Source of the DNA: Euglena gracilis
Taxonomy: Eukaryota
Assembly (NCBI GenBank): GCA_039621445.1
Contig: CP154954.1
Span: 1,984,001-2,048,000, forward strand
Length of the DNA stretch: 64,000 nucleotides
Reading direction: 5' to 3'
The notes under the pieces are model-generated. The model was not told the DNA's origin. It saw nothing but the letters and a program-made list of their open reading frames with translations, and did not search any database. Below are positions 1-64,000 of this stretch, in pieces; positions within the stretch are counted from its first letter, which is position 1, and each line of letters starts with the position of its first letter. Both the position numbers and the translations under genes were made by a program.

Positions 1-520
1 CTGGCCATTTTGGAACACCCTGTTTTGGCCTAAATGCCCTTAAATGTACTTTAGGGGGGGCGGGGTTGGGCCGAAACCTTGCCGGGACCATAACTTTGGC
101 CCCGTGGCCCGTTTGCCCTTGCTCTAAAAAGTTTTTCTAGGGTTTTTGGGGGTGCTCTCTCCAAAAAACTGCGGGGCTGGGAGTGCCTGGCCATTTTGGA
201 TCACCCTGTTTTGGCCTAAATGCCCTTAAATGTACTTTCGGGGGGCGGGATTGGGCCGAAACCTTGCCGGGACCATAACTTTGGCCCCGTGGCCCGTTTG
301 CCCTTGCTCTAAAAAGTTTTTCTAGGGTTTTTGGGGGTGCTCTTTCCAAAAAACTGCGGGGCTGGGGGTGCCCGGCCGTTTTGGAACACCCTGTTTTGGC
401 CTAAATGCCCTTAAATGTACTTTCGGGGGGCGGGGTTGGGGTCGAAACCTTGCCGGGGCCATAACTTTGCCGGGGCCATAACAATGCACGTTCCGGGGGC
501 GGGGTTAGCCAAAATCTGCT
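1..520. repeat. ~186-bp tandem satellite (about 2.7 units visible, runs off window start)
   Basis: CTGGCCATTTTGGA recurs at 1 and 187, variant near 372; unit contains GGCCCCGTGGCCCGTTTGCCCTTGCTCTAAAAA; same family as 10880-11120 and 16790-18645. Confidence 0.95.
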
Positions 521-551
521 TTTCATTACATTATATAATTAAAGACTGCTT

Positions 552-710
552 TTAATTACAGGCCACGAACACACCTGGCGCTTCAGGTCGACTTCTTCTC
601 TCACTTTTTCTGGGCGATGGACTTGGACTTGCACTCGGACTTGGACTTGCTTGACGGAAGTGGAAGTTTCTTCTTGTAACTTCCTTTTCCTTCCTTGGGG
701 TTCTTGGCAT
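552..710 (-). CDS. Putative first exon of a Helitron-borne gene (MPRTPRKEKEVTRRNFHFRQASPSPSASPSPSPRKS...)
   Basis: Hand translation from ATG at 710; first 10 aa identical to the ORF starting at 18816; same position relative to the element 5' end. Confidence 0.55.
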   Translation of the reverse strand: MPRTPRKEKEVTRRNFHFRQASPSPSASPSPSPRKSERRSRPEAPGVFVACN

Positions 711-1211
711 GTCAGGCCATACCCCTTACTTGGACTGCCCCTGGTGAGAAGAAACTCAATGTTGAAAACGGTGTACTTGCACAAATTTAAAGAATGTGAC
801 TTGACAATGGCCAAAAAAAACACACACCAAAAAGTCCACCACCTTCATTCGGCTCCGTACAATGTCAGCAATGTCAGATGACAACGGGTTTCATCTTCCG
901 CATGTAAAAATAAAAAACCTTAAAAAAACGGAGAGGGCTGCGTCAGCAAATGAGGCAAATTAGGAATTGCCAAAAAGCTATTGGCGAATGCTTTCTTCCT
1001 CTCCGAGCACCGAGCGACGTCAGAGTTTGGGACCGGGCACACAGGATGCACCGTCTCAGCGCCAATCCAACCAACCGGCAGGCGCTCGCCACTTCTCCTC
1101 CTTTGAGGCCAAATGCACCCCTACGCCGAAACTCGCGTCCGCATTCGCACGAACGCGGATTCCCGGCGCGAGCGTAGGGCGTTACATCGCGCCCGTTATA
1201 ATTTAGGGGGA

Positions 1212-1243
1212 CAAGCCGGGAGGCCCGTGCTAACGCACGGGCC
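1212..1243 (-). other. Helitron 3' terminus (hairpin + CTTG)
   Basis: GGCCCGTGC-taac-GCACGGGCC at 1222-1243; minus strand continues 6 nt then CTTG (1215-1212). Confidence 0.85.
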
Positions 1244-1447
1244 AAAGGACAGGGATCGCGCAAGGGTGCGCGAGCTGTACGTCGCGCGCACGGTCGCAGC
1301 AGTTAGGAATTGCGCAGAAGGCGTGGGGTTGTTAGTGTTGCTATTGCGTTGCAGCGTAGGTATTGCAGGTTTCGTCGGGGTTTGTGTTTGCTTTGTGTGG
1401 TGCATGTGTGTCTTGTCTCTTCTGACAGGAGCAGTATGTAGTGGAGG

Positions 1448-4400
1448 ATGTCCGTCGCCGCAGCTGCGGCGGAGGCTGCTGCTGCGGAGAGTGGCGGTGG
1501 AGTGTACGGAGATGGTGGTGGTGTGCTTCGCCTCAGTGATTCATGTCTGCAAGTGAGTGGAACGCAGTGGAACTGAGTGGAACTGATTCACGTGTGGAAT
1601 TGCTGTGGAGCAGTGTGGAAGTGTACAGCAGCAGCAGTGTTGATTGAGAGGACGTTTATTTTGTTACAGCAGCTGCAGAAGAAGGTGCAGCAGAAGTTCC
1701 TTTTGTACCTGGAGAAGGTGGAGAGGAAGCAGCCGGTGTGCGCTTTTGAGTCTTGGCAGCGCATGATGCGGGGTGTTGTATTGAAGTGCAGTGTGTGTAG
1801 TGTGTTGGTTTGAGCAGGTTTTGTTGTTTTTTTTGTAACCGCAGTTGCGGAGGAAGCAGCGGAAGAAGTTCCTCCTGTACCTGGCCAGGGGGGAGCGGAT
1901 GCAGCAGGTGTGTTGTGCTGCTGTACTGTGTTGACAGAAGTTTTCAGCTTTCGATGGGAGCCCGGTTGAAGGGTGTCAGAGACGTGCAAATGAGTGCTCT
2001 GTTTTCGATTTAATCAGCTGCATTTCGGAATGCTTCAGCAGCGTTGCTGAGAGTTGTTGGTTTTTTTTCTGCTGCAGAAGCTGCAGAAGCTGCAGAAGAA
2101 GTTGCTCCTCTACCCGGGGACGGGGGAGTGGTAGCCGCTGGTGTTGTGTTGCTGTAATGAGCTTTGGCTGAAAGCTTGGCTGAAGGAGCTGTGTAATGAT
2201 GTGGTGGAGTGTAGTGTAACGGTGTTGTTGGTGCAGGGCTGTGGTGCTGTTCCAGGGGAGTGAGCATGCCATGTTTTCGATTTAATCAGCTGCAGCGTTT
2301 TGACTGGATGTTCTGCTGTGCCTGTGGCAGCAGCCATGCATGATGTTACGGTTTGGGTTTTATAAGGTGCGCTGGTGAGGGCACGGTTTCAGTGGGTTTT
2401 CGGGTTTTTTGTTGTACCAGGAGCCGTAGAGGAAGCTGCGGCAGAAGTTGTTCCTGTGCTCGGGGATGGCAGAGCGGCAGCTGCTGGTGTGTTCTGCTGG
2501 TGCAATGTGTTGTGAGCAGTTTTGACTGACTGCATGCTTGAAGGAGCTGTGTAGGGTTCTGGTCATGTGCAACAGTGGGGTTGTTCCAGGGCTGTGGTGC
2601 TGTTTGTTGTTCCAGGGGGTGAAGATGCTGTAGCCCCTGTTGCAGAGGATGCACATCCTGCAGCAGCAGCTGCAGAGGGTGCAGGTGTGGGGTGGAATGC
2701 TTTGTCTTACTGAGCAGATGTAGTGGAAACGTGTGAGGAAGTTTTTGGGGGTTGCAGTGGTGGGAGCAAGTTTTCCATGCCGATTTGTTATCGTAGTTGC
2801 GGAAGCAGCTGTGGAAGATGTTGATGATGCTGTACTTGAAGGAGTGGAAGATGTGGATGGGGAGCGGCGGGAGCTGCGTCGGCGCCTGCGCAAGGGAACG
2901 CCGCAGCAGAACCTTGGTTTACCGGGTGTGGCTTTGATTTCCCTTTCCTTTTCCCTTGAGGTTCGCTTTTCGTTTGAGGTTGTGCTGGGAATTGAGGGGT
3001 GTGAGGGGTGGTGCTGTGTGGTGTTGTGTAGGGGGGGAAGTGGATTTTTTTGCGCGCAGGATCGAAGCGGAGGCGGCAGCTGGCGGCGCAGCGGGCTGCG
3101 GAGGAGGAGGCGGTGGTGGAGGAGCCGCCAGTGGGAGACGGTATGTTTCGTTTGTAGCGCGAGGTACGTAGGGTGGATAGTGCCGTTCCATGGGTGTTAG
3201 TCAGGTGTGTGTCTCTGTCTCTGGATATTATGTGTTACGCAGGGCTGGACCGGCGCCTGTGTGAGGCGCTGGTGGCGGTGCTGGACCTGCTGCCGGAGGA
3301 GCAGCGCGGTACGGCGGAGGAGCGGGGGCTGGCTGCGGGGCCGCTGGCCCAGCTGGTGCGGGAGCGGCTGCTCAAGAATCTTCAAAGGGTTGGATGGGGT
3401 TTGGAGGGTGTTTGGAGGGAGCTTGGAGGGAGTTTGAGGGCTTTGGAGGGAGTTTGTGGGGTTGGGATTTGAGAGTTGGGGTTTGCGCCGCTGTGACGCG
3501 GAAGATTTTTGTTTCTAAACGCGCTGGGGGAGCGCATCGTGGCCCAGGGTCAGGGGGACACGGCGGCGTACGTGGCGGCGATCGGCATCCGCAAGCAGCC
3601 TTGTTTTCAGAGGAGCTGATTAAATCAATGGGGACGGTTTCTATTTTGATGGTGTTTGTGTATTGGTGATTGACTGGGAAGCAGAGGAACTCCAGAAAAG
3701 TTGGTTAAATCGGTGGTCATTGTTTCCATTCTGTTGGCAGGGCATTGTTGGCAGGGTAATTGCAGTGTGCTGATTAAATCAGTGGGGAGTGTTTTCTTTA
3801 TGATGGTGTTTGTATTGCCCAGAGAAGCTGATTAAATCAGCGGTCCGAATTTCCATTGCGTTTTTAAGGGAATTGCATTGTGCTGGGGGGCGACGGTGTT
3901 TGTAAGTGTTTTCAGTTTGTATCTTGAGAATTGCTTCTTTATTGAAGGTGAGGCTGCTGCTGACGACTACTACTTCCCCGCCCTGGACGCCTACAGCGCC
4001 ATCCGGCCGAGGCTGCGGGCGGCGAAGGACATCCTCCACCGCCATAAGCGCGGCGAGGGGCCGGTCCCGCAACGTATGCCCCTGTTGTGTGTAAGTTTGT
4101 GTCTTTTGTATGTGTGGTTCCTTTTCTTCTGCTGTATTTATAGTCACTCTGTATTTACAGTGGGTCATGCCACACTTGACGTTTCTTGATTTCTCTTTCT
4201 TTTCAGGCTGTGTGCGGCAGGCGGCCGCAAGCAGCAGTACAGCGACGGGCGCAGCGCTGGCCTGCAGACAGGCTGTCTTTTGTAGTTTGTTGCATTAGAA
4301 CTTGGGAGTGCAAACGGAAGGACTGAGAATAATAGGAATTGATTGTAGTTGTAGTTGTTGATTGTAATTGTCAGTAGTTCAGCGTCCCGATTGCTGGCAG

Positions 4401-6296
4401 CAAGAGACAGCCTGTGGTTGGGCATTACTTTGTTCTGGCGCTGGGCCAGCGGCACTGCGTGGTGTACAGGTCAGGCCTTTTTTTAGCTGGGATGTTTTCT
4501 TGGGGGGGGGTGATGCGGGTGTCTTGGCTGACGTTAAAAGGGGGGGGGGGGCTGACGTGTGGTCTGAGCTGGCCCCGGTGGACCCCCTGGGCACGGCGGG
4601 GGCGGCGAAGCTGGCGGGGCTGCTGCTGGCGGAGCAGCGGCGGGAGGTGGCCTCGCTGCTGCTGTGGCCGCGGTACGACGGGGACACCGAACAGTTTTCT
4701 TCAGATTTGTGCCGGAAAGAGGAATTATTTTTGTTCTTTTTCGTTCTTTTGTTGCCGCAACAGATGAAAGAATTGCAGAAGTGCAGAAGTTCCTAGGTGG
4801 AAAAGCGAATTACTTCAGACGCCTGCTACCGGTTTCGAGTTGCATTGCGCTGAATGAGGAATGGAACGGCCTTTTTTTTCTGTGTCAGTGTTTAGTAATG
4901 GGAGGAAAACTGGAGGAGAGACGTGCGGCTTCGTCGCGGCGCGGCTGGCGGCGGCGATGATGGCGGTCCCCGAGGAGCAGTGGGCGATGGTGGCGGCGCA
5001 GCGGGAGCGCTACGCCACCACCGTGGCGGAGGCGGAGGAGTTTGGTGCGGGCTGCGGAGGAGTACTTGGAGAAGGCCCCGCGGTACGGGAGGGGTGTCGA
5101 CGGTAGGCGGCGTTCAGCGTGCTGGAAATGTCTGGAGTTGGATGGCGGGTGTGGAGTGTGGTTAGGGTTGTGATATTTGTGGAGTTGGGTGGTGAGAACA
5201 ATCAGCACGCTGTTGTTGGCAGCCGAACTACCACCCGGGAGCGACGCAAACAGGGTTTTTTTTTTTGTGAGAGATGATGTGCAAAAGTGGGGGGGTTTCT
5301 GGGTTAGGCTGTCACTTCCCTCCCCCTCTGTGCTGTGTTCACTGCTGGGTGTGAAAAAACCCTGGGCACAGCGGGTGGTGAGCCTGCTGCTGCGGGAGCC
5401 GCTTGCGCGGGCAGGGGATTCCTGTGGAATCAGGAAGTTCACTTCCTGGTTTTTTTTTTTTTTTCTGCTTTTTGAGAGACGTTGAAAACCAATGGGAAGC
5501 ATGGGAACAATGTGGGAACAATTTGTGACGATTTCAGCCTGTGCGCCAACTGGGTTTTTCTTTTGCATTGCTTTTGTTGGTTCTCTTTATGTCTTCGGAA
5601 TGAATTCCTGTTGTTGTGCGCTGCGAGCGGTGGTGACGTACCTTCGGGGCGCGCCGCTGAGCGAGCTGGCGCGCGTGCGGTATGCTGCTGCGATTGTTGT
5701 TTGGGCCTGTTTTTGGTGTTGTTGTTGTTATTGTTGTTTGCCCGCATCTTGTAGTTGCTCGCGTTTGCTTTGAATGTATTTTTTCTCGTGCCCTGATTAG
5801 CTGATTAAATCAGTGAATGTTGCTCGTGAACTGAAAAGCTGATGCAATCGATGATCCTGAAAAGCTGATTAAATCGGTGACCCCGAAAAGCTGATTAAAT
5901 CGGTGACCCTGAAAAGCTGAGTAAATCGGTGACCCTGAGAAGCTGATTAAATCGGTGACCCTTAAAAGCTGAGTCAATCGGTGCCCCTGAAAAGCTGATG
6001 AAAGTGGTGACCCTGAAAAGCTGATTAAATCGGTGAATCACCTGATCCTAATTCTCTGTTTTTTTGTCTCACAGGGGCAGCGGCTGCCTGCACGGCGTGG
6101 ACTTCGAGACGGCGGAGTTGGTGTGTCGGGGTCAGGCCTTTGCTTAGGAAGTTGCAACCCCCACCCGTGCGCGGAAGTGTGCTTTTGTGTTCCCCAGGTG
6201 GGTTTTAATGAAATGCCTGGCTGGGGTGTGCGGGGCAACCCCGTCGGCATGTACGTCGTCTACACGAAGTGGTGGGAAGGAGGAACGAAGCTTTGA
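1448..6296 (+). CDS. Multi-exon cargo gene of unknown function, antisense to RepHel (copy 1); exon structure only partly resolved
   Basis: GC-rich exon islands between T/G-rich introns: MSVAAAAAEAAAAESGGG, ERRELRRRLRKG, GLDRRLCEALVAVLDLLPEEQR, DDYYFPALDAYSAIRPRL, ETCGFVAARLAAAMM, GWGVRGNPVGMYVVYTKWWEGGTKL*. In-frame GT-AG intron 3141-3242. Pyrimidine tract + AG ending at 1428 just before the ATG. Confidence 0.6.
5830..6035. repeat. ~26-bp tandem repeat GAAAAGCTGATTAAATCGGTGACCCT (about 8 units; copy at ~23872-24077)
   Basis: Directly visible contiguous units with no unique spacers. Confidence 0.9.
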
Positions 6297-6639
6297 CCGT
6301 ACACCGTGACGCCGTGAGTACACTGTGAACGGTACCCCACTGTCCGCTGTGTGTACACTCTCCCTGTGGACCCTGAACCATGGACCCTGTCTTCCAACCC
6401 CTCCAGACCATCTCCAGACCACCTGTGCTGTACACCAGACTTCTCCTCTTCCGTGTACCTCTTCCCTGTACCCTCTTCCCTGTAACCTTCCCTGTACGCT
6501 GTGCACCTGCAAGTATTGCTTCAAATGAGTTTGACTTTGCAAATTATGTGGAAATGCAACTTTTTCTCTGAGTGGCCGAAACCCCCGGGGGGGGGGGGGA
6601 GTGACTGACGGGCGTCTCCCAAAAAAAGTGACTCACTCA

Positions 6640-8990
6640 TTTTACCTGGCCTCCTAACCCCCCCCGGGGTGGGTAAGCAATTGTATGGGTCCGTTGTCCG
6701 ATGAAGCTCGCCGTGGAGACTGCGGAACCTCGCACCGGAAAGACGCTGCTGGGGGTCTGCAGCACGGACGTCTTGACGTCGTCAGGTTGATCAGGCGTAT
6801 GGATTTGCTCGTGCTCGTGGTCGTGTGTATTCGCAGGGCAAAAATAGGTGGTCGTCTGGGTCTGGTTCGAGCCCCGGACAGGGACCAATCGCAGGGCAGA
6901 AATAAGGGGTCGTCCGGAGCAGGTCCGTGTTGACGTCGTTCCCGCCGTTTAGGCCGATGAACTTCGCCGGCTTGCACGCGGACGTCCGGAAAGGCGAAAA
7001 GGCTTTTTTTTCCGTGGTCGTCCGTGTCGTCGTGAAGGCCGATACAGCTGGTCAACGTACTGGCGGTGGTCCGTGAAAAGAATTTTTTTCCTGTCGCAAC
7101 CCTGTGTACACCCTTTCCTCATAAGTGACGGACGCACGGTTACGTGCGGCTCTGGATATCATCCGTCCTCACGTCCTGGTGAACGCCAGCTCGGGGAAGT
7201 GGTATGTGTAAACCACATTCTGGCTTCGCAGAAAAGCTGATTAAATCAATGGGGGCCTTCTGGCAAAATCCGTTCCGGCATGCCAATGCCAATGCCAATG
7301 CCAATGCCAAAAGCTGTTTGAATCGTTGGGGAGCATTTTTGAACATGCCTTTGAATCTGTGTGCATACAAAGGGTCCAACGCATACAAAGCGTCCAACGA
7401 ACTACTTGCCGGCATCGCAGAAAAAGCTGATTAAATCAGTGGGGGCCTTCCAGCAGAATGCGATGCCATGCCATGACATTTTTTGACATTTTTGAAAGCG
7501 GTGATTGGTCACCACCGGGCCGGCCAAATGGTAAGATGCTCATCCGCCGTCCCTGCAGACGCGGTTCGAGCCCCAGACGGAGACCATTCGCAGGGCAAAA
7601 ATAAGTGGTCGTCTGGATCTGGTTCGTCCTCAAGTCCGTGTCGTCGTGGACGTCGATGAACCTTGGCGGTGCGGTGAAAAGGATTTTTTCCCTGTCAGTA
7701 CGCTGTGTGTAACCTTCGCTGTCCTCACGTCTTCGTATTCGCCAGCCCGGTCAAGTGGTAAGATGCTCTGCCGCCGTCCCTGCGGACGCGGTTCGAGCCC
7801 CGGACAGGGACCATGCGCAGGGAAGAAATAAGTGGTCGTCCGGAGCAGGTCCGTCTTGACGTCGTTCCCGCCGTTCAGGCCGATGAACTTCGCCAGCTTG
7901 CAGGCGGACGTCCGGAAAGGCGAAAAGGCTTTTTTTCCGTGGTCGTGTGTGCGGCGGTTTGAAGCCATGCGAAAAAAGCTGATTAAATCATGTGTTCTTT
8001 TTTCGAAATTTCCGCATGCCGACGAAAAGCTTTTTTTTTCGTGCTTGTGTGTGCAGGGGTCTGAACACGGTTCGAACCTCGGACACCACGGACCACGGAC
8101 ACGGTCGGACACCACGGACCACGGACCATGAACAGCACGGACAGGGTTCGAACCTCGGACAGGTACCATTTACAGGGCAGAAAGAAGCGTTCGTCATCCG
8201 CCGTCCCTGCGGACGGGGTTCGAGCCCCGGACAGGGACCATTCGCAGGGAAGAAATAAGTGGTCGTCTGGATCTGGTTCGTCGTCACGTCCGTGTCGTCG
8301 TGGATGCCGATGAACCTTGTCAGCGTGCAGGCGGTCTGGTGAAAAGGATTTTTTCTCTGTCACCACGCTGTATGTACCCTTCCCTGTCCTCACCTCTTCG
8401 TATTCGCCAGCCCGGTGCAGTGGTAAGAAGATGCTCCGCCGCCGTCCCTGCGGACGCGGTTCGAGCCCCGGACAGGGACCATTCGCAGGGAAGAAATAAG
8501 TGGTCGTCCGGAGGAGGTCCGTCTTGACGTCGTTCCCGCCGTTCAGGCCGATGAACTTCGCCAGCTTGCAGGCGGACGTCCGGAAAGGCGAAAAGGCTTT
8601 TTTTCCGTGGTCGTGTGTGCGGCGGTTTGAAGCCATGCGAAAAAAGCTGATTAAATGATGTGTTCTTTTTTCGAAATTTCCGCATGGCGACGAAAAGGTT
8701 TTTTTTCCGTGCTTGTGTGTGCAGGGGTGTGAATATGGTTCGAACCTCGGACACCACGGACCACGGACACGGTCGGACACCACGGACCACGGACCACGGA
8801 CACCACGGACAGGGTGCGAACGTCGGACAGGGACCATTTACAGGGCAGAAATAAGTGCTCGTCCGGAGCAGGTCCGTGTTGACGTCGTTCCCGCCGTTCA
8901 GGCCGATGAACTTCGCCAGCTTGCAGGCGGACGTCCGGAAAGACGAAAAGGTTTTGTTTCGTGTTCGTGTGCGCGGGGGTATGAAGGGCC
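6640..8990 (-). repeat. Tandem array of ~190-nt exon-like units (KLAKFIGLNGGNDVKTDLLRTTTYFFPANGPCPGLEPRPQGRR...), truncated by the deletion
   Basis: Repeated unit with strongly G/C-ending codons in one minus frame; copy of 24680-27031. Confidence 0.7.
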
Positions 8991-9939
8991 CCTGGAGGGA
9001 AGAGGCTCGCTGCACCTGCTGTCGGCGCTGCCGTCGCGCACGCTGCAAGCGCCGGTGCCAGTGCACTTGCACGTGCAGTCACCAAATTCACTGAAACGAA
9101 GAGCCTTCCTTTCACAACGGCACAAACAGCCGCATCAAAAACCACAGAAACAAAAACAGGGGGAAAAAGTCACACCTACAAACCCAAAGCAGCAGCAGTG
9201 ACAGGCAATGAATTGGCTCCCTTCAGCTTCAACAACAAAAACAGAGGAAAAAAGTCACAGCTACAAAAACAAAGCAGTGAGAGCCAATAAATTCGATCCC
9301 TTCAGCTTCAATGAATGCACGTCCAGCTGGCAACGTCACCGTCGTTGAGGCCGCTGCTGACAACCATGCAGGAGCACTAATGCAAAATCCAAAATGCAAA
9401 CGACCGTCTAAAAAAACCCGATTAAAACGGCATTTTGGGTTTTCTCTTTTGCATCTGAAGAAAGCTGATTAAATCATTCTTGGGTTTCTGTCGCTCTTCC
9501 TTTCTCTGTTCCCTCTCTGTTATTTGGTTATCGCATGCAATACAGCACGATTGTTCACCGGCGACGGACAACAGGTCTGCTATTTCTGCTAGTTTTGTTC
9601 AACAATATCACTGCTACAATTCCTTTTACCATTCAAATGAAGAATATTACAAAACCCCCAAAGCCCCAAAAAAGTAATAACCCAAAAAAAATACAAAAGA
9701 ACATCAACAAAAAGAACCCCTACAGCCTGCAATCGTCCTGGAGGCTGCCCCCCACGCACAGCCGCCGCCGCTGCCCCGGTCGACGGCGTGGTGGACGATG
9801 ACGCCTCCTCATCTGCAAAGAGAGAGTAAGACATTAAGAGAGAGCACCTACACAGGTCTTTTCCAAAAAAAACAATTAAAACGTCCAGCAGCAATTTTGG
9901 GACACTGTGACTTGAGACGAAGAGAAACAATATCCTGGC

Positions 9940-10870
9940 AAATGCAGTGGCAAATCCTCAATGTTTGCCCCAGCTTCCAAAGCGATCAGAGCAGGGCCGT
10001 GGTGATGGGTGCAGCCATCACCGTGACCTCCGCGTGTAGGAACAACCTGCGCAGAAGAGAGAAAACACCGCACAGACAAAAACACAGAAACACGTCACCC
10101 AACTGCACAAACCTCAAACGCCCTGTGGTTGTTAGCCCTTGCTCTGCTGACAAACAACACGCGAAGTGGCAAATCCTCAATGTTTGCCCCAGCATCCAAA
10201 GCGATCAGAGCAGCACCATGGTGATGGATACAGCCATCTTGGTGAGCTCGGCGTGCAAGAACAACCTGCGCAGAACAGAGAAAACACCGCACCTCACCCA
10301 ACTGCACACACAGTCAAACACTGCACAAACCTCAAATCTGTGCCTGTCTGAAACAGGTGCGGAGACGTGCGGTTTCATTGCTCCGTAAACAGCAATGTAG
10401 AGGAGCTGGTGCGGCGCATGGAGGAGCACCTACAGAAGTCTTTTTGAAAAACAAACCTTAAAACCTCGAGCAGCAATTTCAAAACAGGGCGATGATTTAA
10501 TCAGCACCATGTCCAGCCAACCACAAACTACAACGCACAAAAAAGTGAACTGAACAAAAAAGAGATACGCCGTACGCGAAGTGGCAAATCCTCAATGTTT
10601 GCCCCAGCATCCAAAGCGATCAGAGCAGGGCCATGGTGATGGGTACAGCCATCTTGCAAGAACAACCTGCACAGAACGGAGAAAACACCGCAGAAAAACG
10701 TATCACCCAACTGCACACACAGTCAAACACTGCACAAACCTCAAAGGTGCGCCTCTCTTCCCTGGTTAAAACACGTGCGGAGACGTGCGGTTTCATCGTC
10801 GCTCCGCAAACAGCAATGCGAAGGAGCTGGTGCGGCGCACGGAGGACACACACCCACACACTGCACACAC
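9940..10870. repeat. Degenerate triplication (GTGGCAAATCCTCAATGTTTGCCCCAGC...), possibly duplicated minus-strand exons (HHHGPALIALDAGANIEDLP)
   Basis: Copies start near 9947, 10166 and 10581. Confidence 0.75.
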
Positions 10871-10879
10871 TGCTCTCGT

Positions 10880-11120
10880 TCCAAAATGTACATTCGGGGG
10901 ACCTTGCCAGGGCCACAACTTTGGCCCCGTGGCCCGTTTGCCCTTGCTCTTAAAATTTTTTCTGGGATTTTTGGGGGTACTCTTTCCAAAAAAACTGGGG
11001 GCTGGGGCTGGTTGGCCAGTTTTGGACATCCAGTTTTGCCTAAATGCTCCAAAATGTACATTCGGGGGGTTTGGTTGGGGCCGAAACCTTGCCGGGGCCA
11101 TAACTTTGGCCCTGTGGCCC
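10880..11120. repeat. 1.3 units of the ~180-bp satellite
   Basis: GGCCCCGTGGCCCGTTTGCCCTTGCTCT and AATGTACATTCGGGGG match the array at 16790-18645. Confidence 0.9.
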
Positions 11121-11477
11121 GTGATTTAATCAGCTCCAACTTGGACTTGCCAGCCAATTAGCTGCGCTGGAGGAGTACCTGCACATGGCTGCAGAAGCAC
11201 ATTTCAAAATTTTTCCAAAAAACCAAAAAACAGAAAATGTCTTTTCCAAAAAAACAAAAAAAAAACAGCTCGAGCTGCCTGCTGCATGTTTCCCAATTTC
11301 CCAAACCCACGGACCGAAAACCACATCACGCCAGCCAAACGCAGAGGAAGAAAAAAGTGAACCACAAAACACACCATTGTCAAACAATCTTCTTCTCACT
11401 GCTCTCCCTTCGAATTCTTCTGCACCTGAGGAGGGATATAATAAAGAAATAAATGTACGCCTTTCACTTGCCAGCAC

Positions 11478-11636
11478 ACCAAAAGCTTCATTCCATGTTC
11501 TGGAGGGAACATGCTGCCGCGGCGACCGTCGCGGTGTAGAATCTTGACTCGGACTTCTCCGACTGTCGGGAGTTCCGGGAGATCGTGGTGAACAGTATCT
11601 CTCCCTTTCCTTCCTCTCCTTCCCCTTCTTTGTCAT
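11478..11636 (-). CDS. Putative first exon of element C gene (MTKKGKERKERER...SPRSP...SRTWNEAFG)
   Basis: Shares SRTWNEAFG and basic/SP-rich composition with the exon at 18816; 3' boundary approximate. Confidence 0.5.
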
Positions 11637-12044
11637 CGCTCCATCCGGACTTCTCCGCCACCTGTAAACAATCATGATCGATCAGTGTTGCTGTCCACGT
11701 GCAAACCTGCGCGCTGCGCTCTCATTCTCGCTCACATCAACTCAAATTCGTTCATGGCGAACCGCTGTGAGAAAAACGGGAGGGATACAAAAACCCGTAA
11801 GGCATCGCCCGACCCCGCGCTCCGGCATCGACCGAATTTAACGGGTATCTCACGCCAGACGCCAAAGCACGATTTCGGACCCCGGTCAGCGGACGCAGCG
11901 TCCGATCGGCCACCGATCGGGACCTCCGGCCCCGGCCCACGCGCCCGGGTTGTGGGCAAAACCCCCCCTACGGGCCCGGAACGCGACGGAATCGCGGGAG
12001 TCGCGTAGCGGAATGATTACAGGGCTCCGGTTATGGTAGGGGGA

Positions 12045-12077
12045 CAAGCGGCGGGGGCCCGTGCTGACGCACGGGCC
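12045..12077 (-). other. Helitron 3' terminus (hairpin + CTTG)
   Basis: GGCCCGTGC-tgac-GCACGGGCC at 12056-12077, 7 nt, CTTG. Confidence 0.8.
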
Positions 12078-13709
12078 GGATAGCACGATCCAAGGGCTAC
12101 ATTTATAACCCAGGCACGTCCTCCAGCTCCCCCGGAAAGCGAAAAATGTGCATTTTGGTTGGCTGATTTGGTGGCTTGGCTTCAAGTCCCTTGCTTAACT
12201 AAATATAGCTCCCATTGCATCCCTCCGAGGTATGCACCCGAAGCCCGTAGGACCCGTGCGTGAGCACGGGCCGGAAGTAGCCCCAGCTAGCTACATTTAT
12301 TTCCAAAGCGCGCTCCCTCGGATACGAAAAATCTGCATTTTGGGTGGCCGATTTGCTTGATTAGCTCCCAAAGCATCCCTCCGTGATATGCAGCCCCCCC
12401 CTCCCCGTAGCTGTGCACGGAGGCCCGTGCTGACGCACGGCGGCGTGTGGTGGCCGGGAAAATATCGAGCACCACAGCTCCAAATGGCAGGGATTTGGGG
12501 CGGCCTGGTGATTTCGGGGCACCTAGGGCTTGTCCATCCAAAAGAGCAGTATTTTTGCTATCGCCGCCCTCGAAAACCCCCTTCCGGAGCGCGTCACAGG
12601 GCATCCACGCCACACCCATTCAGAAATATGCCACCCCCCGGCTTGGAGGAGTGGTTTTGTGCCGCATGGGAGTGCCCATGAGAGTGCGCCGGCGTTTCTT
12701 GAGGGCTCTGATGTGTCGGTCAGCTAAAGCAAAGTTTTTTTTTTTGCAATCCCGGCCCTCGAAAATTCCCTTCCGGAGCACATCAGGGGCCGCCATTGCA
12801 CACCCCTTCCGAGATATGCCACCGCCCCCGCCTAAATACCGACAAATAGCCCAGGAAATTGAGGTATAGAGGAGGTTGAAAAACCTCTACCTCTACCGCT
12901 GTCCCTCGCCCTCCATGCAGGAAGTCGTTTTTTTGGAATCGCGTCCGTCTAAAACCCTCTGCCGGAGCACATTAGGGGTCCTCCGCAGCACGCAGGTTGC
13001 CCCCCCCGTCCTGGAAGGGGGGCTTTATGTTCCCTGCGGTTTGAGGGCAGCCTACTACGACGGCCAGCCTCAGGTTACGCCTTCAAGATGAGAGTTATAA
13101 AAAATATCTCATACCTTCAGGAAAAAAAACTGAGAAAAAAAACTGAGCCTCGGAAAACAAAAGAAAACAAATGTCTGACATTCCAGATGCGCCCGATTTT
13201 TTAATCTGAAAAAGCTGATTAAATCAGCGGTGGTTTTTTTTGTCACCGCTCACCCTTTCTCCCTGTCCTTGACTTTTCCTGCCCCCCCCCCTGCTGATTG
13301 CAAAAAAAGGCCAAGTCCAGAAAAGCGACAAAGCAAAATGCGTGTGATGTGCGTCATCCACCTCAATCAGCATTCGCATTCGCATGACCTGTGAGGAGCA
13401 AACAAAAAATGCAGAACGCAGCATCAAAACAGCATCCAAAAAAAGAAAACAAAGATGAAACTGCTTCTTTTCTTTAAAAAAAAGAAGTTTACAAATGGTG
13501 GAGTCACGGGACACGGGACAAAATCGAAAAAAAGTCTGCCCCGTAATTCTGAAAAAAGCCCAGGTCCAAAAAATACCCCAGGGTTGGATGGGAAGCCTTG
13601 GGGGGTCGAACCCCCCCTCCCGACACGGAGGGGGGGGTGGGTCGGACCCCCCCCTCCTACCTCGAAACTGAGTGGGGGCCGATTTTTCGATTTCATGGAC
13701 GGGCAAAGG

Positions 13710-14023
13710 GCCAGAAAATGCGGGAAATTTTGGCTGGACCCCCCCTGGGTTTTTTCAGAAAATGCGGTTGGGAAATTCTTGGCTGGACCCCCCCCCCGCA
13801 ATCCAAAAAATACGTTTGGGAAATTTTGGGACCCACCTGGGTTTTTCAAAAAAAAAACAACGGTTGAGAAATTTTGGCTGGACCCCCCCTGGGTTTTTCA
13901 GAAAATGCGGTTGGGAAACTTTGGCTGGACCTCCCCTGGGTTTTTCAAAAAATACGGTTGGGAAATTTTGGCTGGACCCCCCCCCGGTAATCCAAAAAAA
14001 AAAAAACAAAAAAAAAAAATAAA

Positions 14024-14062
<39 letters not shown>

Positions 14063-15700
14063 GGGGAAATTTGGGCTGGACCCCCCCGCAATCCAAAAAA
14101 TACGGTTGGGAAATTTTGGGACCCACCTGGGTTTTTCAAAAAAAAAAACGGTTGAGAAAATTTGGCTGGAAATTTTGGCTTTTTTCAGAAAATACGGTTG
14201 GGAAATTTTGGCTCTACCCCCCCTGGGATTTTCAGAAAACGCGGTTGGGAAAGTTTGGCCCCTGGGTTTTTCAAAAAACACGGCTGTGAAACTTTGGCTG
14301 GAGCCCCCTGGGTTATTTTTTGAAAATGCGGTTGGGAAATTTTGGCAGGACCCCCCTCTGTAATCCAAAAAATGCGGTTGGGAAATTTTGGCTGGACCCC
14401 CCCTGGGATTTTCAGAAAATGCGGTTGGGAAATTTTTTGCTGGACCCCCCCTGGGATTTTCAGAAAATGCGGTTGGGAAATTTTGGCTGCCCCCCCCCCC
14501 CCCGTAATCCAAAAAAATGCGGTTGGGAAAATTTGGGACTCACCTGGGTTTTTCAAAAAATGCGGTTGGGAAAATTTCGGACTCACCTGGGTTTTTCAAA
14601 AAAAACGGTTGGGAAATTCTGGCTGGACCCCCCTGGGATTTTCAAAAAATGCGGTTGGGAAATTTTGCCTGGACCTCCCGTGGGTTTTTCAAAAAATACG
14701 GTTGGGAAATTTTGGCTGCACCCCCCCCCCGTTAATCCAAAAAAATGCGGTTCGGAAATTTTGGCTGGACCCCCCGGGATTTTCAGAAAATGCGGTTGGG
14801 AAACTTTGGCTGGACCTCCCCTGGGTTTTTCAAAAAATACGGTTGGGAAATTTTGGCTGGACCCCCCCCCGTAATCCAAAAAATACGGTTGGGAAATTTT
14901 GGCTGGACCCCCCCGCAATCCAAAAAATACGGTTGGGAAATTTTGGGACCCACCTGGGTTTTTCAAAAAAAAAAACGGTTGAGAAAATTTGGCTGGAAAT
15001 TTTGGCTTTTTTCAGAAAATACGGTTGGGAAATTTTGGCTCTACCCCCCCTGGGATTTTCAGAAAACGCGGTTGGGAAAGTTTGGCCCCTGGGTTTTTCA
15101 AAAAACACGGCTGTGAAACTTTGGCTGGAGCCCCCTGGGTTATTTTTTGAAAATGCGGTTGGGAAATTTTGGCAGGACCCCCCTCTGTAATCCAAAAAAT
15201 GCGGTTGGGAAATTTTGGCTGGACCCCCCCTGGGATTTTCAGAAAATGCGGTTGGGAAATTTTTTGCTGGACCCCCCCTGGGATTTTCAGAAAATGCGGT
15301 TGGGAAATTTTGGCTGCCCCCCCCCCGTAATCCAAAAAAATGCGGTTGGGAAAATTTGGGACTCACCTGGGTTTTTCAAAAAATGCGGTTGGGAAAATTT
15401 CGGACTCACCTGGGTTTTTCAAAAAAAACGGTTGGGAAATTCTGGCTGGACCCCCCTGGGATTTTCAAAAAATACGGTTGGGAAATTTTGGCTGGACCTC
15501 CCCCGTAATCCAAAAAAATGCGGTTCGGAATTTTGGCTGGATCCCCCCTGGGATTGCAGAAAATGCGGTAGGGAAATTTTGGCTGCCCCCCCCCCGTAAT
15601 CCAAAAAATGCGGTTTGGAAATTTTGGTTGGACCCCCCCCTGGGATTTTCCTAAAATGCAGTTGGGAAATTTTGGCTCGACCCCCCATGGGTTTTTCAAA
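13710..15700 (+). repeat. ~42-46-bp degenerate minisatellite with an 827-bp higher-order duplication and a long poly-A tract (~13994-14059)
   Basis: Unit GAAAATGCGGTTGGGAAATTTTGGCTGGACCCCCCCTGGGATTTTCA; identical ORFs at 14185/15012 and 14320/15147 give the 827-bp offset. Confidence 0.92.
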
Positions 15701-16430
15701 AAGCCCAGGGGGATCCAGCCAAATTTCCCCCCATACTTCGGAAAAATAGCCCAGGGGGGTCCAAGAATTTCCCCCCGTAATCGTAATCCTGAAAAAAAGC
15801 CCAGGGGGGCCCAACAAAAATTTCCCCCCGTTATCGTATTCCTGAAAAAAAGCCCAGGGGGTCAAAAATACCCCCCCCCCCGTAATCCTGGAAAAAAAAG
15901 GCCCAGGGGGGTCCAAAAATTTCCCCCCGTAATCCTGAAAAAAAGCCCAGGGAGTCCAAAAAATTCTCCCGTAATCCTGCAAAACAGCCCAGGGGAGTTT
16001 CAGCCAAATTTCCCCCGTAAGCCCAGGGGGGTCCAGCTAAAATTTTTCCCGTAATCCTGAAAAAAAGCCCAGGGAGGCCAAAAACTTACCCCCCTGTAAT
16101 CCTGAAAAAAGTCCAGGGGGGTCCAAAAATTTCCCCCCGTAATTAGGATAAAAGCCCAGGGGCTCCAAAAATTTCCCCCGTGATCGTGAAAAAAAAAGCC
16201 CAGGTGGGTCCAAAAATTTCCCCCGTAATCGTAATCCTGAAAAAGAGCCCAGGGGGGTCTGAAAATCCCCCCCGTAATCCTGAAAAAAAGTCCAGGGGGT
16301 CCAAAAAATTCGCCCCGTAATCCTGAAAATAAACCCGGGGGGGGTCCAACCAAATTTCCCCCCGTGATTCGTAAAAAAAGCCCAGGGAGTCCAAAAATTT
16401 CCGCCCGTAATCCTGAAAAAAAAGCCCAGG
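15700..16430 (-). repeat. Related ~45-bp minisatellite in the opposite orientation
   Basis: Reverse complement of the unit reads TTTTTCAGGATTACGGGGGGAAATTTTTGGACCCCCCTGGGCTTT, alignable to the forward unit at 13710-15700. Confidence 0.85.
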
Positions 16431-16789
16431 AAAACTGGCATGGGGTGGGTCACGGGAACGTGCAGAGTGTGGCTTTGCCAACAGGAGGTAGAGACCACCT
16501 TATGGTGCTCCTCCCCTTTGGGCAAGACCACCACTCCAGCACTGTTGCCCGAAAAAAGCCGCTCCCCCTACCTCTGGGCCTAGGTTGCCCGAGCAGGGAG
16601 CGACGGGGGGATTTTGAAAATTTCCAACCCACACGCCTCTCCGGTCCCAACCCTTCTGTCCTTCTCGTCATTTCATATGAGAGGGGCCCAACCCATAGAT
16701 TGTTGATCCCTTGGCTGAGTAAATCCCTGCAGATGGGGGGGACGATAATCCCAACACCAAATCGCAAATCACAAAAAAGGGTTTTTAAG

Positions 16790-18645
16790 AATGCTCTTTC
16801 CAAAAAACCGGGGGGCTGGGGCTGGCTGGCTGGCCAGTTTTGGCCTGAATGCCCTGAATGTGCATTGTAGGGGGGGTTGGGGCCGAAAACTTGCCAGGGC
16901 CATAACTTTGGCCCCGTGGTTCGTTAGCCCTTGCTCTAAAAATTTTTCTGGGGTTTTGGGGGGTGCTCTTTCCAAAAAACTGGGGGGCTGGGGCTGACTG
17001 GCCAGTTTGGGTCACCCTGTTTTGGCCTAAATGCCCTGAAATGTACATTCGGGGGGCGGGTTGGCCAAAAACCTTGCCGGGGCCATAACTATGGCCCTGT
17101 GGCCCGTTTGCCCTTGCTCTAAAAAAATTTTCTGAGGTTTTTGGGGGTGCTCTTTCCAAAAAACTGGGGGGCTGGGGCTGACTGGCCAGTTTGGGTCACC
17201 CTGTTTTGGCCTAAATGCCCTGAAATGTACATTCGGGGGGGGGGGCCGGTTGGCCAAAAACCTTGCCGGGGCCATAACTATGGCCCCGTGGCCCGTTTGC
17301 CCTTCCTCTAAAAAAATTTTCTGAGGTTTTTGGGGGTGCTCTTTCCAAAAAACTGGGGGGCTGGGGCTGACTGTCAAAATTTGGTCACCCAGTTTTGCCT
17401 AAATGCCCCGGAATGTACATTGTGGGGGGGGGGGGTGGGGGCCGAAAACTTGCCGGGGCCATAACTTTGGCCCCGTGGTTCGTTAGCCCTTGCTCTAAAA
17501 AAATTTTCTGGGGTTTTTGGGGTTGCTCTTTCTAAAAAAACTGCTTGGCTGGGGCTGACTGTCAAAATTTGGACACCCAGTTTTGGCCTAAATGCCCGGA
17601 ATGTACATTGTGGGGGGGGTTGGGTCCGTAAACTTGCCGGGGCCATAACTATGGCCCCGTGGCCCGTTTGCCCTTGCTCTAAAAAAATTTTCTGGGGTTT
17701 TTGGGGTTGCTCTTTCTAAAAAACTGCTTGGCTGGGGCTGACTGTCAAAATTTGGACACCCAGTTTTGGCCTAAATGCCCGGAATGTACATTGTGGGGGG
17801 GGGTTGGGTCCGTAAACTTGCCGGGGCCATAACTTTGGCCCCGTGGCCCGTTTGCCCTCGCTCTAAAAATTTTTTCTGGGGTTTTTGGGGTTGCTCTTTC
17901 TAAAAAACTGCTTGGCTGGGGCTGACTGTCAAAATTTGGACACCCAGTTTTGGCCTAAATGCCCGGAATGTACATTGTGGGGGGGGTTGGGTCCGTAAAC
18001 TTGCCGGGGCCATAACTTTGGCCCCGTGGCCCGTTTGCCCTCGCTCTAAAAATTTTTTCTGGGGTTTTTGGGGGTGCTCTTTCTAAAAAACTGCTTGGCT
18101 GGGGCTGACTGTCAAAATTTGGACACCCAGTTTTGGCCTAAATGCCCGGAATGTACATTGTGGGGGGGGTTGGGTCCGTAAACTTGCCGGGGCCATAACT
18201 TTGGCCCCGTGGTTCGTTAGCCCTTGCTCTAAAAAAATTTTCTGGGGTTTTTGGGGGTGCTCTTTCCAAAAAACTGCTTGGCTGGGGCTGACTGTCAAAA
18301 TTTGGACACCCAGTTTTGGCCTAAATGCCCGGAATGTACATTGTGGGGGGGGGGGTTGGGTCCGTAAACTTGCCGGGGCCATAACTTTGGCCCCGTGGCC
18401 CGTTTGCCCTCGCTCTAAAATTTTTTTCTGGGGTTTTTGGGGGTGCTCTTTCCAAAAAACTGCTTGGCTGGGGCTGACTGTCAAAATTTGGGCACCCAGT
18501 TTTGGCCTAAATGCCCGGAATGTACATTCGGGGGGGCGGGTTGGCCAAAAACCTTGCCGGGGCCATAACTATGGCCCCGTGGCCCGTTTGCCCTCGCTCT
18601 AAAAGAATTTCTGAGGTTTTTGGGGGTGCTCTTTCCAAAAAGCCC
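16790..18645. repeat. ~180-bp tandem satellite, about 10 units
   Basis: GGGCCATAACT(T/A)TGGCCCCGTGG recurs every ~178-185 bp. Confidence 0.95.
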
Positions 18646-18671
18646 CGGCTGTGTGGCAAAGGTTTTGGTCA

Positions 18672-18816
18672 TACCGAAAGCTTCGTTCCACGTCCTCGAA
18701 GATGGTGATCTTGGGGATCTTCTCGGGCTTGGGGTGTCCTGCGGTGCTTGGGCTTGTCCGCGTGTGTGGAAAATCTTCCTTTCCTTCTCCTTTTCCTTCC
18801 TCGGAGTTCGCGGCAT
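18672..18816 (-). CDS. Putative first exon of element B gene (MPRTPRKEKEKERKIFHTRG...SPRRSPRSPSSRTWNEAFG)
   Basis: ORF track 18481..18816; N-terminus shared with exon at 710, C-terminus shared with exon at 11636; 3' boundary approximate. Confidence 0.55.
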
Positions 18817-19246
18817 TGGGATCAGCCCAAAGTCTCAGCCCTTCGAGGCATCCTCCCTCATGAAAGCCCTGAATGAAACATTGAAAAGGGTGAGGGATGA
18901 GACACAGGACAACCTCTCCATTGACGGAGCCAGAAGCTGCAAGACGACAGCCGGAACCCTCACATTCTGGGCTTAAAGCTGCAAGGGAATGGAAACAAAG
19001 ATTCCGAATTAGGAATTCCCTAAATAGGCTGTAAACCTTTACACTCCAACTCGTGAACGTATTCAAAGCACAGTTCGGGACCGGGCATGCGACCTGCACG
19101 AAACCGAGGCGGTTCTGACGAACCCTGTCCCGTCGGCGGGTGCTGCTGCGTTGCCGCCAAATGTACCCCTACGGCGCACATTCGCGTCCGCATTCGCCGA
19201 AAGCGCGACGGAATCTGTCCACACGGCTCGGGTTATGGTTAGGAGA

Positions 19247-19279
19247 CAAGCCGGTGGGGCCCGTGCTGACGCACGGGCC
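19247..19279 (-). other. Helitron 3' terminus (hairpin + CTTG)
   Basis: GGCCCGTGC-tgac-GCACGGGCC at 19258-19279, 7 nt, CTTG 19250-19247. Confidence 0.85.
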
Positions 19280-19483
19280 AAAGGACAGGGATCGCGCAAG
19301 GGTGCGCGAGCTGTTCGTCGCGCGCACGGTCGCAGCAGTTAGGAATTGCGCAGAAGGCGTGGGGTTGTTAGTGTTGCTATTGCGTTGCAGCGTAGGTATT
19401 GCAGGTTTCGTCGGGGTTTGTGTTTGCTTTGTGTGGTGCATGTGTGTCTTGTCTCTTCTGACAGGAGCAGTATGTAGTGGAGG

Positions 19484-22400
19484 ATGTCCGTCGCCGCAGC
19501 TGCGGCGGAGGCTGCTGCTGCGGAGAGTGGCGGTGGAGTGTACGGAGATGGTGGTGGTGTGCTTCGCCTCAGTGATTCATGTCTGCAAGTGAGTGGAACG
19601 CAGTGGAACTGAGTGGAACTGATTCACGTGTGGAATTGCTGTGGAGCAGTGTGGAAGTGTACAGCAGCAGCAGTGTTGATTGAGAGGACGTTTATTTTGT
19701 TACAGCAGCTGCAGAAGAAGGTGCAGCAGAAGTTCCTTTTGTACCTGGAGAAGGTGGAGAGGAAGCAGCCGGTGTGCGCTTTTGAGTCTTGGCAGCGCAT
19801 GATGCGGGGTGTTGTATTGAAGTGCAGTGTGTGTAGTGTGTTGGTTTGAGCAGGTTTTGTTGTTTTTTTTGTAACCGCAGTTGCGGAGGAAGCAGCGGAA
19901 GAAGTTCCTCCTGTACCTGGCCAGGGGGGAGCGGATGCAGCAGGTGTGTTGTGCTGCTGTACTGTGTTGACAGAAGTTTTCAGCTTTCGATGGGAGCCCG
20001 GTTGAAGGGTGTCAGAGACGTGCAAATGAGTGCTCTGTTTTCGATTTAATCAGCTGCATTTCGGAATGCTTCAGCAGCGTTGCTGAGAGTTGTTGGTTTT
20101 TTTTCTGCTGCAGAAGCTGCAGAAGCTGCAGAAGAAGTTGCTCCTCTACCCGGGGACGGGGGAGTGGTAGCCGCTGGTGTGTTGTGTTGCTGTAATGAGC
20201 TTTGGCTGAAAGCTTGGCTGAAGGAGCTGTGTAATGATGTGGTGGAGTGTAGTGTAACGGTGTTGTTGGTGCAGGGCTGTGGTGCTGTTCCAGGGGAGTG
20301 AGCATGCCATGTTTTCGATTTAATCAGCTGCAGCGTTTTGACTGGATGTTCTGCTGTGCCTGTGGCAGCAGCCATGCATGATGTTACGGTTTGGGTTTTA
20401 TAAGGTGCGCTGGTGAGGGCACGGTTTCAGTGGGTTTTCGGGTTTTTTTTGTTTAACAGCAGCCGCAGAGGAAGCTGCGGCAGAAGTTGTTCCTGTGCTC
20501 GGGGATGGCAGAGCGGCAGCTGCTGGTGTGTTCTGCTGGTGCAATGTGTTGTGAGCAGTTTTGACCGACTGCATGCTTGAAGGAGCTGTGTAGGGTTCTG
20601 GTCATGTGCAACAGTGGGGTTGTTCCAGGGCTGTGGTGCTGTTTGTTGTTCCAGGGGGTGAAGATGCTGTAGCCCCTGTTGCAGAGGATGCACATCCTGC
20701 AGCAGCAGCTGCAGAGGGTGCAGGTGTGGGGTGGAATGCTTTGTCTTACTGAGCAGATGTAGTGGAAACGTGTGAGGAAGTTTTTGGGGGTTGCAGTGGT
20801 GGGAGCAAGTTTTCCATGCCGATTTGTTATCGTAGTTGCGGAAGCAGCTGTGGAAGATGTTGATGCTGTACTTGAAGGAGTGGAAGATGTGGATGGGGAG
20901 CGGCGGGAGCTGCGTCGGCGCCTGCGCAAGGGAACGCCGCAGCAGAACCTTGGTTTACCGGGTGTGGCTTTGATTTCCCTTTCCTTTTCCCTTGAGGTTC
21001 GCTTTTCGTTTGAGGTTGTGCTGGGAATTGAGGGGTGTGAGGGGTGGTGCTGTGTGGTGTTGTGTAGGGGGGTAAGTGGATTTTTTTGCGCGCAGGATCG
21101 AAGCGGAGGCGGCGGCAGCTGGCGGCGCAGCGGGCTGCGGAGGAGGAGGCGGTGGTGGAGGAGCCGCCAGTGGGAGACGGTATGTTTCGTTTGTAGCGCG
21201 AGGTACGTAGGGTGGATAGTGCCGTTCCATGGGTGTTAGTCAGGTGTGTGTCTCTGTCTCTGGATATTATGTGTTACGCAGGGCTGGACCGGCGCCTGTG
21301 TGAGGCGCTGGTGGCGGTGCTGGACCTGCTGCCGGAGGAGCAGCGCGCGGTACGGCGGAGGAGCGGGGGCTGGCTGCGGGGCCGCTGGCCCAGCTGGTGC
21401 GGGAGCGGCTGCTCAAGAATCTTCAAAGGGTTGGATGGGTTTTGGAGGGTTTTAGGAGGGAGCTTGGAGGGAGTTTGAGGGCTTTGGAGGGAGTTTGTGG
21501 GGTTTGGGTTTTGAGAGTTGGGGTTTGCGCCGCTGTGACGCGGAAGATTTTTGTTTCTAAACGCGCTGGGGGAGCGCATCGTGGCCCAGGGTCAGGGGGA
21601 CACGGCGGCGTACGTGGCGGCGATCGGCATCCGCAAGCAGCCTTGTTTTCAGAGGAGCTGATTAAATCAATGGGGACGGTTTCTATTTTGATGGTGTTTG
21701 TATTGGTGATTGACTGGGAAGCAGAGGAACTCCAGAAAAGTTGGTTAAATCGGTGGTCATTGTTTCCATTCTGTTGGCAGGGCATTGTTGGCAGGGTAAT
21801 TGCAGTGTGCTGATTAAATCAGTGGGGAGTGTTTTCTTTATGATGGTGTTTGTATTGCCCAGAGAAGCTGATTAAATCAGCGGTCCGAATTTCCATTGCG
21901 TTTTTAAGGGAATTGCATTGTGCTGGGGGGCGACGGTGTTTGTAAGTGTTTTCAGTTTGTATCTTGAGAATTGCTTCTTTATTGAAGGTGAGGCTGCTGC
22001 TGACGACTACTACTTCCCCGCCCTGGACGCCTACAGCGCCATCCGGCCGAGGCTGCGGGCGGCGAAGGACATCCTCCACCGCCATAAGCGCGGCGAGGGG
22101 CCGGTCCCGCAACGTATGCCCCTGTTGTGTGTAAGTTTGTGTCTTTTGTATGTGTGGTTCCTTTTCTTCTGCTGTATTTATAGTCACTCTGTATTTACAG
22201 TGGGTCATGCCACACTTGACGTTTCTTGATTTCTCTTTCTTTTCAGGCTGTGTGCGGCAGGCGGCCGCAAGCAGCAGTACAGCGACGGGCGCAGCGCTGG
22301 CCTGCAGACAGGCTGTCTTTTGTAGTTTGTTGCATTAGAACTTGGGAGTGCAAACGGAAGGACTGAGAATAATAGGAATTGATTGTAGTTGTAGTTGTTG

Positions 22401-24338
22401 ATTGTAATTGTCAGTAGTTCAGCGTCCCGATTGCTGGCAGCAAGAGACAGCCTGTGGTTGGGCATTACTTTGTTCTGGCGCTGGGCCAGCGGCACTGCGT
22501 GGTGTACAGGTCAGGCCTTTTTTTAGCTGGGATGTTTTCTTGGGGGGGGGTGATGCGGGTGTCTTGGCTGACGTTAAAAGGGGGGGGGGGGCTGACGTGT
22601 GGTCTGAGCTGGCCCCGGTGGACCCCCTGGGCACGGCGGGGGCGGCGAAGCTGGCGGGGCTGCTGCTGGCGGAGCAGCGGCGGGAGGTGGCCTCGCTGCT
22701 GCTGTGGGCCGCGGTACGACGGGGACACCGAACAGTTTTCTTCAGATTTGTGCCGGAAAGAGGAATTATTTTTGTTCTTTTTCGTTCTTTTGTTGCCGCA
22801 ACAGATGAAAGAATTGCAGAAGTGCAGAAGTTCCTAGGTGGAAAAGCGAATTACTTCAGACGCCTGCTACCGGTTTCGAGTTGCATTGCGCTGAATGAGG
22901 AATGGAACGGCCTTTTTTTCTGTGTCAGTGTTTAGTAATGGGAGGAAAACTGGAGGAGAGACGTGCGGCTTCGTCGCGGCGCGGCTGGCGGCGGCGATGA
23001 TGGCGGTCCCCGAGGAGCAGTGGGCGATGGTGGCGGCGCAGCGGGAGCGCTACGCCACCACCGTGGCGGAGGCGGAGGAGTTGGTGCGGGCTGCGGAGGA
23101 GTACTTGGAGAAGGCCCCGCGGTACGGGAGGGGTGTCGACGGTAGGCGGCGTTCAGCGTGCTGGAAATGTCTGGAGTTGGATGGCGGGTGTGGAGTGTGG
23201 TTAGGGTTGTGATATTTGTGGAGTTGGGTGGTGAGTGAGAACAATCAGCACGCTGTTGTTGGCAGCCGAACTACCACCCGGGAGCGACGCAAACAGGGTT
23301 TTTTTTTTTGTGAGAGATGATGTGCAAAAGTGGGGGGGTTTCTGGGTTAGGCTGTCACTTCCCTCCCCCTCTGTGCTGTGTTCACTGCTGGGTGTGAAAA
23401 AACCCTGGGCACAGCGGGTGGTGAGCCTGCTGCTGCGGGAGCCGCTGGCGCGGCAGGGGATTCCTGTGGAATCAGGAAGTTCACTTCCTGGTTTTTTTTG
23501 ATGTGACTGCTTTTTGAGAGACGTTGAAAACCAATGGGAAGCATGGGAACAATGTGGGAACAATTTGTGACGATTTCAGCCTGTGCGCCAACTGGGTTTT
23601 TCTTTTGCATTGCTTTTGTTGGTTCTCTTTATGTCTTCGGAATGAATTCCTGTTGTTGTGCGCTGCGAGCGGTGGTGACGTACCTTCGGGGCGCGCCGCT
23701 GAGCGAGCTGGCGCGCGTGCGGTATGCTGCTGCGATTGTTGTTTGGGCCTGTTTTTGGTGTTGTTGTTGTTATTGTTGTTTGCCCGCATCTTGTAGTTGC
23801 TCGCGTTTGCTTTGAATGTATTTTTTCTCGTGCCCTGATTAGCTGATTAAATCAGTGAATGTTGCTCGTGAACTGAAAAGCTGATGCAATCGATGATCCT
23901 GAAAAGCTGATTAAATCGGTGACCCCGAAAAGCTGATTAAATCGGTGACCCTGAAAAGCTGAGTAAATCGGTGACCCTGAGAAGCTGATTAAATCGGTGA
24001 CCCTTAAAAGCTGAGTCAATCGGTGCCCCTGAAAAGCTGATGAAAGTGGTGACCCTGAAAAGCTGATTAAATCGGTGAATCACCTGATCCTAATTCTCTG
24101 TTTTTTTGTCTCACAGGGGCAGCGGCTGCCTGCACGGCGTGGACTTCGAGACGGCGGAGTTGGTGTGTCGGGGTCAGGCCTTTGCTTAGGAAGTTGCAAC
24201 CCCCACCCGTGCGCGGAAGTGTGCTTTTGTGTTCCCCAGGTGGGTTTTAATGAAATGCCTGGCTGGGGTGTGCGGGGCAACCCCGTCGGCATGTACGTCG
24301 TCTACACGAAGTGGTGGGAAGGAGGAACGAAGCTTTGA
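19484..24338 (+). CDS. Multi-exon cargo gene of unknown function (copy 2)
   Basis: Near-identical to 1448-6296; differs by small indels in exons that may be sequencing errors or decay. Confidence 0.6.
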
Positions 24339-24679
24339 CCGTACACCGTGACGCCGTGAGTACACTGTGAACGGTACCCCACTGTCCGCTGTGTGTACAC
24401 TCTCCCTGTGGACCCTGAACCATGGACCCTGTCTTCCAACCCCTCCAGACCATCTCCAGACCACCTGTGCTGTACACCAGACTTCTCCTCTTCCGTGTAC
24501 CTCTTCCCTGTACCCTCTTCCCTGTAACCTTCCCTGTACGCTGTGCACCTGCAAGTATTGCTTCAAATGAGTTTGACTTTGCAAATTATGTGGAAATGCA
24601 ACTTTTTCTCTGAGTGGCCGAAACCCCCGGGGGGGGGGGGAGTGACTGACGGGCGTCTCCCAAAAAAAGTGACTCACTC

Positions 24680-27420
24680 ATTTTACCTGGCCTCCTAACC
24701 CCCCCCGGGGTGGGTAAGCAATTGTATGGGTCCGTTGTCCGATGAAGCTCGCCGTGGAGACTGCGGAACCTCGCACCGGAAAGACGCTGCTGGGGGTCTG
24801 CAGCACGGACGTCTTGACGTCGTCAGGTTGATCAGGCGTATGGATTTGCTCGTGCTCGTGGTCGTGTGTATTCGCAGGGCAAAAATAGGTGGTCGTCTGG
24901 GTCTGGTTCGAGCCCCGGACAGGGACCAATCGCAGGGCAGAAATAAGGGGTCGTCCGGAGCAGGTCCGTGTTGACGTCGTTCCCGCCGTTTAGGCCGATG
25001 AACTTCGCCGGCTTGCACGCGGACGTCCGGAAAGGCGAAAAGGCTTTTTTTCCGTGGTCGTCCGTGTCGTCGTGAAGGCCGATACAGCTGGTCAACGTAC
25101 TGGCGGTGGTCCGTGAAAAGAATTTTTTTCCTGTCGCAACCCTGTGTACACCCTTTCCTCATAAGTGACGGACGCACGGTTACGTGCGGCTCTGGATATC
25201 ATCCGTCCTCACGTCCTGGTGAACGCCAGCTCGGGGAAGTGGTATGTGTAAACCACATTCTGGCTTCGCAGAAAAGCTGATTAAATCAATGGGGGCCTTC
25301 TGGCAAAATCCGTTCCGGCATGCCAATGCCAATGCCAATGCCAATGCCAAAAGCTGTTTGAATCGTTGGGGAGCATTTTTGAACATGCCTTTGAATCTGT
25401 GTGCATACAAAGGGTCCAACGCATACAAAGCGTCCAACGAACTACTTGCCGGCATCGCAGAAAAAGCTGATTAAATCAGTGGGGGCCTTCCAGCAGAATG
25501 CGATGCCATGCCATGACATTTTTTGACATTTTTGAAAGCGGTGATTGGTCACCACCGGGCCGGCCAAATGGTAAGATGCTCATCCGCCGTCCCTGCAGAC
25601 GCGGTTCGAGCCCCAGACGGAGACCATTCGCAGGGCAAAAATAAGTGGTCGTCTGGATCTGGTTCGTCCTCAAGTCCGTGTCGTCGTGGACGTCGATGAA
25701 CCTTGGCGGTGCGGTGAAAAGGATTTTTTCCCTGTCAGTACGCTGTGTGTAACCTTCGCTGTCCTCACGTCTTCGTATTCGCCAGCCCGGTCAAGTGGTA
25801 AGATGCTCTGCCGCCGTCCCTGCGGACGCGGTTCGAGCCCCGGACAGGGACCATGCGCAGGGAAGAAATAAGTGGTCGTCCGGAGCAGGTCCGTCTTGAC
25901 GTCGTTCCCGCCGTTCAGGCCGATGAACTTCGCCAGCTTGCAGGCGGACGTCCGGAAAGGCGAAAAGGCTTTTTTTTCCGTGGTCGTGTGTGCGGCGGTT
26001 TGAAGCCATGCGAAAAAAGCTGATTAAATCATGTGTTCTTTTTTCGAAATTTCCGCATGCCGACGAAAAGCTTTTTTTTTCGTGCTTGTGTGTGCAGGGG
26101 TCTGAACACGGTTCGAACCTCGGACACCACGGACCACGGACACGGTCGGACACCACGGACCACGGACCATGAACAGCACGGACAGGGTTCGAACCTCGGA
26201 CAGGTACCATTTACAGGGCAGAAAGAAGCGTTCGTCATCCGCCGTCCCTGCGGACGGGGTTCGAGCCCCAGACGGAGACCATTTGCAGGGCAAAAATAAG
26301 TGGTCGTCTGGATCTGGTTCGTCGTCGTCACGTCCGTGTCGTCGTGGATGCCGATGAACCTTGTCAGCGTGCAGGCGGTCTGGTGAAAAGGATTTTTTCT
26401 CTGTCACCACGCTGTATGTACCCTTCCCTGTCCTCACCTCTTCGTATTCGCCAGCCCGGTGCAGTGGTAAGATGCTCCGCCGCCGTCCCTGCGGACGCGG
26501 TTCGAGCCCCGGACAGGGACCATTCGCAGGGAAGAAATAAGTGGTCGTCCGGAGGAGGTCCGTCTTGACGTCGTTCCCGCCGTTCAGGCCGATGAACTTC
26601 GCCAGCTTGCAGGCGGACGTCCGGAAAGGCGAAAAGGCTTTTTTTCCGTGGTCGTGTGTGCGGCGGTTTGAAGCCATGCGAAAAAAGCTGATTAAATGAT
26701 GTGTTCTTTTTTCGAAATTTCCGCATGGCGACGAAAAGGTTTTTTTTCCGTGCTTGTGTGTGCAGGGGTGTGAATATGGTTCGAACCTCGGACACCACGG
26801 ACCACGGACACGGTCGGACACCACGGACCACGGACCACGGACACCACGGACAGGGTGCGAACGTCGGACAGGGACCATTTACAGGGCAGAAATAAGTGCT
26901 CGTCCGGAGCAGGTCCGTGTTGACGTCGTTCCCGCCGTTCAGGCCGATGAACTTCGCCAGCTTGCAGGCGGACGTCCGGAAAGACGAAAAGGTTTTGTTT
27001 CGTGTTCGTGTGCGCGGGGGTATGAAGGGCCTCAGAGAACAACGTTCCACAGAGACTTTTGTTGCGAGCGTTGATTCGTCTCCACCGGACCGGCCGATGG
27101 GTAAGATGCTCATCCGCCGTCCCTGCGACGCGGTTCGAGCCGCAGACGAAGATCATTCCCAGGGGCAAAAGAAGTGGTCGTCCGGATTTGGTTCGTCGGC
27201 AGGTCCGTGCAGTCGCGAGGGCCGACGAACCTGGTCAACGTAGAGGCGGCGATTCGTGAAAAGGTTTTTTCCTGCAATAGGCATAACTGACGGTCCGGTC
27301 GCACTGTTAACGTGACGTGCTGCTCTGGATATGCTCCGTCCTCACGTCCTGGTAATCGCCAGGTCGTGGAAGTGGTGCGTGCAAACCACATTCTGGCTTG
27401 CGCAGAAAAGCTGATTAAAT
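24680..27420 (-). repeat. Array of ~60-aa exon-like repeat units (full-length version)
   Basis: Variants KLAKFIGLNGGNDVKTDLLRTTTYFFP, LTRFIGIHDDTDVTTNQIQTTTYFCP, LTRFVGPRDCTDLPTNQIRTTTSFAP align at protein level. Confidence 0.7.
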
Positions 27421-27953
27421 CAATGGGGGCCTTCCAGCAAAAAGCGATCCAGGATGACAATTTGAATTTATTGGCATTGTTGAATTTGCCTTTGCATACA
27501 AAGGGTCCCAGGCATACAAACGGTCCTACGCGTACAAAGCGTCCAACGAACTACATCGCAGAAAAAGCTGATTAAATCAATGGGGGTCTTCCAGCAAAAT
27601 GCGATGCAGCTGGACAAAGCTGATTAAATCGATGCGGGGCATTTTTGAATTTGCCTTTGTAACTGTTTGCATGCAAAGGGTCCAACGCAAAGCGCAGGGG
27701 AGAAGGTCCACAGGGTCCAGAGGAGGGTCCAGAGGAGGGGTCCAGGGAAGGGTGCAAGGAAGGGTCCAGAGGAGAGGGTCCACAGGGGAGAGGGTCCACA
27801 GGGAAAGGGTCCAGGGCAGAGGGTCCACAGGGGAGGGTGCACAGGGGAGAGTGCGAAGTGTGAACGATGCTCACAGTGTAGACGTAACAGCAGGTCCACA
27901 AAAGGTCCACAGAAGTTCCACAGAAGGTCCACCAAAAAAGGAACACACTGCGG

Positions 27954-30716
27954 TCACTCCGGAGCTTCGGAGTCGTCGTCCGCGGCGGGCTCCGGCAGCG
28001 GAATCGGCTCCGGAACCGGCGCCGAGTCCACCGGGTCCTCCGCAAACAGAACCTTCAACAGCAGGCAGAAACACAAAGAGAAACCAAAAGAACAGCAAAA
28101 GACAGCATGTGGAAGCTGTAAGCTATAAACCAACCCTTTGCTGTGTGCAACACCGGTGCGCGTGTGCGTGCAATGACCTCGGTGCGCGGAAAAACGATTA
28201 TGGGGACTTCATAACAGTGCTTTAACACCTGCCGCCTGTCACCTGCTATCCTGCCTGTCTCTGGCCTTCAGCATCCTCTTCGACAACGTATTTTCACTGC
28301 AGAAATGATATGACTGAGAGTATTCAAAATGTCCTGCAAAGTGACGCAAATTGTCACACGAAATTGCAATCGTGCCGTGTGCGCGCAACACCGTTGTGTG
28401 TGCAACAACCTTCCTGTGCGCGCAACGTGCTGGATGGTCTCTTCGACTGCAGAAAACATATGGTGAGAGCGTGCTGAAAATGTCGCACAAAGAAACCCAA
28501 CGAAGCAGTGAGAAACACGATGGCCACGACGATCTCGTCGATGCCGCCCAGCTTCCGCTTCGCGCAGCGGCTGACTGCAGGGTTGCAGGTTGCATTGAAG
28601 TGTTTCCCTTTGTTATGTACCGTTATTTCCCTTTCTTATGGACGTGTGTGTGAGATGCAAGCGGCAAGGAGTGTTTTGTCTGCAGCAAGGAACACTGTAA
28701 AGGAATGTAATTTGTTGCAGATGACCGCGAATGCAAATGGGAATCCTGGATCCATGTGTGCAAGGCGCGTGTAAGCAATGGGAGAAACCCTGATTCCAAT
28801 CCAGAGGCCACGGCACCGTCACCGTGGCCTCCCCCGTACTGGCGACACCCAAGGTGTCCAGCACCACGACCCCGCCCGGCGGCAGCTCCCGCGCCAGCTG
28901 CCCCGAGCCGTACTCGATAGAGAAGGTCAGCAGCAGCGACCTTGCATTTGTGCAAACACAACGAAACAGAAACAGACAGGTCGAAGTGCTACAGAGCAGA
29001 GTGTGTGTGAGCAGAACTGTGTGAAAATGAGAGATAAAATGTAGGTGAAAGTATGTGAACAGGAGTCTGCAAGGAAAGTCAAGAAACCCAGGAGAGTCAA
29101 TCAAACACAACCAAACGGTCACTGAGTCTGTCCGCCTCGCCGCCCGTGCTGATCGTTGTACCCGCCCACTTCAAACTGCTGACAAAATGCAGCCGCAATA
29201 CTGAAACAGTTTCATAATAATAAATGACAGACAAAATACAGCCGCAATACTGAAACACGTTTGGAGGATTGGAATACGGCAGAGGGGGAGAAACATGATT
29301 TCAAAACCGAACAAAAAAACAGAAGCAGAACTAAAGGCGGGACCAAGGCTTACAGAACAGCAGCTTGAGTGGAACGTAGATGTGGACGTCGTTGCCGACG
29401 TCCACCACCGCCACCCCAACCGGCAGCGGCGTCCCCACCGCTGCGGCCGGCGGCGTGGCCGCGGCGCTCCGCCCTGGGGTGGACGGAGCCATTTACAGGA
29501 TTTGTCTGAAAATTGCACACGAAAGATCGCAGATAAGGAAGTCAGAAAATTACAGGAAATACCTACAACATAAACCATCAACCATCAACCATAATCATAA
29601 CATAAAATTTGCAGGGAATCCTGTGCGACGCCCGCGGCAGCGCCCGCCTCGCTGCCCTCGCCCACAAAAACGTACAGCGGTCTGAAACAGAACAGCCGAT
29701 TGTGTATGTAAATAAAACCGACATTTTTTCAGACTGCTGTCTGCTGTCAGACTGCTTCTGCTGTCCTGCACGGAGCGGCACGTGATGAACGGCTCGTCGT
29801 AGGAGCAGTTTCAGAGAGCTTTTCTTGGAGAGGGTATGATGCGAGAGCATACAAAGTGAAAAAGGCACTTGCAGTCTGTCAACGTGCAGAAGATTCTCTG
29901 GCAGAAAATATGACAGAAGAGGGTATGAAATCAAAAAACTGCCTGCACTCTGCTGCCGCGACCGTCGGAGGATCAACTCCTCCCGGCACACCCCGCACGT
30001 GCCCAGGTGGTCCGCCAGCAAGACAGAGAGGGCTGCCAACACAAAGAATGCATGCAAGACGTTGTGTCGGAAAAAGCTGATTAAATCGAACGCGCTATCA
30101 AAACATTGCGAAAATTGCGTGGTTTGTAATTCTGAGAATAGCTGATTAAATCGGCAGAGAATGGCGGGGTTTGTAATTCTGACAGCGATTCTTTGTAATT
30201 CTTAAAGCGGTAGAGAGTAGCGTACTTTGTAATTCTGAGAAAAGCTGATTAAATCGGAAGAGAATCGCGCGGTTTGTAATTCTGAGAACAGCTTGTATTT
30301 TCTGTTCCTCGACAGGAGACAGTGTTGACCGTACACAGCCCTTTCTCTTTCTTGAATCCGGGCATCAGGGACTTGCTCTCCACCAACACCTCAATCTCCT
30401 CGAGGCTGTAACAGCAGCATCTGAATTGTTGAATTTTTAATTATTGAAGTAGAATTATTGATCAGGTTTGGGGAATAACAAAGAAGAACAACCATAAAAA
30501 CAGCAGGAGTAATGACAACAACAGCAATTTCCTGATGCATCATGGCGTGTGGAAAAGTCAGTTGCTTGCGTGTGGCGTGTGGCGTGTGGCGTGTGGCGTG
30601 TGGAAAAAATGGCGTGTGGAAAAGTCAGTTGCTGGCGTGATCAGGAAGTGACAGTGACCATTGACACTCACACGGCGGGCGGCGGACGGGACGGCGACGG
30701 ACGGAACGGCGGACAT
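27954..30716 (-). CDS. Second multi-exon cargo gene of unknown function, downstream of and co-oriented with RepHel
   Basis: Exon islands MSAVPSVAVPSAARRVSVNGHCHFLITP (ATG 30716), YSLEEIEVLVESKSLMPGFKKEKG, LLADHLGTCGVCREELILRR, VAVVDVGNDVHIYVPLKLL, IEYGSGQLARELPPGGVVVLDTLG, KRKLGGIDEIVVAIV, AEDPVDSAPVPEPIPLPEPAADDDSEAPE* (TGA 27956-27954); splice sites not resolved. Confidence 0.5.
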
Positions 30717-31335
30717 GGCAAGACAGGAAAGCGGAGCACGGAAAAGCTCTGTAGAGGAACGCAAACTTTGAAAAACTACGTAGACAAACACAGGATGTGC
30801 CGAAAATCCTCAAACAACCCATCATGCTGCATACAAATAACCCATCATGCTGCAGCATAACGCATCATGCTCTCTCCCACAGGACGCTGCAGGACAGTGC
30901 GCAAAAGTAATAATAATAATAATCAGAGAATAAAATAAAGGAAAACTGAAGGAAGAGACAAAAAAGGAATTTGAAAGCGAGCGCAAATGACGGCTAAATG
31001 GAGGAAGACAGTGATGCAGTCGCTAGGTATGTGAGCGAGTGAAGCCTATGAACCGTGTGAAGTGAGTGCAAATCGAAAGTGAGTGCAAGCGGAAAGTGTT
31101 TGCGGCAGTGAAACGTCGAAGAAGGGTTGGTGACAGGAGAGACGGCGACGCTGCTCTCCTGCGAAGAGAAGTGAGGCTTTCAGCAGCCACAGCCATGGAA
31201 ATCGCTGTTCACCGATTTAATCAGCTTTTTTATCACTTGGATTAAGCAGCGAAATACAGGCATACGTTCTACACAGGCACGCGTTCTAACTTCGAGCAGA
31301 TCCCAGCAGACCCACGGAAGTTGCACGTGCACACC

Positions 31336-34300
31336 TCATTCGAGCACTTCGTGCCACACGATGTTCCTCACCCCGGTATCGTCATCCGGGGATCATCCTC
31401 TCGGTTCCTCTGCACGTAAGACTGTGCAAGGTGCCCTTTTCCAGAAGTTCGAGAAACACAAAGTTGCTGCAATACAGAAGACATACCATGTCTTTGCAAC
31501 TGACTTCGACTGAATTCCACTGAAATCGACTGACTTGCTGTGACGCGCACATCGCAACTGACTGGGTGCGACACGCGCGTTTTATCCCAGTTATTGATGA
31601 CTGCTGGAAAACCGAGGACGCGCGGCAATCCAGAGCTTCTCTCCATCACCAACGCGGCTGCAACCAACGTACAACTGGCCGTGCGAGAAGACCGGAGACG
31701 GCAGCCACAGGCCGACCCGCTCAAACGTCTGCCCCTGCGCCTTGTTGATGGTCATGCAGAAGGCGAGACGCATCGGGTACTGTCGGCGAGTAAAGGGTAG
31801 GCTGCCGTCGGTGTTCTCCGCGGACGTCAAATTGATGCGCGGTACGCACACGATGTCCCCCTTTCGCGGACCGCTTGCGAGCTTCACCTGAATGCTTCGA
31901 CGGCGCAGCGCAACGACGATGGCGCGTGTTCCATTCATGACACCCTCGTTGCGGTTCATGTTGCGAATGAACACGACGGGCGCCCCGAGCTTCAAGATGA
32001 GCTTGTGTGGCGGAAGACCGGGTGGCGTGAGGGAGTTGAGCAGCTCGATGGAGTACTGGGCTTCCAGCTCCGCGTGCTCCGGTCCGAAGCAATCTGCACT
32101 CAAGTACGTCACGGGCTCACCGTGCAAGACGTCGAGCACCTTGTCGTTCAGGTGGTCAACGTACTTGTTGAGAGTGCTCAGAATGCACGCGTTCTGGACC
32201 ACTGCCGTCGTGTCGCGCAGTGCAGGGAACACCTTCTCCACCATGTCCATCGGTGTGTCTATGTCCACCTGCATGCGCTCGGGAACAGTGATGCTGCTCT
32301 CCTTGCCATCGCCGATGTCCAGCAGCCACTGCGCGAAGTGTTGCATCCGCTGTGCCATGGCCGGTTGGTCCACGAGGCGCGCCACCCGCATGTTCATCGT
32401 CATCTTCAAGACGGTGAAATGCCGCCAGAGATGAGACTCCTTCACCGTGGAGTTCACTATCTGTCCGCGGCCAGCCTTCGTGAGCACGGGGGTCAGTTGA
32501 CGGAAGTCACCGGAGAGGACGACCACCTTCCCACCAAAGGGAACATCCGCAAGACGCGCATCCACGACACGCATGATGTCGCGCAGCAGGCAGTCAATCA
32601 GTTCGTACATTTCCTTCCGGCCCATGGTCGCTTCGTCGATGACTATCAGCACCGCATCACGCAGTACCTTCGCCCGTTCGCTTTGTACAGCAAGGCTGCT
32701 CTTTGGTTCCTTGTCCACCATGGGTACTGGGACACCAAAACGGCTGTGTGCCGTTGTTCCTCCTGGCAGCAGCAAAGCGGCGATGCCGGTGAGGGCAGTT
32801 GCAATGACAATGCATTTGATCCGCGAACTGTGAGCCCTACTCCACCGTGCACCTGGCCTGAGTTGCTGGAAATTCGTTTCACTTTCGAATTCAGTTGCAT
32901 TCAATTTCCGCCTGTCGGAATGGTTGAAATCAGAAAGCTGATTAAATCAGTCACCCGTGGCGTTCAATTGCGTGGAATTGAATTTGTGTCTGTCGGAATG
33001 CGTCAAGTCGGAAAGCTGATTAAATCAGTGACCCCTACCTTTTTTCCGAAGCTGATGCTGGCAGCAACGATCCAGTGAAAAGTGTGCACAATTCCTTCCA
33101 TCGGTTCAAATGCAGCTGGCAATCATTCCTTCCCCTCGAACATGTGCCAGCAGCAGCTCGAGGAGGAAGGTCTTCCCGCAACCACCACAGGCGTATACGA
33201 AGAAACACTTGGCGTCCGTGACGGGCTTCGCAAGCGCTGCCAAAATCGTGTCCACCACGTTCCGTTGCTCGGCATTGCACTGCGACAACAGGTTCTGCGC
33301 CTTCTCTTTCTCCTTCGCGGTGTCGTAGCACGTCTCCATGCGGCGGCATTCTGCTACAGACGATGCTTGACGCGGAGCGTGCGGGAACGGCATGTCGGAG
33401 AACTCCCGGAGCGAAGATCCCTGTGCCTGGAGCAACTTCTCGATGTCCCACAGCGCCTCGTTCTCCAGCTCAGCATCGGTGGAGTCCAGATTGTCACGTC
33501 GGCGGCGAAACACCTTGTCCTCCATCATTTTTCCCTTGAACTTCTGCCACAGCGCTCGCGCACTTCTGGGGCGATTGAAGTCCAGGATGATCGCGAACAG
33601 AGAGCGCAGCTGTGCCGGCATGAGGAACTCTTCGGCCTCCGTCATACAGCGCTTCCACTCCTCATCGTCCTGCAGTAACCCGCGGCGGACACACGCATCG
33701 TGGAACGTGGGCGAGACCTGTGACTCCACCGTGCGCAACATTTCCCACGACGTTGCTCCCTTCACGTGGTGCAGCAGCATGCGCAGGTAGTATTTTTCCC
33801 CCTGTCGCGGAGAAACGAAGTACACGCGGCCGATGGCTCCAGTCTGCTCGGGGTTGGCGCGTCGTGACCACATCCCGCGGTCCATGCGATACTCGGACGG
33901 GAAGTCAGCGTACGTGAGGTGAAGACCGTCGCTGTGATGGAAGTTGTACTCCAACCACTGTGTCAACGCTGTGTGCTCGGCACGGTCTGCAACATCCGCG
34001 AGGTCTTCCATCTCGTCGAACGTCACAGTGTGCTGACCGGGAAGGTGAATAGGCAGGCGCATCACGCTCGGCTGGTTCCCGTGGAGGTCGAAGGAGAAGA
34101 ATCGCCACAGAGCCTCGCTCGTAGAAATGTAGCGACCCTCCTGCCAGCGCTGTATCTCGTCCACGTCCTCCAGCACTGTCGGTTGCGCCTGCATCTCCTC
34201 AGCAGCACTGCCTTCCACCGTCTCACACACGTTCGCTGCGTAGTCTGCAGCAATCTGCACTTCCGCACGGTCGCCACCCTTGTGAATGTACTTGTGCAGG

Positions 34301-37300
34301 TACTTCACAGCATGAAGCGTACTGCACACTTCCACGTTCAGGTGACAGCCGTACTTCAGGAGCAGCGCACGATTGTACGGCACCACCCAACGGTCGTCGA
34401 TGGCGATGCCTCGGTGAGTGGTGTACGTTGCTGCGCAGCGGCGTCGGTACAGTGGGTAACCGTTTTGATCCTCCTCGGTCTCCAGCTGACGCCGCTTGGG
34501 GAAGTGCCGAGTACACTTGCCGTTCTTCACGCACGGTGCGGAGTTGTCGTGCCCGACGCAGGGGTTGTGCAGCATGTGCCGCATGACCAAGTCGTGCAGT
34601 TCGGGCTCGCGAACAGGATCGGGGATCTCCGCACACACCACGCTGTCGTAGTCGGCAGGCGTTGACAGCTTGCTCTCTGCCGTGAAGAACAGCAGGATGT
34701 GCGCATGTGGAAGTCCGCGCTTTTGCCACTCCACCGCATACAGGTGAGCAGCATGACGACCGAGGACGCCGTTCCGCAGGTCCATCATGAGCTCTGCCAG
34801 CTTCAGGTGAAAAACGCGCGTAGTGAGGTCGATGCGTTGCGCAGCACTGTCTCCAGCAGGAACGGCGTTTTCGATCTCCTTCCACTTCGAATTTGCAAAC
34901 ATGTTCCAATACCATCCATTCTTGCCAGTTGCGCGTCGCAACTGGCAACTGTTTGTCCGAGGAAAAGCGAACCTGATTTCTGTCCACACAGGATGCTGAC
35001 AGCTGATATACAGCCGAGAGCTGTATCGTGATAAAACACAGAGAACACCGGATCTAAAACCGCATTAAAGCCTTCTTGAGAAGCTGATTAAATCCGAATA
35101 CTGCCGATGCCTCTCTTGTTTTACCGTTGCCTGACCAAAGTGAACTGCATGAGAACATGCTCGAAGTGATAGTGATGAAAAGATCGGCCTTGCCCAGCTT
35201 GCGGACGATGGCCATGCCGTCGTGGTACAGCTGCGTCATGTAGCGCGTTCCTCCTACGAACGTGCTCGGCAGCACGATGCGGCGACCCACGGATGCGGAC
35301 GGTGTGCCCTGCGTAGACTGCGTCACGACATCCTGGTACACGTCGGCGCGAATGGTGTCCTGGTTGTGCCGCAACCACGACAGCTTCTGCTGCTCCACCT
35401 TTGCCCACTGTACCACAACCCACTCCTGGTACAGCGCCCCGCACCGCTGCAGGTAGGAGGGGCTGATGGCGTCCGGACGTGTCATGAGGTAGTACTTGAC
35501 GTACTCTCGCAGGGTGACGTCGTTCTTTCGCGCATTTGGTCGGCGTTGCGGTTGCAAGTCCGCCACGTTCACGCGGGCTGGTCTGCGCGCAGGTTGCACC
35601 ACCGTTCTCTCAATCCCCGGCGTCCAACCGTAGTCACCGTACGGAAACAACAGCACGAAGTGCAACGGATCGTAGCACGGGTGAAGCTCGTCGATGGTGA
35701 TGAACCCCGGCCGCTGAGCGCGCACGCGAACGATGATATCCCGCGGCGTAGCTGCTGCTCGAGCATCCACCTCCGGCAAGAACACAGCCACGTCGCTGGC
35801 GGTAGGCTGGTTGTATCGACGCCGGTCTTGATGGTGGCCGACGTTACTCGCAATCCTCATCACAAAACTGAGGCGCGACTTCTTTTTTCTGTTCGGCTGA
35901 GTGGGAGCTGATTAAATCGGAGCTGATTAAATCAGAGCTGATTAAATCGGAGCTCAGTAAATTGCCTGAATTCCACTCACAAAACTGAGGCACGACTTCG
36001 TTTTTCTGTTCAGCTGGGTCAAAGCTCGGAGCTGATTACATCGGAGCTCATTGAACGGGAGCTGATTAAATGGCCCGAGTTCCATTTGAAATCCTCATCA
36101 CAAAACTGAGGCACGACTTCTTTTTTCCGTTCAGCTGAGTCGGAGCTGAATAAATCGGAGCTGATTGAATCGGAGCAACCAACACTCTGACTGACGTGAA
36201 AACAGAAGCCACGTTTGGATCGTGGATGCCGGAGGCGCGCTCAATGACCTGAACGTACGGGTTGACCTGCTGCAACATTTCCGTCAGCTGCCGCACCACA
36301 TCAGCACGCAGTCGATCTCCCCACCGCATTTGCGTGCGCGCGTCCACCTGCGCCTGCGTGTCCAGAACATACAGCTGCGCGCAAGAGTGCGGCATCCCCG
36401 GCGGCGGCACCAGGGCGCCCATGCGGTGGTGGACGGTGCCGTTGATGCGGAAGGTCTGCAGCCCGGTCGGAAACTGCCGCGACAGCAACGTACTGCATGG
36501 AAACAGCCGCAACACAGCAAACTGAGTTCTGTTTCCGCAACCAACAGGAAAAAAAAGTCAGAACAACCAACACCAAGCAACAACCAACACCAACCAACAA
36601 CCGAATAACAGCAACCAACACCAACCAACCAACCAACCAACCAACCAACAACCAACCAACACCAACTAACAACCAACCAACCAACATCAGGGGAAAAACA
36701 CCAGAGAAAAACCAACACTGAAAAGGAAAGTCATGCAACACATTGCCTTCCACGCGCGCAGTTGTGGACGCCATGTTCAGGGCGGCGTTGTACAGCCGCA
36801 GGCGTTCGACAACGTGACGGCTCTCCGGCAGCCGACGGTGGAGGATGTCGTCCAGGTACCGCGGGGGACGTTGCAGTGCAGGCAGAACAACCTTTCCTTG
36901 TTCACAGCACATCCCCTCGGCCTCCCCCTTCCACCGCAACGCACCACATCGCAGACAAAGGACGTCGCCCATGCTGCCCACGTTGGACACCGTGACGTGC
37001 GACAGGTCGTCGCCACTGCGCCCGCGGAACATGGCGACCATCTGCTGCCGCCGACGCTGACGGTGCGCGCGGACTGCGTCCCGAGTTCCCGAGCGGCGTT
37101 GTGCGACACGACCTGTTTGGCGTTGCGCAACCGCTGCCTGTCGATGCTGCTGTTCCGCAGCGGAGAACAGCACGTTCCGTGGTTCTCCGACAGCTTGCGT
37201 AGGCGGGTTGCGCGGTCGCTGCGCGTCCTCGTGCTGATCACCGTGCTGTTGAGCACCCTGTTGTCGTTGTTCGGCAGGCGTGAACAACGACATGGACGCA

Positions 37301-37392
37301 GCATGCTGCTGGTTCAGGAACGCCGCCATGGATGACACCACCACACGCGGGGCTGGTGGCACCAATGGGGACATTGCCTGCACCGGCAACAT
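31336..37392 (-). CDS. Helitron RepHel transposase (Zn finger, HUH/Y2 Rep, PIF1-family SF1B helicase). Exons 37392-36749, 36480-36213, 35872-35163, 34894-33118, 32805-31622, 31390-31336 = 1545 aa; probably extends further upstream
   Basis: CLRCGALRW...CCEQGKV; RRYNQPT; Rep motifs DLFITIT, VEWQKRGLPHAHILL, KYLHKYIHKG; helicase ACGGCGKT, IVIDEATM, GDFRQLTPV, MTINKAQGQT, HGQLYVGCSRV; C-terminal RNIVWHEVL*. Confidence 0.95.
31391..31621 (-). other. Nonconventional intron (231 nt)
   Basis: GC|GCGTCCTCGGTT...AACCGAGAGGATGATC|C; +4 pairs with -6; join reads WIAAPDDDTGVRNIV. Confidence 0.75.
32806..33117 (-). other. Nonconventional intron (312 nt)
   Basis: C|AGCTGCATTTGAACCG...CGGATCAAATGCATTGTC|A; perfect 9-bp stem from +4/-6; join reads GMIAIATALTGIAA. 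Confidence 0.9.
34895..35162 (-). other. Nonconventional intron (268 nt)
   Basis: C|GAGCATGTTC...GAACATGTTTGC|A; 7-bp stem from +4/-6; join restores DLFITITSNSKWKEI. Confidence 0.9.
35873..36212 (-). other. Nonconventional or intermediate intron (340 nt; alternative 35870-36215)
   Basis: C|GTGGCTTCTGTTTTC...GAAAAAAGAAGTCGCGC|C; join reads HDPNLSFVMRI. Confidence 0.75.
36481..36748 (-). other. Nonconventional intron (268 nt) containing a (CCAA)n-like microsatellite
   Basis: A|AGGCAATGTGTTGCATG...CATGCAGTACGTTGCTGTC|G; 16-bp stem with G-U pairs; join reads TTARVERQFPTGLQTFRING. Confidence 0.85.
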
Positions 37393-37396
37393 CAGC

Positions 37397-37559
37397 GCGT
37401 GGCAAATTTCACTTTCCACCCCACAGTCCATTGGCCATCGAAACGAAAGAATAATACTAAATCACCAACAAAGATACAACAGCACAGCCCCAGAGTAAAA
37501 CATACTCTCGGGGACCAAAAATACGCTCAAAAACACAAAACAAAAATAACATTCGCCAC
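37397..37559 (-). other. Nonconventional or intermediate intron (163 nt) linking an upstream Ala/Pro-rich exon to RepHel
   Basis: C|GTGGCGAAT...ATTTGCCACGC|G; join reads ...PPARMSLTLMLPVQAM. Confidence 0.7.
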
Positions 37560-38593
37560 GTCAGGGACATTCGGGCTGGAGGTGGGGTCGCCCCTGGAGG
37601 GAAGAGGCTCGCTGCACCTGCTGTCGGCGCTGCCGTCGCGCACGCTGCAAGCGCCGGTGCCAGTGCACTTGCACGTGCAGTCACCAAATTCACTGAAACG
37701 AAGAGCCTTCCTTTCACAACGGCACAAACAGCCGCATCAAAAACCACAGAAACAAAAACAGGGGGAAAAAGTCACACCTACAAACCCAAAGCAGCAGCAG
37801 TGACAGGCAATGAATTGGCTCCCTTCAGCTTCAACAACAAAAACAGAGGAAAAAAGTCACAGCTACAAAAACAAAGCAGTGAGAGCCAATAAATTCGCTC
37901 CCTTCAGCTTCAATGAATGCACGTCCAGCTGGCAACGTCACCGTCGTTGAGGCCGCTGCTGACAACCATGCAGGAGCACTAATGCAAAATCCAAAATGCA
38001 AACGACCGTCTAAAAAAACCCGATTAAAACGGCATTTTGGGTTTTCTCTTTTGCATCTGAAGAAAGCTGATTAAATCATTCTTGGGTTTCTGTCGCTCTT
38101 CCTTTCTCTGTTCCCTCTCTGTTATTTGGTTATCGCATGCAATACAGCACGATTGTTCACCGGCGACGGACAACAGGTCTGCTATTTCTGCTAGTTTTGT
38201 TCAACAATATCACTGCTACAATTCCTTTTACCATTCAAATGAAGAATATTACAAAACCCCCAAAGCCCCAAAAAAGTAATAACCCAAAAAAAATACAAAA
38301 GAACATCAACAAAAAGAACCCCTACAGCCTGCAATCGTCCTGGAGGCTGCCCCCCACGCACAGCCGCCGCCGCTGCCCCGGTCGACGGCGTGGTGGACGA
38401 TGACGCCTCCTCATCTGCAAAGACAGAGTAAGATTTTGGGTTTTACTGGACTTCGAAAAATTTCGAAAGATTTGGGAATAATACCCCCCCCACCAAATAA
38501 TACCCCCCCCCCCCTCGGGACGCGAATTAGGGCGAAAAAAAATACCCCGGGGGGTATATTTGGAGGGTCAGCTTAACTAACTTAATTTCCACT

Positions 38594-38809
38594 ACCCTCA
38601 CCCCCTCAAAGTGGCCACCCTCCAGGCATCGTGGGACCCAAATGGCCACTCCAGGGGAGGGGGGACACTTTGGAGAGGAGGTCAAATTTTGGCCTTTGCC
38701 GCCTTTGGTGTCGAAGGAAAATTAGGGGTAAACCCTTTGAGGGGATAAACCAGAATTTGCCAAAAAACTTGGCCACGTTTGGGGGGTGACATTTTGAGGG
38801 GGCGAGGGT
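38594..38809. mobile_element. ~215-bp MITE-like element (intact mirror near 61929-62144; LTR-interrupted copies near 48914-49108 and 53039-53233)
   Basis: Terminal inverted repeats ACCCTCACCCCCTCAAA / TTTGAGGGGGCGAGGGT; no TSD established. Confidence 0.55.
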
Positions 38810-40938
38810 GAGTTAAATTTGGTTAAGGTAAATTGGGTGAAGTTAACTTCACTGGTGAAGATTACTTCACTGGTGAGGTTCACTACAAGAGAACTTGTTT
38901 GTCAAAAAAAAATGGCCAAAATGACATTCTTTAAGAAATTTTGATAAAAGTCCACAACAAATGCACACAGAGTGACGACCATTAACAGAATGGCGGCGCA
39001 TGTCTTATGATGGTATGGTCGTGGGTTGGAAACCCACGAGGTCACACAGGTCCTTTGAGGGGCGAGACCGTGCCAATTAAGTACATCGCCAATTTTTATT
39101 TTGGAATTCATCCAACACTTTTTCAGGCGGGTTGCTGCCTTCGGGTCCAAAAACAGTCTCCCCTTTGGCTGTAAAAAAAAAAAACTTGAACTGCACTTTT
39201 TTTGCAGTGCCTTTGACTTGTTTTTTTCTCACATGGGATGACAACAACACATAAACCCAATTTTTAAATGGGAAAAAAAGGTGCTTTGCACACAAAAAAA
39301 GGAGAAACGGTCTGAAATTTCTGAAAAAGGTAGAACATAAATTACACGGCGGAAATTAAAAAATGAATTACGCCGTAAGTTACGCGTAAGTTACAAGTGA
39401 AACTTACAATTGTAAATTACGTTGCAATGCTACCAGGTGCGAAGCGCCGAGGAAACTTTTTTTATGGCACAACCAAAATGTATTTTTTTTCTGTCCCCCT
39501 GGCCCCAAAGGGGCCGAGACGTTAACGCCTTTTTTGAATTCCAATGCTCCAAAAAATTTGAGCTAGAAAGCGAAATCATGGGTAGAACCCCTTTGGAAAC
39601 CCCCCAACTCAACCCAACTGTCGACTTCGCAACCTGGGGGGGGGGCAGCCCCCCCCCCCCCAGGTTGAGGACAATTCTTTTCTGTTTTTTAGGGGGGTTT
39701 CTTCCACAAAAATTTCATGTTTCCCCTCCCCCCTTTTGCCATGCGATTCTTTTGTACTTGTGCAATCTCCCCTTTTGCCAATGGGACATATTTTGGGTCA
39801 AATTAATACGCCAAAAAAGGCGCCATTGTTTGGGTCGAAAATCTTTTCACCTCAAATCTTGGCATTTCTTTCCATTTTTTTGACCATGTCAAGACAAATT
39901 TTCGATGGTTTGAACCAGAAAATTGATGAAAAGCGACCAAAAACGCCACCTACATCAAAAAGCAGGCTGAAATGATGAATGAAAAGAAAGGCTGGGTGAT
40001 GAAGGTTGATGCATTGTATGAAAATTGAAAGCTCGATTCTCGGGTCACGGGCGGGTCACGGGGGGGTCACGGGGGTAGCACCCCCCTAACCCCCCCAATT
40101 GGCCATCTGGACCTGTCCTTCATAATCGCGAACCCCCGAAAAACACCCGAATAAAGGCATTTTCCCTTGAAATGAGAACCCCCCCCCCCTAATTGGCCAC
40201 CTGGGCTTTGGCCAATTAGGGGGGGGGGAATAAGGGGGGGGTGTTTAAAGTGAAAATACTGGCTACCACTCTTTTTACAAGACACAAATGTTTTGCAAAA
40301 TGCATCTGAATTTCGCAAAACCCATCATTGCCAACCTCAATTGGACGAAAAATGTCGCAACTGTCTCGGGGGTAGGCAGTACAGTTGTGATTTTCTGGGG
40401 ACCCCCCCCCCCCCCCCCCCTTTCAGCTTCCCACCCCCCCCTCGGACCCCCCCCCTCCCCCCCTGTGCCTTGTTTCCAAGGAGGGGGTTTGCATGGTGCA
40501 GAGGAAGTGCATCACTTTGTAGGCATCAAGGCAATACCGTAATAAAATGTGCTCACACTGCGGGTCGCCGAGATTGCTCAGGACATGTCAAGCTTCCTTC
40601 ATTTGGTCCACCAACGCTGGCACCTCTTTTTTTTAAACGTTGTTGAAGCCGGGTGCTCCATTGGAAAGCCCAAGACTCGCAAGCCCTGGCCAGGCAACCA
40701 TGGGACTTTTGGGGGGTGGTTCGGGACGCGGGGGGGACGCGGGGGGGGGGACGCGGGGGGGACGCGGGGGGGAACTGTGGCCCAACCACCCCCACACGTT
40801 TTCTTTGGCGTCACCCGAATTTGTATGAAATTTTCATTTGGTCGCCCAAAAAACATGCCCGGCCGAAATCCGGGACGCGGGGGGGACGCGGGGGGGGGAC
40901 GCGGGGGGGACGCGGGGGGAACACCCCCTTGGGATGGA
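38615..40938. repeat. 2.3-kb non-coding block P, present four times in alternating orientation (38615-40938, 46799-49108 inv, 53039-~55240, 59816-62123 inv)
   Basis: Same spurious ORFs recur on alternating strands (e.g. 39736+, 47759-, 54155+); G-run repeats GGGGACGCGGGGGG at the inner end. Confidence 0.92.
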
Positions 40939-40939
40939 A

Positions 40940-41525
40940 CGGAACGGGGCAACTCAAAGTTTGGGCATTCTGTGTTTGATTGGACTTGTGGTGGTCCCCA
41001 AAGGCGGCGCTTCTGCAGATTCAGGTGCACCCCGAGGCGGCTGGAGCTTGCATGGATGATTCCAAGGCCTCCATTGCGCCTACGAGGTGCCCATCATCCA
41101 GATACCATGCATTCATAGCGAGATCCCTTGGGAGTCCTGTCACCACATCTTGCCGTGTCAAGGCGAAGAAGAGCGGCCCAAAGGGGTCACCTTGCTGCAC
41201 TCCTTGCTCACTGGTGAGTTTGTGGCCTTGCGAATACAAGAAGGAGTGAGTCGCATACGACAGGCGAGCCCATGCTTCCAAGTCCGGGGCTCGTGAACGC
41301 ACTGCATCAAGCAGAGCTTGCCGATCCACCGCATTGAAGGCGTTCTGGAGGTCGACTTGCGATGCCCATGGACCATTGGGTGTGTTTTGCACGTAGGAAT
41401 GCAGTCCTTAGGCAATGGCCACACAGGCTCCTTCCATTGCCATCCCACTTTGGTTTGGTGAGCAAGTCTGCTGCACTTGCCCGCAAATCTGGCGATCAGG
41501 GATCGTAGGATCCGCGAAGCATGGG
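40940..41525 (-). pseudogene. Non-LTR retrotransposon RT fragment, CRE/SLACS-like
   Basis: QVDLQNAFNAVDR, GVQQGDPFGPLFFAL, AWYLDDGHLVG, HLNLQK; frameshifts; both ends missing. Confidence 0.85.
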
Positions 41526-41555
41526 AACACATGGGAATGGACAACACACCCACCG

Positions 41556-43600
41556 TTACCCGTGAAGGATCCCGATGGGGCGGCATTGATGGAAGGAGCG
41601 ACAGAGAGAGGAGAATCGTTCTTCAACAGATTGGTTTGGGAGTGATAAGTAGGGGGACAGGTTCCAACGGGAGATCGGGTCAGCAGGTTGGAGGGACGAA
41701 GGGCACCAAAGTAGGTGGGCAATGAGTTTGGTACGTGTAAGAAAGTTCAGTAAACGGCGGAGGTCTTTACAAAGGGGTAGGTTCGAGAGGGAGGGAGTGA
41801 AGTGCGAAAGGAGGTGGAGAGCGGAAAGGTTGTCACCAATAATAGTGCAGGGATGGAGACCAGTGTTATGGGCGAAGTGGACAGCTTGTTCCAAGGCAAG
41901 CAGCTCGGCACGTTGTTGGGATATGGCTGGGCAGTGGATTCGTTGGATTCGGCATCCGACGGTGGGGCAGTAAAGGCCGATTTGGCAGCCTTCAGTTGTG
42001 AGGGCGGCGTCAACGAAGATGAGGGGGTTGAATAGGGGAGGTGGGATTGGGTCGAAAGCGGTCCAGGGTGTGAGGCCTTGTAAGAGGAGGTGGAAGAGGG
42101 CCCTTCGGAGTTTTGGAAAGGCGTGGTCGAGCCGGCCAATTGTGTACTTTGTCAAGTACCATCCCTGGAGGAACAGGGTTGTTCCACGATGAGGTCGGTG
42201 GAACCACAGCATGTAACCGGTGAGGCGGTCGATTACACGAGGATGTAGGGGAATATAGGCGCATAGGAGGCATAGGGCAAGGGCCCTTTGGGATGTGGCA
42301 AGGGTGTTTTGGATGGTCCGATTGCAAAGGTTGAAGACCTTGCCCAGCCAAGTGATTTCTTGTGTCGGCACAAGGGAGGATTTGGGGGAGATGAGGAGGT
42401 TATTTGAGAGAAGGGTAGATGTGATGGTGCTGGTCACGAGGTTGCAGAGGGAGTACGATGGGGCAAGGACGAGAATGTCGTCATAGTAGGTGAAGATGAA
42501 GAAGTGTGTTCCGTTGGTGTACGTCGAAGGGAGGGAGGAAAGCCTGCTTGATAAGGTCTTGAAGGGTAAGTTGGGCTAGTATGGGGGACATGTTCCACCC
42601 GAAGGGAAGGCAGGGGAAGTAGAAGGAGGAGGTGCGGAAGGCGTGCTTGGCGGAAGGAGGAAGTTAGAGACTCCAAAAGAAATTGGTGAGGTCGATGGTG
42701 GCAGCCCACAGTGTGCCGGGGGGGAATTTGGAAATGGTGTGGGAGATTTGGGGAAGGGAGGGGAGGTGGAATGGTGGAGGGTTGGAGAATGTGTTCGCCC
42801 ACCGCAAGTCGGCAATAAAGCTGACTTTACTGCTGTTTTTGGGGTGGATAAAAGAGGCCATGTTGGAGGAGGGGTGGAATTCCCCCGAAGATCTTGGCAG
42901 GGGAAGAAGGAACTTGTCCCGTGCCAAAGAGTGGAGAAGGACAAAAGTGAGTGGGGAGGGGCGTCGCTGAAGAGACGGCGGTGGTGGATGGTAGAGGAGG
43001 GTGTGGACGAGGCTGGGGGGGACAACAGTGTCCCAAATATGGGTCGGGATGGGATGCGGCAAGCCCGCGTTCCGCAAGTTCTTGAGGGGAGGCACAGTTC
43101 TGCAAAGTTGTGGGGCGAGTATAAGAAGATAGGGAGGAGAAAGAGGGAGGAGAGAGAGAGACGACCCATGGTAAGGTGCAGAAGCGATGCAGTTTGGAAT
43201 CCAGGAGGACATTGAACATATTCCGGAGTATATGGTACATACACTTCCTGGAAATTGGATGGGGGAGGTTAAGTTTTGACAAACGACCGGCTAGGCCCCA
43301 CAGTGTATTGCGGGAGGGGGATGGTCGTTGACTCGAGAGGCGGCGAAGGGTAGACGTCCGTGGATGGCAGCGGCTGGGGGTAGTGCGGTGGTGGGCCAAT
43401 TGCCCAAAGGACCCCTTGGGGAGAGGACGGGGTGGCCAAGAGCCGATTTGCGGGGGGGGCGGGGGGGGGCTGGCGCCGGGGCAGAGGTAGGCCGAGGGGA
43501 AGCGCCTGTCCCGTGGGGGGGCAGTGCACCAGGTTGGCGTGACCACCCAAGGTGTCAGTTGCGGATGGTATTGGAAAAGGGCAGTTGGCTGAGGACACTG
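41556..43600 (-). pseudogene. DIRS/Ngaro-type retroelement RT + RNase H
   Basis: RT: FIADLRWAN, TIDLTNFFWSL, CLPFGWN, YYDDILV, ITWLG. RNase H: IFVDAA, QQRAELLA, IGDN, WCPSSLQPADPISR. In-frame TAA at 42664-42666 and frameshift near 42450; no tyrosine recombinase seen. Confidence 0.8.
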
Positions 43601-46450
43601 GGGGGCTGGGGTTGGCGGAAGTCGCGCAGGGAAGGAGGGAAGGGCAGGGGCGGGAAAAGGTGGAGGTGTGGGGTTTGTTCTTTTGTGCAGACCAGGAGAG
43701 GCCCATTTTTGCGATGTGGTGGTGTTTGGGAAAGGAAAACCCCACAAAACCCCACAAAAATGGGTTTGGGAGGAATGGGGGGAAAAGTGCACAAGGTCGG
43801 AAGGTATGGGACAAGGGGGGGAATGGGGGAAGGGGGGGAAGGGTGTTGTAAATGGGGAAAGGAAAGATTGGACAAAAGGGGGTAAAATGGGGACTGGGAG
43901 GAAGGAAGGGAATGTCCAGATTTTGTGAAGCGGGAGGCGGAAGGGGGGATGGAAAAAACATGGGAGAAGGATGGGAAACCACAGGTACTGGTCTGGGGGC
44001 GGGCGTTCGTAGGATCCGCGAGCATGGGAAGAGACATGCAACAAAGATGGGTTTAACACATGGGCGGACAAAGATGGTGGAGCGAAGGCAAAAGAGGAGC
44101 GAGAGAGAAAGTTCGTTCTTTGATGGGTCGGGTGGTTGGGGGGGGGCGAACAAGGAGGTGGAGGACGGGTCAGCAGGTGGGGAGTTGGGGGAGGTGGGAG
44201 TGTGTTAAAAAGTGTGGAGTTTGGGAGTAGGGAGGGGGAGGCAAAGAGGGGGGATGTGGACCGAGGGGCGGGAGATTTCAGTTGTGAGGAGGGGCAAGTC
44301 AAGAAGAGTGAGGGGGGAGTGGATGGTGGTGGGGTTGGATTCCAGGGGGGCAGTTGGGAGGGGGGGGGCGGGTGTTGGAAAGGCGGGAGCGGTTGTACGT
44401 CAATGGGGGGGTGGGGGGGTGTCGGTGGGGGATGGGTCGTGAGGCCTTGTCCACGGGAGGGGGGAATTCCCGTAAGAGGGTGGGAAGGGCCTTCGGGTTT
44501 TGGGTGGGGGTCGACGATTGGAAAGTACATCCCACGAAGAAAATGACGATGTGTCGGCACAGGGAGGGAGGGGAGATGAGGGAGGGGGGTTGAGAGAAGG
44601 GTAGATGTTTGGATGGTGATAGAGCAGAGGGCATGTGGCCGGGGCAAGGATGGGTCGGGGAAGATGAAGTGGGAGTGGGTGGGCGAGGGGGGTTGAGAGA
44701 GGTGGTAGTGGGGTCGAGGAAGGTGGGAAGAGGGGGGCTGAAGGGGAAGAAGGTGGGTGGGGAGTAGGGGGGGGAGAATGTACGAGGGAGGGTGCAGAAG
44801 GGGAGTTGGGGTGCGGAAGGAGGACAGGTTGGAAGGAGGAAGTTAGGTGGTTGGAAGGAGGGGAAGGAGGTGCGGGTGGCGGAGGGGAAGTTCGAGACTC
44901 CAAAAGAAATTGGTGGGGGGGGGCAGGAATGTGTGGGGGGGGGAATAATGGTGGGAGTTGGGGAAGGGAGGGGAGGTGGAAAGGTGGAGGGTTTGTGTTC
45001 GCCCACCGCAAATCGGCAATAAAGCTGACTCTGCTGTTTTTGGGGTGGATAAAAGAGGCAGGGGAGGAGGGGGAATTCCCCCGAAGATCTTGGCAGGGGA
45101 AGGAACTGTCCCGTGCCAAAGAGTGGAGAAGGACAAAAGTGGGAGGGAGGACGGCGGTGGGGGAGGTGGAGGTGGGAGAGGCGGGGGGGGACAACAGTGT
45201 CCCAAATATGGGTCGGGATGGGGATAGGAGCCGCGTTGTCCAAGCGTGCGTTCTGCACGTTGTTTGGAGGGGAGAGCACAGGTGGCATCGTTGTAATATT
45301 TCAGGGTGAGTATAAGAAGCCAGTTGAGGGAGAGGACGGAGAGGAGGAGAGAGATAAGACGACCCATGGTAAGGTGCAGAAGCGATGCAGTTTGGAGATC
45401 CAGGAGGACATTGAACATATTCCGGAGTATATGGTACATACACTTCCTGGAAATTGGATGGGGGAGGTTAAGTTTTGACAAACGACCGGCTAGGCCCACA
45501 GTGTATTGCGGGAGGGTGGATGGTCGTTCTCGTCTCCTTGACTTTTCGAGAGCCGGCGAAGGGTAGACGTCCGTGGGGATGCAGCCGGCTGGGGTAGTGA
45601 GTGCGGTGGTGGGCCAATTGCCATTCGGGGAGGGGTGACGGCGGGCCTAGATATCTTGGCAGGGAAGATTTGTTGAAGGGGAGAGCAGCCATGATTGCGT
45701 GCGGGGGGCCGGGCAGCAGCGTAGGCCGAGGGGAAGCGCCAGGTTGTCCCATGAGAGGGTGGGCAGTGCACCAAGGTTTTGGGCTGGTACTTGTCCAGCT
45801 GGGGCAAGACGTCCCAGGTGCCGCGTGACCACGCCCAAGGTGTCAGTTTCCGGCGGATAGGTATTGGAAAAGGGCAGTTGGCTGAGGACACTGGCCCGGG
45901 GTTGGGCTGAATGTCGCCGCAGAGAAGAATCCATTTTTTTTCCGGGAAGGAGTAGGGGTTTGGCGGGAAAGGTTTAGGGAGGTGTGTGGGGTTTGTCTTT
46001 TGTGCAGTCAGGACCAGAGAGGCCCATTTTTGCGATGTGGTGGTGTTTGGGAAAGGAAAACCCCACAAAACCCCACAAAAATGGGTTTGGGAGGAATGGG
46101 GAGAAAGTGCACCCAAGGTCCTCGGGGGAACACATGGGACAAGGGGAAGGGTATGGCAAATGGCGCAGGAATGTTGGGGGGGAAGGTGTGTAAATGGGAA
46201 AGGGAGATTGTTTACAACAGTGGTCGTTAAGATTCCACTGGGAGTGCAGGAAGAATGTCCCAGATTTGGAAATGGAAGGAGGGGGGCATTTGGCAGTGAA
46301 ATGGGGAAGGGGGGTGTGGGGGAGAAATTTGGATGATGAAAGAATTGTGGGTGAATGTTGGGTCGCTGGGTGTGGATGTGCTGTAAAATGATTTTGTTGG
46401 GGGAAGGAAAAGCAAGGCATCGTGTAAGGACAACACTAGCCCAGGGAGTG
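43600..46450 (-). pseudogene. Second, heavily corrupted G/A-rich copy of the same RT region plus its upstream ORF
   Basis: Islands such as FIADLRWAN (~45000-45030) and TNFFWSLEL (~44890-44915) embedded in purine runs. Confidence 0.6.
45892..45933 (-). other. 2A-like peptide motif WILLCGDIQPNPGP (indel-bearing mirror at ~56942-56981)
   Basis: Matches the D(V/I)ExNPGP consensus except E to Q; lies upstream of the RT coding region. Confidence 0.65.
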
Positions 46451-49110
46451 CAGTGACAGGAGGGGGGCCAGGAGGGAAGAGAGGGAGAGGGGGAATTCAC
46501 CTGCCAAGAGCTGGTGAAGGTGAACAGCAGCAGAACCAATTTATAGATCATCATCTTCTTGTCAGCTTTCGTCTGCAAGTCAAACAGCCAGCTAGAAGCG
46601 TTCTGATCTCGAACTGGACAGCGGTTTTTGTGTTTCGGAACTTGAACTTCCAACTTGATCATCGGCACGAGATGTTCTTGACGGCAGCATGCATTCCTCA
46701 ACTTCAGGATAACCTTTCCAAACGTATTCCAGTGCTTGGTGTACTTGGTGTACTTCCTTTCGTGAAAAATACACGAAAAAAAATAGACACTCAGAAAGTC
46801 CATCCCAAGGGGGTGTTCCCCCCGCGTCCCCCCCGCGTCCCCCCCCCCGCGTCCCCCCCGCGTCCCGGATTTCGGCCGGGCATGTTTTTTGGGCGACCAA
46901 ATGAAAATTTCATACAAATTCGGGTGACGCCAAAGAAAACGTGTGGGGGTGGTTGGGCCACAGTTCCCCCCCGCGTCCCCCCCCCGTCCCCCCCCCGCGT
47001 CCCCCCCGCGTCCCGAACCACCCCCCAAAAGTCCCATGGTTGCCTGGCCAGGGCTTGCGAGTCTTGGGCTTTCCAATGGAGCACCCGGCTTCAACAACGT
47101 TTAAAAAAAGAGGTGCCAGCGTTGGTGGAGTAAATGAAGGAAGCTTGACATGTCCTGAGCAATCTCGGCGACCCGCAGTGTGAGCACATTTTATTACGGT
47201 ATTGCCTTGATGCCTACAAAGTGATGCACTTCCTCTGCACCATGCAAACCCCCTCCTTGGAAACAAGGCACAGGGGGGGAGGGGGGGGGTCCGAGGGGGG
47301 GGGTTGGAAGCTGTACAGGGGGGGGCGGGGGGGGTCCCCAGAAAATCACAACTGTACTGCCTACCCCCGAGACAGTTGCGACATTTTTCGTCCAATTGAG
47401 GTTGGCAATGATGGGTTTTGCGAAATTCAGATGCATTTTGCAAAACATTTGTGTCTTGTAAAAAGAGTGGTAGCCAGTATTTTCACTTTAAACACCCCCC
47501 CCTTATTCCCCCCCCCTAATTGGCCAAAGCCCAGGTGGCCAATTAGGGGGGGGGGTTCTCATTTCAAGGGAAAATGCCTTTATTCGGGTGTTTTTCGGGG
47601 GTTCGCGATTATGAAGGACAGGTCCAGATGGCCAATTGGGGGGGTTAGGGGGGTGCTACCCCCGTGACCCCCCCGTGACCCGCCCGTGACCCGAGAATCG
47701 AGCTTTCAATTTTCATACAATGCATCAACCTTCATCAGCCAGCCTTTCTTTTCATTCATCATTTCAGCCTGCTTTTTGATGTAGGTGGCGTTTTTGGTCG
47801 CTTTTCATCAATTTTCTGGTTCAAACCATCGAAAATTTGTCTTGACATGGTCAAAAAAATGGAAAGAAATGCCAAGATTTGAGGTGAAAAGATTTTCGAC
47901 CCAAACAATGGCGCCTTTTTTGGCGTATTAATTTGACCCAAAATATGTCCCATTGGCAAAAGGGGAGATTGCACAAGTACAAAAGAATCGCATGGCAAAA
48001 GGGGGGAGGGGAAACATGAAATTTTTGTGGAAGAAACCCCCCTAAAAAACAGAAAAGAATTGTCCTCAACCTGGGGGGGGGCTGCCCCCCCCCCAGGTTG
48101 CGAAGTCGACAGTTGGGTTGAGTTGGGGGGTTTCCAAAGGGGTTCTACCCATGATTTCGCTTTCTAGCTCAAATTTTTTGGAGCATTGGAATTCAAAAAA
48201 GGCGTTAACGTCTCGGCCCCTTTGGGGCCAGGGGGACAGAAAAAAAATACATTTTGGTTGTGCCATAAAAAAAGTTTCCTCGGCGCTTCGCACCTGGTAG
48301 CATTGCAACGTAATTTACAATTGTAAGTTTCACTTGTAACTTACGCGTAACTTACGGCGTAATTCATTTTTTAATTTCCGCCGTGTAATTTATGTTCTAC
48401 CTTTTTCAGAAATTTCAGACCGTTTTTTTTTTTGTGTGCAAAGCACCTTTTTTTCCCATTTAAAAATTGGGTTTATGTGTTGTTGTCATCCCATGTGAGA
48501 AAAAAACAAGTCAAAGGCACTGCAAAAAAGTGCAGTTCAAGTTTTTTTTTACAGCCAAAGGGGAGACTGTTTTTGGACCCGAAGGCAGCAACCCGCCTGA
48601 AAAAGTGTTGGATGAATTCCAAAATAAAAATTGGCGATGTACTTAATTGGCACGGTCTCGCCCCTCAAAGGACCTGTGTGACCTCGTGGGTTTCCAACCC
48701 ACGACCATACCATCATAAGACATGCGCCGCCATTCTGTTAATGGTCGTCACTCTGTGTGCATTTGTTGTGGACTTTTATCAAAATTTCTTAAAGAATGTC
48801 ATTTTGGCCATTTTTTTTTGACAAACAAGTTCTCTTGTAGTGAACCTCACCAGTGAAGTAATCTTCACCAGTGAAGTTAACTTCACCCAATTTACCTTAA
48901 CCAAATTTAACTCACCCTCGCCCCCTCAAAATGTCACCCCCCAAACGTGGCCAAGTTTTTTGGCAAATTCTGGTTTATCCCCTCAAAGGGTTTACCCCTA
49001 ATTTTCCTTCGACACCAAAGGCGGCAAAGGCCAAAATTTGACCTCCTCTCCAAAGTGTCCCCCCTCCCCTGGAGTGGCCATTTGGGTCCCACGATGCCTG
49101 GAGGGTGGTG

Positions 49111-49549
49111 TGTACCAGGCAGCCATGATGCCATGGCATTGTGTGTTACAAAGGGCGAATGCCTGTTAGCTGGCCTTTGGCCAGCTGCACACAGTGCTAT
49201 GTGATTCTGCACTAACTGGTGATGACGTCCCAGTTAGGGAATTCTCCTGCAGAATAAGAAACACTTGGTTCCTACTTAGCTTAAGGTTTTATTGGGTTGG
49301 TTTTGTAAGTAGGTTTTCCTTTGAGGGGCGAAGACCCCAATCTTTACAATTATTTTTGTTCTGTTTATCAAGACCCGAAGAGGTCAACAAGAACAACAGA
49401 AAAGGGACTCGGGTCCCAAAACAAAATCTCCTCTCCCTTTGCCTTGTGCTCTGCATAAAGGGGTCAAAGGGTTTATAAATTTTATTTTGTTACTCCCGCG
49501 CCTTTTCTGGGAGAAAGGGAAAAGCGAAAGAGAAAGGGCGGGACGTACA
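49111..49549 (+). mobile_element. 5' LTR (439 bp) of an LTR retrotransposon
   Basis: TGTAC...GTACA termini; starts where block P homology ends; TTTATAAAT near 49472; followed by PBS and long ORF. Confidence 0.75.
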
Positions 49550-49551
49550 CT

Positions 49552-49561
49552 TGGTAGCAGA
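49552..49561 (+). promoter_or_regulatory. Primer-binding site TGGTAGCAGA (tRNA-iMet-like)
   Basis: 2 nt after the LTR's CA end; begins TGG (complement of tRNA CCA). Confidence 0.65.
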
Positions 49562-49820
49562 TTAGGTAAACGGTCTTACGACCCCCCCCACAAATTTTCA
49601 GCTGAGCGCCAGCTCGTACGCACAGGCGAGGAGTCCCAGGTGGCACAAGCAGCTACGGCCGCACAAAAAGCCCCTGATCTCCCCACCTTTGCTTACATTT
49701 TTGGGTTTTTGTGTCAATTTTCACAATTTTCCCCCAAAATATGCAGAGTACAACTCCCAACTGGAATGCACCTATTAACTATGAATTGTTAATAGGTTCA
49801 CAGACAAAACCGCTTCGGCG

Positions 49821-51262
49821 GTGTACAATTTTACAAAAGGGACGGGTGTACAAGCCGCTTCGGCGGATCCCCCTCTTACAACGGGTTTTAGGACCCAATC
49901 CCCCCCTACAACGGGTTTTCGGACCCCAACCCCCCCTACAACGGGTTTTAGGACCCAATCCCCCCCTACAACGGGTTTTCGGACCCCAACCCCCCCTACA
50001 ACGGGTTTTCCGAACCAGCCCCCCCCTGCAACGGATCCACAAGGGGCGGACGCCCAAGTCGCTAACGCGACAGAAAATTTTTATCCACAAGGGGCGGACG
50101 CCCAAGTCGCTTTAGCGACCGAAAATTTTTATTCACAAGGGGCGGATGCCCGAGCCGCTTCTGCGGTGGAAAATTTTTCCTTACAAGGGGCGGATGCCCA
50201 AGCCGCTTCGGCGGTACCCCCCCCCCAACTGGGTTTTCGAACCCAAACCGCTTTAGCGGTGCCCCCCCCTACTACAAACCGCTTCGGCGGTGCCCCCACC
50301 CTCCAAGGGTCTTCGGACCCAAGCCGCTTCGGCGGTGCCCCCCCCCTCCAAGGGTCTACGGACCCAACCCGCATTTGCGGACCCAACCTTACAATCGCCG
50401 CATTTGCGGTACAACATAACCCTACAGTGGATCTACGGACCCCCTCCGCTTCCGCGGATTCTGACTCACAAGTGGGCAGAATGCCCGAACGGGGTTGGCA
50501 ATTAGTGCCTCTTGGCACCCAATTGCCAGCAGAGCCCCCCCCTTACGAGGACGGGTTGGAAACACCTTGTTTTTTCCAACCCCCCTCGGCCCTTCCACCG
50601 GTAAGCCCCATTCGGGACTTGCCCCCCCCCTCCACAATTGGGAGAAATCCCAGAACTACCTTGGTCCGCTGAAATGCGGTTGGTGGTCCCGGACACTGCC
50701 AGTGTCATTGTTCCCATGGACAATGACCCCGTGGAAGACCGGGATTCGTTCTCCAGTAATACCGTTGAGCGCGTAGTCGCAAATTTACCGGAGAACCACC
50801 CACTACAACAGCAATTTCGACACATCGAAGCATGTGTCCAAATTGCGTGTCTCGCGTTTTCATCACCCAAACAAAAAAATGCGTTCTTCGGCAAGCTGGA
50901 CTTCCTTTGGCAATACGTCCAAGAATTTGGACAATTTTGCCAAAAGAATTTCAACTCCACTACAATGGACCTTCAGAACCTCCACCAAGGTTTTGACGCA
51001 TTTTTGCGCAACACCTTGGTACAAAATTTCCAACAGGTACAAGAGACCCTCCAAACCGCGGAATCGCGGAATAACGCAAAACTTTCACATTTACAACAAA
51101 ATCTACAACAACTGTTCACACAACTTGAAACCTTGTCTTATACAATGCAAGAAATGCAGTCCCGGTTACAACAACGGGATAAAGCGCCTACGGGTGCGGA
51201 ACTGGGCTCATATGTGTCATATGAGCACTTTTCAACTTTGTCCAATGTTGTACAACAGTCCC
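49821..51262 (+). CDS. Gag-like ORF (Pro/Thr-rich repeats then Gln/Leu coiled-coil), frameshift near the C-run at ~50625, truncated by the fold-back
   Basis: ORFs 49821..50672 and 50638..51645 directly downstream of LTR/PBS; identity inferred from position, no diagnostic gag motif seen. Confidence 0.55.
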
Positions 51263-53036
51263 AAGAACGCATTTTGCGTTTGGGTGATGAAAACGCGAGA
51301 CACATTTGGACACATGCTTCGATGTGTCGAAATTGCTGTTGTAGTGGGTGGTTCTCCGGTAAATTTGCGACTACGCGCTCAACGGTATTACTGGAGAACG
51401 AATCCCGGTCTTCCACGGGGTCATTGTCCATGGGAACAATGACACTGGCAGTGTCCGGGACCACCAACCGCATTTCAGCGGACCAAGGTAGTTCTGGGAT
51501 TTCTCCCAATTGTGGAGGGGGGGGGCAAGTCCCGAATGGGGCTTACCGGTGGAAGGGCCGAGGGGGGTTGGAAAAAACAAGGTGTTTCCAACCCGTCCTC
51601 GTAAGGGGGGGGCTCTGCTGGCAATTGGGTGCCAAGAGGCACTAATTGCCAACCCCGTTCGGGCATTCTGCCCACTTGTGAGTCAGAATCCGCGGAAGCG
51701 GAGGGGGTCCGTAGATCCACTGTAGGGTTATGTTGTACCGCAAATGCGGCGATTGTAAGGTTGGGTCCGCAAATGCGGGTTGGGTCCGTAGACCCTTGGA
51801 GGTGGGGGGCACCGCCGAAGCGGCTTGGGTCCGAAGACCCTTGGAGGGTGGGGGCACCGCCGAAGCGGTTTGTAGTAGGGGGGGGCACCGCTAAAGCGGT
51901 TTGGGTTCGAAAACCCAGTTGTGAGGGGGGTACCGCCGAAGCGGCTTGGGCATCCGCCCCTTGTAAGGAAAAATTTTCCACCGCAGAAGCGGCTCGGGCA
52001 TCCGCCCCTTGTGAATAAAAATTTTCGGTCGCTAAAGCGACTTGGGCGTCCGCCCCTTGTGGATAAAAATTTTCTGTCGCGTTAGCGACTTGGGCGTCCG
52101 CCCCTTGTGGATCCGTTGCAGGGGGGGGCTGGTTCGGAAAACCCGTTGTAGGGGGGGTTGGGGTCCGAAAACCCGTTGTAGGGGGGGATTGGGTCCTAAA
52201 ACCCGTTGTAGGGGGGGTTGGGGTCCGAAAACCCGTTGTAGGGGGGGATTGGGTCCTAAAACCCGTTGTAAGAGGGGGATCCGCCGAAGCGGCTTGTACA
52301 CCCGTCCCTTTTGTAAAATTGTACACCGCCGAAGCGGTTTTGTCTGTGAACCTATTAACAATTCATAGTTAATAGGTGCATTCCAGTTGGGAGTTGTACT
52401 CTGCATATTTTGGGGGAAAATTGTGAAAATTGACACAAAAACCCAAAAATGTAAGCAAAGGTGGGGAGATCAGGGGCTTTTTGTGCGGCCGTAGCTGCTT
52501 GTGCCACCTGGGACTCCTCGCCTGTGCGTACGAGCTGGCGCTCAGCTGAAAATTTGTGGGGGGGGTCGTAAGACCGTTTACCTAATCTGCTACCAAGTGT
52601 ACGTCCCGCCCTTTCTCTTTCGCTTTTCCCTTTCTCCCAGAAAAGGCGCGGGAGTAACAAAATAAAATTTATAAACCCTTTGACCCCTTTATGCAGAGCA
52701 CAAGGCAAAGGGAGAGGAGATTTTGTTTTGGGACCCGAGTCCCTTTTCTGTTGTTCTTGTTGACCTCTTCGGGTCTTGATAAACAGAACAAAAATAATTG
52801 TAAAGATTGGGGTCTTCGCCCCTCAAAGGAAAACCTACTTACAAAACCAACCCAATAAAACCTTAAGCTAAGTAGGAACCAAGTGTTTCTTATTCTGCAG
52901 GAGAATTCCCTAACTGGGACGTCATCACCAGTTAGTGCAGAATCACATAGCACTGTGTGCAGCTGGCCAAAGGCCAGCTAACAGGCATTCGCCCTTTGTA
53001 ACACACAATGCCATGGCATCATGGCTGCCTGGTACA
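51263..53036 (-). mobile_element. Mirror copy of LTR (52598-53036), PBS and 5' gag-like region
   Basis: Reverse complement of 49111-50888, almost identical. Confidence 0.75.
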
Positions 53037-56000
53037 CACCACCCTCCAGGCATCGTGGGACCCAAATGGCCACTCCAGGGGAGGGGGGACACTTTGGAGA
53101 GGAGGTCAAATTTTGGCCTTTGCCGCCTTTGGTGTCGAAGGAAAATTAGGGGTAAACCCTTTGAGGGGATAAACCAGAATTTGCCAAAAAACTTGGCCAC
53201 GTTTGGGGGGTGACATTTTGAGGGGGCGAGGGTGAGTTAAATTTGGTTAAGGTAAATTGGGTGAAGTTAACTTCACTGGTGAAGATTACTTCACTGGTGA
53301 GGTTCACTACAAGAGAACTTGTTTGTCAAAAAAAAAATGGCCAAAATGACATTCTTTAAGAAATTTTGATAAAAGTCCACAACAAATGCACACAGAGTGA
53401 CGACCATTAACAGAATGGCGGCGCATGTCTTATGATGGTATGGTCGTGGGTTGGAAACCCACGAGGTCACACAGGTCCTTTGAGGGGCGAGACCGTGCCA
53501 ATTAAGTACATCGCCAATTTTTATTTTGGAATTCATCCAACACTTTTTCAGGCGGGTTGCTGCCTTCGGGTCCAAAAACAGTCTCCCCTTTGGCTGTAAA
53601 AAAAAAACTTGAACTGCACTTTTTTGCAGTGCCTTTGACTTGTTTTTTTCTCACATGGGATGACAACAACACATAAACCCAATTTTTAAATGGGAAAAAA
53701 AGGTGCTTTGCACACAAAAAAAGGAGAAACGGTCTGAAATTTCTGAAAAAGGTAGAACATAAATTACACGGCGGAAATTAAAAAATGAATTACGCCGTAA
53801 GTTACGCGTAAGTTACAAGTGAAACTTACAATTGTAAATTACGTTGCAATGCTACCAGGTGCGAAGCGCCGAGGAAACTTTTTTTATGGCACAACCAAAA
53901 TGTATTTTTTTTCTGTCCCCCTGGCCCCAAAGGGGCCGAGACGTTAACGCCTTTTTTGAATTCCAATGCTCCAAAAAATTTGAGCTAGAAAGCGAAATCA
54001 TGGGTAGAACCCCTTTGGAAACCCCCCAACTCAACCCAACTGTCGACTTCGCAACCTGGGGGGGGGGCAGCCCCCCCCCCAGGTTGAGGACAATTCTTTT
54101 CTGTTTTTTAGGGGGGTTTCTTCCACAAAAATTTCATGTTTCCCCTCCCCCCTTTTGCCATGCGATTCTTTTGTACTTGTGCAATCTCCCCTTTTGCCAA
54201 TGGGACATATTTTGGGTCAAATTAATACGCCAAAAAAGGCGCCATTGTTTGGGTCGAAAATCTTTTCACCTCAAATCTTGGCATTTCTTTCCATTTTTTT
54301 GACCATGTCAAGACAAATTTTCGATGGTTTGAACCAGAAAATTGATGAAAAGCGACCAAAAACGCCACCTACATCAAAAAGCAGGCTGAAATGATGAATG
54401 AAAAGAAAGGCTGGCTGATGAAGGTTGATGCATTGTATGAAAATTGAAAGCTCGATTCTCGGGTCACGGGCGGGTCACGGGGGGGTCACGGGGGTAGCAC
54501 CCCCCTAACCCCCCCAATTGGCCATCTGGACCTGTCCTTCATAATCGCGAACCCCCGAAAAACACCCGAATAAAGGCATTTTCCCTTGAAATGAGAACCC
54601 CCCCCCTAATTGGCCACCTGGGCTTTGGCCAATTAGGGGGGGGGAATAAGGGGGGGGTGTTTAAAGTGAAAATACTGGCTACCACTCTTTTTACAAGACA
54701 CAAATGTTTTGCAAAATGCATCTGAATTTCGCAAAACCCATCATTGCCAACCTCAATTGGACGAAAAATGTCGCAACTGTCTCGGGGGTAGGCAGTACAG
54801 TTGTGATTTTCTGGGGACACCCCCCACCCCCATGTACAGCTTCCAACCCCCCCCCCTCGGACCCCCCCCCTCCCCCCCTGTGCCTTGTTTCCAAGGAGGG
54901 GGTTTGCATGGTGCAGAGGAAGTGCATCACTTTGTAGGCATCAAGGCAATACCGTAATAAAATGTGCTCACACTGCGGGTCGCCGAGATTGCTCAGGACA
55001 TGTCAAGCTTCCTTCATTTACTCCACCAACGCTGGCACCTCTTTTTTTAAACGTTGTTGAAGCCGGGTGCTCCATTGGAAAGCCCAAGACTCGCAAGCCC
55101 TGGCCAGGCAACCATGGGACTTTTGGGGGTGGTTCGGGACGCGGGGGCACGGGGGGGGGGGGGACGCGGGGGGGGACCCGGGGGGGGAACTGTGGCCCAA
55201 CCACCCCCACACGTTTTCTTTGGCGTCACACCCGAATTTGTATGAAATTTCTTGATGGTCGCCCCCCCCCCCTTGAAATTGGGGTGGGGAAGGGGGGGGG
55301 GGGGGCGGGGGGGGAACTCGGGGGGGTCACGGGGGCTGGGGGGGGGGACTTCTGTGTCTAATATTTTCGTGTATTTTTCACAAGGAATTAAAGAGAGTAC
55401 ACCAAAAAAGCAATGGAAATATCAACGGGGGAAAAGTGATTGAACCTGAAGTTCAGAGTGAAGGAAACAACTCCGCGGACAAAATCCGAGATCAGAACGT
55501 GGGGGTTGTGACAGGGGGGAACAGTTGACCAAAAAAGACCGATGGTCCTGTAGGTGCTGGGCATCGAACCCTTCTATTTGTTTGTGACCCCAACCATGCG
55601 GCCCGGGCGCGACCACTCGGTTGCGGGTGACCCTGGGCCTTGGACTTTCTTTCTCCTATTTTTTTCGTGTATTTTTCACGAAAGGAAGTACACCAAAACA
55701 CCAAGCACTGGAATCGTTTGGAAAGGTTATCCTGAAGTTGAGGAATGCATGCTGCCGTCAGAACACTCTCTCGTGCCGATTTCAAGTTGGAAGTTCAAGT
55801 TCCGAAACACAAAAACCGCTTTTCCCAGGTGCTGTCAAAGATGTTTCTCCTTTCTTTTTTTCAACCTTCCCTCTCTTTCCCCTTTCCCCTCCCTTCTGTT
55901 TCACTTGTTTTCATGCGCCTTGCACTTTCCCCCCCATTTTCCTCATTCCTCCCCCTCCCACCCCACTCTTTCTCCTCCCTCTCCCCCCAACCTTTCCCTT

Positions 56001-56939
56001 CCCCTTTCTTCCTGCCAAATCATTCTTCCCAGCCATGGGAACTTCCAACTCCTGTGGAACTAACGCACTTAACATCCAAACTTTCTCACACCAACTTTTG
56101 TTGATGTTTTTGCCTTTCCCCCTTCCCCCAGCCCAAAACCTTTGGTGCACTCTCATTCCAACCGGGGGTGGGTCCTCGCCAAACACCCCACCCCCAACAA
56201 AATCTTTTTTAACAAGACAAACCCCCAACAAAACCTCTCCACCCCTACCCCCCCCCGCTTCTTCCCGGACCCGGGGGGGGTCCTCAGCCCAGCTCCAAAT
56301 CCCAAGGAGTTTCCACCCTCCTCACCTGGTGTGGCTTCCCTCTGATTGACTTGTCCCACTGCGGCCTCCCCAAATCATGCTGATTTCCCCTCCCCCTTCT
56401 GCCTGAAAGACCCGCCCCTCCCCCCTCCTGGCCCGCCTCCCTACCCACTGTTTCTTACCCCCCTCCTTAAATATCATATGCTTCGTTGCAAGGAAGAAAA
56501 TGAAACTAGCTCCCTATCTCTTTCCCATCTTTCCCTCGAATCTTCCCTCCTCCTCCCCCCTGGATCTTCTGCCACTGTTTTACATCTTCCCTTCCCCTAT
56601 CTCCCCCCCTCCCCCTCCCCCCCCAACATTCCCCCATTTGCCACCCCCCTTGTCCCATGTCCCTCCCCCCCAGTCCCATTCCTTCCCTTTCCCACCCTCC
56701 CCTCCTCCCATTTTTTCTCTCCCCCTTTCAAACCAAACTCCTCCTTCTGTCCCCCCCGGGGTCTCTGGGTCTCCTTCGACTCCCCCCCCCCCCCACCCAC
56801 AAAAAACATGCTTCCCACATGGGTGTCTCCCTCCCCTATTACCCTCCCCTTCCCCTTCCCCTCCCTACAACCCCCTCCCCCCCGCCCAAATAACCCCCAC
56901 CATCCCTTCCCCCGACCCCTACTCTCCTTCCGGAAAAAA

Positions 56940-58935
56940 AATGGATTCTTCTCTGCGCGACATTCAGCCAACCCCGGGCCAGTGTCCTCAGCCAACTGCC
57001 CTTTTCCAATACCTATCCTCCGGAAACTGACACCTTGGGCGTGGTCACGCGGCACCTGGGACGTCTTGCCGCAGCTGGTCAAGTACCAGCCCAAAACCTT
57101 GGTACCCTCTCATGGGACAACCTGGCGCTTCCCCTCGGCCTACGCTGCTGCCCGGCCCCCCGCACGCAATCATGGCTGCTCTCCCCTTCAACAAATCTTC
57201 CCTGCCAAGATATCTAAGCCCGCCGTCCCCCTCCCCGAATGGCAATTGGCCCACCACCGCACTCACTACCCCAGCCGGCTGCATCCCCACGGACGTCTAC
57301 CCTTCGCCGGCTCTCGAAAAGTCAAGGAGACGAGAACGACCATCCACCCTCCCGCAATACACTGTGCGGCCTAGCCGGTCGTTTGTCAAAACTTAACCTC
57401 CCCCATCCAATTTCCAGGAAGTGTATGTACCATATACTCCGGAATATGTTCAATGTCCTCCTGGATCTCCAACTGCATCGCTTCTGCACCTTACCATGGG
57501 TCGTCTTATCTCTCTCCTCCTCTCCGTCCTCTCCCTCAACTGGCTTCTTATACTCACCCTGAAATATTACAACGATGCCACCTGTGCTCTCCCCTCAAAA
57601 GAACTTGCAGAACGCGGGCTTGGACAACGCGGCTCCTATCCCATCCCGACCCATGTTTGGGACACTGTTGTCCCCCCCAGCCTCGTCCACACCCTCCTCT
57701 ACCATCCACCACCGCCGTCTCTTCAGCGACGCCCCTCCCCACTCACTTTTGTCCTTCTCCACTCTTTGGCACGGGACAAGTTCCTTCTTCCCCTGCCAAG
57801 ATCTTCGGGGGAATTCCACCCCTCCTCCAACATGGCCTCTTTTATCCACCCCAAAAACAGCAGTAAAGTCAGCTTTATTGCCGACTTGCGGTGGGCGAAC
57901 ACATTCTCCAACCCTCCACCATTCCACCTCCCCTCCCTTCCCCAAATCTCCCACACCATTTCCAAATTCCCCCCCGGCACACTGTGGGCTGCCACCATCG
58001 ACCTCACCAATTTCTTTTGGAGTCTCTAACTTCCTCCTTCCGCCAAGCACGCCTTCCGCACCTCCTCCTTCTACTTCCCCTGCCTTCCCTTCGGGTGGAA
58101 CATATCCCCACGCCTAGCCCACCTCCCCCTTCAAGACCTTATCCAGCAGGCTTTCCTCCCTCCCTTCGACGTACACCAACGGAACACACTTCTTCATCTT
58201 CACCTACTATGACGACATTCTCGTCCTTGCCCCATCGTACTCTCTGCAACCTCGTGACCAGCACCATCACATCTACCCTTCTCTCAAATAACCTCCTCAT
58301 CTCCCCCAAATCCTCCCTTGTGCCGACACAAGAAATCACTTGGCTGGGCAAGGTCTTCAACCTTTGCAATCGGACCATCCAAAACACCCTTGCCACATCC
58401 CAAAGGGCCCTTGCCCTATGCCTCCTATGCGCCTATATTCCCCTACATCCTCGTGTAATCGACCGCCTCACCGGTTACATGCTGTGGTTCCACCGACCTC
58501 ATCGTGGAACAACCCTGTTCCTCCAGGGATGGTACTTGACAAAGTACACAATTGGCCGGCTCGACCACGCCTTTCCAAAACTCCGAAGGGCCCTCTTCCA
58601 CCTCCTCTTACAAGGCCTCACACCCTGGACCGCTTTCGACCCAATCCCACCTCCCCTATTCAACCCCCTCATCTTCGTTGACGCCGCCCTCACAACTGAA
58701 GGCTGCCAAATCGGCCTTTACTGCCCCACCGTCGGATGCCGAATCCAACGAATCCACTGCCCAGCCATATCCCAACAACGTGCCGAGCTGCTTGCCTTGG
58801 AACAAGCTGTCCACTTCGCCCATAACACTGGTCTCCATCCCTGCACTATTATTGGTGACAACCTTTCCGCTCTCCACCTCCTTTCGCACTTCACTCCCTC
58901 CCTCTCGAACCTACCCCTTTGTAAAGACCTCCCTA
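56940..58935 (+). pseudogene. Mirror copy of the DIRS/Ngaro-type RT + RNase H
   Basis: ORFs 57421..58029 and 57891..59144; same TAA at 58027-58029; sequence degrades after ~58930. Confidence 0.8.
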
Positions 58936-59329
58936 CCTTTGTACCACTCATTGCCCCCCTACTCTTTTGGAACTTCCCCTTGTGTGACCCTTATCCCCCA
59001 AACCTCTGTCCCTCCTCATCCTTCCCAATCTTGAAGAACCCTCTCTTATCTGTTGTTTCATCACAGCCCTCAAACCCCTTCGATCTAAACCCATGGGTTG
59101 TCCGCCTTCACAGTGATCGCTGGTTTGGGGTGAAGAACTTGTAAAGGGGGTGGGCCTGATTGCCTAAGGCTGCATTCACACGTGCAAACTCACCCAATGG
59201 TGTGCAATCGACCTCCCCGAACGCACCCATCACTATCTGTGGAACGCACTCTGCTTGATTCGTTCCCACCCGACTTGGAAGGTTGTGGCTCCCTGTCATG
59301 CTTGCGATCCACTCCTTCGTATTCGCAAG

Positions 59330-59815
59330 GCCCAACTCACCAAACAAGGGGATGCATGGAAGGAGCCTGTGTGGCCATTGCCTAAGGACTCTTCCTACGT
59401 GACACACCCAATGGATGGGCCGCAAGTCGACCTCCAGAACGCCTTCAATGCGGGGATGCAAGCTCTGCTTGACATGCGTTCACGAGCCCGGACTTGGAGC
59501 ATGGGGCCTGTCGTATCGACTCATTCGTATTCGCAAGGCCACAAATCACCAGTGAAGTGCCAGCAAGTGACCCCTTTGGGCCGCTCTTCTTCGCCTTGAC
59601 ACGGCAAGATGTGGTGACAGGACTCCCAAGGGATCTCGCTATGAATGCATGGTATCTGGATGATGGGCACCTCGTAGGCGCAATGGAGGCCTTGGAATCA
59701 TCCATGCAAGCTCCAGCCGCCTCGAGGCGCACCTGAATCTGCAAGCGCCGCCTTTGGGACCACCACAAGTCCAATCAAACACAGAATGCCCAAACTTTGA
59801 GTTGCCCCGTTCCGT
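59330..59815 (+). pseudogene. Mirror copy of the CRE-like RT fragment
   Basis: QVDLQNAFNA, DPFGPLFFAL, AWYLDDGHLVG with many indels. Confidence 0.8.
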
Positions 59816-62159
59816 TCCATCCCAAGGGGGTGTTCCCCCCGCGTCCCCCCCGCGTCCCCCCCCGCGTACCCCCCGCGTCCCGGATTTCGGCCGGGCATGT
59901 TTTTTTGTTGACCAAATGAAAATTTCATACAAATTCGGGTGACGCCAAAGAAAACGTGTGGGGGTGGTTGGGCCACAGTTCCCCCCGCGTCCCCCCCCCC
60001 GCGTCCCCCCCCGCGTCCCGAACCACCCCCCAAAAGTCCCATGGTTGCCTGGCCAGGGCTTGCGAGTCTTGGGCTTTCCAATGGAGCACCCGGCTTCAAC
60101 AACGTTTAAAAAAAAGAGGTGCCAGCGTTGGTGGACCAAATGAAGGAAGCTTGACATGTCCTGAGCAATCTCGGCGACCCGCAGTGTGAGCACATTTTAT
60201 TACGGTATTGCCTTGATGCCTACAAAGTGATGCACTTCCTCTGCACCATGCAAACCCCCTCCTTGGAAACAAGGCACAGGGGGGGAGGGGGGGGTCCGAG
60301 GGGGGGGTTGGAAGCTGTACAGGGGGGGGGGAGGGGGGGTCCCCAGAAAATCACAACTGTACTGCCTACCCCCGAGACAGTTGCGACATTTTTCGTCCAA
60401 TTGAGGTTGGCAATGATGGGTTTTGCGAAATTCAGATGCATTTTGCAAAACATTTGTGTCTTGTAAAAAGAGTGGTAGCCAGTATTTTCACTTTAAACAC
60501 CCCCCCCTTATTCCCCCCCCCCTAATTGGCCAAAGCCCAGGTGGCCAATTAGGGGGGGGGGTTCTCATTTCAAGGGAAAATGCCTTTATTCGGGTGTTTT
60601 TCGGGGGTTCGCGATTATGAAGGACAGGTCCAGATGGCCAATTGGGGGGGTTAGGGGGGTGCTACCCCCGTGACCCCCCCGTGACCCGCCCGTGACCCGA
60701 GAATCGAGCTTTCAATTTTCATACAATGCATCAACCTTCATCACCCAGCCTTTCTTTTCATTCATCATTTCAGCCTGCTTTTTGATGTAGGTGGCGTTTT
60801 TGGTCGCTTTTCATCAATTTTCTGGTTCAAACCATCGAAAATTTGTCTTGACATGGTCAAAAAAATGGAAAGAAATGCCAAGATTTGAGGTGAAAAGATT
60901 TTCGACCCAAACAATGGCGCCTTTTTTGGCGTATTAATTTGACCCAAAATATGTCCCATTGGCAAAAGGGGAGATTGCACAAGTACAAAAGAATCGCATG
61001 GCAAAAGGGGGGAGGGGAAACATGAAATTTTTGTGGAAGAAACCCCCCTAAAAAACAGAAAAGAATTGTCCTCAACCTGGGGGGGGGGGCTGCCCCCCCC
61101 CCAGGTTGCGAAGTCGACAGTTGGGTTGAGTTGGGGGGTTTCCAAAGGGGTTCTACCCATGATTTCGCTTTCTAGCTCAAATTTTTTGGAGCATTGGAAT
61201 TCAAAAAAGGCGTTAACGTCTCGGCCCCTTTGGGGCCAGGGGGACAGAAAAAAATACATTTTGGTTGTGCCATAAAAAAAGTTTCCTCGGCGCTTCGCAC
61301 CTGGTAGCATTGCAACGTAATTTACAATTGTAAGTTTCACTTGTAACTTACGCGTAACTTACGGCGTAATTCATTTTTTAATTTCCGCCGTGTAATTTAT
61401 GTTCTACCTTTTTCAGAAATTTCAGACCGTTTCTCCTTTTTTTGTGTGCAAAGCACCTTTTTTTCCCATTTAAAAATTGGGTTTATGTGTTGTTGTCATC
61501 CCATGTGAGAAAAAAACAAGTCAAAGGCACTGCAAAAAAAGTGCAGTTCAAGTTTTTTTTTTTTTACAGCCAAAGGGGAGACTGTTTTTGGACCCGAAGG
61601 CAGCAACCCGCCTGAAAAAGTGTTGGATGAATTCCAAAATAAAAATTGGCGATGTACTTAATTGGCACGGTCTCGCCCCTCAAAGGACCTGTGTGACCTC
61701 GTGGGTTTCCAACCCACGACCATACCATCATAAGACATGCGCCGCCATTCTGTTAATGGTCGTCACTCTGTGTGCATTTGTTGTGGACTTTTATCAAAAT
61801 TTCTTAAAGAATGTCATTTTGGCCATTTTTTTTTGACAAACAAGTTCTCTTGTAGTGAACCTCACCAGTGAAGTAATCTTCACCAGTGAAGTTAACTTCA
61901 CCCAATTTACCTTAACCAAATTTAACTCACCCTCGCCCCCTCAAAATGTCACCCCCCAAACGTGGCCAAGTTTTTTGGCAAATTCTGGTTTATCCCCTCA
62001 AAGGGTTTACCCCTAATTTTCCTTCGACACCAAAGGCGGCAAAGGCCAAAATTTGACCTCCTCTCCAAAGTGTCCCCCCTCCCCTGGAGTGGCCATTTGG
62101 GTCCCACGATGCCTGGAGGGTGGCCACTTTGAGGGGGTGAGGGTAGTGAAATTAAGTTA

Positions 62160-62565
62160 GTTAAGCTGACCCCCCAAATAATACCCCCCCGGGGTATTAT
62201 TTTTTCGCCCGAAGTCCCGGCCCGAGGGGGGGGGGGTATTATTTGGGGGGGGTATTATTTTCCCAAATCTTTCGAAATTTTTCGAAGTCCCGTAAAACCC
62301 AAAATAGCACCCAAAACCCTCTTTGGGGTCATTTTTTGCACTTTCTTGTGAAATTTACCATTTTATGGAGGCCAGATGAGCCGGGAAAATTTTTTTTTTC
62401 GTAATTTGTTGTCACAGATAATGGTTTTTACCGACATTTTCAGGTCAAAAATCCGGGCCTTTGTCCGGGGTATTATTTAGGCGGCCGAAGTCGGACCCCG
62501 AGGCGGGGGTATTATTTGGGGGGGGGTATTATTTGGGGGGGAGTATTATTTGGGGGGTGTTTAAC
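62160..62565. mobile_element. ~400-bp MITE-like element (its mirror at 38433-38577 is truncated)
   Basis: Imperfect TIRs GTTAAGCTGACCCCCCAAATAATAC / GTATTATTTGGGGGGTGTTTAAC; internal GGGGTATTATTT repeats. Confidence 0.5.
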
Positions 62566-63053
62566 TTCACTGAGGCAGATGAGGGGGAGGGTTTCCGGGA
62601 CCCCCCCCCCCCGGTGGACTTCACCCATGTTCGGACATACCCAAAAATGACCACTTTCGGACCAAAAAGCATTTTTTTTTGTTCAAAAATGGCCCAAAGA
62701 TGGCCAAAAATGACCGCTTTTTGGACCCAAAAATCAACGATTTTAGGATGCGTGCCGCCCTTCTCGTGATGGGATGCAACATCATGGATGCTGCTTCCCG
62801 ACTTCCTCCAAAGTGGCATACTTCCCCCGTGACTCCCCCGTGACCCCCCCCCCTCGTGACCCCCCCCCCCGTGACCCGCACCACCCCCTTGGGGTAACCC
62901 CCCCCCCTAATTGGCCAGAAGGGGGGTCCGGGCCGCCCGGAGGGCGGCCAGTTGGTAGTAGAAACGCAGGAAGCAGCTTCAATCACTCCCCCTTGGCACA
63001 CCATGCGGAATTGAGCCAGGGTTGACGTTTTTTGTTTTTCAACAAAAAAACGA

Positions 63054-63798
63054 GTGTATGAGTCGCGGGGGGGGGTCGCGGGGGGGTCGCGGGGGGGGGT
63101 CGCGGGGGGGTCGCGGGGGGGGGGTCGCGGGGGGAACGTGGAAGTTTTGACGGGTCACACGTGACAAGTGTGACCTCTCATACAACGTCACATGGGACCT
63201 ATTTTTAGAACTTTTGGTCCAAAAATAGCTCCAATTAGGAATTTGTCACACATTTTAGGCAATTTTGATTCCTAATTTGGGTGCAAATTCCTAATCAGGT
63301 GCCCTTTTTTGGCTCCTACTGGGATGCGGAAACCCTCCATGTGTGGGTCGCGGGGGGGTCGCGGGGGGGTCGCGGGGGGGGGGGTCGCGGGGGATACACC
63401 CCCAACAAAAAAACATGTTTTCTTTTTTAAAAAAGCAAAATTTGACCTTTTTCCTTGCGAAATGCCCATTTTTTGAGGAAAAGGGTGTATCCCCCGCGAC
63501 CCCCCCCCCCCACCCCCCCGCGACCCCCCTGCGACCCACACATGGAGGGTTTCCACATCCCAGTAGGAGCCAAAAAGTGGCACCTAATTCCTAATTTGCA
63601 CTCAAATTAGGAATCAAAATTGCCAAAAATGTGTGACAAATTCCTAATTGCTATTTTTGGACCCAAAAGTTCTAAAAATAGGTTCCATGTGACGTTGTAT
63701 GAAAGGTCACACTTGTCACACGTGACCCGTCAAAACTTCCACATTCCCCCCGCGACCCCCCCGCGACCCCCCCGCGACCCCCCCCGCGACTCATACAC
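63054..63798. mobile_element. 745-bp foldback/MITE-like palindrome
   Basis: Arms ~63054-63400 and ~63482-63798 are diverged reverse complements around an ~80-bp spacer; GGGGTCGCGGGG sub-repeats. Confidence 0.75.
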
Positions 63799-64000
63799 CC
63801 CCACTCATTTTTTTGGTCATCAAAAGTGACGTATTTTTAGTTTTTCCAGCACCTTTAATGGACTACGAAGCTGCAGAGATGAAAAAAAGTAAAAAAAAAG
63901 TTTTAAAAAAATTCCCCCAAACCCCCATGAGGTTTTTTTTAAAAAAAATTTTAAAAAAACATATTTTTTCTTAGGGGGTACTAACCCCGTGCCCCCCCCC

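Follow-up and report, generated by a model that had tools for sequence, protein, structure and literature searches.

A head-to-tail train of at least four related Helitrons, joined without spacer, in Euglena gracilis

Helitrons that abut one another directly have been described from maize, where two different elements meet as CTAG-TC and PCR results from several lines favoured a separate insertion of each (PMC2267711); to account for such abutting elements Du et al. 2008 proposed an insertion model involving a host A and a 5'-T (PMC2267711). From Myotis, too, different Helitrons are described in which the 3' end of one lies directly against the 5' end of the next, with the same insertion models as in maize (PMC4778049, Grabundzija et al. 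2016). On the other hand, the head-to-tail junctions of bats reported by Pritham and Feschotte (2007) are presented in PMC2267711 as rolling-circle tandem repeats of one element, and the tandem Helitron arrays of plants (Xiong, Dooner and Du 2016) are attributed in PMC11934779 to rolling-circle concatemers of one element. In the Helraiser circle the 3' tetranucleotide runs straight into the 5'-TC, termination is brought about by the hairpin near the 3' end, and CTTG is a usable 3' end (PMC4778049, PMC5876387). Furthermore, non-autonomous copies that consist largely of minisatellite arrays between conserved ends are described for Paramecium (10.1101/2025.11.06.686955) and for Heli2Xen of Xenopus (PMC12001565). 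The choice of targets by Helitrons, and the making of chimeric, gene-shuffling elements, continue to be debated on the basis of a small number of cases. Here we describe a zero-spacer arrangement of different Helitrons which is real (and of a kind already described in maize and bats) and which offers a clean natural case: three perfect junctions in a row that link an apparently coding-competent, putatively autonomous element, its deletion derivative and two satellite-rich relatives.

The window analysed (a stretch of 64,000 nt of Euglena gracilis, assembly GCA_039621445.1, contig CP154954.1, positions 1,984,001 to 2,048,000) was scanned on both strands for GCACGGGCC-N5-8-CTTG. The motif occurs three times, always on the minus strand (1212-1230, 12045-12064 and 19247-19266), and in none of 100 dinucleotide-preserving shuffles of the window, which bears out the CTTG-TC junctions (1212/1211, 12045/12044 and 19247/19246, each after the same 9-bp hairpin) that a sequence-only reading of the locus had proposed. 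On the minus strand each junction runs GGCCCGTGC-GTYA-GCACGGGCC, 6-7 nt, CTTG and then directly TC, the letters straight after CTTG being TCCCCCTAAATTATAAC, TCCCCCTACCATAAC and TCTCCTAACCATAAC. With the elements named A to D, the junction of B with A lies at 1195..1243 (hairpin 1222-1243, spacer TCCCGG, CTTG 1212-1215, TC 1211-1210), that of C with B at 12030..12077 (hairpin 12056-12077, spacer CCCGCCG, CTTG 12045-12048, TC 12044-12043) and that of D with C at 19232..19279 (hairpin 19258-19279, spacer CCACCGG, CTTG 19247-19250, TC 19246-19245), all on the minus strand. The three hairpins have a 9-bp stem and a 4-nt loop and stand 6-7 nt before CTTG; folded as single-stranded DNA they reach -13.2 to -14.3 kcal/mol (z = -3.1 to -4.1 against 200 shuffles). 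When the window was searched with nhmmer for matches to a 5' and a 3' profile, each made from the three ends of its kind, all three recognisable 5' ends and all three full 3' ends fell into the zero-spacer junctions; the other matches were two degenerate 3'-like modules inside C, and these profile searches found no end adjoining non-Helitron DNA within the 64 kb.

The conserved block spans both sides of each join (about 50 nt are shared), so that conservation alone cannot place the element boundary, which was set at CTTG-TC by definition and by the comparison of B with D, not by a solitary end. Such a block, together with the absence of solitary ends from the window, would also be expected if the hairpin-CTTG-TC segment were an internal motif of one large composite element, or if repeated ends had produced an assembly artefact. 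The contigs of four sequencing runs (X1, X2, X3 and X13) that were aligned to 470-5700 (704 records, covering junction 1211/1212 alone) are short and broken at the repeated ends; 32 of 725 pieces were listed, and no crossing of 1211/1212 with 31 letters to either side occurs among them, as this reading would have it. We nevertheless consider it highly improbable: CTTG ends are documented (PMC4289320, PMC4778049), the high identity of B and D stops at the junction, and one 5'-end-like contig loose end (place 1168; 24 of 157 loose ends were listed) shows CAA upstream instead of TTG. Moreover, a shared block of about 50 nt would probably be too short to mislead a long-read assembly.

A contig of run X13 (place 1216) leads from an A-like 5' end through CTTG into 22 letters that match the reverse complement of a hairpin variant unlike that of B, a weak hint at more such junctions elsewhere in the organism. 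In three of the four runs the summed contig depth (which is not a copy number) peaks in the two bins around the junction. The stretch 11200-13200 is contained in part in 20 of the 24 sequencing runs listed, 14 of which contain half or more of its words; no RNA run containing it was found among the runs listed. In public collections the 22-nt hairpin pattern was met at four metagenome-contig loci and one viral-contig locus, which we regard as unrelated: in none of the five is the hairpin followed by CTTG-TC, and outside the hairpin they show no similarity to the ends described here.

The train units are real Helitrons of the canonical (Helitron1) type in a single orientation (minus strand), since a RepHel is encoded on the same strand as the ends, the 5' ends are TC, the hairpin is subterminal and terminal inverted repeats are lacking. 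Canonical Helitrons insert between a host A and T and leave no target-site duplication. Helitron2 elements and Helentrons are characterized by asymmetric terminal inverted repeats, and Helentrons add an endonuclease domain. No inverted terminal similarity of this kind is present here: in B and C the 5' 60 nt aligned to the reverse complement of the 3' 60 nt with a score of 6, which 405 (B) and 471 (C) of 500 shuffles reached, and in the RepHel open reading frames only Helitron_like_N, PIF1 and Pif1_2B exceeded the cut-off. At all three 5' ends TC directly follows CTTG, and the hairpin is found near all three 3' ends; these 3' ends read CTTG and thus depart from strict CTRR, CTTG being a documented variant (HELPO2, PMC4289320; de novo ends in maize and of Helraiser, PMC4778049).

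The coding capacity resides in D (19247..38433, minus strand, at least 19,187 bp, with its 3' end at 19247), whose RepHel blocks, delimited by Pfam domains and tblastn, lie at 31627..36993 on the minus strand. They match Helitron_like_N (5.5e-25 and 2.4e-19) and PIF1 (1.2e-50), all above the curated cut-offs, as well as Pif1_2B, and thereby provide the Rep domain and PIF1-like helicase of a canonical Helitron, as judged from the translated sequence. Five blocks are collinear (tblastn) with residues 44-1406 of a homologue of 1,436 aa, and the gaps between them are consistent with introns. Homologues number 1,109 at E <= 0.001 (the best being 35-41% identical), and reading the translations by eye points to HUH-like (GLPHAHIL) and YxxxY-like motifs and to the stretches KYLHKYIHKG, GGCGKTF and VIDEATM. 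D is apparently coding-competent and putatively autonomous. On its 5' side the element is interrupted at 38433 by an inverted-duplicated repeat complex of 23.9 kb (38434..62305, not part of the train), which sets the visible limit of the train and whose arms (38433-41462/62305-59336, 41759-43404/58932-57241 and 46891-50891/55264-51260) are inverted copies of 95-99% identity. Attempts to classify this complex gave just sub-threshold RVT_3 matches (E = 0.0058 and 0.014) and no PDB relative. The 5'-end profile found no 5' end of D within the 64-kb window, and 62306-64000, past the complex, showed no likeness either to that profile or to B 9832-12044.

Element B (1212..12044, minus strand, 10,833 bp) is D-type without RepHel, and non-autonomous. 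Over 7,808 columns its part 1203-8990 is 99.2% identical to 19239-27031 on the side of D (a direct repeat), and 8988-9831 is 99.8% identical to D 37590-38433 over 844 columns, while the 10,558 bp that D holds in between (27032-37589, the stretch with RepHel) are missing. The 5' part of B comprises 9832-12044 and includes one monomer of a 183-bp satellite (10901-11122); no Pfam domain was found in the open reading frames of B. On the strength of these alignments B is an internal-deletion derivative of D and belongs to the same family. The claim of the sequence-only reading that four different elements are joined holds accordingly for A and C, which are separate, and fails for B and D, the termini moreover being common to all; what remains of that interpretation is real Helitrons, one orientation and precise junctions. 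The alignment of B with D ends 8-9 nt beyond CTTG, where the downstream neighbours differ (A follows B and C follows D), i.e. the two are 99.2% identical up to the junction and have different neighbours past it, and the units behave as separate elements. Within the last 21 nt B and D differ at three positions (in loop and spacer), as against about 0.8% overall. With respect to captured genes, no Pfam family outside RepHel was detected in 52 of 120 open reading frames (at least 110 aa, starting left of 31600) and in 15 long ones; the 68 left out were D duplicates of B frames, minisatellite frames and frames already among the 15. Rfam at the gathering threshold and ARAGORN, run over the window, found nothing.

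Element A is represented by the 5' part of a non-autonomous Helitron (1..1211, minus strand) that begins with TC at 1211 (5'-end profile E = 1.2e-44), carries a 183-185-bp repeat at 1-469 and runs off the start of the window. Element C (12045..19246, minus strand, 7,202 bp, likewise non-autonomous) matches the end profiles at both ends and consists mostly of tandem repeats, namely 46-47-nt and 43-nt minisatellites (13722-16430) and the 183-bp satellite (16834-18641). The module at its 3' terminus, about 190 nt long, recurs in degenerate copies, giving two extra 3'-end modules (12241..12443, minus strand; hairpin copies 12251-12272 and 12422-12443; nhmmer E = 4.8e-8 and 0.006 against the 3' profile). 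At the 3' end, C is like B and D over no more than the stretch between the hairpin and CTTG inclusive (the last ~35 nt), and at the 5' end A, B and C are similar from TC onwards. The 183-bp monomer is common to A, B and C; apart from it, A and C have in common only about 100 nt of the 5' end. From these comparisons A and C are separate non-autonomous elements, satellite-carrying relatives of D and B. A derivation of the satellite from a head-to-tail junction was considered and rejected, as two 183-bp monomers in both orientations scored 14-19 in local alignment with the three junctions, shuffles having mean scores of 16.5-17.2 and maxima of 24-28. A likeness to the dinoflagellate spliced leader was suggested by the subterminal 5' motif (CGTAGGGG...CATTTGGC), but the 21-nt motif of that leader had 0 matches at up to 3 mismatches, and the candidate was dropped.

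The sequence-only reading had argued that a concatemer of one circle does not explain the array, and we concur because adjacent units differ: they are alike only at their termini and C separates B from D, so that this is not a homomeric tandem array. That B and D meet different partners argues against a one-circle concatemer and against simple tandem duplication. The train alternates (D-type, satellite-type, D-type, satellite-type), and its first and third junctions are 18,035 bp apart; this spacing, the direct repeat of 7.8 kb with 99.2% identity and the presence of 183-bp satellites in both A and C are what one would expect if a unit of a D-type and a satellite-type element had been duplicated in tandem (or had arisen by unequal crossing-over between satellites) and had later diverged through deletion and satellite turnover. 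Such a segmental history would, however, make A and C about as alike as B and D, whereas outside the satellite A resembles C only at 1108-1157 (51 nt, 86%) and 682-710 (29 nt), and their first 200 nt (5') align poorly. As it would furthermore account for at most one of the three junctions, we hold it to be very improbable.

We consider that the junctions between these elements (at least four, arranged end to start) most likely represent separate, successive insertions targeted to element boundaries, a reading to which we assign a probability of roughly 0.55. Self-targeted insertion at another element's end, the preference of the sequence-only reading, is thus also the best reading here, and it is not a new one. 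As A to D share one set of termini (5'-TC; 9-bp hairpin, 6-7 nt, CTTG-3'), one RepHel presumably serves all of them. In the simplest route the normal A/T target would be used: the host A before a resident element and the 5' T of that resident would recreate AT, and a newcomer inserted there would bring its CTTG directly against the resident's TC, so that the train would grow upstream. The alternative target, the 3' G of the resident and a host T, would yield an identical junction. The complete train would be expected to have an A upstream and a T downstream, and neither of its outer ends falls within the window; no empty site and no presence/absence polymorphism came to light. We infer that RepHel, when it mobilises the resident, would nick the very phosphodiester bond at this boundary, which could make the boundary a preferred site of strand transfer. 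Random insertion into about 40 kb, by our estimate, would almost never strike the boundary base three times. Independent insertions leave the alternating pattern with its 18,035-bp spacing unexplained, and the three differences in the last 21 nt of B and D are not what simple copying from one master predicts.

A further observation against successive insertions is that one B-type contig (run X1) runs five letters (TC and three more) past CTTG, as if the downstream sequence were shared by all such copies, which would fit a composite unit amplified whole. In such co-mobilisation by terminator bypass RepHel would start at an upstream TC, read past one or more hairpin-CTTG terminators and stop at a later one, trains of two or more elements being moved and amplified as composites; about 11.7% of the events with intact Helraiser took flanking DNA along, for which a 'read-through' model was proposed (PMC4778049), and the degenerate extra 3' modules of C imply that terminators are reiterated in these Helitrons. 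Co-mobilisation presupposes an abutting pair, however, and so leaves the origin of the junctions unexplained; the two D-type copies of the window are not followed by the same partner, a second copy of any whole junction pair is absent from the window, and the contig hint is one short record. We therefore regard it as unlikely, albeit the foremost competitor of successive insertion. Distinctly less probable is a joining before integration, whereby the released 3' OH of one element would be attached to the RepHel-linked 5' end of another (through two donors processed together, or a template switch at the conserved ends) and the product would then integrate. It would suit the form of the junctions, which is that of a Helitron circle junction, where nothing separates 5'-TC from the 3' tetranucleotide (PMC4778049), the conserved block on both sides of each join and the unusually variable spacer of B and D beside it. 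Yet the window holds no direct evidence for it, the available accounts describe no such hetero-joining, a train of four members would need repeated rare events, and sequential insertion gives the same junctions by the normal reaction.

If most ends of this family genome-wide lie in such junctions, this would point to boundary-directed (self-targeted) integration, which, if true, would easily explain how chimeric Helitrons come out of trains: either a junction is deleted across, or a terminator is bypassed. As an internal CTTG-TC has the form of a circle junction, any interval from TC to CTTG could in principle be mobilised. More speculatively, and with rather low confidence, the family may insert by rule at the boundaries of residents (RepHel using the resident's 5' nick site as target) and may thus persist chiefly as mixed trains that keep growing and leave host genes untouched; junctions would then act like circle junctions, neighbouring runs would be excised, reshuffled and moved together, and the array would be cassette-like and self-assembling. 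As for the cassette-like array that had been proposed, nothing in the window shows one with a function.

Compared with known systems, the train resembles the maize pair (PMC2267711): different Helitrons in the same orientation meet with a 3' tetranucleotide followed by 5' TC, here at three junctions, and the junction is G/T without a host A. It departs from the two maize elements with their CTAG in having at least four elements, three junctions and CTTG, and in that two of its members, the putatively autonomous D and B as its deletion derivative, belong to one family; on the other hand, PCR evidence of polymorphism belongs to the maize pair (PMC2267711), the Euglena train being known from sequence alone. 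The neighbours differ here, unlike those in the one-element tandem repeats of bats (as presented in PMC2267711), and similarly the plant concatemers (as presented in PMC11934779) share with the train the single orientation of a Helitron array, the array here being heteromeric. The Helraiser circle junction (PMC4778049, PMC5876387) has the same TC-to-tetranucleotide form and a subterminal 3' hairpin, although what it links are the two termini of a single element, within an episomal circle, whereas different elements are joined here in a chromosome. The HELPO2 family of Pleurotus ostreatus (PMC4289320) likewise has a RepHel and ends in CTTG behind a subterminal hairpin, and the available account of it describes no train. 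The Drosophila telomere Helitrons (PMC6581046) were rejected as a comparator, as their fragments are randomly oriented. Like the non-autonomous copies of Paramecium (10.1101/2025.11.06.686955) and Heli2Xen (PMC12001565, a Helitron2-type element), A and C carry satellite arrays between conserved ends; zero-spacer junctions between different elements are not described for either in the available accounts. With this locus, the abutment of Helitrons known from maize and bats gains a further, well-resolved case.

The pattern GCACGGGCC-N5-8-CTTG was found three times in the 64-kb window, each time on the minus strand (1212-1230, 12045-12064 and 19247-19266), and yielded no matches in 100 dinucleotide-preserving shuffles. 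At each of these places the minus strand reads GGCCCGTGC-GTYA-GCACGGGCC, a 6-7-nt spacer (TCCCGG, CCCGCCG and CCACCGG, as read from the sequence) and CTTG, which is followed with zero spacer by TCCCCCTAAATTATAAC, TCCCCCTACCATAAC or TCTCCTAACCATAAC; both the pattern search and the minus-strand reads confirmed the junction coordinates (1212/1211, 12045/12044 and 19247/19246) and letters that the sequence-only reading had proposed. The hairpins at these junctions consist of a 9-bp stem and a 4-nt loop, with single-stranded DNA energies of -13.2 to -14.3 kcal/mol (z = -3.1 to -4.1).

The junctions delimit four minus-strand units that, in 5' to 3' order, are D (38433 to 19247, bearing the Rep/helicase protein, RepHel), C (19246 to 12045, 7,202 bp, non-autonomous and made up for the most part of tandem repeats), B (12044 to 1212, 10,833 bp, non-autonomous) and A (1211 to beyond position 1, of which only the first 1.2 kb is visible). 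The BLAST alignment of B and D extends just 8-9 nt past the junction into the next element, and downstream of the B and D junctions A and C differ at most positions. Moreover, C has only the last ~35 nt of its 3' end (hairpin to CTTG) in common with B and D, and the three 5' ends resemble one another only from TC onwards, in scattered motifs spread over ~190 nt. Taken together, these limits of similarity indicate that the junctions are boundaries of separate mobile units. End-profile searches placed 3/3 of the 5' ends and 3/3 of the full 3' ends of the window at the zero-spacer junctions and recovered no solitary ends within it; besides the junction ends they found only two further, degenerate copies of the ~190-nt 3' module of C (12241-12443, profile matches at 12241-12376 and 12419-12440, hairpin copies at 12251-12272 and 12422-12443), by which the terminator region of C is reiterated in tandem.

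The window self-comparison showed that B and D are 99.2% identical over 7,808 columns (1203-8990 vs 19239-27031) and 99.8% identical over a further 844 (8988-9831 vs 37590-38433). As these two matches flank the 10,558 bp of D (27032-37589) that hold RepHel, B is, by alignment, evidently a deletion derivative of a D-type element; the joint of the deletion in B (8988-8990) carries a 3-nt overlap (microhomology). The last 21 nt of B and D (1212-1232 vs 19247-19268) differ at three positions (a T/C change in the loop and two changes in the spacer); the ~170 nt that precede the loop hold a single further difference, and ~0.8% of positions differ overall. The spacer that leads from the hairpin to CTTG seems to be hypervariable. 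Outside the 183-bp satellite, A and C share one stretch of 51 nt (1108-1157 / 19156-19205, 86%), one of 29 nt and nothing more. An origin of the array by duplication of a two-element unit is consequently very unlikely, since the similarity of A to C falls far short of that of B to D. The description of the array as four different elements has thus to be amended: its members are, as judged from their termini and alignments, a single group with shared termini, in which a putatively autonomous element and its deletion derivative are accompanied by two non-autonomous, more distant relatives. Adjacent units are nevertheless unlike each other, which excludes a concatemer of one circle, as the sequence-only reading had argued.

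The units are Helitrons. Same-strand open reading frames that lie upstream of junction 19247/19246 matched the Pfam families Helitron_like_N (E = 5.5e-25 and 2.4e-19), PIF1 (E = 1.2e-50) and Pif1_2B, all beyond the curated cut-offs, and GLPHAHIL, KYLHKYIHKG, GGCGKTF and VIDEATM stretches are readable by eye in the translations. With two full-length homologues as queries, tblastn returned five collinear blocks (36993 to 31627) that span residues 44-1406 of a 1,436-aa protein and are separated by gaps that look like introns. A large protein collection contains 1,109 relatives (E <= 0.001), the best of which are just 35-41% identical, so that no close relative is on record. The unit ends lack terminal inverted repeats, and the 3' end CTTG does not strictly conform to CTRR; CTTG is documented as the 3' end of HELPO2 (in the account of PMC4289320) and, as described in PMC4778049, also occurs in maize and at Helraiser de novo ends. 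We also observed that the sequence shared by B and D opens with a pyrimidine tract that has CAG at its end (9814-9831 and 38416-38433), directly before ATGAGGAGG; the tract looks like a 3' splice site, so that splicing may occur in the region upstream in the RepHel gene.

D is cut off at 38433/38434 by an inverted-duplicated repeat complex of 23.9 kb (38434-62305), whose inverted arms are 95-99% identical (e.g. 38433-41462 vs 62305-59336 and 46891-50891 vs 55264-51260) and which has at either end a 14-nt sequence that is the inverse of the other. B and D cease to be alike exactly at the edge of this complex, and beyond it the window holds no likeness to the 5' part of B or to the 5'-end profile. 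The loss of D's 5' part would be most simply explained by removal through the complex itself, or through a rearrangement between its inverted arms, given where the similarity stops; if so, B 9832-12044 would represent the normal 5' region of the family and a full D-type element would measure ~21.4 kb. Within the complex, Pfam searches gave only sub-threshold RNase H-like (RVT_3) matches, and a YYDD stretch was noticed by eye. GC skew is very strong at 41500-47100 and 55500-59200 (up to +0.56 and -0.51 per 2 kb), where several overlapping reading frames are open over long, proline-rich stretches that have no Pfam match.

A (1-469, 2.5 copies seen), B (10901-11122, one monomer) and C (16834-18641, 9.8 copies) carry the same satellite of 183-185 bp at a distance of 0.6-0.9 kb from their 5' ends; its derivation from the head-to-tail junction was considered and rejected. 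C further contains a 46-47-nt minisatellite (13722-15702, ~43 copies), with a run of 66 A at 13994-14059, and an adjoining 43-nt one (15698-16430, ~16 copies). By eye, the consensus of the latter is the reverse complement of the former, in which case the two (13722-16430) would form a large imperfect palindrome. A core, GCTGATTAAATC, is common by eye to the consensus sequences of a 26-nt tandem repeat in B (5831-6036) and D (23873-24078) and of a 15-nt one just upstream of a RepHel block (35904-35962).

Outside the window, at least 14 public sequencing runs of one organism contain a fraction of 0.69 or more of the words sampled from region 11200-13200. The contigs of four runs (X1, X2, X3 and X13) fitted to 470-5700 (704 records) are short and break off at the repeated ends, and among the 32 listed of 725 contig pieces none bridges 1211/1212 by 31 letters on each side. 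One X13 contig runs from an A-like 5' end through CTTG and then reads on for 22 letters, which match in reverse complement a hairpin that differs in loop and spacer; this weakly hints at a fourth type of junction in another part of that genome. Equally faint are a B-type X1 contig that continues for 5 letters past CTTG before it ends, and a loose end (X1, X2, X3) with a B-like 5' end, preceded by the three visible letters CAA instead of TTG, which may be a solitary 5' end. Hairpin scans of metagenome and viral contigs returned unrelated hairpins only.

Three hits on the exact boundary base cannot, we infer, be due to chance, and the boundary must thus be either targeted or made by the chemistry of transposition. 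The most economical route is insertion at the boundary through the normal A|T preference alone: the host A left before a resident element, together with the resident's own 5' T, would constitute an AT target, and a newcomer inserted there would bring its CTTG directly against the resident's TC. Insertion between the resident's 3' G and the host T would give an identical junction, indistinguishable at this locus. The A|TC bond would furthermore be the one that RepHel nicks to start transposition, and could be a favoured site of strand transfer. Terminator bypass, by which whole trains would move, is a less likely rival. Helraiser is reported to transduce flanks in ~11.7% of events (PMC4778049); yet bypass requires a first abutment beforehand, and each of the two D-type copies abuts a partner of its own. 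The joining of two different donors in the course of transposition is a further, still less probable rival. Two features are not accounted for: D-type and satellite-type units alternate along the array, and B and D show an excess of differences in the last 21 nt (3 vs ~0.8% overall). A bolder reading, in which insertion at the boundaries of resident copies is the rule for this family and the trains act as self-assembling, reshufflable arrays, we consider unlikely (roughly one chance in five).

Two different Helitrons abutting head-to-tail, as a heteromeric pair with a G/T junction, are described from maize (PMC2267711), for which Du et al. (2008) present host A + 5' T and 3' G + host T as two models and report PCR data from several lines in support of insertion by independent events. 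Arrays of Helitrons in plant genomes are, in the account of PMC11934779, attributed by Xiong, Dooner and Du (2016) to rolling-circle concatemers of a single element. Satellite-filled non-autonomous Helitrons are likewise in print (10.1101/2025.11.06.686955; PMC12001565). Literature searches found no paper on a mixed train of four Helitrons, a weak absence given that most subscription journals lie outside their coverage. The array lies in a lineage for which no close RepHel relative has been recorded. In comparison to the maize pair, as its published account presents it, the Euglena train is longer and cleaner, and we consider it a real and tidy case of a known phenomenon that involves no new mechanism.

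Follow-up and report, generated by a model that had tools for sequence, protein, structure and literature searches.

The minus strand of the window (the whole 64,000-nt stretch of DNA analysed here) carries at 31336–37392 a complete coding region for a Helitron Rep/helicase (RepHel), with Pfam matches to Helitron_like_N, PIF1 and Pif1_2B, and the gene is probably that of a young autonomous Helitron, still competent to code, which lies in a nuclear genome using euglenid-type nonconventional introns and itself carries introns of this kind. The frame comprises 1545 codons, from the ATG at 37392 to the TGA at 31338–31336, and is continuous only after five segments are excised. Removal of all six predicted segments (i1 to i6, the first lying upstream of the start codon) leaves a single open frame, and translation after segment removal gave zero stops or frameshifts across the 4.6 kb of RepHel exon sequence.

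The RepHel gene and its protein

The features of the locus, in the direction of the gene, are as follows.

27032–37589, minus strand: 10,558-bp segment with RepHel and one further, small split gene (self-BLAST, breakpoints)
37397–37559, minus strand: i1, candidate intron or outron 5' of the ATG, 163 nt, GC 42 % (stem only)
36749–37396, minus strand: RepHel exon with start codon (ATG 37392–37390), N-terminal region and Cys-rich motif (open frame; GC 65 %)
36481–36748, minus strand: i2, 268 nt, with a (GGTT)n-like repeat (16-pair stem; collinear homologues)
36213–36480, minus strand: RepHel exon (tblastn of homologues P0003, P0004 and P0015; GC 66 %)
35873–36212, minus strand: i3, predicted nonconventional intron, 340 nt, GT start, GC end (stem; homologue spacing)
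35163–35872, minus strand: RepHel exon, start of the Rep domain (Helitron_like_N E 5.5e-25, profile 1–120; GC 61 %)
34895–35162, minus strand: i4, predicted nonconventional intron, 268 nt, within the most conserved Rep motif (homologues; stem)
33118–34894, minus strand: RepHel exon, remaining Rep domain and helicase start with Walker A (Pfam, translation)
32806–33117, minus strand: i5, predicted nonconventional intron, 312 nt, separating Walker A from the helicase motif that follows (homologues; stem)
31622–32805, minus strand: RepHel exon, PIF1-like helicase core and 2B domain (PIF1 E 1.2e-50, profile 51–219; Pif1_2B_dom E 4.7e-15)
31391–31621, minus strand: i6, ~231 nt, preceding the last exon, precise borders uncertain (in-frame stop; C-terminal motif)
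31336–31390, minus strand: last RepHel exon, conserved C-terminal motif and then TGA 31338–31336 (homologue alignment)

The Pfam profile search identified an N-terminal Rep (HUH-type) domain (PF14214, E 5.5e-25 and 2.4e-19, both matches over the 28.9-bit cut-off) and, C-terminal to it in one shared frame, a PIF1-family helicase (PF05970, E 1.2e-50; PF21530, E 4.7e-15). These domains are divided exactly at i4 and i5, and the exon at 33118–34894 holds both positions 107–191 of the Helitron_like_N profile (E 2.4e-19) and positions 2–53 of the PIF1 profile (E 4.7e-07). Motifs of what we take to be the H-x-H and two-tyrosine types are readable in the RepHel translation. The first coding exon matched no Pfam family; tblastn of homologues P0003 and P0015 covers 36957–36646 and 37032–36739 there. 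At the other end, 15 of the 17 aligned homologues extend to the C-terminus, and in 14 of these 15 the terminal stretch aligns with the motif in the last exon; the terminus of the model lies within a few residues of the homologues' ends. Exon GC is 58–66 % (75 % at the third codon position), in contrast to 42–49 % in the interruptions. The protein collections contained no transcript-derived protein more than 63 % identical to RepHel.

An earlier note on this DNA, made from the letters alone, had described an intact Helitron RepHel and had suggested a profile search of the 1545-aa product against Helitron_like_N and PIF1. Both profiles were matched, and the description is borne out by the Pfam domains, the 1545-codon frame and the homologue alignment. 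Its further statement that removing the five internal segments restores the frame and conserved RepHel motifs is likewise supported by translation and by the homologue alignments.

The 10,558-bp segment distinguishes the two copies of a duplication (99 % identical): one has it, the other lacks it, and its breakpoints (27031/27032 and 37589/37590) show a 3-bp overlap (GCC). Helitron ends have the form 5'-TC ... CTRR-3' with a 3' hairpin, and insertion is between A and T without target duplication. No canonical Helitron ends were found at the two breakpoints, the only ones visible around the element, which may stem from a deletion at microhomology rather than represent the ends of the element. 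The window as a whole is a dense mosaic of repeats, and neither an Rfam family nor a host marker gene was found in it.

Anchoring of the interruptions

All of i2–i6 are anchored by collinear or gap-free homologue alignment, 12 homologues being collinear across i2–i5 in tblastn. The i4 junction is gap-free in 17/17 aligned homologues and the i5 junction in all 15 that cover the site; the predicted i3 junction gives a spacing equal to that of the nearest relatives, and homologue lengths vary at the i2 position. Within i6 an in-frame stop (31593–31591) lies between the helicase and the conserved C-terminal motif. As that motif is encoded by the last exon, i6 is, on the evidence of the alignment, a real interruption, its exact junction being uncertain. 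The T/G-rich i1, upstream of the start codon, has no homology anchor.

The similarity of four of the nearest relatives (54–63 % identical) ends at the i4 junction residue, which argues for i4 being an inherited intron rather than a recent disabling insertion; homologue P0007 and 41 of 120 short proteins continue through this residue. The interior of i3 contains three ~120-nt tandem units carrying a 13-mer. This 13-mer is common throughout the window and is the sole intron sequence that recurs elsewhere in it; no second copy of any segment was found within the 64,000 nt.

Terminal stems

All six segments have ends that base-pair in a common register, position +k lying opposite −(k+2) and hence +4 opposite −6; registers 0, 1, 3 and 4 gave noise only. 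The uninterrupted runs for i1–i6 are 9, 16, 9, 11, 9 and 7 pairs long (8, 12, 7, 8, 9 and 6 of them Watson-Crick pairs), in agreement with the 7–16 bp and the common register given by the earlier note. Pairing of +4..+6 with −8..−6 is present in 6/6 (GCG/TGC, CAA/TTG, GCT/AGT, CAT/ATG, TGC/GCA and TCC/GGA), with a single G-U at +4/−6 of i3.

The stems of i2–i5 are far beyond chance. Among 20,000 random segments of the same lengths drawn from the window, thresholds of ≥7, ≥8, ≥9 and ≥12 Watson-Crick pairs were reached with probabilities of 0.0015, 0.00055, 0.0003 and 0.0001 in the fixed register, and 0.022, 0.008, 0.004 and 0.001 for the best of 42 slide/register combinations. In a ranking of 2,187 candidate junction pairs that keep the frame and lie up to 40 nt to either side, the predicted junctions of i2, i3, i4 and i5 came 1, 2, 2 and 1, and only 3-nt shifts of the identical helix did as well or better. 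For i6 the stem is weak: its predicted junction ranks fourth, and the stem is missing from the full-length minimum-energy fold (0/11 possible pairs), in which the stems of i1–i5 are present with a probability of about 1. The i1 stem (9 + 7 pairs) forms 15/15 possible pairs in that fold; helices of its size occur 8–16 times per kb of background, and because they are so common this stem alone is not evidence. Fold energies of the terminal 10 nt range from −3.5 to −11.5 kcal/mol, mostly inside the range of −2 to −10 kcal/mol reported for E. gracilis nonconventional introns (PMC11170887).

Conventional splice sites and the predicted splicing route

None of the six predicted segments ends in AG. 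No GT/GC-AG pair lies within 18 nt of the i4 junctions, the same search at i5 found 0 canonical pairs, and the scanned range of i6 held 0 GT/GC-AG solutions; i3 has GT-AG alternatives, each of which adds 2–4 codons. Judged against the homologues, then, i3–i6 have no compatible GT/GC-AG solution. A GT-AG alternative of equal length exists for i2, running from a donor at 36741 to an acceptor at 36474; it is compatible with homology, and its donor sequence, GTGTT, resembles the GTGTG consensus of E. gracilis (PMC11170887). The earlier note was accurate in giving six segments that start with a purine, end in C and have no AG end. Its further claim, that the gene is split entirely by non-GT-AG introns, is too strong: it is supported for i3–i6, but i2 may be conventional and i1 is perhaps no intron at all.

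We infer that the segments are removed from RNA, and by the euglenid machinery. The RepHel pre-mRNA would contain five internal introns, of which at least i3, i4, i5 and i6 could not be removed by GT/GC-AG splicing. The intron ends would fold into a helix that brings the splice sites next to each other, offset by 2 nt, and the host machinery for nonconventional introns would then cleave between a pyrimidine and a purine at either border and ligate the exons into a message for a 1545-residue RepHel. In this scheme i2 would be either a nonconventional or a conventional GT-AG intron, and i1 either a 5'-UTR intron or merely part of an outron.

A mixed set, in which i2 is a spliceosomal GT-AG intron (36741–36474), i1 is part of an outron removed by trans-splicing just upstream of the ATG at 37392 and only i3–i6 are nonconventional, has perhaps one chance in three of being the correct account. 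The near-consensus donor of the equal-length GT-AG reading favors it, as do the co-occurrence of both intron types in many Euglena genes (PMC12501133), the established status of spliced-leader trans-splicing in euglenids (PMC11170887) and the T/G-rich, unanchored character of i1 in its position 5' of the ATG. Against this, the i2 stem is the longest of the six (16 pairs) and its nonconventional junction ranks 1/2,187, while the i1 stem has all 15 of its possible pairs in the minimum-energy fold.

Junction nucleotides and the CAG/CTG core

A purine is present at +1 and a pyrimidine at −1 in 6/6 predicted introns, the upstream exon ends in a pyrimidine in 5/6 and the downstream exon starts with a purine in 4/6 (those after i3 and i6 begin with C), although for slidable borders the choice of junctions in the earlier note may have favored the purine/pyrimidine rule. 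These rates are close to those reported for 55 reference introns, in which +1 is a purine in 51/55, −1 a pyrimidine in 49/55, the upstream exon end a pyrimidine in 49/55 and the downstream exon start a purine in 55/55 (PMC4770533). Direct repeats at the segment borders are only 0–2 nt long. The register, the purine/pyrimidine borders and the 3-nt and 5-nt spacers all match the published model, in keeping with the assignment of these introns to the euglenid nonconventional type that had been made from their geometry.

The absence of a CAG/CTG core, also remarked on earlier, was confirmed: a CDG/CH'G core, which includes CAG/CTG, was found at 0/6 predicted junctions, and matches at other positions up to 30 nt away have no relation to the helices. 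This counts against the euglenid reading, for the Euglena code has been defined experimentally as N3-CDG/CH'G-N5-6|R, and in E. gracilis a test intron was no longer spliced once a single position of CAG or CTG had been changed (PMC12501133). According to the same source, the code is present in 61.2 % of the nonconventional introns of E. agilis and missing from 38.8 %; at that frequency the chance of finding it in 0/5 introns is ~0.009. That structure rather than sequence defines these introns is a fair hypothesis. A more far-reaching proposal is that the Helitron lineage has long been resident in euglenids, with introns at inherited positions shared with the 54–63 % identical relatives and all lacking CAG/CTG, pointing to a second, purely structure-read class of splice signal; we regard this as a doubtful conjecture.

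Comparison with known systems

The introns predicted here resemble the described nonconventional introns of euglenids (Milanowski et al., 2014, 2016; Guminska et al., 2018; Gao et al., 2024; Nomura et al., 2025), which likewise lack GT-AG borders and are released from the transcript as circular RNA. The predicted introns share the +4..+6/−8..−6 helix with its 3-nt and 5-nt spacers (PMC4770533; PMC12501133), the purine at +1 and pyrimidine at −1, a mostly pyrimidine|purine step at both junctions, borders slidable over short repeats, lengths of hundreds of nucleotides and internal tandem repeats. They differ in that all six lack the CAG/CTG core and two downstream exons start with C, in being predicted from DNA, and in lying within a transposon gene, a situation for which we found no published description. 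Intermediate euglenid introns start with GT (Milanowski et al., 2016), as do i1 and i3, yet these two show every nonconventional feature; the GT/GC start of intermediate introns has been explained as a purine kept at +1 (Milanowski et al., 2016).

As a split autonomous gene reliant on host splicing, the RepHel gene has the same domain order and catalytic motifs as plant and animal Helitron RepHel genes. The introns of those genes are GT-AG, whereas at least four here are non-GT-AG, and canonical Helitron ends were not found here. Kapitonov and Jurka are said to have described spliceosomal introns in the plant and animal genes in 2001.

It is improbable that the segments belong to another hairpin-intron system in a non-euglenid host, such as the introner elements of Amoebophrya (Farhat et al., 2021) or the noncanonical introns of hemistasiid diplonemids (Thakur et al., 2025). 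Both systems are known for mostly non-GT-AG introns whose ends pair and unite the exons (PMC7789003; PMC12621601), Amoebophrya introns are reported to average 120–240 nt with 8–20-nt inverted repeats in nuclear genes of ~54–58 % GC, and the absence of the CAG/CTG core from all six segments would also fit. However, Amoebophrya elements have 3–5-nt direct repeats at their borders and occur in repeated families, as opposed to 0–2 nt and no intron family in the window. Hemistasiid introns are shorter (median 37–91 nt), with C/G-rich 5' sites and other end dinucleotides (PMC12621601), and the purine/pyrimidine border rule and the 3-nt/5-nt stagger seen here are those of euglenids (PMC4770533; PMC12501133).

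We think it very unlikely that this is a dead Helitron copy with recent small inverted-repeat (MITE-like) insertions that are retained in RNA, the open frame reflecting their recency: the terminal inverted repeats of 7–16 bp, the repeat-dense window and the suspected MITE-like origin of euglenid nonconventional introns (PMC12501133; PMC11282704) are in its favor, but five insertions have left no stop or frameshift in 4.6 kb of exon, borders with 0–2-nt direct repeats imply no target-site duplication, the segments have no second copy in the window, the inverted repeats begin 1–4 nt inside the segment with a fixed 2-nt stagger and not at its ends, and the nearest relatives break at the i4 residue too.

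Implications

The RepHel gene is a further example of a known intron type and presents no new mechanism. Nonconventional introns make up 71.8 % of introns in E. agilis (PMC12501133) and 16,151 of 28,337 in E. gracilis (PMC11170887), the published share for Euglena being 57–72 %; since they dominate in this way, a transposon gene that carries them is to be expected. The suggestion that the transposon may disperse the splicing system is unsupported, as apart from the common 13-mer the intron sequences are not repeated in the window, and dependence on host splicing is general to any intron-bearing transposon gene.

If the junctions are confirmed in RNA, the euglenid nonconventional system would handle a transposon as well as host genes, which, if true, fits the published idea that this system neutralises insertions. 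With five such introns, a multi-copy element would provide many paralogous copies in which to test whether a stem suffices without the CAG/CTG core; should a second, structure-read class exist, these paralogous introns would be the first large natural covariation set for this splicing reaction. Gene finders based on GT-AG borders would overlook intact transposases in such genomes.

The RepHel Gene and Its Reading Frame

Pieces of a Helitron Rep/helicase (RepHel) were found in minus-strand frames that run from stop to stop in the 31.3-37.5 kb interval. The earlier note had proposed one gene with six interruptions, whose borders we refer to as the predicted junctions:

31336-37392, minus strand, RepHel gene
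37397-37559, minus strand, i1, a candidate interruption only
36481-36748, minus strand, interruption i2
35873-36212, minus strand, interruption i3
34895-35162, minus strand, interruption i4
32806-33117, minus strand, interruption i5
31391-31621, minus strand, interruption i6

In Pfam searches, Helitron_like_N was matched over positions 1-120 by the frame that ends near 35163 and over positions 107-191 by the one that starts near 34894, at the end of which PIF1 positions 2-53 were matched; PIF1 positions 51-219, along with the Pif1 2B domain, are in the frame starting near 32805. Both conserved domains are therefore cut in two, each being spread over two frames, and twelve homologs were collinear over four interruptions by tblastn. 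Removal of the segments restores the frame and motifs as proposed, giving a single frame of 1545 codons (ATG at 37392 to TGA at 31338-31336). What we take to be the catalytic and helicase motifs are in place in this translation. The GC content of the exons is 58-66% (75% at third codon positions), versus 42-49% for the interruptions.

Anchoring of the Junctions by Homology

The position of each junction was assessed in an alignment of the model with 17 homologs; an earlier set of 15 agrees on i4 and i5. The i4 junction is free of gaps in all 17 homolog rows, as is that of i5 in the 15 rows that cover it. At i3, the predicted junction leaves a two-residue spacing between two conserved positions, the same as in the closest relatives (P0123, P0124, P0015, and P0158), while at i2 homology fixes only the frame, since the homologs differ in length there. 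The placing of i6 inside the conserved region proved correct: the last exon, of 55 nt, encodes a C-terminal motif common to 14 of the 15 homologs extending that far, and the end of the model coincides with theirs. The unspliced frame before i6 would end at a stop at 31593-31591. As i1 lies upstream of the ATG, where nothing anchors its junction independently, we did not count it as intron evidence.

Conventional Splicing Alternatives

All GT-AG, GC-AG, and AT-AC pairs that preserve one open frame were enumerated. Conventional splicing of i4, i5, and i6 was rejected because no GT-AG or GC-AG pair keeps the frame in the range scanned: within 18 nt of the predicted borders, no pair of any of the three kinds exists at i5, and the only ones at i4 are three AT-AC pairs; the range scanned for i6 yielded just two AT-AC pairs. 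We ascribe the AT-AC pairs at i3, i4, and i6, judged by their end dinucleotides alone, to chance. Conventional splicing is disfavored for i3, which starts with GT and whose GT-AG readings cost two to four extra codons. For four or more of the interruptions, then, GT-AG splicing does not suffice and another process is required. The earlier note had described the gene as split entirely by non-GT-AG introns, which is not shown, as i2 may still be a conventional intron, having a GT-AG reading of equal length (donor GTGTT at 36741, acceptor at 36474). The conventional donor consensus reported for E. gracilis is GTGTG (PMC11170887).

Terminal Stems

In all six segments the two ends pair in a single register of those from 0 to 4, with position +k from the intron 5' end opposite position -(k+2) from its 3' end. 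The uninterrupted runs for i1-i6 are 9, 16, 9, 11, 9, and 7 pairs, in agreement with the single-register pairing of 7-16 bp described in the earlier note. Relative to 20,000 random window segments of the same length, the chance of the observed Watson-Crick counts is 0.0001-0.003 in the fixed register, and 0.001-0.054 against 20,000 random window segments when 42 combinations of slide and register are permitted. We also ranked the helices of 2,187 in-frame junction pairs lying up to 40 nt on either side. For i2-i5 the predicted junction gave the best or second-best helix, its only rival being the same helix shifted by 3 nt, and for i6 it ranked fourth. When folded at full length, i1-i5 retained 15/15, 15/15, 14/14, 13/15, and 12/13 of their terminal pairs in the minimum-energy structure, with a probability of about 1, and i6 retained none of 11.

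Background sequence and shuffled sequence both contain 8-16 helices per kb of at least 9 pairs at a distance of 100-400 nt, and as such helices are this common a stem has weight only where the junction is independently fixed. The fold energies of the terminal 10 nt were -3.5 to -11.5 kcal/mol, mostly within the -2 to -10 kcal/mol reported for E. gracilis nonconventional introns (PMC11170887), although this test discriminates poorly in this repeat-rich window (P = 0.005-0.23 versus random segments).

Relationship to Euglenid Nonconventional Introns

In the published euglenid model, positions +4 to +6 pair with -8 to -6, intron position +1 and the first nucleotide of the downstream exon are purines, and intron position -1 and the last nucleotide of the upstream exon are pyrimidines (PMC4770533). 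The pairing register here is the same as the 3-nt and 5-nt spacers of these introns. At the predicted junctions, the borders of which can slide by 0-2 nt, there is a purine at +1 in all six segments and at the downstream exon start in four, and a pyrimidine at -1 in all six and at the upstream exon end in five.

In contrast to introns that follow the genetically defined Euglena code, N3-CDG ... CH'G-N5-6|R (PMC12501133), none of the six segments has the CDG/CH'G core at the predicted junctions, bearing out the statement in the earlier note that a CAG/CTG core was missing. In its place i4 has CAT/ATG and i5 has TGC/GCA. Release of the whole intron as circular RNA is reported as a hallmark for Euglena. 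In E. agilis, 61.2% of nonconventional introns are reported to have the core, and a test intron was no longer spliced after single changes to the core (PMC12501133). On both counts its absence from all of five is unusual, with a chance of about 0.009 at that frequency by our own arithmetic. The missing core is the main point against reading these segments simply as ordinary Euglena introns, and their core classes may be among the motif derivatives in Datasets S7 and S8 of the same study (PMC12501133). Other hairpin-intron systems, the introner elements of Amoebophrya (PMC7789003) and the introns of hemistasiid diplonemids (PMC12621601), are a poorer fit: the six segments are longer, have no direct repeats of 3-5 nt, and form no repeated families in the window.

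Relatives and Age of the Intron Positions

In the protein collections, the closest matches are short frames encoded on environmental contigs, and word-index and full HMMER searches of the protein collections found no copy or transcript-derived protein above 63% identity. The metagenome scan with the protein P0001 gave 13 loci at 36-42% identity, its own contig not among them. Among the sequencing runs listed, 20 DNA runs and no RNA run matched; the DNA runs contained 0.23-0.68 of the sampled words (0.51-0.68 in 19 of the 20), which may point to numerous copies. In four relatives, P0244 and P0344 (63%) and P0258 and P0246 (54%), similarity starts at model residues 540-543, the i4 junction being between residues 542 and 543; in P0244 this start is preceded by 34 unrelated residues. 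P0007 (50%) and 41 of 120 short proteins continue straight through the i4 junction. The breaks of the four relatives at this residue argue against a recent disabling insertion, and these alignments suggest that the i4 position was inherited within the nearest Helitron clade. P0366 and P0504 (52%), the proteins nearest to the helicase exon, begin to show similarity four residues past the i5 junction, which would be weaker evidence than the i4 breaks.

Genomic Surroundings

Positions 1203-9831 have a second copy, 99.2-99.8% identical, made up of 19239-27031 and 37590-38433, and one copy of this duplication holds an extra 10,558 bp (27032-37589) that includes the RepHel gene. The breakpoints of the extra segment show a 3-bp overlap (GCC) and no canonical Helitron ends (TC/CTRR), and over its first ~650 bp the segment is similar to the flanking repeat (80-87%). 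These three observations led us to reject the 10.56-kb segment as a clean Helitron insertion, and we therefore read it as an indel of unassigned direction rather than as marking element borders. The same segment carries a second gene:

27955-29492, minus strand, small GC-rich split gene downstream of RepHel

Third codon positions of its first exon are 83% GC, and the gene matched no Pfam family. The first of its putative introns, at least, begins with GTAAG and may be conventional. Pfam searches of 25 other frames in the window gave nothing above the cut-off, and Rfam gave no families in the window.

Several other features were observed. A large inverted duplication (38433-51000 versus 51260-62305; arms of about 12 kb, 91-99% identical in several blocks, centered near 51.1 kb) may represent either an element with long arms or a fold-back of the assembly. 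Tandem repeats form long arrays at 13722-16430 and 16834-18641, and also at 1-469, the units measuring about 46 nt and 183 nt. A minus-strand frame at 41559-42575, within a strongly G/C-skewed region (42-46 kb), has a weak, sub-threshold match to RVT_3 (RNase H-like; E 0.0058) and may be a retroelement remnant.

The 13-mer AGCTGATTAAATC occurs 52 times in the window at up to one mismatch, versus 0.03 expected, with an extended consensus of about AAAAGCTGATTAAATC[AG]G. It is strongly strand-biased, is present in i3, i4, and i5 and many non-coding stretches, and is sometimes in tandem arrays of 15 or 26 nt. We did not find it in the literature, the matching papers being unrelated. Example sites across the window are:

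5799-6031, 13-mer sites
27409-27630, 13-mer sites
30075-30255, 13-mer sites
32936-33026, 13-mer sites
35906-35948, 13-mer sites

Novelty and Meaning

No link between nonconventional introns and Helitrons was found in the literature, papers on Euglena and Helitrons being judged by title or abstract; a diplonemid genome paper goes no further than mentioning Helitron-like frames (PMC10161547). Nonconventional introns are reported to make up 71.8% of introns in E. agilis (PMC12501133) and 16,151 of 28,337 in E. gracilis (PMC11170887). With such a majority, any multi-intron gene in Euglena is expected to carry some, and what merits attention in this gene is the lack of a CAG/CTG core together with the apparent conservation of an intron position.
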